DNA of 63,537 bases, filler included, from Folioceros fuciformis (Eukaryota): the NCBI GenBank assembly GCA_049999805.1. It is 13 parts of 13 records of this genome, joined end to end, with 100 filler letters (N's around TTAATTAATTAA, not from the genome) between each part and the next. Parts side by side here need not be neighbours in the genome. Positions count along the whole stretch, not along the records: positions 19,706 to 37,885 come from JBNGIO010003811.1; 12 more parts are not named here. The stretch is one strand, 5' to 3'. A program made the translations under genes and the position numbers. How positions within the stretch are numbered: position 1 is the first letter of the stretch; each line of letters starts with the position of its first letter. Below are positions 1 to 63,537 of this stretch, piece by piece. The notes below the pieces were generated by a model. The model was given only the letters and a program-made list of their open reading frames with translations. It made no database searches and was not told where the DNA came from.

Positions 1-17
1 TATTTCACCCCACATTT

Positions 18-35
18 TGGCGCCGTTGCTGGGGA
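18..35 (+). promoter_or_regulatory. Primer-binding site (tRNA-Asp type) of an Athila-like Ty3/gypsy element, just after an LTR end (...CCCCACA)
   Basis: TGGCGCCGTTGCTGGGGA follows an LTR-like terminus ending in CA; gag follows downstream. Confidence 0.8.
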
Positions 36-329
36 ATGAATAGATGTCGGGCACACAGGTAGGTGACTAACAGTTGAGTGGTATAGCCTGAAGTAGGCCA
101 AGGAGTAGGGGAGCCTAGAGGCAATGGTTGATGGATGCCGCGTGGAAGGAATAGCGATGCGGAGTTTGAACCGTTGGAGCCGGCCTCGGAGCGACGTCAA
201 CGTCAGGCGGTGGAGTAATTTCAACGAATAGCCCGAAGGCCGCAGTGAGAACTTGGAGCTACTACAAACCAGGAGGAGCCGAGGAATCCAGCCATTGAGG
301 AGAGGCAACCTCTGCTCGGGTTAATCGAG

Positions 330-1411
330 GTGGAGGAAGAGATATTTGGTGTTGAGTGCTCTCGGTTACGACCTGCGGTGGGTATTGGGACCCAACCTAG
401 TCAATCTAACCAATCCAGCCAACCCAGCGAATCCAGTCCTGTTTTAGCTAAGGCAAACTTTGTGGGTTTAGAGGCCGGGTCTAGTCCGGTAGCCGAACAG
501 ACTACCCCGGTAGCTCGGCCCACTTCAGTAGCCATGAGTATTGCTCCAGTGGCTGTGACCACTAGGCAGTCATACCCCTTGTATGGAGAAAAGAAAGGAT
601 ATGAGGACCCTGNNNNNNNNNNNNNNNNNNNNNNNNNNNNNNNNNNNNNNNNNNNNNNNNNNNNNNNNNNNNNNNNNNNNNNNNNNNNNNNNNNNNNNNN
701 NNNNNNNNNNNNGCAGTCATACCCCTTGTATGGAGAAAAGAAAGGATATGAGGACCCTGATGATTTCGTAGAGTGTTTTGAACAGCTGACCATCTCAAAC
801 CAGGAGGCGAACGATGTGCAGTGCGTGCAGCTGTTCTATGGAGTTTTGCGGGGGGCCGCCGCCAAATGGTACAAAAGGGAGTACCTTAAGACATTGACAC
901 CCCAGCCACCTTCGACACGCTCAAGAGGGCATTCTGCGAAAGATTTCGAGGGGTGGACGTCGAAGGGTATGTTCTGTCCAAATTAGAAAGGCTCCGAAGG
1001 AGGCAGAAGGAAACTCTGCAAACATATGTGGAAAGGTTCCATAGCCTATGGGACCGTGCAGGACCCCACTCAGAGTTGATGGCCATTCGGCGGTTTGCGA
1101 GAGGGCTGGGGTCAGCAATGGGGAGGCATGTGCGTTTGCGAGCGGAAAAGGACCTGTAGAGAGCCATAAGGGCTGCGTTGAACTATGAGGAGTCCAACGC
1201 GGAGGTAAAGAAGAAGACGCGCAAGGATGAGAAACAGAGCCATGAGGGAAGGAAGAAGAATTCGAAAAGGAAAAGGAAGTACTCCTCTACCTCCGAGGAC
1301 GATTCATCAGCAGAGGAAGGATCCTCGAGTGTCTCCTTGAACAGTGCAACCGCCGAGGACTCGTCAAGCTCAGAAAAAGATTCATCGGAGGATGAGAGAA
1401 GGAGAAGTTAG
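330..1411 (+). pseudogene. Ty3/gypsy gag, degraded (frameshift, stops, gap)
   Basis: DPDDFVECFEQL...QLFYGVLRGAAAKWY, then QKETLQTYVERF...RRFARGL in another frame. These are Retrotrans_gag-like motifs downstream of the PBS. Confidence 0.75.
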
Positions 1412-1589
1412 AATAAGAAGGTGGTGAAAACAGGGTCGAGAAAAAAATTGCTGTCCAAAAACAAGGAAGCAGGGAGGATCAAGATGGAGCCTGTGAGCGC
1501 AAAAAGGGGGGCTGAACAAGTGAGAAAGGAGGTGGAGTTGGCAACNNNNNNNNNNNNNNNNNNNNNNNNNNNNNNNNNNNNNNNNNNNN

Positions 1590-1601
1590 TTAATTAATTA
1601 A
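1590..1601. other. Artificial scaffold spacer N44-TTAATTAATTAA-N44 (also at 3121, 4418, 5696, 18138, 19650, 37930, 40243, 41359, 42978, 44278, 61782)
   Basis: The same 12-mer, with stops in all six frames, is embedded in N runs 12 times. Confidence 0.97.
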
Positions 1602-2767
1602 NNNNNNNNNNNNNNNNNNNNNNNNNNNNNNNNNNNNNNNNNNNNACTAACCTCTTCAGTTCCTCGTCTACTGTGCTCAAGTCACGTTCGCTAGGAATGG
1701 TTGGCGTGGCCCTTGCTTCCTTCCTACCCTCAGAAGCCTGACCCAGGGGTGCCAAGGGAGTCGAATGGTGTGTGCCCTCAGCTGACTCAGTGGGCTTGGA
1801 TGTCTTGTGGCAGGGTGAGAGTGGCAAAGGTCATGGGGGTGATGTCTGCTCCAGCATCTGGAGCACACCCTCTAGCAGCCTTTCCAGTCGCGTTTGCTCC
1901 TCCCCCACTTGGGCTTCGAGCCTGGTGATTGACTCCTCGACCTTCTCAAGTTGTTGGCTTTGGCAAGAGAGGGAGTTGCGNNNNNNNNNNNNNNNNNNNN
2001 NNNNNNNNNNNNNNNNNNNNNNNNNNNNNNNNNNNNNNNNNNNNNNNNNNNNNNNNNNNNNNNNNNNNNNNNNNNNNNNNTCCTCGGTTCAGAGCAGTAT
2101 TCGGCAGGAATATTCACAGGTTCAGGATTGGCTATTCCTTCCGCCTGTTGGACCTCCGCCTCCAGCTGGATTTGGAGAAGGTGCAGGAGCTCCCGGCAAC
2201 GCCTCCTCGCCTCTATTGTCTCCAAGGACTCCTCGACTCGCCTCGACTCGACTCGTGCTTGGGTGGAAGCAAGGCGCCGGTCTTGGGAATTGGGGCCAAG
2301 ATGTCACGCCCATCGGCAGACCCGATCCCCGATTCCCTCCAGTGGATTCTCTCCTTCATTCCCGCTGGAAATCTGTTGGTCTCCTTCCGAAGGTAGGATG
2401 TAATCGCTCATATTGCTTGCTGATCTGTGCGTGGATTGCAGGAGTCCTCACCTTCGAGGTAGTCGCTAACTGTCTAGCCGTGAATTGTTCCAGGCTTCCG
2501 CAGTTGCTGGCGCCTTCGATCCTGTCCAGCGCAGTGGGCCTGTCGACACCAGTAGTCGCGCTTGCCTCCCTGCACACAATCTGCCGGGGCGCAGGCCTGA
2601 TTGCCTCTTGGCGATCTGAGTCTTGGTCGGGATTGGTCCCTCTATTGCGCCAGGGGCTCCTGAATCGTGGGGAGCCTCCTCCCTCTTGTACGGTTGAGCC
2701 TAGCCTCAGCGATCCTGTCCGCTGATCCCAAATCCGGGGTCTGGGGCTTGGGAGTCGTTGGATAGTG

Positions 2768-2779
2768 GCTCTGATACCA
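2768..2779 (-). promoter_or_regulatory. tRNA-iMet primer-binding site of an LTR retroelement
   Basis: GCTCTGATACCA is the reverse complement of TGGTATCAGAGC; degraded ORF-like sequence lies downstream on the minus strand. Confidence 0.7.
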
Positions 2780-3037
2780 CAGATGCTACCACCGTGAGAG
2801 CTTGCTTAGTGAATGAAAGTGCCAGCTATTAGCAGCCCTGGCATTTAGGGCACGTTTGGGTAATTAGCATATTTAGATATATTAGATATTAAGATATAAA
2901 CAGTCGTAACTGCTTTAGTCCTTCCGAGTCTCGTGAACACCAACGGTCGTGCCGGTACACAACTCCGTGCACACAAAGCACATTGCTCAATGTAATTTAC
3001 ACGCATAATTCAATTCCGCTACGTATGAGCATTGACT

Positions 3038-3049
3038 TGGTATCAGAGC
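3038..3049 (+). promoter_or_regulatory. tRNA-iMet primer-binding site
   Basis: Exact TGGTATCAGAGC. Confidence 0.65.
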
Positions 3050-3680
3050 CTCTCACCTAATCCTTACAGCTTTCATNNNNNNNNNNNNNNNNNNNNNNNN
3101 NNNNNNNNNNNNNNNNNNNNTTAATTAATTAANNNNNNNNNNNNNNNNNNNNNNNNNNNNNNNNNNNNNNNNNNNNTTTCTATTTTCATCCCTATTTTTC
3201 TGGATTTAATTCCAGAAATTCCAGTTCAACTCTGTTTCACCTGGTTTCTTCTCTTCTTAGTTCGGGGCCTATTCCAGCACCTTGGGGTCAGTCTTCCATG
3301 GCCGAGGAACCATTTCAGCTAGAAGCTGATTCTGCTGAATAAGCTACCATTTTCAGGCCAGGCGACCATCTAGCAAGGAAGAGGCGGCGTCTGCAGATCT
3401 TTGAAGATAAGACATTCTTCGAAGTCTCAGGATAGTCTAAGAGNNNNNNNNNNNNNNNNNNNNNNNNNNNNNNNNNNNNNNNNNNNNNNNNNNNNNNNNN
3501 NNNNNNNNNNNNNNNNNNNNNNNNNNNNNNNNNNNNNNNNNNNAAGTTAGAGAGAGGTGAAGTCAGAGAGAGAGAGAGGCTCCTATAAGATCATGCGAGC
3601 CTGTAGGAGGAGGGAGTCATTCACTTTGGGAGTGAGTGCATCTATCCCACTGTCGTTGAGACATTGGGTATGAGTGCATA

Positions 3681-3915
3681 GATGAGTTCTTACGAGATTT
3701 GGGCTTCATGAAGTCTTCAGAATACTCTAATGTGTACCTGCTTCATGATGACATTGGCTATGTTATCTTGGCCTTATACGTTGATGACTGTGTTCTCCTA
3801 GTAACTGACCTACCAAACATTGAACGTGTCAAGTCCTTACTCTCAGGAAGGTTCGACATGGTGGATATCGGCGAGTTGTCCTACTGTCTGGGGACACAAC
3901 TCCTATGAGATCCTT
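3681..3915 (+). pseudogene. Ty1/copia reverse transcriptase fragment
   Basis: ILALYVDDCVL and FDMVDIGELSYCLG motifs. Confidence 0.85.
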
Positions 3916-3924
3916 GATCAGATA

Positions 3925-4123
3925 AATCCATACTTTTATATACAAGGGAATAAAAGCATATTTCTATTCAGAATAATACATTACATAAATTGAACAAGTG
4001 TCACTTCTTATATACTAAGCAACCCTTCACTAAGTGCCCTTTGGATATACAAACCCTAACTGGTTATAACATAACCCTAACCCTAAGCAAGGTTAAGCTT
4101 ATGCCCTAACAGCCTCCCTTAAG
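3925..4123 (-). mobile_element. Partial 3' LTR plus polypurine tract of a minus-strand LTR element
   Basis: AT-rich block ending ...CCCTAACA followed by GCCTCCCTTAAG (PPT on the minus strand); same layout as the LTR/PPT at 11256. Confidence 0.5.
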
Positions 4124-4840
4124 CGTACGAGCTTAGGGAGGCATCCAAAGGTCAGTCACGAGGAGCGGACAATGGCTGGTTGTGGGGATGATGCAATTAC
4201 GTCCAACAACCTTCATTGAGTGCGCACCTGTGCGCCCGAGCTGGCAGGGACGGCTACAAGTATCGCGCCAGCTTACACTGCCTTCATCACAACTATTTGC
4301 ACTTGCGTGCAAATCCTCCGTCTGTTGCTGGTGGCAACCATGGCTCCCAAACGTGAGGTAGGAGGCGAGAAGGNNNNNNNNNNNNNNNNNNNNNNNNNNN
4401 NNNNNNNNNNNNNNNNNTTAATTAATTAANNNNNNNNNNNNNNNNNNNNNNNNNNNNNNNNNNNNNNNNNNNNCTTGAATAGCATCTGCCCACAGCAACC
4501 AGCGCTGATCCAGCACGAAAAATTCAAGGCGCTCCTGCCCGGCTTTGCAATCGCCGTGAGATGCCTTCAGATCATGGTGCGGTGGGCCATGGAGCTGGAG
4601 TCACACCCGCGATGGGGAATGGATCACTCAGTCGTGGTGCTTGATAGGCATCTTCACTTCAAACAAGCCTCAAATTCTTCATCCCCTCACGATTCCCCTC
4701 ACAGATCATGTTGATCTTAGGCAATCAGCCCGTGGCCGCTACTTGCTCTCCTCGCTTCACAAAATCATGAATTTTGAGCTTGATTGCCATGGCTCCTATC
4801 ATACTCCCAGCACCATGCTGGTGAGGGATCAATTTTCATG

Positions 4841-4852
4841 GCTCTGATACCA
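4841..4852 (-). promoter_or_regulatory. tRNA-iMet primer-binding site
   Basis: GCTCTGATACCA. Confidence 0.6.
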
Positions 4853-7800
4853 TTTCGCATTATGTGGATTCTGTCTGCTAGAGCACAAGCATGGGAGCGC
4901 GAGAGCATGAAGGGTTGCAAGCATGAAAAACAGTTATCGTAATGTTCAAAAGAAAGAAAAAGTATATATAAGTATTTTAAAGTATTTAATTAATTAATAA
5001 GCTGATTATGAAACTAACCTGAACCAACATAATTTCCTTTATCAACTACATCCTAAATGATCACTAGTGCTGATAATGATTAAAGGGTTTGTGCTGTTAA
5101 AATAAGATATGTAGAGTTCTGTTTAGAATATTTAAGTGACATTACATAAGAGTCACTTCTTAAGTGAACAACTACAGCGTTTCAGTTAGTTTAAGTTGAG
5201 TTTCATGTTTTATAAACTAAGTCTNNNNNNNNNNNNNNNNNNNNNNNNNNNNNNNNNNNNNNNNNNNNNNNNNNNNNNNNNNNNNNNNNNNNNNNNNNNN
5301 NNNNNNNNNNNNNNNNNNNNNNNNCATATAGATTCTATATAATCAGGTAGATAATCTAATGCACTTCCATTTGAATTGATACTTAAATTAATTCAATGGA
5401 GGCCCACTAGAGTAGTTGCCTAGCTGGCAGAATTATATGTCAAATATCAAATAAAGAAAACAAATAATGCATAGTTTCTATATTTTAAAATTCAAGAAAT
5501 TTTCTGGTGGCTATGACCAGTAATTATGGCCATCAGCGTAGGGATCAATGTCCTATAGAAAGAATCCCTGTTTATAATAAAGCTAGAATTTTTGATGGAT
5601 TGTCAGTCGCATCCCAACTCCATCAAAGAATTCTGCGGTGGAGCCAAATAANNNNNNNNNNNNNNNNNNNNNNNNNNNNNNNNNNNNNNNNNNNNTTAAT
5701 TAATTAANNNNNNNNNNNNNNNNNNNNNNNNNNNNNNNNNNNNNNNNNNNNGTAATGGACCGGCTGTTCGGCTAGCCACACGAGTCGGCTAACTTGGCCT
5801 GGGCGAGGCCAGGCAGCCGGCTGGCCGAGGGAGGAGTAGGCAACCTGCTGACTGGTGTACGGGCTGAGGCGAATCCAGGCAACGGCTTGGCCAGCTCTCA
5901 GGCAGCAGCAAGCATTGGCAGCTGGGGTCGGGTCTTGAGGCTAGTCAAGTAGCCGAGATCTCGTGAAGTGATCAGTCGGGTTGGTTGTAGCAGCTCGGAG
6001 TCGGAACTAGGCCGAGTGGGCATCGGATCTAGCCAAGAGCGAGCCAGGGAAGTTGGTGGCTGGTGAAACGGCTAGCCATGGCTAGAGCCAGGCAGCGTTC
6101 TGGCTGATCGGCTAGCTGGGGCCACTACAAGGGGTGCGGCCGAGCTGCAGGCGATCTGGGTTTGGTAGACGGGCTAGCTGGGGGGACTGGTGGATCGGTG
6201 TCGCCAACAGACAAGTAGCCTGGTAGGGGTGGAAATCAGAATGGGTAGGCGGGCCTCGGGCTGTTACACGCCGTGCTGCTGGCAGGTAAGGCTGGCAGGT
6301 GGAGCGCTAGCCAGGCAGTCGCCTGCCGACTAAAGGGGCAGATTGGGATGCAGCAAGTTGGCTGTCCGATTCGGTAGCCAGGCTGGCGGCCCGGCTGGTC
6401 GGCTAGCCGTGTTGTCAGTGGCTGGAGGCAGGCGGTGGCACCGGATCCAGGCCAGGCAAGCGGCGTTGGATCCGCAGGTGTAGCAGGCCAAGGTAGGATC
6501 CAAGCTCGGGTCCTAGTTGGGCCTAGCAGGCCGGCTGGCTGTAGAGCAAAGGCTGGCAGGCGGATCCCGCCAGGCAGCAAGCAGGCAGGCAGCCTGGCCC
6601 ATCAGCATGGCAAGTGGGCGCCTAATTGGATTGGCAAGACGAGTAGCAGGGGGGCCGGCTTAGCAGCGACCAGCTGCTGAGCANNNNNNNNNNNNNNNNN
6701 NNNNNNNNNNNNNNNNNNNNNNNNNNNNNNNNNNNNNNNNNNNNNNNNNNNNNNNNNNNNNNNNNNNNNNNNNNNNNNNNNNNCGAACAAGGGGGTTGCT
6801 GGCTGGAGATGGTGGTGAGGAGTCTGGTTAACAACCCAGCCCGCTCCAATTGCAAGCGGGCAGTAGGCGGCCTACGGGCTAGCCGCCTAGCCAGATCCAG
6901 GCAAAGGCAGGCTAGCCAGTCGAGTCTGGTCGGCTGGCCAGCTAGCTGAATCAGGAAAATAGCAGGTGACTCGGTAACCAGGCGAGCTGACTAGATCTAG
7001 TCCTGATCAGCCAGAGACCGAGCAGTTGGGATAGTCGCAGTTTGGCTGGAAGCAAAGCTAGGAGAGTCACGGCGTGCTAGCCGAATCCAAGCAGTGGCTG
7101 AGGACAAGCCGTTGAATCCGAGAGCACCCAGGCACGGACGGACTTGCACTTAGTGCACTGCAAACCAAGAAGAGCGGTTTGTTCCAAATCCCAGTCAAAC
7201 CAGGTGCAATGCAAATCAACTGACCCCATCGGCGGTTCTGTATGGTCGTTCCTTCGGGCTGGACAAAATGGTCTCAACCGAATCTAGTAGCCGAAGACTG
7301 GCTAGATGGCTGGTTGGGCAGCCAGTAGGCCTAACAGCCGAGTAGGCGTCTTCCCCCTGTAACAGCCGAGTAGGCGGCTGCCCAGGGGGAAGACAGGGGA
7401 GTGTCCCGAGGGACACTCTAAGGATGACAGCCTGACACTAAAACACTGGTGGTAGGCTACTGCCAGGCTATCTTAGGGCGTGGGGATGGCGTTGGGGGGG
7501 GCGTGGACTGCCCCACTCGAGCATCGAAGGCAAGGGTAGTTCATCCCTTGTACCATGGCAGCCAGTGACCGTAATTAGCATACGGCTTGCCACCCGCGGT
7601 TAGTGGGTTGGAACTAACTCGCTACAACAGGTGGATGGCCGGATGCTAATTGCGGCGATGGGCGATAATGGATGGTGTGTGCCATGCTAGGACGCAACGC
7701 CCTGGGGTTATCCGCTCAAGGGCATCAGTCCAGCAGGCCAGTCAAGCAGCTTGGAGGGTGGTCCGCTAAGGACATAAGTGACACTTGGCTTTCCATCCAT

Positions 7801-8154
7801 GAGTAGCAACCCTAGTTGCTTGTAGGCCGAAGGCCTAGCCTAGGTGTGCTACTCGTGGTGGGAAGTGCAATGGTGGTTATGTTGATAGGATGGCGGATTC
7901 CTTATTCAAGAGCGCTTGGTGGGCAGGTTGCAAGGCCAGGAGTCTTGGCCGGCCGTGGCCAATAGGATGGAGGGAAGGACCTAAAGATGGGAGACTTTGG
8001 GGAAGAAGGCAGGATAATCAGAGGGAGATGATTTGACCCGGGACGAGAGAGGGATGTTGAGAGGCACCCCTGATCTTTGCTAGATGTGACGGGCTGATAA
8101 TTGTGGGCAGCTAACGGTGTCAAGGGGCAATGGGCAATTAGAAGCAGGTGTAGA

Positions 8155-8360
8155 TTAGAGTTAGGATTCTAGGTTAGGTTAGGTCTAGGTTAGGTTTAGG
8201 TCAGACCTAGGTTAGGTTAGGCTTAGATCAGACCTAGGTTAGGTTAGGTCTGGGTTAGACTTAGGCTAGGTCTAGGTTAGATTTGGGTTAGGTTTAGGTC
8301 AGATCCAGGTTAGGTCATACCTAGGTCAGGTTTAGGTCAGAACTTGGTTAGGTCAGAGAG
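8155..8360 (+). repeat. Degenerate (TTAGG/CTAGG/TCAGA)n pentamer array
   Basis: ggttaggttaggtctaggttaggtttaggtcaga... over ~200 bp. Confidence 0.85.
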
Positions 8361-9049
8361 AGGAGGTAGGGTAATTGATTCAGGTTAACCCTAGTAGATA
8401 GAGATAGAGGGTAGGCAGATAAGAGGGGAGACCTGCCATTGAGAGGGGGTGGTCTATGGTGTGAGGTCCCCGGATTTTGTGGGTAGAACTCCTGGCTTAG
8501 GGCGCTGAGCCGGTTGAGGTCGACCCAAAGCCCTGATTCCCCTTGCCACTAGGGGAACGTGGGGATCCCGGGGCTGTCAAGATCCGTGTGGCCGGATCCG
8601 CAAGGGCTACATGATTCGCAGGTTGGCTGAAGTGAAGGAACAGGACCGTGAGCTGAAGGGCTATCCAGTCCTAGATCCACACCATGCTTGAAGGCTGCAA
8701 GAAGTGAAGCCATTGTGCCCTAATTTCCAGGGGGGAGAGCTGAAGAAAAGGGAGGAAGAGTTGGAGTGGAATGCATAGAAGTGAAGAGTGAGCTCCTGAA
8801 GAGTAGGAGTGTGTGTTGAAGTGGAGGGTGAAGGATTGAAATGAAGAGGAAGGGACTGAAGTAGGAATCTTGGAGGACTGAAGTGAAGAGGAAGGGACTG
8901 AAGTGGGAACCTTGAAGAGCTGAGGTCAAGGAGAAAGTGGCTGAAGTGGGAATCAAGAAGAGCTGGAGGACTGAAGAACAGGAGTGTGAGTTGGGTGAGC
9001 TGACTTAGGGGGTAGGCTAGGCTTCTAGCCCTTTTGTTGTGAGTATATG

Positions 9050-10378
9050 GACAGACCTATAGACCGGCTGATAGGTAGAAGTGTGATAGGTAGTGTTCCT
9101 TGGCACTAGTTCACTCCCTTGGGAGCGAACCATAGGACTGCAACGACAATAGGGGAATGTGTGGCCCCTTGGGTGGTTCTTGGGTGCAAGAAATCATTCC
9201 ACATGGATGCCCCGTAATCGGAAATCGGGAACGAATCGGGAGGGGAGACCTCACCGAGTGGGAGACGAACTCCCCAGCTATTCCTGTGACGGTTGCGTGG
9301 AGTGGTAAAAGTGCTGGAGGCCGAATCCACGAGTCCGGAGTGGGAGTGGATACCCCTTCCCTTAGCCTTCGGTGACCCACCATTCCTTCAAACTTTGGAG
9401 GGAAGAGAAGGTCCAGAAGGGGCGCGTTGGTGAGAGAAGTCGAGAGTCATGAGTGGATTAAGAATTGAGAGTGTGTCAAGGATTGTGTGTTGGTGAAGCC
9501 AGCAGGTGGCCTGAGCGGCCACCACTGTGAGAGCTGCGAGTGGATGCAGAATGCGGTTGTGGAGATGACAAGAGGAAGAAGTTGTGGGGTGACTGTGTGT
9601 GAGATGGCAATGAGTCGAGAGTGGGGCTAAGGAACCATAAAATCGGAGTGGTGAGGGTGAGCGCCCCGGGTGTGTAGCCGCGACTGACAAGCAAATAAAT
9701 AGAGCAAGAGTGTGACGAGAACTAGATGTGTTTATGTGCTATCACGGGTTGCTGTGAGGTGAAGAGAAGTTTATAGGTGTGTATGTGACTAAAGCACAGG
9801 GACACCCGATTGGACGTGAGGGGTCTGGCCTGGGGTTGTGAGCAGAATGCGGCAGTGGAGGAGGGAGTGCTGACTAATTGAGAGTCGGGTAGGTATGTGT
9901 AGGTTCGTGTCTGTGTGTGTGTGTGCTAATTGAGCGCTTTCGATCCCTAAGAGGAGCAGTGAGTAGACGTGAGTGGATGGAGAGGTGTGTGCCGTAAGGA
10001 AAGGGTGACCACCAGTAAGAGAGAGAGCTCTGCGACAGATCTTGACCATTAGGAGGCATAAGCTAGAAAAGTAAGCCGTGGGGTAAGTAGAAAGAGGGAG
10101 TACAGAGAGAGAGAGAGAGAGAGAGAGAAAGTGTGAGTTAGAGGGAGAAAGAGAGGGAGTGTGGACTCGCGGATAGTGGAGTCGCGGTTAGGTCAAGGTA
10201 GCTGGGTAGGTGGTAGTAGTAGCCGTGCAAGATTGACCTGGGGTGGTAATTGACGTTGTGAGACAACCTATGTTATTTAACACAAATCATTCCCTTGGGA
10301 TCGAATCCCAATGCTATAACGACAAAGAGGGTTTGTGTGGACCTCGCAGCACCCCCAGGTGCAATATTTTCCCCCACA
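9050..10378 (+). mobile_element. Long LTR-like repeat of an Athila-like Ty3/gypsy family (left boundary uncertain)
   Basis: Strong similarity to 22080-22900 and 40680-40800. Ends ATATTTTCCCCCACA, like the LTR end before the PBS at positions 1-14. Confidence 0.65.
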
Positions 10379-11071
10379 TAAGTCTTTCCCCCACTGCTGA
10401 TGATGTAGAGACTGACTTGGCGGCATCCATATTAATTCGTTTTAAAATCTCCTTCAAGTATTTTGTTTGATGAAGAACAATTGACCCCTGTGTCCTATTG
10501 CGCAGAATCTAGATGCCTAGACAATATTGTAAGGGGCCCTTATCAGACATCTTGAACTCTGAGTGTAAAAGGGCCTTCACCTGATCAAGCTGAGTTGTAC
10601 TATTGCTCAGCAAGATAGCATCATCAACGTATAGCGCCAAGATGACAAACAGTTCATCAGAAATAAGGTCACCAGCTGGTGATTGAATGAAGCCATGTTC
10701 CTTCAAGAATGTCATAATACGCTTGTACCATGCACAAGGACTTTGCTTAAGTCCATATATAGTCTTCAAGAGCTTACACACTTTCTTCGGCCATTCCTTA
10801 TCAACAAACCCCTTAGGCTGTTCCATGAACAATACCTCTTCGAGCTCACCATGTAGGAACGCTGTACAGACGTCCATCTAGTGCAGTTCTAAATCAAACT
10901 GAGCTGCCATGGCAAGTAAGATTCGGACTGAAGGAGGCTTGACCATAGGGGAGAAAGCATCTCCATAGTCTATCCCAGGTATTTGTGAAAACCCTCTTGC
11001 AACAAGTCTTGACTTGTAACGAGCAATGGTGCCATCTGATTTTAACTTGGTTTGAAAAACCCATTTACAGG
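10379..11071 (-). pseudogene. Host Ty1/copia RT, 3' part (interrupted by a nested element)
   Basis: CKWVFQTK...YKSRLVARGF, MDVCTAFLHG, YGLKQSP, LYVDD; contains in-frame stops. Confidence 0.9.
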
Positions 11072-11522
11072 TGTAAATAAACAAGGAGCAAAGATAGCCT
11101 AGCAGGAATAGTCAGAATGAATATTCATAATGTCAAAATTGTCTTTAAATACATATATCACGACTGTTCATTGTCAACCCTAATTCACATATGTCTACCC
11201 ATAACTTGTCGATAAATAACCTATGCAAAGGCTAAGGTTTAACCCCCCCTTTAACACCCCCTCTTGAACTTAGCCGAGTTTTGTAGGGCTAGCATCATGC
11301 ACGGAGACTGAGGACACCACGAGGACCAGAAGGCAAGGCCATTCCATCATCACACCCAACTTAATGCGTAGCTGGTCTTGTGCTCAGCGTCACGCCCCCT
11401 CTTGCGCAGCAGGACAGGGTGGTTGTGGCATAACGGTGAAGATGGCGTTCAAAATGGCTTCCACAGCAGAGGTGAGTGAGCCAATACTCTTTACGCTCAT
11501 ACGCCTACTCTGCCTGCTCATC

Positions 11523-11918
11523 ATGCGGACACGCAGTGGCAAGGAGCTCCAAGCTCCTCCTACACAGGAGCAGAGGAGGGACGGAGCTAGCAGGCAATCG
11601 ACCAGTCCACCGCCAACAGGAATAAGCTCAGAGGTTTCCTCTTCGTCTAAGGTCGTGCCTCTAAGCAAGGAGGAAACTGTCCAGGGCTGGGAGTGGGACT
11701 ATAGGCACACGGTCGGCCAGTATGTACGCCTTGGAAACTATCATGTGGAGCTGAACACAACACTAGTGTTTGGGAAGGTCAGAGATGAGGATACCCGCGT
11801 CTCCAACCCTCCAACTCGTGAACAGACTAAGGAAGGTAGACAGGGCCTAGTCAAGCAGCTGGAGAACACTATCGGGCTGCTGAACAAGCTCAAACGGGTG
11901 GATTTTGACGAGGATTGA
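11523..11918 (+). CDS. Extra ORF antisense to the copia element, between RNase H and the 3' LTR; unknown function
   Basis: Open frame 11364-11918. An ATG at 11523 gives MRTRSGKELQ...KRVDFDED (131 aa). Confidence 0.5.
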   Translation: MRTRSGKELQAPPTQEQRRDGASRQSTSPPPTGISSEVSSSSKVVPLSKEETVQGWEWDYRHTVGQYVRLGNYHVELNTTLVFGKVRDEDTRVSNPPTREQTKEGRQGLVKQLENTIGLLNKLKRVDFDED

Positions 11919-12100
11919 AGGTAGGGTCGATATGAGCTGGACAGGAGATTAGATAACCTTTATGCTTCATCCTCCTGCAGCCCTCTTTTCAAATTTAGGT
12001 TGCTACTTTAGGTTATGTACTCTGTTCCGATCCCGGCAGGTTATCTGTGTAGAAACTGTTCAGATACTCTTCCCCCCTCCCAGATAAGTCTGCCGCTTGT

Positions 12101-15100
12101 TTATTGATCGAAGTAGGCAGTGAAGTCATGCAGCCCTAGGCCCTCCATGTGAGGATAATGTTTGTATTTAGGAAGGCCCTTGGTCAAGATATCTGCCGTG
12201 TTATCATATGTGTTGACGTAATCCACCTTGATCACACCACGTGCTACCACATCTTGTATATAGTGGTGCTGCACTTCGATGTGCTTAGTACGAGCATGGA
12301 AGGCAGGTTTTGCTACTAACTCCAAAGCACCTGTGTTGTCGCAGAGGATCAAGGTGGGGTGAGGCTGGACCTGTCCTAGGTCAGCCAGGAAGCTTCGTTC
12401 CCATTCTGCCTCCTTGGCAGCTTCCGTCATGGATTTGTATTCTGCCTCAGTGGAGCTCAAGGCTATGGTAGTTTGTTTTTTGCTACTCCATGTCACTACA
12501 GCTAAAGCGAGAAGAAAACAATATGTGGAAAGACTTCTCCTCGAGTCTGAGTCAGAGCCCCAGTCTTCATCTGTAAAACCGGTAAGGGTTAGCTTGGCTT
12601 CACCACTACGTTTATACATCAGTCCATATTTCATTGTGCCCTTCAAATAACGAAATACTCGTTTAATTGCAGTCCTGTGGGTTCTTCCAGGATTCTCAAG
12701 AAATTGGGAGGCGATGCTGACGGCATATTGAATATCTGGCCGAGTCCAGTTCGCAATGAATAGGAGACTGCCAACGGCGTGTCTATAGGGCACGTCTTGC
12801 ATATCCTTGATCTCTTCCTTGGTCTGAGGGCACTGAGAGCGAGTGAGCTTTGCACCTGTTGCATAGGGTGTGGTTGTTGGTCTAGCCTGGTCGAGGTGAA
12901 ACTTCTTAAGGATCTCATTAACATACTTGTGCTGGTGTATGAACATAATGCCCTTGTCTCAAACCCGTAGCAGCTGTATGCCCAAGCAGAACTTAAGCTC
13001 CCCAATGTCTTTCATTTCAAACCTGCAGCTGAGTTGTTCTTTGACAACTGACAACAGTTGTTTGTCATTCGTGGCAAAGATCACATCATCTATGTACAAG
13101 GCCAGCAACACTATAGAAGATCCTTTGGTAAGCTTATAGACGTTTGTGTCATCATTGCTCTGAACAAACTTTATGCTCAGCAAATACAAGTGCATAGTAA
13201 TATACCACACGTGCCCACTCTGCTTTAAACCATAGATGCATTTTAGAAGCTTTAACACTTTGTGTGGGTGTACAGGGTCCTCATATGCTTCAGGCTGGAG
13301 CATGTGCAGCTCCTCATCAAGGGCACCATACAAAAAGGCTGTGCAAACATCCATTTGGTGGAGGTCTAGGTCATGCTCTGTGGCATAGGCAAGAAGGATT
13401 CGAATGGACTATGTTCTCACAACAAGTGAAAAAGTTTCTTGGTAGTCGATTCCTTCAACCTAGGTAAATCCACGAGCAACAAGTCGTGCTTTGTAGCGTG
13501 CTACTTCTCCCTTAGCATTTAACTTGAGTTTGAACACCCACTTGCAGGATATGGCCTTACGCCCTGGTGGAAGATCCACTAGCTGCCATGTTTTATTTTT
13601 CACCAATGACTTATATTCGTCCTCCACGGCGGCCTTCCATTCTTCAGATTGTGGACCAGTGAAGGCCTGAGTCAAAGTAATTGGCTCATCAGGGAGAGGA
13701 ATTAATAGCAAGGTGAGTGCAGAAGTCTATTGACTGATATCGGGATTCCTTCCACTCGTCAGGGGGTGGCCTGAGGCGTGTGAAGCGGCGCAGAATAGGG
13801 GTTGGATCTGCATTGTCATCCTCAGGTTCTGAAGCGGCACGGTCAGCATCACCATCATCTTCATGTTGAGCGGTTTCATCAGCCTCCTGTAGTTGCTACT
13901 GTTGACCTTCTTCCCCCTCTGCTTCAGAATCCAGGGGATCTGGAGGAAGATCAGCAGCTCCTGGGATAAGAGGAGCAAGAGGGACGGAAGGAGCTAAAGG
14001 ATCAAGCTCATCAGGATCAGTATCATCCAGAGGGTAGTCCACAACTGAATCTGGAGGAGGAGGAGGGAGACTTTCTACAGGAGACTCGACAGTTGATGAA
14101 GGATCATGTGGTTCAAGAAAGGTGACACTTCTTGCAAGCACAATGGACTCAGTGACTGGATTGAAAAGCTGTTAGGCCTTAGCCTGCTCGCTGTATCCCA
14201 CAAAAGTGAAAGCCTGTGCACGCTGATCTAGTTTCTTCCTTTTCTCAGATGGAATATGAGCATAGGCTTTGGAACCAAAAACCTTGAGATGCAGCAGACT
14301 AGACTTCTTTTCCCAGTACACCTCATAAGGAGTCTGATGAGGGACTGAACTAGTTAGGACCCTATTGAGGATGTATGTGGCTGCCACAACTGCTTCGGCC
14401 CAATAACCCTGAGGTAAGCCTGCCCAAAGCAGCATGCTTCGTGTCATCCCAAGCAATGTTTGATTTTTGCATTCTAAGATGCCATTCTACGTTGGGGTAT
14501 AGGGAACTGTGAGTTGCCTCAAGAAGAAAATCTTCAAAAAATGAGTTAACAAAGTCTGTCCCGTTGTCTGTCCTCAATGTTTTCAGTAACCTGCCTGTTT
14601 GCCTCTGAGTTGTGATGAGCCAGGCCTTGAAATAGCTGAAAGTATCACTTTTGGAGTGCACGGGAAAGGTCCATGTGTAACGACTATAATCATCCGTGAG
14701 GGTGAAAAAGTAACGAGAGCCCCCAAGGGAGGGTTCATGGATCTTTCCTGAAATATCAGCATGTAATAACTCAAGTACCTTTGTAGCTCTATGTGCAGGT
14801 GCATTTGGGAAAGGAGACTCCTTCTGTTTCGCTAGTATGCATGGCTCGCAAACAGGCAAATGCTTGAAGCATTTAGGAAGAGGTTCTTTGTGGCATTCTA
14901 TTGTAGACATGTCAATGAGCTTAGCTCTATTTACGTGCCCTAACCTAGCGTGCCACAATATAGCCTCCTGCTGAGGACTGATAGTGGGAACACCAGTGGA
15001 CCGGGTGGAATACTGATAAGTGGATGATGCCTGGGTGCATACTATGTTTAACCTGTATAGGTCATGCTTGAGAATCCCCTTAAACACACATGTGTTGGGA

Positions 15101-16406
15101 GAGGACTTTCTATAAAAGCAGCAGTGTTCATGATCTGCTCTCATGTAGAAGGTACGTAGACGCATGAGTTGACTCATAGACATGAGGTTCTTAGCCATGC
15201 TAGGAACAAAGAGGACATCTTCGAGCCTTAGGTCAGTGCCATCACTTAATCTGAAAGTGCACGTGCCTTTACCCTCTATGTGCAAACTAGATTTGCTTTG
15301 ATCATCTCCCAGGAAAACTTTGTCAATAGCTGGACCTTTGTGCAGAGAGGAAAACAACTTCCTGTCCTTACAAATATGGGTAGTCGCTCCAGAATCAAGG
15401 TACCAGCACCCATCATCATTCAAAGAACTCGAAAGGCAAACAGTCAGAATCTTTACTGGTGCTTTTGATTCTCCTGATTTTTTCCTTAACTGCAACACTT
15501 GCAGCCGGCTTTGGTTGTTTTTGGGGCTCACTTGCCCTTTCTTTTCGGCACTCTCATGCCCAGTGACCAGGCGTCTCACATAATTGCAGTTGCCTAGTCG
15601 CTTCGTAGAGCTTGAGGATTCCCCCTTCTGTCCAGGTGAATTGCCTCCTTTAAGCTTCCCTTTGCCTTTGCCTGAGCATAAATTAGCTGCTAACACCTTT
15701 TCCCCCTTGCCCTTAAAGGATCCATAGGCGAAGGCACAGCTCTGCTCTCCTGGAACAGTGCACCAATCACCTCTTCCAAGGTGACGGTCACTGCACTTCC
15801 AGCAGCTTGAAGTGGTCCGTTCTGGCTTGTGACAAAGGTCTGATAGGAAGCAGGGAGTGAAGTGAGCAACTGTGCTACAGCATCTACCTCTGACATCTTG
15901 TCTCCAGTCATGGCCATGAGCTGGGCCCGAAGGTGCTGGAACTTGCTGGTATGAGTTGCCACTTTATCCCCTTTCTTCATCTTTAAAGCGTAGAATTCCT
16001 GCCTCACAGAACAGAGGGTCATGAGGTTCTAAACTTTGTAGGTCTTTTCCAACTGATCCCATATTTCATTTGCCTTGTCGAGGTACTCGACGCCAGGGAT
16101 GAAATTTGCATCAAGTCCGTTAATGAGGAGAGCAACAGCAATTGCATTGTGTTGGTTCCACTTGGCAATATCATCTGGATCAAGAGGTGGGACAACATTT
16201 TGGTTTGGTTGAGCATAAGTCCCATCGACTGTGCTCCAAACACCACGGGCAAGTAAGGTTGCTTTCATTCTCACTCGCCAAACAAGATAGCCATTCCCCT
16301 TAAACCTATCCTTTTCCTTTAACTCAGACGTAAACAACGGAGCGGTTATAGCCATGGTTACTCTGAATGCAGGTGGTATCGAGACAACGAATGGTATGGG
16401 AACCAC
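12101..16406 (-). pseudogene. Copia gag-pol polyprotein with multiple stops and frameshifts
   Basis: ORF pieces 16029-16406 and 15690-16022 (gag), 14362-15696 (PR/IN), 14172-14456, 13460-13711, 12959-13354, 12101-12946 (RT/RH, HARTKHIEVQHH). Confidence 0.92.
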
Positions 16407-16919
16407 TGATGGTTGTAGGCTAAGCTATGCAAAGGAATTATTCAGCAAGTGCAACAACAAATCGATGGACATGAATACTGAGCACGTTGTAGGAGGGCTA
16501 TGGCTCCGGTAACAAAGCTATGTACTCATGCATCAATGTATAACTGATAATTAGGGACTAATCATGATATGTAGGAGAGATGCTGAGAATGTTAGCCTAG
16601 GTTGGTTTAGATGATGTGCCCAACCCCTGCTGAACCCCTCAGCCTTTTCTTCCTGTTCTAACATGATAAGTTGCACCTTATGCAAGAAACCCTAAAAAAA
16701 ACAGCAACTGTTCTTTTTCTGATGGCGTTTCACTTAAACAATTAGGTCAACTTGACCAACGTGTCATTGTCTTGTGAACAGACACTCTAAAGCAAGCCAA
16801 TGAGCAACACAAGGACAGATCTGGCCCAAACAACGCCAAGCCAATAGTGCCTGTTCAGATCAGGAGCATGAGGGATGCTGATGCGCCTGAATCGCCTTGC
16901 TCCCTAGCAGCGGAAGATT

Positions 16920-17489
16920 TCACAGGACCTGTGAGCTGGATGCAGAATCGTTAGATAAGGTATTCTGTTCCAGAGCTTGTAGGCTGATGTCCATATCCTT
17001 TAACAGATCAATGACTTTGCCTATGTCTCTCTGGAGTTGGTCTTTGAGGGAAAGAATAACACTCTGCCACTGAATCCAGGCTATGAATCCTGTTCTTGAG
17101 GAAGACCTGATTTTGTAAAATCGTGGACAGCACCTTCTCAATACAGGTAAGAGAGTCTTGTGTTTTATTAGCAATAATCTGAACGCCGGTATGAGGATTG
17201 ATTACAGGTGTGTCTTGCGTTGTTGCAGAACGTTGAGAATAATCTGGTCTCACAACTTCAGAGTTCAAATCTCTTGCAAATGGTCTTGACCTAGTAAAAA
17301 GTATCCTTTGAGAATTTTCTACAACAATCTTCTGCAGCCAGAGGGCGGGGTATTGTTGCTCGTAGAGATCCAGCACCATATCCAAAGAAAATGGTGCTTT
17401 GGGTCGCGGCTGAAATCCCCTATTGTAATTTTGTACAGGGGATAATTCACCTTGACGCAAGTCTCTACAACTCCTGCGCCTCGGCATTA
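16920..17489 (-). pseudogene. Extra ORF between the PBS and gag of the copia element (frameshifted, coiled-coil-like tail)
   Basis: MPRRRSCRDL... 159-aa ORF starts ~35 nt after the PBS; overlapping ORF 16920-17174 (LKDQLQRDIGKVIDLLKDMD). Confidence 0.4.
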
Positions 17490-17722
17490 TGTAAAGCTTT
17501 CCTCAAGGTGCAGAGCATCTACAAGCTCTAATACCATGTAAATAAACAAGGAGCAAAGATAGCCTAGCAAGAATAGTCAGAGTGAATATTAATAATGTCA
17601 AAATTGTCTTTAAATACATATATCACGACTGTTCATTGTCAACCCTAATCCACATATGTCTACCCATAACTTGTCGTTAAATAACCTATGCAAAGGCTAA
17701 GGATTAACCTCCCTTGTTAACA

Positions 17723-17900
17723 ACAGGTTATAGGCTTTCGTCCAGGAGGAAGATCTGCCAGCTCCCAAGTATGGTTTTTGACCAGCGAATTATATTCGTC
17801 ATTGATGGAGACCTACCAATGTTCACCATCTGGTCCATTCAGGGCTTCAGTATAACTCTGTGGATTAGGTTTGATCTCCAGGACATGCAAGTCATATATC
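17723..17900 (-). pseudogene. Host Ty1/copia RT, 5' part
   Basis: TWELADLPPGRKPITC joins in frame to KWVFQTK at 11066 once the nested element and one TSD are removed. Confidence 0.85.
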
Positions 17901-18839
17901 TTTGCATCATGTTTCCTGAATGTGAACCTCCAAAGTTTGGGGTAGTAGTTTGTTTTGGTTGAAAAAGGGTTAATAGTGGTATGGTTTGGTTTTCTTTTTC
18001 AACTTATTTTCCCTAATTTTCCTTGATTTTCTGGTCATTTTTCCTATTTTTCTTTGTGCTAATTAGGTTAATTGACTAGGAAATAGTTGGTTTNNNNNNN
18101 NNNNNNNNNNNNNNNNNNNNNNNNNNNNNNNNNNNNNTTAATTAATTAANNNNNNNNNNNNNNNNNNNNNNNNNNNNNNNNNNNNNNNNNNNNCCAACCT
18201 AGGCATAAAGACTATGTAGTTAGTGTGTTTTTAAGCCCCCCATGCATACCTTAGTCTACTTTACCTTTGCTGGCTGTTCTTGTTTGTGGATGTGGATATG
18301 GAAGGGCATGAGGGTGGGGACGAGGACGATATCAACCTATGTTGCATGTGCCTAAGATAAGGATAATTGAAACAAGACATTTATGTACATAAATGCCCAA
18401 AAAACGAAATGACACCGAATAAAACCTTTGCACGCACTCAGGGTTATATAAAACCCCCTTTCACATATACTAGTTTTTACAACTCATCAGCTTCAAAACA
18501 CAATAGTATTTATTATCTTTCGTCCTTGGAGGAATCCAATAAAAACTCATCAACCCAAGAGTGATCGCCCAGAGAAAGTTGTCCCAAGTTTGCTATATGG
18601 GGCCACTAGACCTAGGCTATTAGCGAGAAGTAGCCAGGCATGTCACATGAGCTAGCTACGCATGTAAATCTCACTTGTTTCACTAATGTATGGTTAACTA
18701 ACCACAGACTCAACTACGCCAAAGAATTAACATGTAGAATAGTCACTTTGAAGAGTTCAACTTTTCTTACATGAACATAGTAGTTTTTTTTTAATTATTT
18801 AATTTGTAGGATTTCAAGCAACAAGGTGGTTCTCCAGTT

Positions 18840-19060
18840 GAGCGTAGGGCAGTGGTGATGGAGAGTAGGTCAATGGTGATACGGCGATGGNNNNNNNNNN
18901 CGGTGATACGGCGATGGTGAGCGTAGGGCAGTGGTGATGGAGAGTAGAGCAGTGGTGATGAACGTGGAGCGTAGGGTGGTGGTATGGCATAGGTGTGATG
19001 AAGAGTAGGGCAGTGCTGATGAATGTGGAGCGTAGGGTGGTGGTATGGCATAGGTGTGTG
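18840..19060 (+). repeat. Degenerate minisatellite (agcgtagggcagtggtgatggagagtag-like units)
   Basis: Repeated GCGTAGGG/GTGGTGATG units spanning a 10-N gap. Confidence 0.75.
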
Positions 19061-19089
19061 TACAACTTTGCTATGCCATTGTGCGGCTA

Positions 19090-19605
19090 TGGGCCTAGGG
19101 TTTCTAAGAGGTGCTCTTTAGGGGTATGGACCTAGGGTTTTTAAGAGGTGCTCTTTAGGGGAAGAGTTTGGACGATGAAAATTGATGTAGGGTAAGGCAA
19201 TGTTCATTAGGGCTAAGGTTGTGTGTTTGTGTCCAGGTGAGGAAGGTACCAAAAAATGGTATACCGATAGGCTGGAGCAAGCAAGTAAGGTTTAGGGTAT
19301 AGCGGCAGGGCAAAGCGGAATGAGTTTAGTGTTTAGTAAAATAGCATAGCAGAATGAGATTAGGGTTTAGTGGCATGGCAGAGCAACAAGGTTTACAGTT
19401 TACAAGCATGGCAGCAGCAAAATGGATTTAGGGCATGACGGGGGAGAATGGATGTAGGGTTTTAGGGCATTGCGAAAAAAAAATAGGTTTAGGGTTTAGT
19501 GACATGATGGAGCAGAATAGGTTTAGGGTTTATCCGCATGGCAGAGTAGAGTGGGTTTAGGGTGTAGCGACAAGGTGGAGAAAAATGGATTAGGGTTTTT
19601 ATCAG
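19090..19605 (+). repeat. Degenerate array with recurring TTTAGGG(TTT) telomere-like motifs
   Basis: TAGGGTTT/TTTAGGG recurs roughly every 35-45 bp up to the scaffold end. Confidence 0.55.
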
Positions 19606-19939
19606 NNNNNNNNNNNNNNNNNNNNNNNNNNNNNNNNNNNNNNNNNNNNTTAATTAATTAANNNNNNNNNNNNNNNNNNNNNNNNNNNNNNNNNNNNNNN
19701 NNNNNCCACAAGTCGATGTTCCCTACGTATGCAGCGTCTGCTAATACTCGGCGTTTCGTANNNNNNNNNNNNNNNNNNNNNNNNNNNNNNNNNNNNNNNN
19801 NNNNNNNNNNNNNNNNNNNNNNNNNNNNNNNNNNNNNNNNNNNNNNNNNNNNNNNNNNNNTTTCAAGCAAGCCCGTGCTTTTAGCGGCTGCCTCTACGGT
19901 GGTTTCCTCTCACGGAGACCAGCCTCATAGGAGCTCGCA

Positions 19940-20127
19940 TCTAGGTGCAGCTCTCTTGTGGCATTGCCGGCTCGCACACCTCAACCCTGCTCGATTGCTT
20001 GCCAACTCCCAACAAGACTTGTACCAGGACAAACTTCCTAAGCTTCCGTCAACAAAGCCTCTTTGCGAAGCTTGTGTCCTTGCTAAACAGCGAAGTTCCC
20101 CTTATCCTACTCTTCCTGCTCATCAGG
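19940..20127 (+). pseudogene. Copia GAG-pre-integrase/integrase Zn-finger fragment
   Basis: LWHCRLAHLN...CEACVLAKQRSSPYP. Confidence 0.8.
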
Positions 20128-22900
20128 AGACGGGCCAGTGGTCAGGTTGTTAGAAAAGGGAGCGGGTTGGTGTCACAGGAGATAGGCCTGGAACGGACTG
20201 AGGCGGAGCAGGTGGTCGTCCGAGAAACAGCAAATCAAGGGTCGGCAGAGCAGGAACTGAACGAAGGGGAACTAGAGGCACCTCAGGAGCAGATGCCAGT
20301 GATGGAAGTGACCCCTCCTGAGGGAAGGAGGGAATTAGGGCACGATCCGAAGCAAGAAGCCTTTCCAGAATGGGAGGATGTTTTTAGGAAGATCCCTCGG
20401 GTGGATAGGTTGCAAGCGGAGGAGCTGGAGAAGATATGAGCACTGATGGGGAGGCAAATAACCAAGAGGGGACTCGCCCCTGTGGAGTCGTAGGAGGTGG
20501 ATCTGCCAGGACTAACCTTTAGCCGTGGTGCGGGCCCAAGCGGACGTGTTGGACTAGGTGGCTAGGGCATTGACCTGGCTAAGCAGGCAGGCGGAGAAGG
20601 AGGCCGAGGCCCGAAGTGGAGACGTAGAGGCAAGAGGAAAGGAATCCGAAGCCTAGAGACGGTTGGCAGAGTCTGAAACGGCAAGGCGGCTTGTGGAAGA
20701 AGAGAGGCGGGTCCTGAGTGAGGGCAAGGCACAAGCATAGGAATAGGCGCACCAAGCCAAGGCAAAGATCTAGGCGCTAATGGAACAACAAGAGTCGCTC
20801 CTAGCTCAGGTGAGGGTAGCCCATGAAACTAATTTGGAAATACAGCAGGAGTTGGCCGAGGCTCAGGAGCAGGAGCGGGAGATGGCTGCGATGGAACAAG
20901 CCCAGAAGTTGGCGGACAGGTACAAACGGGAGCGGGATGAGGCCAGAGAGCTAGTAAAAGGGAAGGGCAAGGCCGGGCGCTGTGGTTGGACGGCGACGCC
21001 GGTAGCTGGAGGGGTTATCGGTAGTCGCGTGTCAGAACCGGTAGCCGGCGGGGCTACCGGTAGTCTCCTGCCACCCGAGGTAGTTGAAGGGGCTACCGGA
21101 AGGGGTGGTGCAACCCCATTAGCCGAAGTCACGACCCCGGTAGCTGGAGCAGCAAGAGCAAGGGCGCCTGTGCCCAGGCGTTCCAGGAGGGCGACTCGCA
21201 CCAGGCGGACAGAGCTAGAGGAAGCAGTAGCAGCCGGAGGAATGGAGGACTCTCAGGTACCCCAGGAGAGCAAGGGTCAGGCAGCCCGAAGTAGCCCAAG
21301 GGAGGAAGGGGTAAGCACTTCCCTTATGACAGGGGGTCAGGTTATGCTGCAGTATGAGGAGGAGGCTTCTTATGTGCCAGGCCTCTATGTGGAGGGAGGC
21401 CGAGTTTTGTCACCATTTTTGTATGTACGTGTGGGCAAAGGAGGGACGTAGGGCTATAGCCTACAACTGAAGACCCGAAGGGGCATCTACTACTACCGTT
21501 GGCGGGTATGGGGACTGCCTCACTTCTATTCTGAGGTAGTCCTGGAGGAACTGACGGAGGAGGAGGCACAGCGGTGGGTTGAATAGGAGCCCGTCTTCAT
21601 CCTCAATAATCAGCAACGTGGGGAGGGGAGGAATTTCCTACAACGAGACCCACCTGCGCTGCCACCAGCAAGGCCTAGCAGTAGCACCAGTGAGGTGGAG
21701 TTCCTGTGGGAAGACCTGCCTGACCAGCGGTGGGGCAGGAGGGCTAGAGGCAGACCAGTAGGGGGAGGAGGGCGACGGCCAGGAGGGAGATGCCAGCGGC
21801 AAAGAGGGAGGGGATAGTAATTACGATCTAGATTAGTTTTTTTTAGATTGTTTTTGCTTGGACCTAAGCCGCTCAACATTCAAGAGCGCTGACTGACGCC
21901 TAACAAACTTTATGGGAGAAAGACCGCCACTACCGTGTATAAGAGGCCAGTTTGAGGCCTCGGGAAAATCAGTAAGAAACCAGCCAGACATTTCGACCTT
22001 GTGGAAGCCTAGCGATGGCCGTTGCTAGACAAGAGGTCCAGGCAAGCAAGCGCACATAGTGTTCTGAGGGTGTGGGTGCAGATGGTGGATGCTCCGTAAT
22101 CGAAAATCGGGAACGAATCAGAAGGGGAGACCTCACCGAGTGGGAGACGAGCTCCCTAGCTATTCCTATGACGGTTGCGTGGGGTGGAAAAGGTACTGGA
22201 GGCCGAATCCGTGAGTTTGGAGTGGAAGGGGATAACCCTTCCCTTAGCCTTCGGTGACCCACCACCTCTTCAAACTTCGGAGAGAAGAGAAGGCCCAAAC
22301 GGGACCCATTGATGAGAGAAGACGAAAGTCGTGAGTGGATTAAAGATTAAGAGTGTGTCGAGGGTTGTGTGTGGGGAAGCCAGCGGGTGGTTTGAGCGGC
22401 CGCCACTGGGAGAGTTGCAGGTGGATGCAGAACGTGGTTGTGGTGATGACTGAAGGAAGAAGTTGTGAAACTGAACGATTGGATTGACTGTGTGTGAGTG
22501 GTAGTGAGTCGAGAGTGTAGCTGAGGAACTGAAAAAGTGGAGTGGTGAGAGTGAGCGCTGCGGGGGGTGTCACCGCGACTGACTAGCGAGTAAATAGAGC
22601 AGGAGGGTGACGAGAACTAGATGTGTTTATGTGCCGTGACGGATTGTTGTGAGGTGAAGAGAAGTTCACCGGTGTCTATGTGACTGAAGCACAGGGACGT
22701 GCGAGCGGATGCGAGAGGTTAGGCCCAGAGGATGCGAGTCGAATGCGGTAGTGGAGGGGAGCGTGCTGACTAAATAAGAACTGGGTAGGTAGGTGAAGGT
22801 TCGTGTCTCCCTCTGTGTGTGTGCGTGTGTGTGCGTGGGCGTGAGCTGGGCGCCTTCGATCTCTGAGAGGGGCAGTAAGTGGATGTGAGCGAATGGAGAG
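20128..22900 (+). mobile_element. Ty3/gypsy (Athila-like) 3' region: degraded Glu-rich/coiled-coil extra ORF followed by LTR-like repeat
   Basis: Stop-interrupted coding-like sequence at 20128-21790 (MEQQESLLAQVR...KGKGKAG). 21790-22900 is shared with 9150-9980 and 40420-40800. Confidence 0.6.
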
Positions 22901-22929
22901 GCGCAATTGCAACAATCATTTCGAAGAGG

Positions 22930-24680
22930 CGCCAATCTACCAGAGTTCGTAGGTGCCCCGCCTATCTGGATGCCTACCATTTCCCAGGAGTTACTCCTCA
23001 GCAGCCCATCATTGCAGAAGTTGCTCCTGATGTTCCTGAAATTGATAACATGCCTGCAGCGACAAGATTGATGCCCTGGATAATCTCATGGCAAGAGCAA
23101 TGCTTGCTGCAACCCACGTGCTTAAGCCTGCAAGCCTAGAGGAAGCTCTCAGATCACCTGATAAGGAAGGATGGATGAAGGCAATCCAACAGGAATATGA
23201 TTCTCTCATTGAATTAAAGACATGGGTGCTCAACCCACTCCCTCCCGGTCGCAAGGCAATTAAATGTAAGTGGACATTCAAACATAAGGTGAAGACTGAC
23301 AGAACCATCGAAAGACTCAAAGCACGGCTCGTGATCAAGGGCTACAGTCAGAGGCCCGGCCTCGACTATGGAGATAACATCTACGCACTTGTGGTGGCCG
23401 CTCAATCTGGTAGATTCCTCCTAGCAATTGCGGCTGAGCACGACCTTGATGTGCATCAACTCGACATTTCAACAGCCTTCCTCTATGCCACACTTAAGGA
23501 CGAAATTTATATGGAGCAACCACCAATGTACGTGGATCCCAAGAGACCTACTTGGGTTTGCAAGCTACTCAAGGGACTATACAGCCTTAAGCAAGCACCA
23601 GCTGAATTTGTTTTGCTAATTGACGGTCACCTTATCCAATTCGGCTTTGTCAAGACCTCAGCAGATCAGAACTTATACTTGCTGCAAAGGGAAGACAAGT
23701 TCTTGGTACTGGCCTTATATGTAGACGACTGCATTCTGTTCACAAATGATCCAAAGAAGATGCTTTTCGATGTGAAGGGAATGCTCGCTACCAGGTTTAA
23801 GATGAGGGACTTAGGACCCTTGGAATACTGTCTCAGAGTACAAATCGGTTGAGACAGAGAGGCAGGCACGCTATCTCTACTCCAGTCAAAGTACGTTCTT
23901 GATATTTTAGATAAGTTCAAGCTCTCATATGCTTGACCTGCTCCAACACCACTTCCAGCAAGAGTCAAGCTCACCTTAGCCGATTGCCCCACAACTGAAG
24001 TAGAAAAGGAGGACATGGCCAAGGTGCCTTATCTTAATACTGTTGGCAGTCTCATCTATTTTCACGGCTGGACACGCTACGACATTCCTATGCTGCATCT
24101 AGTGTAGCCGCAGTTTATGTCTAATCTTGGCAGGGCACACTGGATGTGTGTGAAGCGAATTTACCGTTATCTGAAGGGTACGACTCATCTTGGAATCACC
24201 TACAAGAGGTCAAGTAATGGAGTGCTTAACTTCGAGGGCTGGTCTGATGCCGACTAGGCATCCGACCCCGATGCTCGTTGAAGCGTTGCGGCCTATGTCT
24301 TCACCTTGGGAGGATCAGCTGTATCATGGTCAAGCAAGAAGTTTGCCATGATTTCCACATCAAGCGCTGAAAGTGAATATGGAGCCTTATCCAAGGCTGG
24401 AAAAGAAATTGTAGACTGTAGGCAAATCCTTGAAGACCTCAGCTACCCACAAGCAAATCCTACTGTCCTGCATTGTGATAGCATTGCAGCCATTGCCTTA
24501 ACCAAGGGTGATAGATTCCATGCTATTGCTTATCACTTTGTCAGGTAGCTTGCAGCTAGAGGCACCGTCAAGCTCTTATATGTTCCTACGGAGCTCAATC
24601 TAGCTGATCTCCTCACTAAGTTGCTAGGCAAAGCCAAGCACGAAAGACTCACCTCTGCCTCAGGCCTCGCGAACTTCAGA
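22930..24680 (+). pseudogene. Ty1/copia RT-RNase H, degraded
   Basis: PPGRKAIKCKW, LKARLVIKGY, QLDISTAFL, YVDD, SWSSKK; internal stops. Confidence 0.92.
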
Positions 24681-26389
24681 AGTCCATCCGATCCCATATC
24701 AAGTACGAGGATGGATGCTAGAGCTGAGCGAGAGTAATGAAGTGACAATCCAAGACCATAGCTGAACCGTAACCAACAGCTCTACATCCAAGAGGCATCA
24801 ACCATACACACCAACCTACGCATCTATTCGCATAGCACCCTACACAGACACAAGAACCAACATGAACACTAAATGCTGTAATTAATTCTTAGACCGAATG
24901 AAAACATGAATATATGAATATCTGAAACTTTTCCCATCCTGCTTGCCACTCTTGGCTTTCCTCAACTTGAGGTCTCGGGCCAGAAGGGAGCCTGTAAGTG
25001 AGCCGTCCGTACATGTTTGTATCGTGATATGTATGTACTTTTGGAGTCATGCCCGATTGTCTTTTTCTATGGTTTCTCTTCTCAATACCTACATTCCCTA
25101 CCGCGGCAAGATGTCGGAGATGGACGGCAGGGTTTACCGGACGCGGTGCTTGCTTACCAACGCGGTTCAAATGCAGACATGTTTGTAGGACTTCACAACC
25201 GTATCCCAGTTTTCAATTATTAAGTCTCTCAAATGTAAATATGTACAATGATAACACATGTTACGCTCGATTTCAGCCGAAAGGCCCCGAAAAACCTTCA
25301 CTTTGGCAGGTCAGGTTTCTAACCACCACACAGGTCCAGGCAACCAAGGGTCTCTTCCTCAAACGATATGGGGTAATATGTCCTGCAGGGGTAGCGTCTC
25401 TTCCGAAGCGACGTTTCTTTCATCGTGGTCTTCACTTCCAACGATGCAGCTCAAGGGTAACGGGCGTGCAAAAAAATTGCTTTCAGCGACTGAAATTTGC
25501 TCAGGAGTTTCAAGCTGTGTCTAGGTGCGGTTGTAACATCAGGAGAAGACCCGGTCTTCCAAAGATCACATTGCCAGGCCAGTATTGAAGAATCTAGAAT
25601 AGGTCGAGGATTGAAGGATTACTCCCAAGATTGAGCTGCACCGACATCACCCGTTAGCATATGGGCTATGACTATTTGCCCGCCATCATACTTGGGATGC
25701 AGCTACCTGATGCTGATTCTTTCAGTCCGTAATGTTTGATCTGGTTATTTGCGCGACATCGTACTGTTGACATGTGCAGCAGATTTCTCCACTCACCTAG
25801 CTCATCATGATTAAGCTTCTTAAAGACTTCTGCAGGTCTGGGATGGGTCTACAGCCACAGTGATTCTCTTTGACAAGCTTTCCAAGACTTGCAAGGATAA
25901 CACTCAAGGGAATAAGACTCGGACACAAGAGGTGTCTTCACAAGGTTCGTTTCGCAATGGCTGCAGGGGTGCATTCTCAATCTATTTATTTGCTTTCAAG
26001 GTCGCAGGATGAACCAAACGAAACAAGTTGTATAGTGTCGTAAGGAAAACCCTAAACCAATGTAGTTTCCAGAAATCCAGAGTCTGTTATCTTCTTATTA
26101 TTATTTTCGTCATTGCTGTTGATCCATAGCAAGTTCCCTACCCCATGGTCTGTTGACGTGTCCGTTGATGCTCCAACTCAGAGCTCCTTCTCAAGAACCC
26201 AAGCCGGGCCTGAAAAGGTTGCCTCTCGTCTTGGAAGAGCAAGGTACATATCACCTTCTAATACTGAATCCAACGGGAATTTTCATTGATGCCTTGTGTT
26301 ATCTATGCTTCTCTACAAACTACCTACCTGCACGCGCCCGAATGGTGTGGTCATGCACATCACCTGGGCATTTTGCCAGTCTGTGGTGA

Positions 26390-27760
26390 GATTCGTCTTC
26401 AGACAGCGGTCCCTGAAGGATGTCCACGGTATGCGAACCGGACCTGATGTCCGCCCAACAAACTTTTGGGCACGGGGATTCTGCCAGGATCTTCGGCAAA
26501 TAGATCCTCCGATTGCAGCACTGTAACGAGCCCAGCACGTCCCCTTCTGAGAAATTGTGTGGGTAGGGGCAAGTTACCCAGCGATGCTTGTTGCCACGAG
26601 CAGGAGCAGGAACACGAACGGGACCCTACAATGTGGTGGGACAGAAGACGAGATAAGAGAAGCTCCCCTCCCGTTCGCCTGATTTCCGACGGAAGGGGTC
26701 CGGCGAGGTGCTATGGTTAAACAACATGTTCAAGCCAGCTTGGTTGATGAGCAGCTCCGTTCCTTGGATGTGCAGATGGGCCACGGGGTCTCTCCTTTAT
26801 GAGCCCAGTACGCCGGATGAACCTGAACGTGGGAGGTGTGCAGGGTCGAGAATGAGCGTCGTCACGCCTGGAACCATGAGCATGTTATTTGCATTACACT
26901 GTACTCAAACTGTGTACAGCTAAGAAGGATTTGGTTGTGGGGCGACGAGTTCATGATCTCAGTGCCAAATTCGGGTATGGATGGGCAGAAAGGTGCACAG
27001 TGATGTGGTGCAGAGTCATTCCTACTAACTTGTTTGTTGCCATTGGCACCTGCCTGGTGGACATGTATACAAATGTGGCCAACTGGATGATGCACAAAAG
27101 GTTTTTGACAGCTTAGCCACCAAGAATGTGGTGACATGGACCACCCTGATTGCTGGGTATGCACAGCAAGGGTGCGGGCATGAGGCACTTGCCGTGTATG
27201 GACAAATGGAGCAGGAGGGCCTGGTTTTGGCTAACCATGCTACTTTTGCTTGCCTTCTGGAGGTCTGTGCAAGCCCAAGCGCCTTACAGAAGGGTAGGCA
27301 GCTGCATTCACAGGGTGTCGAAAGAGGACTCCTGCATGATGTAGTGGTGGGCACCTGCCGGGTGGACATGTGTGCAAAATGTGGTGAACTAAAGGATGCA
27401 CGCCAGGTTTTTGACGCCATGGCCACCAAGGATGTGGTGTCATGGACAGTGCTGGTGGCTGGGCATGGACAGACGGAGCAGGAAGATCTGCTTCTGGCTG
27501 ACCATGCTACTTTTGCTTGCCTTCTCGAGGCCTGTGCAAGACTTTTGCCCTACAGATGGGCAGGCGGCTGCACTCACAGATTGTTGAAAGAGGACTGCAG
27601 GATGACGTGGTGGTGAGCTCCTGCCTGGTCGACGTGTACGCAAAATTGGGTGAACTGGAAGATGCACGCCAGGTTTTTGACATGAACAGAAAGAATGTGG
27701 TGACATGGAATGCCCTCATCGTCGGGTACGTACAGCATGGGCTTGGTCGTGTGTCTTCCA
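26390..27760 (+). pseudogene. Truncated, frameshifted paralog of the PPR gene at 34033
   Basis: Nucleotide-level match to 34013-35990 (MWWDRRRDKRSS, VLWLNNMFKPAW, LKLCTAKKDLVVGRRVHDL, NVVTWTTLIAGYAQQG). Deletions and frameshifts; no E/DYW. Confidence 0.88.
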
Positions 27761-28159
27761 CAAGAGCTTGTACATAGCACTTGTACAAAGTGCATGTCAT
27801 GAATTAATCAATACTGTGAAATGGTGGTTCCGCCTTTAGCAGGGCATGCTCCTGGGATGTCTGCGGGGGAAGATGGGCCACGTACTGAGCACAGACCTAC
27901 ACCAGTCAGAATCAGGCTATACTCTTAGTTCGTATCCTGTACGCAAACTAACAATCAAACACTAATGACTACACAAGGTTTAAGACTTGGAATGTTGTGA
28001 CTATCCAGTTCTTGGCCTTTGTGCAGTCGTGGTCTAAGGCTCATCAATGGAACTTCCTAGCATGGTCCTGTCGGCTTAGACACTATACTTCTCACATGCC
28101 ATCGCCATGAATAAATTCCTCAGAATGTCTACCAATATGGCGTCAAGTGCTTAGAATTG

Positions 28160-28300
28160 TCCTGAATTGCCAGGTGACATAATGGAAGAAGTATTGCAGA
28201 GATTGCCGATTACATTGCAAACTCGCTGCCAATCGATCTACAAGGATTGGCAGGCTGTGGTCACAGATTCAGGATTTCTAGGTCGGATCTTTCTCCAAGC
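28160..28300 (+). pseudogene. F-box gene remnant
   Basis: ELPGDIMEEVLQRLPITLQTRCQSIYKDWQAVVTDSGFL resembles the F-box consensus; upstream in-frame stop and no clear continuation. Confidence 0.55.
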
Positions 28301-29191
28301 CTTGGAATCACATACAATGCCACACTTTAGGCTCCACACAGGCAAGCTCCACACAGCCACGCTCCACAGCTGTTGGGAAACCCGGCGCACCCCCGTCGCA
28401 TACTGTCCCGTATTCTTAGCCGCATGGGTAGTGTTCGGCTATAGCCGACGGCATATTTATGTACTTTCAATTCAATCAATGCATGAAAGCGGATCCCAGT
28501 TCGTCCCATCGATGTCGTAGCCAAAGCGCATTGGTACGAATTCACAGCATGCTGCAGATGGGAATACGCCGGGTGGAGCTTTAGGTCTTCCCACGTGAAA
28601 GGAATGGACAGACAAATCACTCCGCATATGTTGTATGTATTACTGTATGCATGGCAGTGTCAGGGGACGAAAAGCCGCTTTATGGATCCGGGGCTGGGAG
28701 GTGAAAGAATTCAATATTATTATATAGTACGACAGAACTGACCGAGCAGGTGTGGGGCGCACCCGACCCGGTTCGGGCTGCCACCAAGTGGGAGGATGAT
28801 GCCGCCTAATAAATGATATAGAAACTGAAATATGTATGTGTGTGGGAGACCAGAGGCGGACAAGGCTGTGGCACGAGTCCACGGGCGCGGAAGCCACACC
28901 GACCCGGGCCTGCCTCATTTGACGCCTTCTGGCAGGGATCTGATTGCTTGCGGCCTACGCGCCGCGTGAGGCGGATCCCGGCTCGACCTCGGGCTCGTTG
29001 GTGTGCAGCACTGTATTTGCTGCGGAGGGGCAGCTGGGACGGCGAATCGCGGGTTGCTGCAACACAGACTGGAGGCGGATTTGCGTGTGGCAGACGGGAT
29101 TGGAGACGTGCATGCCGCGGAGCTGGGCAGACGGGGTCGGAGCGGCGGGTCGCGGAGCAAGCGGGCGGGAGTGAGGGAGGGTTTGGTTGCC

Positions 29192-32100
29192 ATGGATCGT
29201 AATCACATGACGCCGGTGTTGCTTCTGCTGCTGATGGGATGTGTGGCGGTGGCGGAGGCCAGGTTTGTTGTGGAGGAGAACAGCATCACCGTCGCCTCTC
29301 CCGCCTCCGCTGACAAGAAGAGCTACAACAGTGCTATCGGCAACTTCGGCGTGCCGCACTACGGCGGGATCATGCTCGGGAACGTCGTTTACCCTGGGGA
29401 AAATTCCATGGCCTGCGTTCCCTTCTCCACCAGCGTCAAGAACCCCATGCCCGGCGCGCTGCCGACTATTCTGCTCACGGATCGCGGAGGTTGTCGTCTG
29501 GTGTACGCTGTTTGATTTAGTACGCTGGTGTGGCGTGTCTTGTTTTGATCTGATTTGTCGGCGTGGTATCGCGCCGTAGCTCGTGATGGTGGATGTCGTC
29601 GGTCTGCGTGTACGGAATGTGTGTGGAATGTGTGTTTGGATGGAAACTTGTGAGCTTGATGTATTCCGGTCGGAAGTCCGCGCTTGAGCGTTTTGATCAG
29701 GGTTTTTGAGACAGTTATGCCGTCGAGCGACCAGGAGGCTCTGGTCGGTCGTCGGTTATTGTCGGAGAAAGTATCCTGACCAAGTCTGGATCTCGCTTGG
29801 CTGGCGGGTGCAGATTGTTTCTTTGCGAAGAAGGTGTGGAACGCGCAGCAAGCTGGAGCGGCGGCTGTTCTCGTGGCTGATGACAGGCCCGAACTGCTTA
29901 TCACTATGGATCAACCGGATTCGGATGCAGACGCGTACATGTACTTGCTGAATATCAGCATCCCGTCCGCGCTTATTGAGCAGAGCTTTGGGGACCAGCT
30001 CAAGAAGTGGCTGTCTTCCAAAACGGAGATGGTGACCCTGAATCTGGACTGGAGAGAGTCGCTGCCGCATCCCGACAATCGTGTGGAGTACGAGTTGTGG
30101 ACTAACAGTAACGATCAATGTGGGCCGAAGTGTGATAACATTATGGGATTTTTAAAGGATTTCAAAGGTGCTGCGGAGATACTTGAGCAAGGTTCCTATG
30201 TGGAGTTTACCCCTCATTATATAACGTGGTATTGCCCTCAGGCTTACTTGTTTAGCAAGCAGTGCAAGGCCCAGTGCATCAACAATGGCAGATATTGTGC
30301 TCCTGATCCTGAGCAGGACTTCACCATCGGTTACGACGGCAAGGATGTCGTGACAGAGAATTTAAGGCAGCTATGTGTGTTCAAGGTTGGAAAAGAGAAG
30401 CTGCAAAAGCCATGGGTGTGGTGGAATTATGTAACGGATTTCCAGATTAGGTGCCCTATGAAACAGCAGAAGTACAACAGGGCCTGTGCAGAAGAAGTCA
30501 TCAAGTCGCTTGGTCTGTTCCATTTCTCATTCTAGCACCCATAGATGCTTCCCTACTCAATTTGCAGCAGGCAGAAGCACCATGAATAACGTCCTTGGTT
30601 TGACCTTTTACAGGCCTACCGCTGGATGACATCAATCGATGTATGGGTGACCCTGAGGCCAATTTGGACAACGAGGTTTTGCTGAAGGAACAGGATGCAC
30701 AGGTGAAACATTTGGTCTCTTGTTTCGGATGCAGTGTAGAAGGAGTCCATCTTACAGATTGTGTTTCCTCGTGGGACATTTGCCTTTCATTGATGCATCT
30801 CTGTGACACACGTTGATAGGTTGGACAAGGAGATCGTGGAGATGTCACAATACTGCCCACGCTTGTCATCAACCAGAGGCAATACAGAGGTTTGTTGTCT
30901 GTCTGTCTGTGCTTTTGTGCATTATTCTTGCTTTAGGAGCCGCGTATCTGAGTCGAGGTTGACTTCAGGAAAGTTGGAAAGTTCGGCAGTTCTGAAGGCC
31001 ATTTGCTCAGGGTTCCAGGAAGGAACTGAACCCTCAATCTGTTTGAACGGAGGTGCGTTTATTAGTTTCATGGCAAAGTGGACGGTGTTATCGCTCATTG
31101 CAAAGAGTGCTGGATTAATTTTGTATCCTTCGTCAGGCATAGAGACAAATGAATGTCTGACGAATAATGGTGGCTGCTGGCAAAATACAAAGCAGAATAT
31201 TACGGCATGCAAAGTATGACCACTCCACCCCCTACACCTGTAAACAAAGTCTGTGTCATCTCTGGATTTGATCTGATCGCTATACTCGTCTGGAGTGGGC
31301 AGGACACATTCCGTGGTCGAGTTTGTCAGTGTCCTGTGGTTGCTGGCGTTCAATTTCAGGGTGATGGCTACAGCTCGTGCGAACGTAAGTTACAAGACGG
31401 GTTGGTAGAATACCACGGGAAGCAAGCAGTTGTGCTGCTGGTAATGCCTAATGCTGTCTACTAACTGGAGTTTTGTTTCAGCAATTGGCACCGGGCGTTG
31501 CACTATTGAAAATGGTGGTTGTTGGAAAGAGACAAGGGACGTTGTAACCTTTTCTGCTTGTTCGGTGAGTGGACTCTCCCCTTTGGTTTGTGGTGAATGA
31601 GGTCTGCGTAATCTATTCTGCACTGTTGACTCCTGGCTGTGTGTGGCAGGATTTGAAGCTGCAAGGATGCGAATGTCCCAGTGGCTTCAAGGGCGATGGG
31701 GTTAACAGCTGTGTTGGTACGTCCGGACCCTGGCCATAACAATCGCTGTCATTGTCAACCTTGTAATTGTTGCGATTTGACTTGACGTTTCGAGTCATGC
31801 TGTCGTTGGCCGATTGTGACGAGCTGAAAGGGTCCGCGTGTTGCCTGCTTTGGTGCGTCATCAGATATCGACGAGTGTTCAGAGAAAACAGCGTGCACAT
31901 GCTCACAGTGCTCATGCAAGAACACATGGGGTAGCTATGATTGTTCATGCTTAGGGTCTCCCGATCTCCTATATATTCGCGAGCAGGATACCTGCATAAG
32001 TAAGTTGAAGAAGGTCGTTCTTTTGGGTTGTAGGGTTCTTTGTTCTAGTTAGTAGGGTACAGTCCGACGGGTTTCAAATGCCCGTGACCTTCATTGTGGC

Positions 32101-32407
32101 GCTTGTTCCAGGTAAATCAGAACAGGTCTCCAGAGTTGGCTGGCTGGTGACTCTGGTAGTGTTTGGTGCCTTGGCTATTGTTGGTGTGGGTGGCTACGTC
32201 GTCTACAAGTACAGGCTGCGGGTAAGCATTGCGTGTCCATCTGTTTTATAGGCCTGTTGCGTGTGGCGAACCAGCACTAACCGAGGAGAATTCTGGTGTT
32301 CCGTGCAGTCGTACATGGATTCGGAGATTAGGGCAATCATGGCGCAGTATATGCCTTTGGACAGCCAAGGTGATGTACACCAGCATCTAGCTGAGGAGGG
32401 AAGGTAG
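29192..32407 (+). CDS. VSR: Vacuolar sorting receptor (BP-80/VSR), multi-exon
   Basis: Signal peptide plus [23 protein letters not shown] domain, [21 protein letters not shown], three EGF repeats, TM and the [17 protein letters not shown] tail. GT-AG introns (e.g. 29490-29813); stop TAG at 32405-32407. Confidence 0.96.
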
Positions 32408-34032
32408 GAATTAATGTATCGTCAGGCGTACACAGCTGTGTGTAAGTTGTAACTGTCCGTCAAATGCTTTTGACTCCGGCGTCGTTTGAAATCGGGGTTT
32501 TGTCCATGAGGCCAATGACCCAGTGGCTGCACGGGTGTAAAGGTTTTAGGACTTCCAAGCCGCCTCTGCCCAAGTCAGGACTCGGCACCTGCCTTAAGCG
32601 GTCGCTGGCCAGACTCGCGGAGAACTGGTTGTTATTCCGTGATTTGGTAATCGCGGGTGTACCATATCAAGTACAAGTCTGTGTCGAATGAATCGAAGGC
32701 AACGCAACTGCTATCCGGCTCCTCTTTCGTTATGTAGGTCGTCATTATTAAATTACTAATCGCCGTAAGAATTGGCGGGCCTTTCACTTTCTTTCTCTCT
32801 TCTTTTTTGTTTTTTCAATGATTGAATAATGTTATAAATGCGTGTCAGAAATGGTGTAAGTCACACCTGGAAGGGGCCAGCTAAATAATATGTAGGTAGT
32901 ACTGCACGTAGTCAGGCGTAGAACGTTTTGTCCAAGTCCACCATGGAACCCTAAACCCTAACCTCCGCGTTTTTCTTACGTGTCGACGACAGAAAGAGGA
33001 CACTTTTTACAGTACATGGCACACGTGTGCGAACTACAGTATGTATAGGACACCGGTTACTCCAGACCCTGCATGTGCCGAACCATGTCACGTCTACTTC
33101 TCTACCTTCCAGTTCGTCATTGATTGAAATGGGCAATTTTGATTAAAATTGTTAATATATTTGGATTAGTTATAACAAAAAAAAAAAGAAGGCTCAAAAG
33201 TCTGAATCCCACATGATGTGGACTCCATCCTGCTTCAGCCGCTCATTCGTGTTCTCCCACCGGAGGTGTGATGGGCCACATTGTTCCGGCGTGGAATCAA
33301 AGTGGTTGTCACTCTCGTGAACCAGCATCTAGGGATCTTCTTAAAACCAAAAGTGCTCCAAAACTCACATCCGCCTGCAACTAGCCAACAAACTCTGAGT
33401 CTAAACCAGAGCTAAGACTAAGATATTTGCTCGTTCAGGAGCAGCTCCTTTGAAAACCGTGCGTCTTTCTTGATAGCTAGGGAATGCACTGTGTTGCCAA
33501 TCCATTGCCTTTTCTTCGATTTTGTAGGAGAAAGGGCAAGAGTACTTGCATTTCATCTAAAAGGGCTGATGGGGGCTCAGTTCCCAGTCCAAGTCCCTGC
33601 CCACCGTTTGGTGGAAATCGAAGGACTTGACGGCCAAGTCTGGACGTATCGGGAACTGACGAGGTGAGAAGACGAGCTCGTCAGAAGCTCAGGAAATGGG
33701 TTGCAGGTGCCAAGGCTGTATTCTCCGGTGCAGGTCCAGGTTCAGGTCCAGGTTCGGGTTCGGGCTCGGGTACCAATGTCCAGGTGAGGTGCACGAGCCA
33801 AATGCTACCATCTCCAGTTACTATCCAGCCTTGCTATGCTGCAGCAATTTGCCAGTTCCTGAGCACAGCTGAACTGCCTCCTGCTGAACAGGTTTGTAGG
33901 GACTGCCATTCTCGGTCCAGGTCAGGCCACCAACCCTGGCCTGGCCGCAGTGAAGGGTTGATGGGCGTGTAGAGGACTTGTTTGTGAGCGGACTGCTCTG
34001 GTCCGTGCGCCTCAGACAGCGGTCTCTGAACC

Positions 34033-36933
34033 ATGGCCACAGGATGGCGACCGGATCCGGTGTGCACTATACCAATTGGGGACTGGACAGGGATGCTACC
34101 AGGAGCTCCTCCTAACCTCGTTGGTGGAAGTCGACCCCTGGCAAGCAAAGCCTCCAGGTTCAGCAGTGTAAGGGGAAAGTGTGTGGGTAGGGACAAGTTT
34201 TCCAGCAATGGTCCTTGGCAGGAGCAGGAGCAACTGTGGCAATACTTTTTTGTGGACCCGAGCATGTGGTGGGGCAGCAGACCAGATATGAGGAGCTCCC
34301 GCTCGCCTGACTTCCGGCGTAACAGGTCCGGTGAGGTGTTGTGGTTAAACAACATGTTGAAGCCAGCTTCGGTTGATGAGCAGCTCGTTTCCTTGGATAT
34401 GCAGATGGGCCACGGTGCCGCTACTTCCAAGTGGAACTCTCCGGGTAATTTTGAATCTAGAAGGCGCGCGGGTTGGGATGTGGGCTCTCGGTGCAGCAGT
34501 GTAAGCAGCCCAGCGCATGTCCATTCGAGAAAATGTGCAGGTGGGGATGGGATTGTCAACGACGGTCGTCGCCAGGAGGAAGAGCTCTTGTGGCAACAAT
34601 TCTTCATGGACCCGTCAATGTGGTGGGATAACAGACGAGAGAAGAAGAGCTCCCGTTCGCCTGACTTCCGTAGTAGGGGGTACGACAAGGTGCTATGGTT
34701 GAACAACATGTTCAAGCCAGCTTGGGTTGATGAGCAGCTCAGTTTATTGGATATGCAGATGGCCCATGCTGCCTCTCCTTCCGAGTCCAGGGATACGAGG
34801 GGCGTCGTTACTGCTGTCACGGTGAGCATGCTATGTGAGCAGGGGAAGCTTTCTGAGGCCGTTGGAGCCCTGGAATCTCTAGCGCACACAGGCTCTGATG
34901 TTTCTCAGTCTCTGTTTTACACTGTGTTGAAACTGTGTACGGATAAGAAGGATTTGGTCGTTGGCCGTAGAGTTCATGATCTGGCTGCCAAACTTGGTTA
35001 CGAGTCCAGTGCATACTTGGGGAACCATGTCTTGCGAATTTATGCATGCGAAGGCAAGCTAGAGGAGGCTATGGATGTGTTCACCAGGGTGGGCAAACCG
35101 AACGTCCTCATGTGGTTTTCCATAATCTCTGCACATGCTAAGCATGGGAAACCCAAGGAGGCCATACAACTCTACCATGAGATGCGCAGGTCAGGAGTGA
35201 AGGTGAATGGTCACGTTTTTGTAGCTACCCTTCAGGCTTGCGCGCTTGCTGCCGACTTGGAATCCGGCAGAAAAGTGCACCGTCACATCTTGCGCAGTGG
35301 CACTCATATTAACTTGTTTGTTGGAAACTGCCTCGTGGACATGTACGCAAAATGTGGCCAGCTACAAGATGCACGCCAGGTTTTTGAAAGCATGGCCAAG
35401 AAGGATGTGGTGACATGGAATGCTCTGATTGCTGGGTATGCACAGCAAGGACTGAGCCAAGAGGCGTTCGTTGTGTATGGACAAATGGAGCAGAACGGCC
35501 TCATTTTGGCTAACCATGTCACTTTTGCTTGCCTGCTGAAGGCCTGCGCAAGTACTGGCGCCTTACAGAAGGGCAGGCAGCTGCACTTGCAGATTGTTGA
35601 AAGAGGACTGATGGATAACGTAGTGTTGGGCACCTGCTTGGTGGACATGTATGCAAAATGTGGTGAAATGGAAGATGCACGCCAGGTCTTTGACAGCATG
35701 GCTACAAAGGATGTGGTGACATGGAATGCCCTCATTGCAGGGTACACACAGCAAGGACTCGGCCGAGAAGCACTTCTTCTGTATGCACAAATGGAGGAAG
35801 CAGGCCTTATCTCGGCTGACCATGTTACTTTTGCTTGCCTTCTGAAGGCCTGTGGAAGCAGCGGCGCCTTACAGAAGGGCCGGCAGCTGCACTCGCAGTT
35901 GGTCGAAAAGGGACTGCTGGATAACGCAGTAGTAGGCACCTGCCTGGTGGACATGTATGCAAAATGTGGTGAACTGGAAGATGCACGACAGGTCTTTGAC
36001 AGGTTGGTCGCAAAGGATGTGGTGACATGGAACGCCCTGATATCTGGGTACGGTGCTTGTGATGCAGGTCGCAAGGCACTGGCTTGTTTCGAGCAGATGT
36101 TGGTTGCCGGTGTCAAGCCTGATGATGCAACTTTCACTTGCCTTCTAGTGGCATGCAGTCACGAGGGACTGGTCCGTGAGGGTCGCAAACTCTTCGATTC
36201 CATGTCCGAACAGCATGGCATCGAACCAACTCTTGAACATCACAACTGCATGATTGACCTTCTCGGGCGCGCTGGCCACTTAGACGAGGCAGAAATGATG
36301 CTCTTGTCTCGTGAGGGCCGAAGCAATGCTGTGGGCTTGAGGGCTCTGTTGAATGCGTGCAAGATTCACGGAGACATAGAGAGGGCGACTTGGTGTTTCA
36401 AAAGCATTGTGACCTTGGACCCTCGAGACGCGCTGGCATATGTGCTCATGGCCAACGCCTATGCCGATGCAGGTCGGTGGTCCGACGTGGACACGATCGA
36501 AACACGCAGAAGGGTAGCAAAAGCTACCAAGAAACCTGCAGTGGCAACCATTGAGGTGGACAAGGAGGTACACCGATTCCTGGTGGGAGACAGGAGCGAG
36601 GACATCGCGCTGAAGCTCGAGAGCACTAACACACGTGCGAAGCAGGAAGGAGGCCACGTTCCTCACACAAAGTTGGTGTTGAAGCCCTGGTGTGAGCAGG
36701 AGAAGGAAGATGCGCTTTGCGGTCACGCCGAGAAGCTAGCTTTGGCGTTTGGTCTCTTGCACACTCCGAGTGGGACGCCTTTGGGGGTAACGAAGAATCT
36801 ACGCATGTGCAGCGACTGCCACAGTTCTACGGAGATCATGTCAAGGCTTGAACGGAGAGACATTGTGGTGAGGGACGGCTACCGAGTGCACCGATTTGCA
36901 GACGGTTGTTGCAGTTGCAAGCGTCGGCCGTGA
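34033..36933 (+). CDS. PLS-class PPR protein with E1/E2 and DYW:KP-type deaminase-like domain (candidate U-to-C RNA editing factor), with two N-terminal PDF-like motifs
   Basis: Intronless 966-aa ORF with ~14 P/L/S motifs; KKPAVATIEV, GHAEKLA, CSDCH; terminus CCSCKRRP. Confidence 0.93.
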   Translation: MATGWRPDPVCTIPIGDWTGMLPGAPPNLVGGSRPLASKASRFSSVRGKCVGRDKFSSNGPWQEQEQLWQYFFVDPSMWWGSRPDMRSSRSPDFRRNRSGEVLWLNNMLKPASVDEQLVSLDMQMGHGAATSKWNSPGNFESRRRAGWDVGSRCSSVSSPAHVHSRKCAGGDGIVNDGRRQEEELLWQQFFMDPSMWWDNRREKKSSRSPDFRSRGYDKVLWLNNMFKPAWVDEQLSLLDMQMAHAASPSESRDTRGVVTAVTVSMLCEQGKLSEAVGALESLAHTGSDVSQSLFYTVLKLCTDKKDLVVGRRVHDLAAKLGYESSAYLGNHVLRIYACEGKLEEAMDVFTRVGKPNVLMWFSIISAHAKHGKPKEAIQLYHEMRRSGVKVNGHVFVATLQACALAADLESGRKVHRHILRSGTHINLFVGNCLVDMYAKCGQLQDARQVFESMAKKDVVTWNALIAGYAQQGLSQEAFVVYGQMEQNGLILANHVTFACLLKACASTGALQKGRQLHLQIVERGLMDNVVLGTCLVDMYAKCGEMEDARQVFDSMATKDVVTWNALIAGYTQQGLGREALLLYAQMEEAGLISADHVTFACLLKACGSSGALQKGRQLHSQLVEKGLLDNAVVGTCLVDMYAKCGELEDARQVFDRLVAKDVVTWNALISGYGACDAGRKALACFEQMLVAGVKPDDATFTCLLVACSHEGLVREGRKLFDSMSEQHGIEPTLEHHNCMIDLLGRAGHLDEAEMMLLSREGRSNAVGLRALLNACKIHGDIERATWCFKSIVTLDPRDALAYVLMANAYADAGRWSDVDTIETRRRVAKATKKPAVATIEVDKEVHRFLVGDRSEDIALKLESTNTRAKQEGGHVPHTKLVLKPWCEQEKEDALCGHAEKLALAFGLLHTPSGTPLGVTKNLRMCSDCHSSTEIMSRLERRDIVVRDGYRVHRFADGCCSCKRRP

Positions 36934-37985
36934 GAGTACGTAGTGAGGAAGCGTAGGCAGTACACGGAGGGGTGGCTGCCATCGCTGAGGAGTTCGGCAT
37001 GTTCTTTCCTTGTCCGTCTAAACCTAGGGCACGGCTTGCTAGCGCTGATCGTAGTCATCTCTCACCGCACCAGGAAGAAACAGAATCGAGCGGCGTCTGC
37101 CCTGTGTGGACTCGCCTGCGATTCTGCTGAGTCGTGTGAATCATCAGAGTTTGGGGCCCCGCTGCAGAGCTCTGATCTTGCTCTGCAGCGTTGGATCTCG
37201 CACCGCTGCAGAGTTGGATCAGAGCTCTGATTCTTGGCTCCATGCCTTGGAATCGAAGCTGCCTTTGCAGGACTCGTCTTGGAAAACGTGGGCCGGGTCA
37301 TCGCTCTCCAGGTTGATGTGAACTTTGTAGGTACTAAAGTTTGTACGCTACCCGATTCTGCTTCATGTGTTATGTTGAGTCCGACGACGACAAGGCAAAG
37401 GACGAGCTGTTGGAAAGATAGGTAGTACGCATGAGTAAATAAAAGGATAAAGTAAACAAAGATAAAATAATGGGTCGTTACTAATTGGAAGGCCGACGGG
37501 ATTTCTGGTTGTTGAACTTGTGAGACGTGGACGGGACTAAATCGATACGTAGGTTGTCTATTTACGAGCAAGTATTTTTTGGAAATCGTCGGGTGGCACG
37601 CGGGTCTATGTCAGTGGTTAGGACTCCGTCCTCGATCAGGGCGACGGCAGCGACTTAACCGACGTCAGTTTAGAGGGTCGGCCGGCCAAGCCGTGCGTGC
37701 ACTTGACCTTGTCGTGGCTAGCCACGCAAGGAAGTCTAGGCCTGGCACGGTCACGTACAGTACGCCGAGGGCTTTAGGGTTTTTATGTAAATGCTCACGA
37801 CCCGCCGCAGTTGCTGCCGCGTGAAGTGTCTGGCAGGCGTTCCGTTGCGAATGTCTGCTGAGATTCTTGGCGCGGCGCTGGGAAANNNNNNNNNNNNNNN
37901 NNNNNNNNNNNNNNNNNNNNNNNNNNNNNTTAATTAATTAANNNNNNNNNNNNNNNNNNNNNNNNNNNNNNNNNNNNNNNNNNNN

Positions 37986-38770
37986 AAGATATCCCTCCCC
38001 TGAATACTCTTTACTGGGTTCCCAGTTGTTGAAATCCCCAACAATAGAACAAAAACGAGAAGCTGCAACCATGATGGCTGAGTCAGGCAGGGTACTGACA
38101 AAGCATGCGTCAGAAGCACAAGACATGGAATGGTTTGAATAGCCATTGTTTGGCAATGGAGACTTCAAGGCACCTGCAGGACTGACTCTACACAAAGATA
38201 TAGGATGCAGCTCCTACAAAATGGATGCATGCACTTGTTCACTAGAAAGTGAAAACAAAGAGGACAAATTTTACCTGGAGCCCATTCAATAAGCTCAACA
38301 GCATGAAAGGGAGTTCGATGGAGACCCATATCCTCATATCTGCGATGCATACTAGCGGGTCAATCCCCCCTTCCCAACCCTCACCACTGTGGACCATCAA
38401 AGGAGGTACACAAAGCGTCACGTACGCTNNNNNNNNNNNNNNNNNNNNNNNNNNNNNNNNNNNNNNNNNNNNNNNNNNNNNNNNNNNNNNNNNNNNNNNN
38501 NNNNNNNNNNNNNNNNNNNNNNNNNNNNATAGAACAAAAACGAGAAGCTGCAACCATGATGGCTGAGTCAGGCAGGGTACTGACAAAGCATGCGTCAGAA
38601 GCACAAGACATGGAATGGTTTGAATAGCCACTGTTTGGCAATGGAGACTTCAAGGCACCTGCAGGACTGATTCTACACCAAGATATAGGATGCGGCTACT
38701 ACAAAATGGATGCATGCACTTGTTCACCAGAAGTGAAAACGAAGAGAACAAATTTTACCTGGAGCCCATG
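37986..38770 (-). pseudogene. Fragment of a starch-branching enzyme class III (BE1/SBE3-like) gene, partly duplicated across a gap
   Basis: Exons RYEDMGLHRTPFHAVELIEWAPG and SRFCSIVGDFNNWEPSKEYSGEG resemble the CBM48 N-terminus of branching enzymes. Truncated by the scaffold end. Confidence 0.65.
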
Positions 38771-38774
38771 AGAG

Positions 38775-39690
38775 GTTTCATATTGCCTTGGAACACAACT
38801 TCATCGTGATCCTGAATCTGGAACACTTACGATTCACCAAGAGAAGTACATTTTTTATATGCTTTTTTAAGTACAAACTCACTAATGCCAAGCCAGCTCT
38901 TACCCCTCTTGAGGCAGGCTGCAAGTTGTCTAAGGAATAGTCACATGTTACTGATGCTGAGAACTTGGAAATGAAAAATGTTCCCTATGCCCAGGTTGTG
39001 GGTTCTCTCATATACTGTTCCAACAACAGCAAGCCAGATATAAAACTTCCAGTGAGCATGGTTTCTCAACACCTGAAGAGCCCAGGAAGAGCGTATTGGT
39101 TAGCAATGAAAAGAATTTTACGTTATCTCAAAGGCACCATTGATTATGGTATAAACTATACAAAGCAAGGCTATGATGGAGAGGAGTTTACGCTCATCGG
39201 CTACTACAATGCTGACTAGGTAGAAGACCCAGACATGAGAAGGTCAGTCTCTACTTATTCATTTTTACCCGTAGGAGGCGCTGTGACCTAGTCGTCAAAG
39301 AAAAAGACAACGATGTCACTTTCATCAACAGAGGCAGAATGCTCTGCCCTAACACAAGCCTCTAAGGAAGCAAAATAGTTGTGAAGACTGTTGGCTGATC
39401 TTGGACAGACACAAAAGGGCCCAATCATCATATACTGTGACAATCAATCTACTTTGGCATTGGCACTAAACCTAGTGTTTCATGCTAGGACCAAACATGT
39501 GGAGGTCCACCACCATTTCATACGACATGCTATTGAGACGGGACAGGTTAAACTGGAGTACGTGCCAACGGATTCAAATCCAACAGACATACTTACCAAA
39601 TCCTTACCTAGAGTGAAGCATCATCAGTTCAAAGAGGCGATAGGAGTGTTCAGTCCATGTCCTCCTTCCAACATGTCCAGCAGAGTTTAG
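38775..39690 (+). pseudogene. Ty1/copia RT C-terminus and RNase H
   Basis: VPYAQVVGSLIY, KRILRYLKGT, CDNQS, HARTKHVEVHHHF; stops present. Confidence 0.9.
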
Positions 39691-40298
39691 GAAAAATTGT
39701 CCGAGGAGCTGCAGGTAGGTATAAATAAGCTCAGCAATAATAGTTTACTTTCTACCTAGGTGTGTCCACTCCTAAGAGGACTAGTCACAACCCTTAGAGC
39801 TAGAGGGGAATAGGAACTTCGACTTTCCCCTTCTACTCATTTTCTAGAGTTCCACGAAGTTCGGGTCGAAGTCAGGTGCGTACTCTTCAAATTTGTCCTC
39901 GTCTTCATCCATCCACACCATTGTGGAGGCAAAACCCCGGGCACTGATTGCCAACGGGTTCCACCTTTAGTGGCCACACTTATCCCATTGTCGTTGAGAC
40001 ATTGGGTTTCGTTCCCACGAAGGAGCGATGGGGTTCCTTGCTACTGTGGATGGAGGGTCGGACTTGATCAACTCGATGATGGATTCGAGGGCTCCTCTCC
40101 AGCTCCGATCAGGCGTAGGACAGGCCTCGCTGTCCGGCGGTCAGCTGCACCTCTCTCGGTGCCCACAAACTCACTCCAGTCACTACAACGACTCTAACNN
40201 NNNNNNNNNNNNNNNNNNNNNNNNNNNNNNNNNNNNNNNNNNTTAATTAATTAANNNNNNNNNNNNNNNNNNNNNNNNNNNNNNNNNNNNNNNNNNNN

Positions 40299-41314
40299 AC
40301 AGTCCGCCATTGCCCTCAGCCAGAATCCGGTTTTCCATTCGAGAACGAAGCATGTGGAGCTGAGATTCCATTATATACGTCAGCTGGTGGAAAGAGGCGA
40401 TGTCGAAAGGCGCCAGCGGAGTGGAGAGTGGCGATAGTAATTGCAGGCTAGGATAGGGTTTTTTTTTTAATGCTTTTACTTGGACCGGAGCCGCTTGGAA
40501 TCTAAGACCCCTGACAGACTTTATAGCGGAAAGACCGCCACCACCATGTATAAGAGGCCAGTTTGAGGCCTGGGAAATTAGCAAAAATCAGCCCAAATTA
40601 CCCAACCTTGCAGGAGTCTAGCGATGGCCGTTGCCGGACAAGAGGTCCAGGCAAGCGCATGCCCGTAGCAATATGGGGGTGTGGGTGCAGGTGGTGGATG
40701 CTCCGTGATTGAGCCCGAGGACGAATCGGGAGGTGGAACCTCGCCGAGTGGGAGACGAGCTCCTCAGCTATCCTCGGGGCGATCACGTGGGGTGGTGAAG
40801 ANNNNNNNNNNACAGTCCGCCATTGCCCTCAGCCAGAATCCGGTTTTCCATTCGAGAACGAAGCATGTGGAGCTGAGATTCCATTATATACGTCAGCTGG
40901 TGGAAAGAGGCGATGTCGAAAGGCGCCAGCGGAGTGGAGAGTGGCGATAGTAATTGCAGGCTAGGATAGGGTTTTTTTTTTAATGCTTTTACTTGGACCG
41001 GAGCCGCTTGGAATCTAAGACCCCTGACAGACTTTATAGCGGAAAGACCGCCACCACCATGTATAAGAGGCCAGTTTGAGGCCTGGGAAATTAGCAAAAA
41101 TCAGCCCAAATTACCCAACCTTGCAGGAGTCTAGCGATGGCCGTTGCCGGACAAGAGGTCCAGGCAAGCGCATGCCCGTAGCAATATGGGGGTGTGGGTG
41201 CAGGTGGTGGATGCTCCGTGATTGAGCCCGAGGACGAATCGGGAGGTGGAACCTCGCCGAGTGGGAGACGAGCTCCTCAGCTATCCTCGGGGCGATCACG
41301 TGGGGTGGTGAAGA
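40299..41314 (+). repeat. Exact 503-bp duplication across a 10-N gap (copia RNase H fragment fused to gypsy LTR-like repeat)
   Basis: 40299-40801 is identical to 40812-41314. Confidence 0.85.
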
Positions 41315-41414
41315 NNNNNNNNNNNNNNNNNNNNNNNNNNNNNNNNNNNNNNNNNNNNTTAATTAATTAANNNNNNNNNNNNNNNNNNNNNNNNNNNNNN
41401 NNNNNNNNNNNNNN

Positions 41415-42880
41415 ACATGGAATACCGGATTGAGGGTCATAGCAATAGCAGATTGATTGGACATGGAATACCGGATTGAGGGTCATAGCAATAGCAGATT
41501 GATTGGACATGGAATACCGGATTGAGGGTCATAGCAATAGCAGATTGATTGTCTCAAAGGAGTGGGGTAGATCCTACTTGTGCTTCACCCAAGCCAAATA
41601 GGAATTGTCGTATCCAGATGATTTCTTTGGCAGCAAAGGAAGTGGCTGCATACTCTGCTTTCGTAGATGATAAGCAAACTGTGGAGAGTTTCTTAGATGC
41701 CCAAGATATGGCAGTTCCATTTAATCTCATGCAATATGCCGCAATTGACTTGCAAGTATCCAGGTCCCCAGCCCAATTAGCATCAGAGTAGCATGTGAGG
41801 TGTAGCTTACCTTCATTGGCATTATTAGCATGATATACCAAGCCTTTGCTCTTAATGCATTCAAGGTATCGAAAAATATGCTTGACAAAAGTCCAATGCT
41901 ATCTTCCTGGATTGGAAATATACCTTGAGGGTACATTCACAACATGTGAGATGTCCAGGCGCGTCCATATGGAAAAGAAAAGTAGGCATCCAACAACCTC
42001 ACCATAGGGTATAGAGGACATTTCGAAGGATTCCTTAGCAGATGTAGGACTATTTTGTAGCAACACTTTATCTTGAGCAGCTACGATGTGGTGGATGGAT
42101 GGGCTTCGGAATCGTTGAAGCGCTTGAGGAGCTGATCCACATAATGTTCTTGAAGCGCTTGNNNNNNNNNNTAATGTTCTTGAAGCGCTTGAGGAGCTGA
42201 TCCACATAATGTTCTTGATGAACGCAGATAGAATAATTAGATGGCAATAATATAAATTGAATTCCAAAGGCAAAGCGCAGAGCGCCAACGTCAACCATGT
42301 TGAATTTGTTTGAGAGTAAATCTTTGACCTTTTGAATAATACGGTTATCACTCCCAAATATAATATTGTCATCCACATAAAGAGCGATGATGGCGAGGCT
42401 GGTACCCTCTTGGAGATGAAAAACATTCTGGTCCGCTTGGAAACGCTTGAAGCCACATGATAAAAGAAAAGCATCTATAACCTCATACCATGCTTTGGCA
42501 AATTGCTTCAATCCATAAATTATGCAGAGTAATCTACATACCTTATGCAGATTAACGACATACCCCTCAGGTTGCTCCATGAAAATAGCCTCATGTAGAG
42601 CGCCATTGAGAAACGTTGTCCTTACATCCACTTGCTGCATGGTTAACTAATATTGAGTTGCATAAGCTATCAAGATACGAATAGAGGTCAATTTCACCAC
42701 GGGGCAATATAAATTGTCTGCTTGGAAGTCAAGGCTTGGTGTTTGGGTAAAGCCACGAGCTACGAGGTGGGCCTTGTAAGGGGCGATGGAGCCATTGGGG
42801 TTGAGCTTGAGCTTAAAAGTCCACTTGCATGTTATTGGTTTCTTGCCTGGTGGTAGGTCTACTAATTTCCATGTGGATTG
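41415..42880 (-). pseudogene. Ty1/copia RT-RNase H, degraded, ending in a 46-bp triplication
   Basis: QVDVRTTFLNG, YGLKQ, LYVDD, YSDANWAGD, SWASKK. The 46-bp unit repeats at 41415, 41461 and 41507. Confidence 0.9.
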
Positions 42881-43033
42881 TCCATCAGAGATTGGTATTC
42901 AGAATCTATGGCCTTACGCTACTCAGCTGATTGNNNNNNNNNNNNNNNNNNNNNNNNNNNNNNNNNNNNNNNNNNNNTTAATTAATTAANNNNNNNNNNN
43001 NNNNNNNNNNNNNNNNNNNNNNNNNNNNNNNNN

Positions 43034-44233
43034 TAAATTCTTTTCTAATTTATTATAGAATATAGGTTTATTTAAATATAATAAAGATCTAGTCTTATTT
43101 AGTAGCTTTAGTTTTTACTTTATTCTTAATTTCTTTAATCTTAGTCTCTATAGTATTATCTTTAATTTATTAAGTTATTTTATTTAGTTCTTAGAGGTCT
43201 TTATTAGCTACTAGTTTAAGATTATTAAAGATAATTAATCTATCTTTACTAGCTTTAAGTATTATTCTTTATACTAGCTTATATATTTTATAGTTAGGTC
43301 TTTTACTTATTATATCGGCTCTAGTATTTTCTTTTCTAGTTATATAAAAGATCTTAAAGTTATACTTAGCTAAGTATAGAGCCTATTAAGCTTATTATAG
43401 AGTTAGTTTTTACTTAGTTATAAAGTATATTAGATTCCTATAGTTAGTCTATACTTCTATAGTATACTTTATTTCTTATAGCTATAGTCTTTATATTTTA
43501 AATACTATTACTATAGCTAGTAGTTTCTTATTATAGATATTATAGTTAAGTTCTAGCTTAGTTAGTTTTCTTAAGTAGTTATATACTAGATATTAGTATT
43601 CTTTATTATCTTCTTATATTAGTATATANNNNNNNNNNTAAATTCTTTTCTAATTTATTATAGAATATAGGTTTATTTAAATATAATAAAGATCTAGTCT
43701 TATTTAGTAGCTTTAGTTTTTACTTTATTCTTAATTTCTTTAATCTTAGTCTCTATAGTATTATCTTTAATTTATTAAGTTATTTTATTTAGTTCTTAGA
43801 GGTCTTTATTAGCTACTAGTTTAAGATTATTAAAGATAATTAATCTATCTTTACTAGCTTTAAGTATTATTCTTTATACTAGCTTATATATTTTATAGTT
43901 AGGTCTTTTACTTATTATATCGGCTCTAGTATTTTCTTTTCTAGTTATATAAAAGATCTTAAAGTTATACTTAGCTAAGTATAGAGCCTATTAAGCTTAT
44001 TATAGAGTTAGTTTTTACTTAGTTATAAAGTATATTAGATTCCTATAGTTAGTCTATACTTCTATAGTATACTTTATTTCTTATAGCTATAGTCTTTATA
44101 TTTTAAATACTATTACTATAGCTAGTAGTTTCTTATTATAGATATTATAGTTAAGTTCTAGCTTAGTTAGTTTTCTTAAGTAGTTATATACTAGATATTA
44201 GTATTCTTTATTATCTTCTTATATTAGTATATA
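43034..44233. repeat. Extremely AT-rich 595-bp unit (duplicated across 10 N) with RIP-like dinucleotide composition
   Basis: By eye, no CpA or TpG dinucleotides and abundant TpA; 43034-43628 equals 43639-44233. Confidence 0.85.
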
Positions 44234-44333
44234 NNNNNNNNNNNNNNNNNNNNNNNNNNNNNNNNNNNNNNNNNNNNTTAATTAATTAANNNNNNNNNNN
44301 NNNNNNNNNNNNNNNNNNNNNNNNNNNNNNNNN

Positions 44334-44570
44334 GTCCTGCTCCCCTGCTCACTTGGCCTGCACCATTCGCAACAGGGTAGGATCCCTGAGGTCCTACTCC
44401 CCTGCTCACTTGGCCTGCACCATTCGCAATAGGGTAGGATCCCTGAGGTCCTGCTCCCCTGCTCACTTGGCCTGCACCATTCGCAACAGGGTAGGATCCC
44501 TGAGGTCCGAAGGAAGGCCCCTGCTCACTTGGCTTGCACCATTCGCAACAAGGTATGATCCCTGAGGTTT
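44334..44570 (+). repeat. 57-bp tandem repeat, ~4 copies
   Basis: gtcctgctcccctgctcacttggcctgcaccattcgcaacagggtaggatccctgag units at 44334, 44391 and 44448, plus a variant fourth. Confidence 0.9.
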
Positions 44571-46490
44571 GAAGGAAGGCTCTGAACTGTGGATGGGGCC
44601 CTAACCCTAACTAATTAAAAAAAAAAAATGAGTGTGAGTGGAGGAGACGGACGAGAGGGATAAAACAAAGTAGGTGTCCGAATCCGAACACCTACTTTGT
44701 GCCCTATGACCGAACAAAGCGGGCACAAATGTTATGTGAAAGAACCCTGTTCGTATCGGTATTCCATACAGTCTTCTCTTACCCTAAAGGGGGCAAGGGG
44801 CCTAATNNNNNNNNNNNNNNNNNNNNNNNNNNNNNNNNNNNNNNNNNNNNNNNNNNNNNNNNNNNNNNNNNNNNNNNNNNNNNNNNNNNNNNNNNNNNNN
44901 NNNNNNCCATACAGTCTTCTCTTACCCTAAAGGGGGCAAGGGGCCTAATACCCTTTGGTCTTTGGCCTACTTGGGTTATTCCTTAAAACCTCGTGTTGTT
45001 CCTCGTAGATGGGACTTTTTATTTTTCTTAATAATTTGAAAAATATTGAACATATATTTTTTATAAATTAAAAAGATAATAAATGAGTAGCATCCAAATA
45101 TTTATGATGCTAAATACACATTCCATATTACCACCTTAGCTTACCTTAGATAAGTCTTTATTATTCCACATCATGATATTTTTGTTATATTTATCATGAT
45201 GTTTTTTTGGGAACAATGATGTTTGAAGGGGCTAATATTCTTTTGTGTTTGGCCGGCTCATTCTTCCTCCCATCTTTTGAGTACAAGGGACTTTCCATGT
45301 TTTTTTCAATAATAAAAAATACCTCACTCTTATAATATCCTCAAAATGAGGATAGATTAAAGTCTTTCATTCCCCTTAATCTTTGATACGTGACAATGAA
45401 TAATACGTAGATGATAATTTTATCTTAATATTAAGAAAATAATTCATGAAAAAGGAAGAGAAGGACGGAAAGGAAAGCGCGATATGTAGTTGCACCGGAT
45501 ATTGGGCGAAATTGTGGCTCGATAATTTGGGGCCATGCATTCGCCGTCTACGCCCGACACACACAGAATCTGATTCGTCCAGGCACAGGAGTCACAGATT
45601 GCACAAAACCTGAATGTCCCCGATCACAGGACATGTGGCATAGCAGGGTGGCCGCCTTCCCTTGCCTTTTTTTGGTTTTTTTATTCCCGTTGCTAATTGA
45701 AGTCGTGGACCTGTGAAGGGGCCTGCGGCTCTCCTTCGCTGCCATTCTCGGCGGCCAAGCTTGGGTTGACGCGCGCCTTCTGTTGGCCCTCCAATTTCTA
45801 TGCTGTGGCAATCCCTCATAGGCGAGTGGCAACCACGTGAAGTTGGGCACACCTGGCGAGTGTGGGACACAAGGAGCCCTGTGATGCAATTTTCGGTTCC
45901 TGGGCATGCATTTGCGGCTTAGAGCATCTGGTGTTGGTCATTCGGGGACGGCACGCAGCTGACTCTTCCGAAACCGCTCTTTGTCGGTGAAAAAAACATG
46001 GATTTAGAGGGATTTGGAAATGTCTCAGCTCATCGCTTCCAATTGCTCTTCCGCCACCGACATGTGTCGTAAACAGCTGGGTTCTATCAATGTGGACGAG
46101 GTTGCCAGGAACGTGACAGGGAAATCAGGTGCACACGTGACTACGTCGTGGTGCCTGCTGCAGTGTGCTGATATGTATGTCGTCTTGGCGTTGGGTTCTT
46201 CAGTGCTCACCATTTTGCAGGCTCCAATAGCGTCAGGTTGTGGCTGTCACGGAACACCCGAACAAACTGTTCAGGATTGCTCTGTCCAGCGGAAGCACGC
46301 CCTCTGCCTGGCCTGTTGTACCGGTGGCAGTCTGGGCAGGCTTGGCACGCTCCAATGCTTTAGTCTTCTCTTAGGGCATTCTCGTTGTACCGAGAAACGG
46401 CAGCATGATGGTGCGGAAATGTCATTGGAAGGATTGCCTTATGTGTGGACAAGCAATGCCTAGCCTGCTGTCCCTTGGTATTCTCTTAAG

Positions 46491-49400
46491 ATGAAGTCCA
46501 GCGTAGGAGCGTCTGGGCCTGTTCCGATCCAGGGTTGGAATTTCGTCTCTTTCTGCCCGTGCCATGGCTCCTCCTCCTGTTTCCGCGAGGGAAGGAGGTC
46601 AGTTAGCACAATCAGGTCGACGAAAAATAGACTTTATGTTTTGGCTCTTGGAGGAGCCCCCGGCAAACGCTTTGCCAAGCAGAGTCACGATGTTTTCAAA
46701 GGTGTTACTGGGGCTGTAAATATCATGTTGGATAGCACGAAAGAGACCTTCACTACTGATGAGGAGCTCGGCCGAGATGCAGATGACAGGTTCGAACAGC
46801 AGGGCAGGACCTACGATGGTAACCGGTCAACTATGTCATTTGATCATCCCAAGGGCAAACAGCAATCCTACTTTTTTAGATCCTTCGTTGAAAATATGCT
46901 CCCCTCTCAGATGAAGACTTACACCAGTACCCTGGAGGTAGCTCCGGCAACTCCTCTTCCTCCCTTCACGGGCCGTCTAACCGTAGCTTTTGCAGCAATT
47001 CTGCTCATAGGTGTGGCATTTGAAAAATGGTGGTGGAATGTTAGACAGGACGCCCAGGGCACAACCTTCAATATTCCTGAAAAAAGCAAGACACCCCTCA
47101 GAGTGTTTTCTATGGAGGGAACATCTCGCACCAAGAGACCGACAGGATCGTCGAGACCGACTGGAGCATCCATCCCCTCTGTCGGTACAGTGCTTTTGCA
47201 GGGAGACCTCGGGAGGAAGGAAACCGTTGAGTGGGTCAATATGGTTCTTGGGAAGGTGTGGAAGGTTTATAGGCGATCCTTGGAAGGATGGCTTGTTGGC
47301 CTCATTCAACCCCTGATTGATAACTTGAAGAAGCCTGAGTGGGTCAAACGTGTAGAAATCAAACAGTTCTATTTGGGTGACGAACCTCTATCAGTGAGAA
47401 GCGTTGAACGTAGAACCTCCCGAAACGCCAATGACCTACAGTACGTTCATCACCTTGTTGCACCGGTCTGTTTTGTCTAGCTGATGACTGCTCCTGGTGC
47501 CTCATTGGTATCTGCCTTCATTTAACTAGAATGGGAATCAGGGTTGCCTTTTATGCTCACCACGCTCACTTCTGTGGCATAGATACCATATTGGGCTGAG
47601 GTACACAGGTGGAGCCCGTCTTCTCCTTTTGGTTTCTCTAAAGTTTGGGGTTATACCGGTCACTGTCCCCGTTGGGGTGCGAGGGTTGGATTTGGACGGC
47701 GAGTTATGGGTGAAACTACGGTTGGTTCCCCAGGAACCGTTCGTGGGGTCAGCAACCTGGGCTTTTGTCTCCCTACCGAAAATCAAGCTGGCCATGGCTC
47801 CTTTCCGGCTCCTCAATGTCATGGGTAAGAACTGAAGCTTGAATCACCACCTTCTGGAACAACTTGTATCCCAGATTCCGTTTTCACATTCTTGCGGCTT
47901 TCATGATGCATTCCCAACGTGCCAAGTATTTCGGGGGGCTTCTATGACGGTCCATAACCTTGTATGTCTGCATGCTTCTTGGATAAGCCTGTTGGTGCTG
48001 GGCGTCTCCCCAATACTGCGTTCTGTGTGCCAAGATTGTGTTGAGAGACTCTTCAGTTGCTGATTTATTAACCCCTTTCAATGTCTGTGCTCTGACAAAT
48101 GCTTTTGGCATCCTGGGAAGCTCAGCCATTCCACTTCTATCCATGTAAGATATCCTCTGCTCAGAAGGTGTCCTCATGTGCACTAGTCTCCTGTTTGCAG
48201 ATCCACAATTTCCACCTTCGTACTGATTTCTATGTTTTTCTAACAGATTCTTAGAAAAGCTCCTTACTCAAGATCTCCCTCACCTGTTTGTGAGGCCAAA
48301 GAAAAACGTGATTGATTTCATGCAAGGAAGGGCCGTTGGTCCCTTGCCGAAGGACACGAAGGAAAGAGATGTTGTGCAAGGGAACCAGGATTTTGCTGGA
48401 GAGTTGTCAGTCACTCTGATCAATGCAAGAAAGCTCACCTATTTTCCAATTGGTATGTTGTGAGGTTTCAAGATCTGGCAGATCTTTGCATTTCCTTCCG
48501 TACACTTATTTGAGGGGTCGAATGATGAGCAATGCATGTGTGACATTGATCAGGGAAGACAGATCCTTACGTTGTCCTCATCCTAGGGGAACAAGTGATA
48601 CGAAGTAAGAAAAACAGCGAAACTTCCGTCTTTGCTCCGCCGGGTGATCCGATTTGGAATCAGGTAAGACTATGGTATTGACGTTTGTGGCAACTATGCT
48701 CCCTGTTTATCGCGGAGTAGTTCTCTTTTTCTTTGCGTTTGTGCTGCAGTTTAATCGTCGTCTGGTTTCGTGGTGCACAGGACTTCCAGTTCGTTGTCGT
48801 TGATCCTAAGGCCCAGCACTTGGCTGTGCGTGTAAGGGACACATTTGGACTAGGTGTGTTCACCGTAGGTTATGGTGAGGTGGAGCCCTTTACCTTCAAC
48901 CAATGAAGTTTGCCCAGGTTTGAACTAGTCAGTGCTTTCTTGGGTCTAACTTCTTGATGGCCTGATACAACAGGTAGACCTGCGTACTCTTCAGGATACT
49001 GTGCCCACTGACAAAGTTGTGAGTCTGAGAAGTGGATGGGGTACGTTTCCCAAACGATCTGGAGGGGAGGTATTGATGCGCCTTACTTATAAAGCGTATG
49101 TCGAAGATGAAGAAGAGGATGGAACGGGAGACACTCCGTACTTCTCTGGCCACACGAACGGTAAAATGACGGATGTCGTCGAGGAGATTGCTGAACTGGC
49201 ACGGTTCTGGACAGAAGAAGCCAGGAAGGCTCAAGAGTTGTTTTTATCGGCGAATTTCCCGGGCGGGCCAGAGAGAGGCGATGAAAAGAACCCAAAATAT
49301 CCTGGACGGCTGCCGCCTGTGATACCAGGCGCCGTGGAGAAAGGACGACGAAATCTTTCGAAGGAACGGGATCTACTGAAGTTTTTGTATGGGAAGGATT

Positions 49401-49654
49401 CCAGCTCAGAGTCAGGAGATGGTGAGGGCAGCATCGAAGGCGGTTGGGGCGTTCAGTTCCGCAGACTCGTCGAAAGTGAGTGCCTCCGAGGTTGTATTTT
49501 CTTTTGCTGGCTACAGGGCATTATTCGTTCTCGCCTCCAACCGCTTCTTCGTCGTTGTGTTGCAGATCCGGTTCTGGTGTGGTTGGGGTTAACGGCAGGG
49601 ATCGCTGTCCTGGTAGCTATCAACCTAAATTTCACCAACTTATTTAATCCTTGA
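46491..49654 (+). CDS. NTMC2T5: SMP + C2 domain protein (NTMC2T5/tricalbin-like), multi-exon
   Basis: Transit-peptide-like N-terminus, TM, KETVEWVNMVLGKVWKVYR, RRTSRNANDLQY, DLDGELWVKLRL, C2 exons, and a C-terminal TM ending LFNP; GT-AG introns. Confidence 0.88.
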
Positions 49655-49992
49655 GAAGAATGGACTCCAAGCATCTTAATAGCGGTCGGTGGAGCGGTTA
49701 CGGTTCCTCTTGGATTGGGTAAGCTCGTATATCGACTCAGATGCCCCTTCCAGCTGCAATTTCTATTTGAGCACTGACTGAACTCGCTCGGATGTTGATG
49801 GTCTCCAGATAAGAGGTATGATCCGAATTCGCGTCTGTGGCTTTAAATTCCTCATTGTACCGTGGGGGTGATAAATCGTGTGTAAATCATAGGATGCGCA
49901 TGTGCCTCCCTGTGACCATCTAAAGTGGTTCCGATAAAATGGTATGGTCGACCATTTTCAGGGTTAAAGCTGAGCTTACCGAAAACTGCTCC

Positions 49993-52900
49993 CTACCACA
50001 CGGACGGGGTATGAGCAAGCTGCTCGATAGTTGGAAGGGACTTGTGAAGCAACAATTCCTCTGCATCCCCTCCACTGTTGGGTCGAATTCTGATCTCCTC
50101 TAACATGGGTATTACCTGACGCATATTGGGACGATTCTCGGCCTTAGATTCAGCACAAAGCAAGGCCACTCGGAGGAGGGGAAATAACTTGTCGGTCTCG
50201 TGAAGCGACGACGCACTTTCTAGTAGTATGGTATCGAAAACTTTCAAGCTTCTACCTGCGAAGTACCCACTCGTCCATGCTGGAAGATCCAGCCCATCCA
50301 AGCTAGAATCAGTGGGCCTCTTACCAGTTAGCATCTCCATGACCACAACACCGAAACTGTAAACGTCACCCGCGGTCGTCGTTCTCAAGGAGAAAACATA
50401 CTCTGTGACAGACAGGGTAGCGTTGTATGAGGTCAGGTCAGCCTCTCTGATCCAGGATGACATCAAAGGCAAGACCTGCGAATGCAAGATACATACCCGG
50501 GGCCATGTAGCCAAACGAGCCACGAAATTTCGATGCCATGACAGACGAAACTGAGGTGTTGTCTTCTCCCATGGCACGATATAGGAGTTTGGCGATTCCG
50601 AAGTCTCCGATGTGTGCTACCCTGTCGCTGTCGAGGAGGATATTGGCGGGCTTGAGATCACAGTGGATGACGCCATGGTCGTGCAGGTATAACAGGCCTT
50701 GTGCTACGTCAAGTGCAATGGACAGTCGGTCATCCAAGCCCAGAAAGCTGTCACCCGTGGAGTTCTCAGAGTTCGAAGCGGTACTGGAGCTTTGCCCATC
50801 CCAGGTCGGGCTGGGATGCAGAGCCTGTGCCAAAGACCCCCTTTCCATGTATTCCAACACCATGGATCTCACCTGGCCCGATGCTGAAGTTTGGCTGGCC
50901 AGGAGCTTGATGAGATTGCGGTGCCGCAGCTGACCTAGCAGCTTCAGTTCCATCACAAAGCTGCGTTGCATCTCCTCCTCTTTGTCAGTCAGCAGGGGCC
51001 CCGACATTCTCTCGTCTTGTTTGAAATCGTCTCCTTTCATCTTCTTCACAGCTATCTGTCGCCCATCGGCTAAAGTGCCCTTGTACACGATGCTGACGGA
51101 GCCGACGCCTATGACCTTTGCATCTGAGAATCCCTCTGTTGCAGCCCATAAATCAGACACACTACTGAGGGCAAGCTGCGTGTCGAAAAGTAAAATCTCA
51201 TCCTCATCTTCCAACGCCTGTCCTCTCGAGGAGAGGCTACAGCGACACCAACAAAAAACAACATAACTACAGCAAAGAACGAAGAAACCTGCTCCAGCGC
51301 CTACCGAGAGAACAACTATCATCCAAATCCTTAAACCTCGTCTCCTTGAGCACGACCTATGCAACACCTCACCACAGAGTCCAGGGTTGTCCAAATATGA
51401 GGAATCGGTCAGATTCAAAAACATCCCCGTTGTAGGAACCGGGCCCGAGAGCTGATTTACAGACAAGTTGAGGAAGGTAAGCTGCACAAGCTTCGCCAAA
51501 GATTCCGGGATTTCCCCAGAGAGGTGGTTATATGACAGGTCTAGTGAGGTTAGAGTTTCAAGGTTGCCCAGCTCCTGGGGTATGCTCCCATTCAAAGAAT
51601 TGACTGAGAAATCTATTACCATCACACTGGCAAGCCATCGGTCAGGCTTTTCACCAAGGCTAGCAGGAATTGCCCCATCTAGTTTGTTGTTAGACAGATC
51701 TAACGTCTGAAGTGCTGTGCATCCACTCAGGCTCTGGGGAATCCCTCCAGACAGTTGGTTGTACGACAAATCTATTATCTGGACTAAAGTCAGCGATCCA
51801 AATTGCGGAGGCAGTGCACCTGACAACGAGTTATGAGAGAGGTTTAAGAGGGTCTGCTTACTAAATGCAGCGATTGGCCAAGGAATACCTCCTGATAGCT
51901 GGTTGGAAGAGAGGTCTAGCTCTTGAAGGTTTGAGCAGCTTCCAAGTTCGTCTGGAATGACATCGGTCAGCTGATTATCTCGTAAAGACAACTGAAAGAG
52001 AGTCATGTTCAGCAGACCGATCCAGGATGGGATGGCTCCAGTGAACGCATTGCTGCTTAGGTCCAGTTCACCCAGTTCCCTGCAATTTGAGAGGTCTGGG
52101 ATGGGCCCCTCCAGTTGATTGTTTCCAAGCCTCAAGCGCTGCAAGACCAAACAGTAGTTCAGAGAAGTGGACAATCCAACCATAACAAAAACTCCTAGTA
52201 GTCGGGCGATGGAATGACGAACTGATCACCTGAAGTTGAGTGAGGCTCCCAAAAATGCTAGGAAGACTCCCATTGAGGTTGTTCCTACTAAGATCAAGAA
52301 TGCCAAGATTGACGAGATTGCCAAGTTGGGGTGGCACACCACCTGTCAACCTATTTCCCGTGAGGCTCAGAATCTGCAGACTCCCACTAAGTCCCAAGCT
52401 AGTTGGAATTTCTCCAGTAAAGCCGTTGTTCCCTGCATATATGGATATGATGTTAGGCCACCACTTTCCGACGTCATTTGGGATTCTGTCCCCCAGCTGG
52501 TTATCGGTCAAGTATAGGTATTGCAGCATAGAATTGCCAGACAGATTCGGGAAAGGACCATAGAAGTTACAATTGAACAAGCTGAGCGCGGTTAGGTTCT
52601 CTAGCTCTCCCAACCAACTTGGAATGGGCCCCGACAAACCTGGATTTGAATTCACTGAGAATTCGGCTAGACCGGTACAGTTTCTGATGGACTCAGGAAT
52701 GATGCCAGTGAAACTGTTCTCGTGCAAAAACAAAGTTGTCAGACGGAGCAAAGAGTTGCCTAACTCTGGGGGAATAGTCCCTTGCAGCTGGTTCCTTGCA
52801 AGAAGTAGGGTCTCCAAGCTCGTACAGTCGAACAATGATAGAGGGATGTCTCCGGTCAGACGGTTTCCATTCAGACCGAGATAATTAAGGTTGGTCAAAG

Positions 52901-54056
52901 ACCCGAGCCCGGATGGAACTCCTCCTGTCAGCTGATTACTCGATAAAATGAGCGTCTGCAGATTCGGTGTAGACCATACCTCAGGTATGAATCCTGACAA
53001 TGAGTTGTTAGAGAGGTCCAAATAGTACAAGGCTGTGAGATTGGCTGCAACAGGAAGGATGATGCCAGTTAATTGATTATGGTTCAAAAGCAAATACTGC
53101 AGTTGAGAGAGATACGCTAGCTCTGCGGGGATAGAGCCAGTCAACCTATTGCCTGAAAGTAGAAGGGACCTGAGAGAAGTGCAATTGCCGAGATACGGAG
53201 GGATTGCACCAGTGAGCATATTGTCTTGCAGCTCCAAATTCACGAGGTTGGAACAGGTGCCATCAGGGTAGGGTACAGGACCTGAAAGAAGGTTGGAGAA
53301 CAAGGTGAGATCCACCAGGCCGTAAAAAAGCGTTCCTATTGCGGGAGGAATACTTCCTGAGAGGTCATTGTTGGATAGATATAATTGAGTGAGATTGCGC
53401 AGCTGTCCGAGAGAAGCCGGAATCTCGTCAGTAAGGCTGTTGACTGCCAAAGACACATAGGCTAGTTCCCGGCACTCGGACAAGGAATCCGGAATGGATC
53501 CCGCAAAGTTGTTGTACGAGAGGTCCAGGTGCTGCAGCGTAGAAAGCCAGCCGAGAGACTGTGGCAAGCGGCCGGTGAGGTTATTGATGCTCATATCCAG
53601 CGAGGTCAAGGTTGAGAGATTGCCGACGGCGGATGAGAGGAAGCCCCCGAGATGATGCCCTGAAAGATTAAGCTGACGCACACGGTACGACTGGTCGCAA
53701 ATAACGCCTGCCCAGCTACAAGCATGGAGCCCCGGGCTCCCCCAGTTGGCCAGCACTCTATCCGGGTCATCCGTGATGTTACCCGAAAGCTGGAGCAGAA
53801 ATTGGGCGTCAGGCCCTGGTACTTCCGGGCCTTCTACCAATAGCCAACGCTCCGAGAGTGAGGAAGTGCGAGCGCCATCACCACCGGACTCTTGAGGACA
53901 CAAGGTGCAGTTGATGGGCTCCCGTGTCGCTACCTGGAAGTGGGGAGTGAGCAGCAGAGGGGAGGAAAATCCCAGCCCCAAAGGCAGGAGCAGCGTGCAG
54001 GCCAAGGTGAAGGCGCAGAAGTCACAAGGACTCGGCAGGCCTGCCCCAGCTGCCAT
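49993..54056 (-). CDS. LRR receptor-like kinase, non-RD (LRR-XII/FLS2-like); start uncertain
   Basis: Signal peptide, CSWAGVIC cap, long plant LRR array, TM and kinase (AVKK, HCDLKPANILL, DFG, GYMAPEY). Introns at 52229-52139 and 50496-50403 restore one reading frame. Confidence 0.92.
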
Positions 54057-55120
54057 ACCGCTTGGTGTATGCACCACAACGATTACACCAGCTTTCTTTG
54101 GCGCTGTCCTTTGCGACACAAACTCGTGGATGTCCAGGCCTGACCCCATCAATTTGCCCCACACCCCATCCTTATATGTAGTCACAGTCCATCTATACGC
54201 ACGTCTCTACGTACATATCTACAGTACGTACACCGGACTCCGTGGCTTGGAGTCTGCCGGTTTCCGACAAACCAGTAGTCGGCTCCGGACAAACTGATAC
54301 CCAGGCAACCCCCGGTACCCGCTTGAAGACTCCAGATTTGCCGGCGGAGATCGCGGGAATATCCTTCCATCCCTAAATTTTTGTAGGCATAGGTGCGGCA
54401 CCTTCGACGGACATCATTTCGACTGTGGTCGACAAACAGGAGCAAGAGACTGGGCTTGCGCAATGTGGCTCTTTATTAATGGCTTCGGCACTCCAGACAG
54501 TAGCATGCCAAGTATCCCATGAACTGCTCTGGTCCGACCTCAACTTTAAAACAAAGCAGCCTGAGCTCGGGTGGTGTGGGCAGTACTCTCTCAACATCTC
54601 CTCCTATGGGTCTGTCCACTCCAATGTACATTCTCCAACACCTACCCATCCACCGCTACAGTGCTTCTGAGAGGCCTGCGCGAGACTCTAAGAGCGTCAT
54701 GGCACGGACAGCTAGCAAGCTCTTTCACTCCGGCCGTTTTGAAAATTGGACGCTTTTAAAATTTTGAGCTCCGCCCGCTCGGAACCAGCGGGCACACAAG
54801 ACATGCGTGGGAGTGATTCCCTTTCCCAACGGCCAGCAAGGAACTTGCTAGCCGCCAGATCCAACTTACTTCAAACCCCTGGCGGAGCGCACTAGGAAGC
54901 GTCGATGTTGTACAAGGACCAGCGCCTCAGAAGGGAGCCTATCAGTATCCTGTCTTTCCTGCAGTGCATCCCAGACTTGCAGACAACCAAAAACGCCAGT
55001 AAGAAGACGAGTACCGGAGACATCACCAAGAAGGTGATGGCAATCAGCGCGCACAGTAACGGTCATCTCCCAATTTCTCAGGAAAATATACCAATGTTAG
55101 AGACAAATGAATCGTACCAA

Positions 55121-58100
55121 CTAGAGTTTTGCAAACATGAAGTGCAGCAGGCAAACATGGACATTTGTTTGCCTGGACTGACAAACGGTCCATTTGCCTG
55201 GACTGTATGTTTGTCCAGTCAAACTTTGCCCTGGCTGCTTCCATGCCCGCATTCGTTTTCTCCTCAACTGCATCGTCTTTGCCTGCTCCCACATCTGCGC
55301 ACCAGTGAGTATGTTTGTCAGCTGCACATACGCTGCACCATCTTTCATGTCTAGCTTCAGCGCTTCATTAAAAGCATGATGTCCCACTTCCACGTTGCTC
55401 CACTTTTGACAAGCACCCAAAAGAGTATGCCAAATTGCAGCATTAGGTTGTACAGGCATTGCCCTTACTAAAGCAAGCGCCTCATCCAGTTGTCCTGCGC
55501 GTCCTATGAGATCCACTATGCAGGCATAATGGTCCTCTGTTGCCGTGATGTCGTAGTATCTGCTCATAGCCTCAAAGTACGCCTTCCCCTGGTTCAGCAG
55601 ACCCGCATGGCTACACATTGTCAGGACACTAAGAGATGTGATGCTATCAGGCTTGATGCCATACACTCTCATGCTCTTGACTAAGTCGAAGACTTGATCA
55701 CTTTCTCCATGACAGGCATAGCCTGCAATCAATGCGTTCCAGACAACAATATCCCTGTTGGGCAAAGAATCAAAAACCTGCAGTGCATCAACCATACTTC
55801 CAGACCTTCCATACATGTTAACAAAACTCCCGGCTACACACAGATCAGCTTCTAGCCCTTGCTCTAAAATTTGAGCATGCAGCTGTCTTCCTGTGGACAA
55901 AGATGCCAATCTTCCACATGAATCCAGGAGGCAAACACATGTCACAGAATTTGGAACAGCAACACCGTCACCTTGCATAGCACTGTATAGCCCAAGGGCT
56001 GCCTCTCCCATACCTTGCTGGGAGTAGTATCTTGCTATCATGGCAGTCCATGCCACCACATCCTTTTCATCAAGCCCATCAAACACAGATTTTGCGTCTT
56101 CCAAGCTGCCACACTTCGCATACATGTTCACCAAGCTGTTGGCCACAGCCACATCGCCTTCATGGGCCCCTGCTATAGTTTGTGCATGAAGCTGCTTCCC
56201 CATCTCCAGCGCTGGGCTGCCCAGGCTTGCACAAGCCTGCAGAAGACACATGAATGTCACAGAGTCAGGTATGGTCATGCCAGCGTCTGGCATATCACAG
56301 TAGAGACGAAGAGCTTCCTGTCCCATCCCGTGCTGGACGTATCCTGATATCAGGGCATTCCAGGTCACTACATCTCTTTGACAGAGTCCATCAAAGAGTC
56401 GCTGAGCATCTTCCAAGCTGCCACACTTTGCATACATGTTCACCAGACTGTTGACCACGAACACGTCAGTGTCATGTTCTCCTTCTTTGACTTGCACATG
56501 TAGATGCTTTCCCGTCTCCAAAGCCACGGGTCCCGCCTTGGCACATGCCTGCAGGAGACACAAATGTCACAGAATTGCATACCGCCAAGCCTTCTTCCTG
56601 CATGGCGCTGTAAAGACGAATGGCTTCCTGGCACATGCCCCGCTGAGTGTACCCTGCTATCATGGCAGTCCATGTCACCACATCTTTATGAGCGAGTGTA
56701 TCAAACACAGTCTGAGCGTCCTCCAAGCTGCCACACTTTGCATACATGTTCACCAAACTGCAGCCCACAAACACATCCGTTCCATATTGACATTCTGCAA
56801 CGTGCATGTGAAGCTGCCTCCCCTTCTCCAGGGCTGGGTTGCCCATGCTTGCACACGCCTGCAGAAGGTGTGCAAACGTCCAGGAATCAGGTACAGCAAC
56901 TCCTTCATCTTGCATGGCACTCAAGAGATAAAGGGCTTCCGGTCCCATACCACGCTGTGCATAACCTACGATCAAGGCATTCCAAGTCACCACATCCTTC
57001 TGACCAAGTTCATCAAACAAACTCTGAGCATCGTCCAAGCTGCCACCTTTTGCATACATGTTCACCAGACTGTTGGCCACAAAAACATCAGTTAGAGAAC
57101 CTTGTTCTCTTACTTTGGCATGAAACAGCTTCCCCTTCTCCAATGCTGTAGCTCCTACACTTGCACATGCCTGCAGGAGGCAAACAAATGTCATAGGTTA
57201 GGTGCAGTAATGCCCTCATGTTGCATCACAGCGTAGAGATGAAGGGCTTCCTGCCCCATGCCCTGACGGAAATATCCGCCTATCATAGCATTCCACGTCA
57301 CGACATCTGTTGTGGCAAGTCCGTTGAACACTCCTTGAGCGTCCTCTAATTTGTCACACTTTACATACATGTGCACCAGACAGTTGGCTACAAGCATGTC
57401 ATCTTGATGTCCATGTTCTTTAACTTGTGCATGAAATTGCCTCCCCTTCTCCAAGGCGACCACAGTGCCCAGACTGGCACATAACTGCAGGAGGCACGCG
57501 AATGTTACGGCATTGGGCACAGCCTTGCCCTCTAGCTGCATGGCACTGTAGAGACGAAAGGCTTCATGGGCCCTGCCATGCAGGGAATACCCTGCTATCA
57601 TGGCATTCCACGTCACCACATCTTTTCGATGCAGGCTATCAAAGACTCCCTGGGCGTCATGCAAGCTGCCACACTTTGCATACATGTTCACCAAGCTGTT
57701 CGATATAAACACATCAGCCTGATGTCCTCTCTCTGCAATCTGAGCATGGAGATGCTTCCCCTTCTTCAATGCCGGGATGCCCACACTTGCACAGGCCTGC
57801 AGAAGGCACACGAATGTAACACAGTTCGGTTCAGCCACGCCACCCTCTTGCATTGCGGAGTACAGGCGAAGGGCCTGCAGCCCCATACCGTGGTAGGCGT
57901 AGCCTGCAATCAAGGCGTTCCAAGTCACCACATCCTTCTCACCAAGTCCGTCAAAAACTGTCTGCGCATGTTCCAGGCTACCACACTTCGTGTACATGGT
58001 GAGCAAGCAGTTAGAAACAAGCAAAGCAGGCTGACAGCCGCTGCCCAATACGTCAGCATGCACCTGGCACCCAGCTTCCAAGTCCAATGCCCTGGCACAA

Positions 58101-58963
58101 GCCTGGAGGGCAGCCACAAACACATGTCCATCTGGCTTTACATTGGACGTGAGGCGCATCCGACGATAGATGTCTATGGCCTCCTTATCTTAACCATGCT
58201 TAACATGCGCAGACATGATGGCTGACCAGGTGAAGACATTAGGGCTGGCAACCGCGTCAAACACTTCCATGGCATCTTGCAACCTGCCATGGGCGGCATA
58301 TAATCGCAGAAAGTGGAAGCCCAGGAACGTGTCTGACTGGTACCCCAGTTTCACAGTAACAGCACGAAGTCGGCAAGCCAGCGCAATATCTTTGTGCGCT
58401 ATACACTTCTTGAGGACGGTTTGAAGAAGAGATTTAGGAACCGGTGGGCGGGTGAGCGCTACAAGTTCTAAAGCCTCAACAGCCTGAGCGAGGAGACCCT
58501 CACAACATAGCTCGCTCACAGTTCCAGCGGTGATGCCCCTAGAGTCACGTGCAGTCCTCCAAACGGAGCTGTCGCGGTGGATGTTGGAGACACAAGACCT
58601 GGCGGTCCCAACAGACAGATTTGCAGAACGCCGTGCATCCACCCAAGCTGAAGCTGCCTTGTTCTTCTTTCTGTTGAGCCAGCGCAGTTCATGCGACTGG
58701 AACTGCTTGCAGTGACAAAAGTCATGAAACCAACCCACATTACTCAACTTCCTCCTCCTGTTGTTCCTCTTCTTATCAAGTCTGGACCTGTTATCCCACC
58801 GAAAAGAAAGTGCGGGGCCACAACAGCACAGTGTTGTACGCGCTAGGGCTGGGGATCTCTTCTCTTTTCCTGCAAGAGTGCCGCACCTCCCCAGTCCACG
58901 TAGAGCCACGGGAATGAGAGTGGGAGCCGGAGATAGAGGTTCACCAACAATACCCATTCCCAA
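55121..58963 (-). pseudogene. Long PLS-class PPR gene (E domains, WKQPGQS) with three disablements
   Basis: In-frame TAA at 58190, 1-nt deletion near 57195 and 2-nt (TG) deletion near 56560; many P/L/S triplets. Confidence 0.85.
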
Positions 58964-59279
58964 AGCTCAGACCGCAAAACCCAGAACCCACACCCATACG
59001 AATAGACCCGTTGTACACTACCTACACTTCCTTATAAACAAAACACCAGTAATACCTCCTAAACTGCTGGGTGACAAACGGAACCAACATCCAATGTTTA
59101 CGATGTCAATGTCGGTTGGTAAACAAGAACAACGGAATCCGACAATAGACCTTATCCTCACGAGCTTGATCTACCTCTCTTCTTTCTGAAGTGTTGGCCT
59201 GTGCTGGCCAGGTCCTCAGGGACGAAAGTAATGCACAAACTGCGGTATATGAATATGATCTCAACTCCTGAATGCCTAA

Positions 59280-60064
59280 CTAGCTGTTCTGCATAGTAGC
59301 CATGACTGGCTGAAAACGGGAGGACAGGGGAACCACAGCAACAGCTCGCAAGTGCTGCGCATTTCCCTTCCTTGATTTCCTCAACACCAGCTCCACCATT
59401 TCCCCATACAGCACACGGCTGGCAAACTCAACTGCACAAGTCAGGGCGTCTCGCTCAGCTTACAGCGTGCAAAAACACGTTGGACCACATGTAGATGCTG
59501 CTGCCTTGGTATGTTGGGCATGCACCTGCAGACGGGTTCCTTGAAGCCAGGCTGTAAAATTCGTCGGCGGAGCATCCCATCAGGACTCGGGCTGCTCTAT
59601 CGAACGCCACCACCGTCACGACCTTGTCCTCAGTTCCCACCGACAGCTGAGGACACGAAACAGAACATTAGGATATTTTAAGTGCCAGTGGCTGACGGCC
59701 TCCTCATGCATCCCTCAAGGCCACCTACGAGAAGTTTGTAGAGGCGTTTTGTGTTAGCCACCCCGTGGTGAACCAAAGCTTGTCGGCAACGCTTACAGTT
59801 CTGCGTTACAGAGGCAGCTGCAGGCTGCACTCCGTCTGCTATCACCTCCTCACAGTTCCGGCACACTTCGTAGCTGCCCACACAAGGACACATCCAAACG
59901 ATAGGTATCCACCAACGGCATCTCCATAGACTCTACAAGGATGTCTGTGCACATAACGCCACAACCTATCCGCTGTAGGGCACAACCAGGATTTGGGTTC
60001 AGTACCAGAAGCTGGATGTATCCAGGGTTTCGATGGAGCAGAAAGGAACGTGGAGATCAGTCAT
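59280..60064 (-). CDS. Small OB-fold/Zn-ribbon protein (RPA70 C-terminal-like), multi-exon
   Basis: Spliced product MTDLHVPFCSIETLDTSSFCYEVCRNCE...CKRC...KRLYKLLLSVGTEDKVVTVVAFDRAARVLMGCSADEF...NAQHLRAVAVVPL...FQP. Confidence 0.75.
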
Positions 60065-60360
60065 TTCTCCTCACGGACTTGAAGTGGACACCGAGAAGAT
60101 TGATGTCGATTCCTGCTCCTATATTTATGACGGAAATCCGTCCTTAGTGACCTCTAATAGGTATAGAATTCTTCTTCTATTATAAAACACGACCAAATAA
60201 ACGTAGAAACGTTTGAGACGCTAATCTCAATTGACCCTATATATCTAGCGTCCCACTAAAAGCGTGTATTTACGGACGCCAGTTTAGGGTTTTGCATCTG
60301 ACCCAGCTTGCCAATGTTCGATTGAGAACACGGAGAGGAGGAGGTTCAAGCTTGGACACC
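60065..60360. promoter_or_regulatory. Short divergent intergenic region (putative bidirectional promoter) with telo-box
   Basis: ~296 bp between two head-to-head ATGs; TTTAGGGTTTT at ~60283. Confidence 0.5.
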
Positions 60361-61737
60361 ATGAAGACCACCAAGGGCGGAAAGGTCATGAATCCCACGG
60401 ATGCTTACCGGAAAGAGCTCCGCAAGAAGGAGCTCAAGCGGGTGAGTGGGGGTGGGATTGCCGTTTTACCATGGTCGCGCCGTTCATTGTTCTTGCAGTG
60501 CCATTGCCTCCGGGGACCATAGAGTTGCTCCATCTACCGTTGACCGTACCATGCTTGAAGCTCAGTGTTGTGGAATTTCGGAAATTTCTTGCAGAACAAA
60601 AAGGAGAGGAAGAAAGTTCGGGAGGTTGGCATTCTTAAGAAAGATCCAGAGGCAATCAAGGAGCAGATCAGGAAACTGGAAATGCTGAGTCCGTACTCAT
60701 GTTCTATCCTCCTCATCGGGTGCTTTTGCTCATGGACGTATTCTTGTTAGGTGTCACCTTTCCGATTGTTTGCATTTCACCTGATTCCCAGGAGGGTCAG
60801 TCACGCACGAAATTGTTGCTTCCAGTCCGTTGCGTGTTGCTCATTGTAATCGTCTGTGTGCAGAAGCTGATGGAGCTCTTGACAAAACTCGTCGCCACAA
60901 GAAAAGGCAGCTCGAAGATACTCTGAACCTTGTCTTGAAGAAAAGAAAGGTATGTGTTATGCTCACTACAGTCCCATGGTATCCTGCCAGTATGAAGTAC
61001 TGTGCAGGTATGAGTCTCAGCATCGTCATGTTTGTGCAGGAGTATGAGGAGAAGATGAGAGAGATGGGGGAAGAACCTGTCATGTTCAGGTAGATGAACC
61101 CTTTGGGTGGTGGTCTAGTGGAGGTCCCATTTTTTCGGAGTGCCCGTCTCTAATGCCATGTCAACTCCAATTTCAAATCAATCTCTGATGTGCAAGAAGG
61201 TGTATTGTTGTGCTGTTTGCAGCCATTTACCAGCTCCGCGGAGAAGGGCCACAGCGGAAGAAGAAGAGAGGGCAAAACACCCTAAACCAGAGGTTGGTTG
61301 TTGCATGCAAAGTGTTCTGTCATGTTCTCAGAGGTTGGATTGTCCATTAACCAGCTTGTTGACTCGCAGGACTCAGTTTATTTTCATCCCACATTAAATC
61401 CTACAGGGGCTCCCCCTCCTGGCAAGCCGCCTATGTATAAGTCGTCCATTGGTAAAGTACTGTTCAATCAATCTCAACTTGTTTTATCCAGTATGTGATT
61501 GAGGCAATGCAGTTCTGTCCAGCAGGTTCTCTGTGAAGAACCTATGGCATCCTGGTACTTCTTTGCCTAATTGTCCTGTTGTGGTGTTTCTAGGGCCAAG
61601 GATACCGCTCTCTGGAACTGCTGTATATTCAGAACAGGGAGGCGTGCCTTTGCCGCCACCTCCACCTCCACCGCCTCTTCCTTCAAACGCGGATGGATCT
61701 TCTCCTGCCGATTCTGACATGCCGCTGACACTTCCAG
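60361..61737 (+). CDS. ELF5: WW-domain-binding protein 11 homolog / EARLY FLOWERING 5, 5' part (truncated by scaffold end)
   Basis: [37 protein letters not shown]...[28 protein letters not shown] and a poly-Pro region; GT-AG introns. Confidence 0.92.
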
Positions 61738-63537
61738 NNNNNNNNNNNNNNNNNNNNNNNNNNNNNNNNNNNNNNNNNNNNTTAATTAATTAANNNNNNN
61801 NNNNNNNNNNNNNNNNNNNNNNNNNNNNNNNNNNNNNGAAGCCTTCCTTCCTCTTCCAGCACACTTCCTAAGGTATGACTCCCCCCAGCCCTTTGTTATT
61901 CTCTCCTCTCCCATTCATTCTTGGTCATCCCACCTTTCTCTTAAATCTTTTATCTCTATTTCCACTCCCCATCACTCCGTCATCAAGTTTCTCAACCTCC
62001 CCATTCTCAAACTCATGATTTGACAAATAGGCTCGTCCTGCACTAGCTCGCGTAATTCTAGAACCCTTGAACTTGTTTCCTCATGTTAGAAATTTTATAA
62101 TCAGCTTAAGAAAATTAACAAGTCAAGGTTTGATAACTTTTGAAGCTGCTCTCTTTCTACACTAATTTGTGCCCAAACCAGCATGGAAATAGTGTAGAAT
62201 ACACCAGCTCAAAAAGAATGCTAGAAGACTGAACGTCTTGTAGCATTCCACACTAAGTTCTTCTCTCCCTCCTTTCTTTCTAAACGTGCCACCAAGCTTT
62301 CTACATCTGCAAAATGTCTCTTAAGCACTACAAGATCTTCACAAAACACTTCCAATTGACGCCAAATACACGGTCTGGAGCACCCTATGATAAGGCTTTG
62401 CAAACTTTGCTGCCTTCGTTCTTTTCCTTCCTCTTCTTTTTTGGGCTTTTGATTCTCCTTTGCAATTTGGTCGCTCTTTTCTTCCTTCTTCTCCTCAGCT
62501 TCTATTACATTCTCTTTCGCAAGTTCACACTCTTTGACATGTTCGGATTGACCTGCACAACTTCTATTACACTGTACACCCACGTCGCCCACCGATCTTT
62601 TCTAAACAATCAAAATACAAAACACAACAAAAAACCTCACTATTTCTTCAATGTTTATATTATGATGGAAGAGTTGAAGACTAGTCCAGATAAGCTCATA
62701 TTCACATTACAAGGTGCAGAAAAGGAGTTGAAGCAACATAAATAATCTAAGATTATTTATGATGATTTATAAATAAAAATATCAACACATACAAAATTTA
62801 TGGAAAGCAAAAACTGANNNNNNNNNNNNNNNNNNNNNNNNNNNNNNNNNNNNNNNNNNNNNNNNNNNNNNNNNNNNNNNNNNNNNNNNNNNNNNNNNNN
62901 NNNNNNNNNNNNNNNNNTGGCATGCACTTTGTGTGTGCCACTGCTCAATAAAAGGGATTTAAAAAAAAAAAAATGAGCTTGGCATGCTAAACTACACATT
63001 TGGATTTGGTTGGCATATACAAGTGCGTGCTAACCACCTCCAAATGTGCACCTGTCCACCTAACTAGCTCTTTGCATGTCATTTTATGAAACAATCAATT
63101 CCTAATGCACATTTATTCATACTAGCTGGCTCTCAGTATCCACAAGTGCACGCTAGCGAGTTATTAGCGTGCACTTGTGTACGCTAGATTGATCGATGCA
63201 AACAAGTGCACGCTAGCTACTAGCTAGAGGATGAGTTGATTTACACACCTTTATTTCTTTCAGCAACTAAAGATTAAGGAATTTTTGCATTTGATTTTTT
63301 TTTTTAAATTTTGGGGTACTTTAAACATAGGCTACATCCGCGCACAATTGTCACCAATAGCCTAGCAACCATTTAGAGTCAAATTTACATCAAACAACTT
63401 ATGTCTTTCCATCATATTTTTAGACTTTTATAAAACTCTAAACTTTGTTACTTTCTTTACGTATGCAAACTCAAACAATTCCAAGAATAAAAAGATGTCT
63501 ATTTATTTCACTTTCAAGAAAAAAATTACATTCCTTG

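Follow-up and report, generated by a model that had tools for sequence, protein, structure and literature searches.

Does a locus whose deaminase-like domain ends in KRRP encode an enzyme that edits U to C, and what does this slightly unusual end mean? The question arises from a 63,537-nucleotide stretch of Folioceros fuciformis DNA (the whole of which we call the window). Among pyrimidine editing reactions, U-to-C conversion is the least understood, since the amination it requires is energetically uphill; present knowledge of it derives from consensus-designed enzymes, which remain cross-linked to the RNA. A sequence-only reading of the locus had proposed an intact editing factor of the DYW:KP class with a variant terminus. 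Here we describe the gene and its transcription, place its C-terminal domain among known DYW domains, and weigh the functions that it might have.

Gene Structure and Transcription

The segment at 36529-36933 (+) is the 3' end of an uninterrupted 966-amino-acid open reading frame (ORF; 34033-36933, +), comprising the codons of its final 134 residues and the stop, and its translation reads KKPAVATIEVDKEVHRF...CGHAEKLALAFGLL...TKNLRMCSDCHSSTEIMS...GCCSCKRRP followed by the stop. The motifs KKPAVATIEV, CGHAEKLA, TKNLRMCSDCH, and CSCKRRP plus stop, which contain every string that the sequence-only reading had picked out, can all be read in this translation, and translation of the minus strand of the same segment gave only stop-ridden frames. 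The coding sequence is intronless and is preceded by a 5' UTR in two exons (Table 1); there is no upstream start in its frame, because an in-frame TGA lies at 34027-34029.

Records from two runs that share one organism label cover parts of the gene: X1, a DNA run, and X3, a second, older run labelled "RNA?" as a guess. X1 record 7 and X3 record 15 both cover the sequence from 36837 onward, take in the codons for KRRP and the stop, and show 0 differences. X1 record 1 spans 33400-34158 unbroken, with the intron included; an X3 contig has the 108-nt GT-AG intron of the 5' UTR spliced out, which is the one reason for treating X3 as RNA. The exon/intron joint can be moved by 3 bases because "cag" stands at both sides. 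The gene is therefore transcribed and spliced.

Two paralogous PPR stretches elsewhere in the window are frameshifted or decayed, against the KRRP-ended copy, which is open across 2.9 kb, a contrast that speaks for selection on this copy, and a six-frame translation of the window searched with a DYW hidden Markov model (HMM) built here yielded no second DYW domain. Runs X4 and X5, of organisms B and C, gave pieces that were considered as the same gene and rejected, being just 88-196 letters long with 4-11 differences and paralogue-like. A conserved VSR exon of a neighbouring gene, compared for signs of the host lineage, was uninformative, with 71-74% identity alike to angiosperms, Amborella, Ginkgo, Selaginella, and Diphasiastrum.

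Table 1. Coordinates of the KRRP-ended gene and its features, counted along the window
Feature	Position	Strand	Basis
5' UTR exon 1 (minimum extent)	33521..33783	+	X3 record 9 on 33521-33780 and 33889-34158, pieces contiguous in the record
108-nt GT...AG intron in 5' UTR	33784..33891	+	GT 33784-85, AG 33890-91; skipped in X3 contig
5' UTR second exon, to start codon	33892..34032	+	X3 record 9
CDS, 966 aa and stop, intronless	34033..36933	+	ORF list; Pfam domains
PDF motif 1, aa 63-125, WWGSR...SPDFRR...LWL	34219..34407	+	PDF HMM, i-E 1.2e-19
PDF motif 2, aa 179-243, WWDNR...SPDFRS...LWL	34567..34761	+	PDF HMM, i-E 7.7e-26
PLS-type PPR array, 15 motifs (P1-L1-S1 x4, then P2-L2-S2), aa 259-765	34807..36327	+	Pfam PPR families
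E1 and E2 motifs, aa 766-832	36328..36528	+	Pfam E_motif PF20431, aa 779-841, E 8.5e-12
DYW:KP domain, aa 833-966	36529..36930	+	133-residue type counting from the second K
HAEK: zinc-binding His65, Ala66, catalytic Glu67, Lys68	36724..36735	+	Sequence; 4/4 invariant in 30 KP rows
K88-NLR-M92-C93-SD-C96-H97, with CxxC zinc ligands	36793..36822	+	K88, M92, C93, C96, H97 invariant in KP rows
KRRP terminus and stop codon	36919..36933	+	Sequence; 4/4 nearest relatives end GGRP
3' UTR (minimum extent)	36934..37416	+	X3 record 15 over 36837-37416, 0 differences

Protein Architecture

The protein has the features of a PLS-class PPR-DYW editing factor: a P/L/S array that runs to P2-L2-S2, then E1 and E2, and a C-terminal deaminase signature HxE(x)nCxxC, here H65-A-E67 and C93-S-D-C96. 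Pfam PPR families match it with E values down to 3e-72 and DYW_deaminase (PF14432) matches aa 874-963 with E 6.2e-32, so that, with the E motif, the domain match is not due to chance; the DYW HMM built here gives the KRRP-ended domain an E value of 1.3e-54. The 15 PPR motifs (31-36 residues each) and the E1/E2 motifs were delimited by eye, and the array contains 306-nt triplet repeats that are 80-82% identical. A search with the whole protein found no record of the exact protein, the closest being P0002, with 60% identity across 68% of the query.

The fold of the domain is modelled with a pLDDT of 92.6; its best match is 9kfx_A (TM 0.82, rmsd 2.5 across 179 columns), and it also matches 7o4e. 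With its ORF open, catalytic and zinc residues kept, a confident fold model, and a spliced RNA contig, the gene is intact, as had been supposed from the sequence.

Membership of the DYW:KP Class

The place of the PG box is taken by KKPAVATIEV, in which positions 3 and 5 hold the Ala of the KP state (PG has G and S there), and the xHP residues of DYW:PG are absent. In all, 8 of the 9 columns that discriminate KP from PG show the KP state. DYW:KP proteins have Ala or Cys after the zinc-binding His; CGHAEKLA has Ala, and this A66 occurs in 30/30 KP rows, with Ser in 33/33 PG rows. HMMER alignments to OTP86 (7o4e) and to a synthetic PPR-DYW protein (9kfx) place a 4-residue gap after GDRS, a net deletion of 3 residues. 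Lys88 and Met92, which DYW:KP requires, are present in TKNLRMC, and the C-terminal triplet, RRP, differs from DYW, as the class also requires. The domain keeps H65, E67, K68, K88, M92, C93, C96, H120, C127, and C129. K88 and K68 are conserved in DYW:PG too and are therefore silent on the direction of editing; Lys88, invariant in the PG rows, is necessary for U-to-C without being discriminating.

In a tree of 73 rows the domain lies inside a 31-row clade composed entirely of HAE (KP) sequences (SH-aLRT 96). Forcing it together with the 37 HSE/HTE rows cost 42.5 lnL units (p-AU 0.042), a marginal result for a constrained group that was chosen after the tree had been seen. On these characters we assign the domain to the DYW:KP class. 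The earlier assignment, which invoked KKPA for the PG box and HAE for HSE, is borne out by the short deletion, the 8/9 columns, and a position in the tree within the all-HAE clade and its GGRP sub-clade (SH-aLRT 96 each), not with DYW:PG.

The KRRP Terminus and the GRP Sub-Group

Within the KP clade, the KRRP-ended domain forms a five-row clade with P0002, P0003, P0006, and P0008, all of which end in ...CGGRP (SH-aLRT 96), and it is because of this grouping that we regard KRRP as a variant of the GRP end. The last three residues are Arg-Arg-Pro, not Gly-Arg-Pro, and Lys precedes them where the relatives have Gly; compared with the GGRP of all four nearest relatives, the terminus thus has two residues changed and is best described as a variant, not as the GRP motif itself. 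A variant "RRP" end had been claimed from the outset, and that description holds. GRP proteins are described in PMC9478123 as lacking the conserved Lys that follows CxxCH; its replacement (here by Glu, E101) and the loss of the third-last Asp (here R131) are both present. The four GGRP relatives have two E, one T, and one Q at position 101. The GRP and DRH ends have been assigned to hornworts (Gerke et al. 2020, quoted in PMC9478123), and DYW:KP proteins in general to lineages with U-to-C editing, namely hornworts, lycophytes, and ferns; the sequence-only reading took the terminus as a pointer to the host lineage as well, which would fit these assignments.

Published counts suggest that genes of this sort are very numerous in these lineages, and the existence of a KRRP-ended one is therefore unsurprising. 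The gene is an ordinary addition to a family already known, the rare DYW:KP type that is linked to U-to-C editing; its tail is slightly odd, and it has two additional motifs at the N-terminus.

Predicted Function

We propose that the gene encodes a nuclear PLS-class PPR RNA editing factor of the GRP type of DYW:KP, a candidate U-to-C editor, and give this reading a probability of roughly 0.65; organelle targeting, RNA target, and editing direction are predicted from the family. The protein would be imported into the chloroplast or mitochondrion, where the 15 PPR motifs and E1/E2 would bind one stretch of single-stranded organellar RNA and thereby bring into the zinc site (His65, Cys93, Cys96, and Glu67) a uridine that lies some four nucleotides 3' of the S2 motif. 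Lys88 would attack C4 of the uridine, as proposed for the synthetic KP enzymes, and the base would then read as cytidine. Read through the PPR code, the residues at position 5 and the last position of each P and S motif predict an upstream signature Y-n-n-U-Y-n-G-U-n-G-U-n-Y, spanning -16 to -4.

Published precedent comes from consensus designs: 3 of 7 KP designs were active, and U-to-C is shown for KP2, KP3, and KP6 only (PMC9478123; PMC11845758). In Escherichia coli, KP2 and KP3, which were designed from the GRP consensus, converted U to C with efficiencies of about 26% and 22%, respectively, an activity lost in HAA and AxxA mutants, and they showed no C-to-U there (PMC9478123); K88A abolishes U-to-C in all three enzymes (PMC11845758; PMC11713852). 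As of February 2025 there was, according to PMC11845758, no natural DYW:KP protein with demonstrated activity, and an intact, expressed native gene of GRP type is therefore a usable candidate for native reconstitution. Its variant terminus offers a natural test of the importance of the last residues.

The same literature raises the alternative that this KP-class protein acts mainly or also as a C-to-U deaminase, like synthetic KP6 in human cells. Editing by KP6 runs both ways, and its direction can be switched by single substitutions (PMC9478123; PMC11845758); the HxE and CxxC machinery is intact in the KRRP protein, and the model of its domain superposes on C-to-U enzymes. We nevertheless judge C-to-U activity unlikely, given that the protein groups with GRP proteins and not with the lineage behind the KP6 design, that the GRP designs gave U-to-C without C-to-U in E. 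coli, and that K88, which restrains C-to-U, is present.

The U-to-C reading also presupposes a competent catalyst, and the domain does depart from the KP consensus (at least 80%) at six positions: 26 (A), 85 (G), 101 (E), 116 (G), 117 (Y), and 131 (R), the last reaching into the terminus. Its end branch is the longest of its clade (0.31, against 0.15-0.22), and the family is very large, with two decayed copies in this window. These features would fit a weak or dead catalyst, whether a factor that serves only in RNA-binding specificity or stabilisation or a young pseudogene that is still unbroken. A 2.9-kb ORF that has stayed open, the retention of every catalytic and zinc residue, the confidence of the domain model, and the transcription and splicing of the gene speak the other way, and we think such a loss of function improbable.

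PDF Motifs at the N-Terminus

Ahead of the PPR array, a PDF HMM built here detected two PDF motifs. Motif 1 can be aligned to the first of the PDF motifs in OSB-like proteins and is modelled with a pLDDT of 83-96 per 10-residue block, and motif 2 with 90-97; motif 2 is further marked by a 258-nt internal direct repeat at 354-nt spacing, the second copy 76% identical to the first. Residues 1-276 have no Pfam match, and no SSB/OB domain was detected in the whole protein. Foldseek against the PDB returned no match to the PDF fold at E <= 0.001 (best 3.5), and a wide VIA-align search returned none at Z >= 5 (best 4.6); for the modelled structure, these searches indicate neither a new nor a known fold.

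The N-terminal PDF module is widespread among PLS PPR proteins of seedless plants. It was entertained as a KP-specific feature and ruled out, since 12 of 36 PDF-bearing PPR matches end in HSE...GDYW, the canonical editing type. Because PDF motifs also precede such proteins, they look like an accessory module rather than the seat of the main function. No discussion of the PDF-PPR architecture was found in the searchable literature, and it may merit separate study.

That the protein works chiefly on single-stranded organellar DNA through these motifs, as an OSB-like protein and not in RNA editing, is very improbable: the motifs are homologous to those of OSB proteins and the PDF motif of AtOSB1 is reportedly sufficient for ssDNA binding (PMC6963530), but the SSB/OB domain is missing, the remaining parts make up a full editing-factor architecture, and the same module stands before HSE...GDYW editing-type proteins. 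A bolder form of the editing-factor reading, in which this native protein does edit U to C and both PDF modules are functional single-strand nucleic-acid clamps, is speculative and improbable as a whole. If it were true, the clamps might help to hold the organellar RNA or might anchor the factor at the nucleoid, and in this way aid completion and release of the edited product; synthetic KP enzymes, which have no PDF modules, fail at completion or release and remain cross-linked to RNA.

Comparison with Known Systems

With OSB proteins the KRRP protein shares a PDF motif of about 55 residues (W..F..P..WWDNR..K....PDFKHK..G.ALWL...P.WV); the PDF matches include the Populus "protein OSB1, mitochondrial-like," and an SSB domain was present in 26 of 130 scanned. 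In OSB proteins an OB-fold/SSB-like domain is followed by PDF, whereas the KRRP protein has its PDF motifs N-terminal to a PPR array and no OB/SSB domain, and judged by this layout it is not an OSB.

The resemblance to DYW:PG factors (OTP86, 7o4e/7o4f; DYW1, 7w86; synthetic PPR-DYW, 9kfx) extends to the common fold, the zinc/Glu site, and the PLS-E1-E2-DYW layout, and phmmer comparison of the KRRP protein with canonical members gives E values from 7e-48 to 1e-29. Those factors, which make up a clade of their own and catalyse C-to-U, differ in having the PG box, HSE, a DYW end, and three more residues.

Proteins of the DRH sub-group belong to the same class, and one of them, the GDRH protein P0007, has the most identical single domain (69% over 134 columns). 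DRH proteins nevertheless keep Lys101 and Asp131, where the KRRP protein has E101 and R131, and they sit outside the five-row clade.

The closest counterparts are the GRP-type DYW:KP proteins of hornworts and the KP2 and KP3 designs. KP2 and KP3 are consensus designs and the KRRP protein is native, the likeness to them being drawn from published description. The KRRP protein ends K-R-R-P where the sub-group ends G-G-R-P, and it has five further departures from the KP consensus. It shares with these counterparts the KPA box, HAE, the 133-residue domain, and the ...RP end, and with the GRP sub-group the Glu in place of the conserved Lys after CxxCH.

Gene Structure and Expression

The DYW:KP domain that a sequence-only reading had assigned to an intact candidate U-to-C factor forms the C-terminal end of a 966-amino-acid open reading frame (ORF) at 34033-36933, whose ATG is preceded by an in-frame TGA at 34027-34029. 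Translation of 36529-36933 on the plus strand gives KKPAVATIEVDKEVHRFLVGDRSEDIALKLESTNTRAKQEGGHVPHTKLVLKPWCEQEKEDALCGHAEKLALAFGLLHTPSGTPLGVTKNLRMCSDCHSSTEIMSRLERRDIVVRDGYRVHRFADGCCSCKRRP*, in which all of the strings quoted in that reading (the KP box, HAE, CSDCH, and KRRP) are found at the coordinates it gave, far beyond chance; the minus strand opposite is full of stops. Pfam matches on the 966-residue protein comprise PPR families (E-values down to 3e-72), an E motif (residues 779-841), and DYW_deaminase (residues 874-963, E = 6.2e-32). The ORF is open and its catalytic and zinc residues are unaltered, as the term "intact" implied, and among the PPR genes in the window this is the sole intact one.

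Segmented by eye, the protein comprises 15 PPR motifs of 31-36 residues (four P1-L1-S1 triplets, then P2-L2-S2), after which come E1, E2, and the DYW domain. The residues at position 5 and the last position of the motifs are, in order, TQ, TS, NN, FN, VN, ND, NN, AN, TD, ND, AN, TD, ND, TT, and NN. In the PPR code, N+D specifies U, T+D specifies G, and N+N specifies a pyrimidine; with this code, the P and S motifs give a predicted target of Y-n-n-U-Y-n-G-U-n-G-U-n-Y at -16 to -4. Centrally, the array consists of 306-nt triplet repeats, and because these units are 80-82% identical, they suggest growth of the array by triplet duplication.

Contigs of four coded sequencing runs were aligned to 33400-37700. 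A single contig of the DNA run X1 spans 33400-34158 unbroken. Run X3, which bears X1's organism label and stems from an earlier study, is guessed to be RNA, the splice being the sole reason for treating it so; one of its contigs, 530 letters long, matches 33521-33780 and 33889-34158, and the two pieces are contiguous in it. The joint is flanked on both sides by "cag," which allows the skipped stretch to be taken as a GT...AG intron. The spliced contig extends 126 nt into the coding sequence, and further X3 pieces match 34712-34851, 35246-35355, 36141-36544, and 36837-37416 with zero differences; sequence from two runs confirms the KRRP codons. From the spliced contig and these identical pieces we conclude that the gene is transcribed and that its coding part is intronless; the gene's single intron sits in the 5'UTR. 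Runs X4 and X5, which carry two other organism labels, yielded only short pieces with 4-11 differences, and these matches are paralogue-like.

Coordinates of features in the window
Feature	Position	Strand	Residues	Remarks
Copia-type pieces, vacuolar-sorting-receptor exon, and LRR receptor kinase (together)	14365-15963; 23049-23849; 29780-30532; 50441-54206	-; +; +; -		
Relic paralogue	26448-27774	+		PDF motif split over two frames, then frameshifted PPR pieces
5'UTR intron	33784-33891	+		108 nt, GT...AG; spliced in X3, continuous in X1
PPR-DYW gene	34033-36933	+	1-966	DYW:KP domain at 36529-36933
PDF motif, copy 1	34219-34407		63-125	OSB-type
PDF motif, copy 2	34567-34761		179-243	OSB-type
Three tandem 306-nt units	35310-36050			One P1-L1-S1 triplet per unit; 80-82% identity
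Second PLS-type PPR gene	55121-58966	-		Broken over four reading frames

Class of the DYW Domain

The last 187 residues, used as a query, retrieved 72 proteins. The best matches share 57-65% identity with the query and end in ...CGGRP (P0002, P0003, P0006, and P0008), ...GDRH, and similar; the best named matches are a Diphasiastrum protein (53%, ending in DYY) and Adiantum proteins (49%, ending in DYF). In a maximum-likelihood tree of these 72 domains and the window domain (138 columns, quick search), the window domain and all four GGRP proteins form a 5-row clade (SH-aLRT 96), which is nested in a 31-row clade of exclusively HAE domains (SH-aLRT 96), and a separate 35-row group contains 34 of the 36 HSE domains. 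A phylogeny was the check named in the sequence-only reading, and this one places the domain as that reading expected, in the HAE (KP) clade and apart from the HSE group. Forcing the window domain to group with the 37 HSE/HTE rows, a set named after the tree had been inspected, cost 42.5 log-likelihood units (p-AU 0.042), which argues marginally against such a grouping.

Nine columns discriminate KP from PG domains (30 and 33 rows, respectively). The window domain has the KP state at eight of them (K0, A3, A5, D24, A66, L84, V86, and V119), and G85 is neither the KP nor the PG state. HMMER alignments to solved PG domains reveal a short deletion after GDRS. The domain comprises 133 residues, counting from the second Lys, with H65, E67, K68, K88, M92, C93, C96, H97, H120, C127, and C129 in place. 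Six of its residues deviate where 80% or more of the KP rows agree: A26 (S in those rows), G85 (L), E101 (K), G116 (A), Y117 (H), and R131 (D). The catalytic and zinc residues are unaffected by these changes. Within its clade, no end branch is longer than that of the window domain (0.31). The discriminating columns, the deletion, and the all-HAE clade bear out the DYW:KP assignment, and these comparisons support placing the protein among PLS-type PPR proteins whose DYW:KP domain is of the GRP sub-group, with KRRP instead of GGRP at its end.

An AlphaFold model of E2 and DYW (mean pLDDT 92.6) matches 9kfx_A, a synthetic PPR-DYW/RNA complex (E = 2e-19, TM 0.82, rmsd 2.5 over 179 columns), as well as OTP86 and DYW1; the solved structures matched by the domain are of PG type only, with none of KP type among them.

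Paired PDF Motifs

The N-terminal region carries two copies of a motif that read LW..FF.DPS.WW..R...SSRSPDFR....VLWLNN..KPA.VDEQL and that represent, at the DNA level, a 258-nt duplication with 76% identity. No Pfam family covers this region. An exhaustive phmmer search with residues 57-246 against 1.84 billion representatives gave 512 matches at E <= 1e-3, 89 of them at E <= 1e-10, including Populus "protein OSB1, mitochondrial-like"; among 130 scanned matches (149 were listed), 26 have an SSB domain and nine have PPR repeats. Because the matches include an OSB1-like protein and proteins with SSB domains, we identify the motif, by homology, as the PDF motif of the organellar single-stranded DNA (ssDNA)-binding OSB proteins, and each column of both window copies has its counterpart in the paired PDF motifs of OSB-like proteins. 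The AtOSB1 PDF motif reportedly suffices for binding ssDNA (PMC6963530). In a model of 34201-34770, each copy forms a helix, short strands, and a helix, with a disordered linker between the copies; mean pLDDT in 10-residue blocks is 83-96 for copy 1 and 90-97 for copy 2, exceeding 90 over most of each motif. Structural searches returned no convincing solved relative of the motifs (Foldseek best E 3.5, VIA-align best Z 4.6).

A whole-protein search listed 120 proteins, six of them already among the C-terminal matches and 114 of them new PLS-type PPR proteins. One to three PDF motifs precede the PPR array in 36 of these 114, a set enriched in such proteins because the search was seeded by words of the first 500 residues. 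A KP-specific PDF module is ruled out, 12 of the 36 having the canonical HSE...GDYW end; the sources of these 12 are lycophytes, ferns, and mosses, with Diphasiastrum, Adiantum, and Ceratodon among the genera represented. Only three of the 72 C-terminal matches have a PDF motif (two ending in GGRP, one in SDRH), and many of these 72 may lack part of their N-terminus. A full-text search for "PDF motif" with "pentatricopeptide" found no discussion of a PDF-PPR fusion, its sole match being a review that is silent on the subject, and a 2026 survey of editing-factor domain fusions mentions neither OSB nor PDF. This widespread, apparently undiscussed architecture is part of the gene's modest interest.

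Other Content of the Window

In window coordinates, the relic paralogue shares the strand of the intact gene and precedes it by approximately 6-7.5 kb; its split PDF motif reads …SRSPDFRRKGSGEVLWLNNMFKPAW…. The second PLS-type PPR gene stops after an E motif and a PG-like box (AWKQPGQS) and lacks a DYW domain beyond WKQPGQS; it is a probable pseudogene, unless assembly errors account for its frameshifts. Other content comprises pieces of copia-type integrase and reverse transcriptase, one vacuolar-sorting-receptor exon, whose identity to proteins of angiosperms, Amborella, Ginkgo, Selaginella, and Diphasiastrum is 71-74% throughout, and an LRR receptor kinase spread over two overlapping frames. 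There are 37 N runs (1996 bases) arranged regularly, as pairs of 44 N with 12 bases between, plus runs of 100 or 10 N. They cluster at 613-6783, 18094-19860, 37886-44906, and 61738-62917 (e.g., 37886-37985, 38429-38528, and 40199-40298) and resemble masked or withheld repeat units more than random gaps.

Comparison with DYW:KP Proteins Linked to U-to-C Editing

Hornwort DYW:KP proteins fall into two sub-groups named by their ends, DRH and GRP (PMC9478123, citing Gerke et al. 2020). By this account, the affinity of the window protein to the GRP/DRH proteins suggests a hornwort host. In Escherichia coli, the GRP-consensus designs KP2 and KP3 gave approximately 26% and 22% U-to-C editing, with no C-to-U editing, and the HAA and AxxA mutants were inactive. 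Of the seven designs only three showed activity, and one, KP6, edited C to U as well in human cells (PMC9478123). The K88A substitution abolished U-to-C editing and raised C-to-U editing (Ichinose et al., PMC11845758). Chun et al. (2024) identify this lysine as well, along with another that lies 20 residues upstream and corresponds to K68 in the window domain (PMC11713852), and Hayes et al. (2024) propose that the lysine attacks uridine C4 to form a Schiff-base conjugate that is resolved in planta (PMC11332814). In our alignment, PG domains also conserve K88 and K68, so that these lysines, necessary for U-to-C editing, are not diagnostic of it.

The best-supported reading, with a probability of roughly 0.65, is that the window protein would edit U to C, by analogy with consensus designs and not with a native enzyme. 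The gene is of modest interest as a native candidate for a reaction known so far from designed proteins alone. GRP proteins are described as lacking the otherwise conserved terminal Asp, with its paired Lys changed to Glu (PMC9478123, Ichinose et al. 2022); the window protein shares that Glu at 101 and differs from the sub-group by a G-to-R change at 131, and the rest fits.

Follow-up and report, generated by a model that had tools for sequence, protein, structure and literature searches.

An open reading frame of Folioceros fuciformis joins two PDF motifs of the type found in OSB proteins to a PPR array and a DYW:KP-type deaminase domain. The frame lies on the plus strand at positions 34033–36933 of the window, that is, of the whole stretch of 63,537 nucleotides (filler included) that was analyzed. 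It starts at the first ATG downstream of an in-frame stop codon and encodes 966 amino acids, so that a leader, two PDF units, the PPR array, E motifs and the DYW:KP domain are all read in one frame. On balance we favor, with slightly more belief than doubt, the explanation that this is a real, intact and intronless nuclear gene for an organelle-targeted PLS-class DYW:KP factor, in which the OSB-homologous PDF units act as an accessory binder of single-stranded nucleic acid.

The protein begins with a leader (aa 1–62; 34033–34218, plus strand as for all parts of the gene) that has a net charge of +5 and a pI of 10.3 and may serve as an organelle transit peptide. It is followed by PDF unit 1 (aa 63–122; 34219–34398), a basic linker (aa 123–180; 34399–34572; net charge +5, pI 10.7) and PDF unit 2 (aa 181–240; 34573–34752). 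Against a general PDF HMM, which was built from 236 units of profile matches, the partly diverged unit 1 scored 68.3 bits and unit 2, which carries the full family signature, 78.8 bits. Both units are located upstream of the PPR array and in frame with it, with no stop codon between. The PLS-type array and the subsequent E motifs occupy aa 259–833 (34807–36531), and a Pfam scan of this part returned PPR (3e-72, 10 stretches), PPR_2 (1.5e-70) and E_motif (8.5e-12 at aa 779–841). The last 133 amino acids (aa 834–966; 36532–36933 including the stop codon) correspond to the deaminase domain (Pfam DYW_deaminase, 6.2e-32). A contig from a sequencing run that is only guessed to be RNA covers 33889–34158 and spans the ATG, which is no proof of transcription.

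That the fusion of an OSB-like fragment to a PPR gene is an artifact, due to misassembly or to a frame that is open by chance, is highly improbable. The window does contain many N runs and repeats, and the antisense strand is also open at 33834–34889. However, no N run is present between 19860 and 37886, and contigs of a DNA run are identical to the window over the ATG region and over parts of the gene. The antisense ORF was rejected as a gene since it matched no Pfam family, and the same order of PDF and PPR parts recurs in a pseudogene 7.5 kb upstream as well as in independent proteomes.

An earlier sequence-only reading had proposed two tandem units ahead of the PPR array at 34234–34755. 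Both peptides quoted there are present in the translation of the plus-strand ORF, where unit 1 begins with LWQYFF at 34234 and unit 2 finishes with SLLD at 34752. Together with their flanks, the units are 61% identical over 80 amino acids (BLASTP E 2e-33), and at the DNA level they form a direct repeat of 258 nucleotides with 76% identity and a period of 354 nucleotides. This period indicates a duplicated block of about 118 amino acids composed of a basic linker and a PDF unit; the 3' part of the linker between the units belongs to this block. Comparison of unit 1 with unit 2 gave a dN/dS of about 0.40 at a dS of about 0.59. SPDF is present in both and aligns in register with the rest of the family. 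When scored by 15 near-invariant signature residues (W7, P14, W17, D19, R21, K24, P30, D31, F32, L41, W42, P49, W51, V52 and L56), unit 2 keeps 15/15 (16/16) and unit 1 keeps 12/15 (13/16), the changes being D19G, K24M and W51S. Each unit is rich in aromatic residues and has a net charge of –2, and is thus not basic. The PDF-containing N-terminus gave no Pfam match at E≤1 and no match in NCBIfam. As the motif has no Pfam model, fusions of PDF and PPR parts are invisible to standard domain annotation.

A 66-column profile of both units was searched against 1.84 billion proteins with HMMER, and 544 proteins were recovered at E≤1e-3, 117 of them at E≤1e-10, so that by this measure the match of the units to the PDF family is far beyond chance. 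The proposed resemblance to the PDF pattern of OSB proteins was borne out by significant matches of the profile to named OSB1 and OSB3 proteins at around 1e-22, namely P0028 of Populus nigra ('protein OSB1, mitochondrial-like', 1.2e-22) and P0031 of Euphorbia peplus ('organellar single-stranded DNA binding protein 3', 1.1e-21). Pairwise BLASTP against these two proteins gave 5e-23 and 4e-23, respectively, with both window units aligning to both OSB PDF units, and hhalign against 106 OB-linked (OSB) units returned a probability of 99.5% (E 1.7e-22). Judged by these comparisons, both units are bona fide OSB-type PDF motifs and true homologues. PPR-linked units preserve the signature no worse than OSB-linked ones, at least 87% of it being kept in 20 of 22 and in 95 of 106 units, respectively.

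The PDF motif has been described as a stretch of about 50 amino acids with a conserved Pro-Asp-Phe signature (PMC6963530). The window protein and OSB proteins share this motif of about 50–60 amino acids (W..F..P..WWDNR..K....PDF......LW.....P.WV) in one or several tandem copies. They differ in that OSB proteins consist of an SSB-like OB fold followed by C-terminal PDF motifs, whereas in the window protein the PDF units are N-terminal to the PPR array and the deaminase domain and no OB fold is present. An OSB-type OB domain was found in 66 of the best 150 of the 544 matches and was N-terminal to the PDF units in 65 of these 66, and Pfam SSB was detected at E≤0.01 in 9 of 10 OSB-like matches scanned (5 above the gathering score). 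In contrast, the window protein (P0001) had no SSB match at E≤1, and the OB profile matched none of the 19 PDF+PPR proteins among the best 150 of the 544 matches. The window protein is therefore not an OSB and has only the PDF module in common with this family. The suggestion that an OSB module sits on an RNA editor accordingly holds for the PDF units and fails for the OB fold.

Word-indexed protein searches with the N-terminus alone or with aa 55–250 of P0001 gave no match; since the full HMMER search succeeded, this reflects a limit of sensitivity and not absence. The ESM Atlas yielded no usable match. A search of the PDB by sequence with the PDF profile gave 0 matches at E≤10, and a second alignment retrieved PPR structures only, through the PPR tails of some of its rows. 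The origin of two PDF proteins that do not look like plant proteins was sought with P0111, and no relative was found in viral_contigs or genome_contigs.

N-terminal PDF units followed by PPR repeats were found in 19 of the best 150 of the 544 profile matches, and Pfam PPR was confirmed in 16 of the 19. In the other PDF+PPR proteins the PDF units begin 5–90 amino acids from the N-terminus. Most PPR-linked forms have one unit, while two are present in the window gene and in P0047 and three in P0003. In a second search, all 34 matches (Diphasiastrum 9, Sphagnum 20, other records 5) contained Pfam PPR and 19 contained DYW. Annotated proteins from five genera (Sphagnum, Diphasiastrum, Selaginella, Adiantum and Ceratopteris) preserve this layout. 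PDF+PPR proteins with a readable active site were of the canonical DYW:PG type, and others had no DYW domain. The closest relative, P0081, is collinear with the window protein and comprises a single PDF unit (signature 12/15), a PPR array and a DYW:KP domain with a GRP end. At the C-terminus, members of this class have a DYW:KP domain, a DYW:PG domain or no DYW domain. A fusion of PDF units to a candidate U-to-C editor, as claimed in the sequence-only reading, is thus seen in the window gene and in P0081 but is not specific to this type. Given its occurrence on DYW:PG and DYW-less PPR proteins of several genera, the N-terminal PDF module is a long-established and common add-on of PLS-type PPR proteins in mosses, lycophytes and ferns. 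A topology that unites the 14 PPR-linked PDF units in one clade was compatible with the AU test (p 0.549); the PDF-unit tree itself was poorly resolved (4 starred branches of 80–83), and a single fusion was neither proven nor rejected.

The class of PDF+PPR proteins is apparently undescribed. Our literature search turned up no publication that connects PDF motifs with PPR proteins, in agreement with the sequence-only reading, for which the architecture was not known to have been functionally characterized, although a mention in key papers or their supplements is possible. Recent surveys of OSB evolution (PMC13393729) and of domain fusions in editing factors (PMC13386178) make no mention of such proteins.

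The deaminase domain was compared with published features of the DYW:KP type, in which KP is described as replacing the PG box and HAE as replacing HSE, while the C-terminal triplet differs from DYW and xHP is mostly lacking (PMC9478123), and which has a conserved Lys88 in a domain of 132–133 amino acids (PMC11845758). The window protein contains the KP box KKPAVATIEV, which is not followed by HP, GHAEKLA with the HAE...CSDCH arrangement, and the C-terminus KRRP; K921 corresponds to position 88 of the last 133 amino acids. Every feature that can be checked in the sequence (KP box, HAE, CSDCH, Lys88 and RRP) is present, consistent with the proposal that the protein is a candidate U-to-C editor of the DYW:KP type. 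The C-terminal triplet RRP is close to the hornwort GRP variant without being identical to it. PPR-DYW:KP proteins, which are candidate or engineered U-to-C editors and include the hornwort GRP and DRH variants, share with the window protein the PLS array, the E motifs and the 133-aa DYW domain with KP box, HAE, CxxCH and Lys88, and RRP resembles their GRP. In contrast, the descriptions of these proteins, in the portions available, mention no N-terminal PDF or other ssDNA-binding motif, and designer KP proteins have none. As synthetic DYW:KP editors without a PDF unit are reported to be active in bacteria and human cells (PMC9478123), the PDF units should not be needed for catalysis.

Two further PPR-related loci in the window bear on how well the PDF units are maintained. 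A truncated and frameshifted paralogue, identified by tblastn and six-frame HMM matches, is located on the plus strand at 26448–27750. This pseudogene contains a single PDF unit, which a frameshift near 26666 interrupts, followed by PPR repeats (Pfam PPR at 27029–27616), and has no E or DYW part; it runs through frames 2, 1 and 3 and is 73–84% identical to the gene at the nucleotide level. A PPR gene on the minus strand at 55232–58807 retains only a decayed PDF remnant, which the PDF HMM does not score as significant. The remnant and the pseudogene hint at relaxed constraint in this lineage. Both this remnant and the losses in the signatures of unit 1 (three substitutions) and of the P0081 unit would fit the view that the PDF units are a decaying relic, dispensable, cut off with the presequence or skipped by a downstream start, in an otherwise ordinary PPR-DYW:KP protein. 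A downstream start could use any of 11 in-frame Met codons (aa 78, 86, 108, 123, 125, 192, 196, 226, 241, 243 and 266). However, we regard a relic as unlikely, given the complete signature of unit 2, a dN/dS of 0.4 between the units despite their considerable synonymous divergence, a frame that has stayed open for 266 codons upstream of the PPR array, and the conservation of the layout in the five genera named above.

It is also conceivable, though quite unlikely, that PPR proteins use their PDF units for protein-protein contacts and not for direct binding of nucleic acid, with oligomerization or docking to OSB or other nucleoid proteins as the outcome, so that any tether to the nucleoid would be indirect. 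OSB2 and OSB3 are reported to be tetrameric in solution (PMC6451138), both units of the window protein are slightly acidic and rich in aromatic residues, and PPR-linked forms carry varying numbers of units, from one to three. On the other hand, reviews assign ssDNA binding to the PDF motif itself, which is described as sufficient or responsible for this activity in OSB1 (PMC6963530, PMC4166229, PMC6451138), and in their available text they do not name the part of OSB proteins that makes the tetramer. Moreover, the signature residues are common to OSB-linked and PPR-linked units, which argues for the same biochemical activity in both.

The sequence-only reading had put forward tethering to nucleoids or R-loops, added nucleic-acid affinity and oligomerization as candidate functions. 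For the favored reading, the role we infer as most likely for the PDF units is that of an auxiliary module which lies 5' of the PPR footprint and binds single-stranded nucleic acid. PPR arrays bind RNA in a parallel orientation: the N-terminal repeats contact the 5' nucleotides and the DYW domain is positioned at the base that is edited. The PDF units would accordingly lie 5' of the recognized RNA element. There the aromatic-rich units would bind single-stranded nucleic acid independently of sequence, and they may either keep flanking RNA in single-stranded form or hold on to ssDNA that is exposed in the nucleoid. Through either contact, the editor would be locally concentrated at nascent transcripts or would stay on them for longer. 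The DYW:KP domain would still be responsible for catalysis, and the PPR code for site choice. Several observations speak against such a binder. Recombinant OSB1 and OSB2 are reported to prefer ssDNA over dsDNA or RNA (PMC4166229), so that RNA binding by PDF units is not established. Further points against the favored reading are the three residues missing from unit 1, the 12/15 signature of P0081, the negative net charge of the units, the decayed remnant and the pseudogene in the window, and the activity of synthetic DYW:KP editors that have no PDF unit.

A broader reading, which we put forward as a tentative and rather doubtful extension, is that the N-terminal PDF marks an ancient and overlooked class of non-seed PLS-PPR editors that are coupled to nucleoid ssDNA and carry out C-to-U as well as U-to-C editing co-transcriptionally. 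The ssDNA in question could be that of transcription bubbles, R-loops or replication intermediates, and the PDF module could have been lent by, or donated to, the OSB proteins of genome maintenance. A literature search on co-transcriptional editing at nucleoids gave nothing useful.

PPR proteins with an extra nucleic-acid domain include maize PPR4 with its N-terminal RRM, PPR-SMR and PPR-NYN proteins (PMC9459714), and RRM-PPR fusions have been counted (PMC13386178). These resemble the window protein in that a PPR array is joined to an additional nucleic-acid-related domain. They are, however, mostly P-class proteins whose extra domains are Pfam families, whereas PDF, without a Pfam model, is found on PLS-class editing-type proteins. 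Maize WHY1 is reported to bind both RNA and DNA and to co-purify with a splicing factor (PMC2532728). Whirly and PDF-containing OSB proteins are both plant organellar ssDNA-binding proteins, and the former offer a precedent for a single module that acts on nucleoid DNA as well as in RNA processing, but Whirly proteins are unrelated in fold and sequence and are not joined to PPR arrays. Through the present findings, the PDF motif is known from proteins other than OSB proteins as well. Natural candidates for U-to-C editors of the DYW:KP type are few, and the gene encodes one of them; engineering efforts aim to turn such proteins into RNA base editors. Its presence on many natural editors would make the PDF module a deletable handle on site finding in vivo and on transcription-coupled editing at the nucleoid.

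The gene encoding P0001 occupies a single open frame of 966 aa without interruption at 34033..36933 on the + strand. Pfam identified a PPR array (PPR, 3e-72; PPR_2, 1.5e-70), an E motif at aa 779-841 and a DYW_deaminase domain at aa 874-963 (6.2e-32); the first 266 residues gave no Pfam match, even at E≤1. The peptides quoted in the sequence-only reading as two PDF motifs were found where that reading had placed them, with unit 1 starting at 34234 and unit 2 ending at 34752. In a protein alignment the two units and their flanks share 61% identity over 80 aa (E 2e-33), and their DNA forms a direct repeat, 258 nt long and 76% identical, with a period of 354 nt, which points to a duplicated block of ~118 aa consisting of a basic linker and a PDF unit.

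To characterize the units, a 66-column profile of both (A1) was run with HMMER against 1.84 billion representative proteins, yielding 544 matches at E≤1e-3, of which 117 reached E≤1e-10 and 14 reached E≤1e-30. The best 150 of the 544 matches were sorted by local searches for an OB domain, PPR repeats or neither. An SSB-like OB domain was present in 66 of them, in 65 cases N-terminal to the PDF units, which is the OSB layout; PPR repeats followed an N-terminal PDF unit in 19. The remaining 65, PDF-only arrays or fragments, had neither, and no recurrent Pfam family was found among them. Pfam SSB (PF00436) was detected at E≤0.01 in nine of ten OSB-like matches scanned, five of them above the gathering score. 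The matches include P0028 of Populus nigra, named "protein OSB1, mitochondrial-like" in its source (profile E 1.2e-22; BLASTP against the P0001 N-terminus 5e-23), and P0031 of Euphorbia peplus, named "organellar single-stranded DNA binding protein 3" (1.1e-21; 4e-23); in both alignments each window unit pairs with both OSB PDF units. Likewise, hhalign related the window units to 106 OB-linked units with a probability of 99.5% (E 1.7e-22). Fifteen positions are invariant or nearly so in a 32-row alignment (W7 F11 P14 W17 W18 D19 R21 K24 P30 D31 F32 L41 W42 P49 W51). Of the 15 signature residues of the family, unit 2 has all and unit 1 has 12, the changes being D19G, K24M and W51S. Together, profile, BLASTP, hhalign and signature residues establish the homology of both units to OSB PDF motifs, as had been proposed. 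P0001 itself was rejected as a member of the OSB family because the OB fold is absent. A search of PDB by sequence returned no relatives of the PDF motif.

The C-terminus was compared with the DYW:KP type, for which passages in PMC9478123 and PMC11845758 list a KP in place of the PG box, HAE in place of HSE, a last triplet that is not DYW (in hornworts, DRH or GRP), a mostly missing xHP and a conserved Lys88 within a domain of 132-133 aa. P0001 carries KKPAVATIEV, GHAEKLA and CSDCH, lacks HP after the KP box and ends in RRP, and its K921 falls at position 88 when the final 133 residues are numbered. It thus agrees with the DYW:KP type in every listed sequence feature and is a candidate for the corresponding editing activity.

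We then considered how widespread the fusion of PDF units and PPR repeats is. In the 19 PDF+PPR proteins among the best 150 matches, Pfam found PPR in 16, an E motif in five and DYW in three. Named carriers are the moss Sphagnum compactum, the lycophytes Diphasiastrum complanatum and Selaginella moellendorffii, and the ferns Adiantum capillus-veneris and Ceratopteris richardii. Some short proteins assigned to neither class end in sequence resembling the beginning of a PPR array, and 19 of 150 is therefore a lower bound. The PDF unit of P0147, a Diphasiastrum protein, was used as query in a word-indexed search limited to targets of 526-1675 aa, giving 34 matches (Diphasiastrum 9, Sphagnum 20 from five or more species, without species name 5). 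Pfam PPR was present in all 34 and DYW_deaminase in 19. The active site HxE...CxxCH could be read in 13 of the other 33 matches; all 13 had HSE and a YW end, the DYW:PG type, and none had HAE. The fern and Selaginella examples lack a DYW domain and stop once the E motifs are complete. Four short PDF proteins in alignment A2 (P0063, P0096, P0125, P0135) run on into "...PGT(V/I)Q...SWN...YVK.GQ", a junction shared with full-length PDF+PPR proteins of Diphasiastrum and Sphagnum, and are probably fragments of such fusions.

Among the PDF+PPR proteins examined, only P0001 and P0081 are of the KP type. The latter (753 aa; KP box, HAE, GRP end) is collinear with P0001 from PDF unit through PPR array to DYW; 595 aa align at 54% identity, and a second HSP, which takes in the PDF unit, spans 521 aa at 47%. 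The sequence-only reading had described the fusion on a candidate U-to-C editor; the architecture stands, but it is not confined to such editors, as PDF units also occur on DYW:PG and DYW-less PPR proteins. That reading was right on identity and too narrow on distribution, and the functions it proposed are conjecture.

In trees of 84-87 units, the window units were mutual nearest neighbours, followed by PPR-linked units of three other search proteins (P0003, P0081, P0118). The PPR label required 7 changes compared with 11.4 in shuffles, and 0 of 500 shuffles were as low. A single clade for all 14 PPR-linked units was not rejected in these poorly resolved trees (AU p 0.549).

The PDF motif and the PLS PPR editor are each known, whereas their combination appears to be new. 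Full-text searches of the main text of papers turned up none that links the PDF motif or OSB to PPR proteins, and an earlier mention may exist elsewhere. Neither "PPR" nor "pentatricopeptide" occurs in a 2026 paper on OSB evolution (PMC13393729), and "osb" does not occur in a 2026 survey of domain fusions among editing factors (PMC13386178), excerpts of which give only PPR, MORF, RRM and Znf. Sections of a Physcomitrium PPR overview (PMC9459714) name RRM, SMR, NYN and LAGLIDADG as accessory domains. The architecture seems undescribed, although public proteomes from non-seed plants commonly contain it.

In every PDF+PPR protein among the best 150 profile matches, the PDF units precede the array. 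PPR proteins bind RNA in parallel mode, and the units should therefore lie 5' of the recognized RNA. Passages in three reviews describe the PDF motif as the ssDNA-binding part of OSB1 (PMC6963530, PMC4166229, PMC6451138), and OSB1 is reported in part of PMC8330923 to limit mitochondrial R-loops. Because of this binding in OSB1 and the 5' position, we infer by analogy that PDF units of PPR proteins most likely have an accessory role in binding single-stranded nucleic acid. They would either lend the editor affinity for flanking RNA regardless of sequence or tether it to nucleoid ssDNA.

Against accessory binding, OSB1 and OSB2 favour ssDNA over RNA according to a passage in PMC4166229, designer KP editors are active without PDF units as stated in part of PMC9478123, the units are slightly acidic, and signature residues are lost in unit 1 and in the unit of P0081. 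That the units are a decaying relic or a cleaved region is unlikely, though to be kept in mind. At least 87% of the signature is kept by 20 of 22 PPR-linked and 95 of 106 OSB-linked units (well-scoring units only), so that conservation is as good in the former as in the latter. Between units 1 and 2, dN is ~0.24 and dS ~0.59, a ratio of ~0.40, indicating that the duplication of the block is old and that both copies have been under moderate purifying selection. A protein-protein module is a somewhat weaker prospect than a relic, and an artefactual PDF+PPR architecture is highly improbable.

A truncated, frameshifted paralogue was located at 26448-27750, ~7.5 kb upstream of the P0001 gene, with 73-84% nt identity to it; one PDF unit, broken by a frameshift, is followed by PPR repeats (frames 2, 1, 3). 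The third PPR gene, on the - strand at 55232-58807, is of the PLS-E type; it contains two frame changes (-1, -3, -1) and reaches the start of a PG box before it is truncated. At its N-terminus, which aligns collinearly with aa 195-370 of P0001, there is an apparent decayed PDF remnant (S.RWDNR ... LRWLN ... AWVD) that fell short of significance with the PDF HMM. In a DNA run labelled with the same organism, the summed depth of contigs at 34285-34401, 34636-34752 and 35338-36039, which cover each PDF unit's C-terminal half and PPR repeats, exceeded that of unique flanks by factors of tens to hundreds; such depth is not copy number but suggests that the genome has many similar paralogues. Neighbouring features, together at 29780-30535 (+), 50438-54206 (-), 12101-15963 (-) and 23049-23852 (+), comprise a vacuolar sorting receptor exon (VSR_TRX, PA) and an LRR receptor kinase, both by Pfam, and ORFs whose translations resemble copia-type retroelement integrase and reverse transcriptase; 12101-12958 gave no Pfam match. 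The window contains 37 runs of N, and many of these follow a regular pattern of 44+44 or 100 bases.

The searches also returned P0111 (185 aa, from an ENA assembly) and P0121 (186 aa, from Logan), which have a well-conserved C-terminal PDF motif behind an N-terminal stretch rich in Ala, Pro and Gln whose sequence looks unlike that of plants; searches of viral contigs and prokaryote genome contigs yielded no relatives. Five proteins (P0002, P0004, P0005, P0010, P0016) contain very long tandem arrays of 7-13 PDF units; one example, from Kingdonia uniflora, combines 11-13 units with an SSB domain. These numbers far exceed the one to five units given in passages of OSB papers, and some long arrays may be gene-model artefacts. 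PDF units further occur in P0091 (Coptis chinensis, 1526 aa), named a kinesin-motor protein in its source, and, with an SSB domain, in P0039 (Striga hermonthica, 1063 aa), named "Interactor of constitutive active ROPs 2"; both are other fusions or merged gene models.
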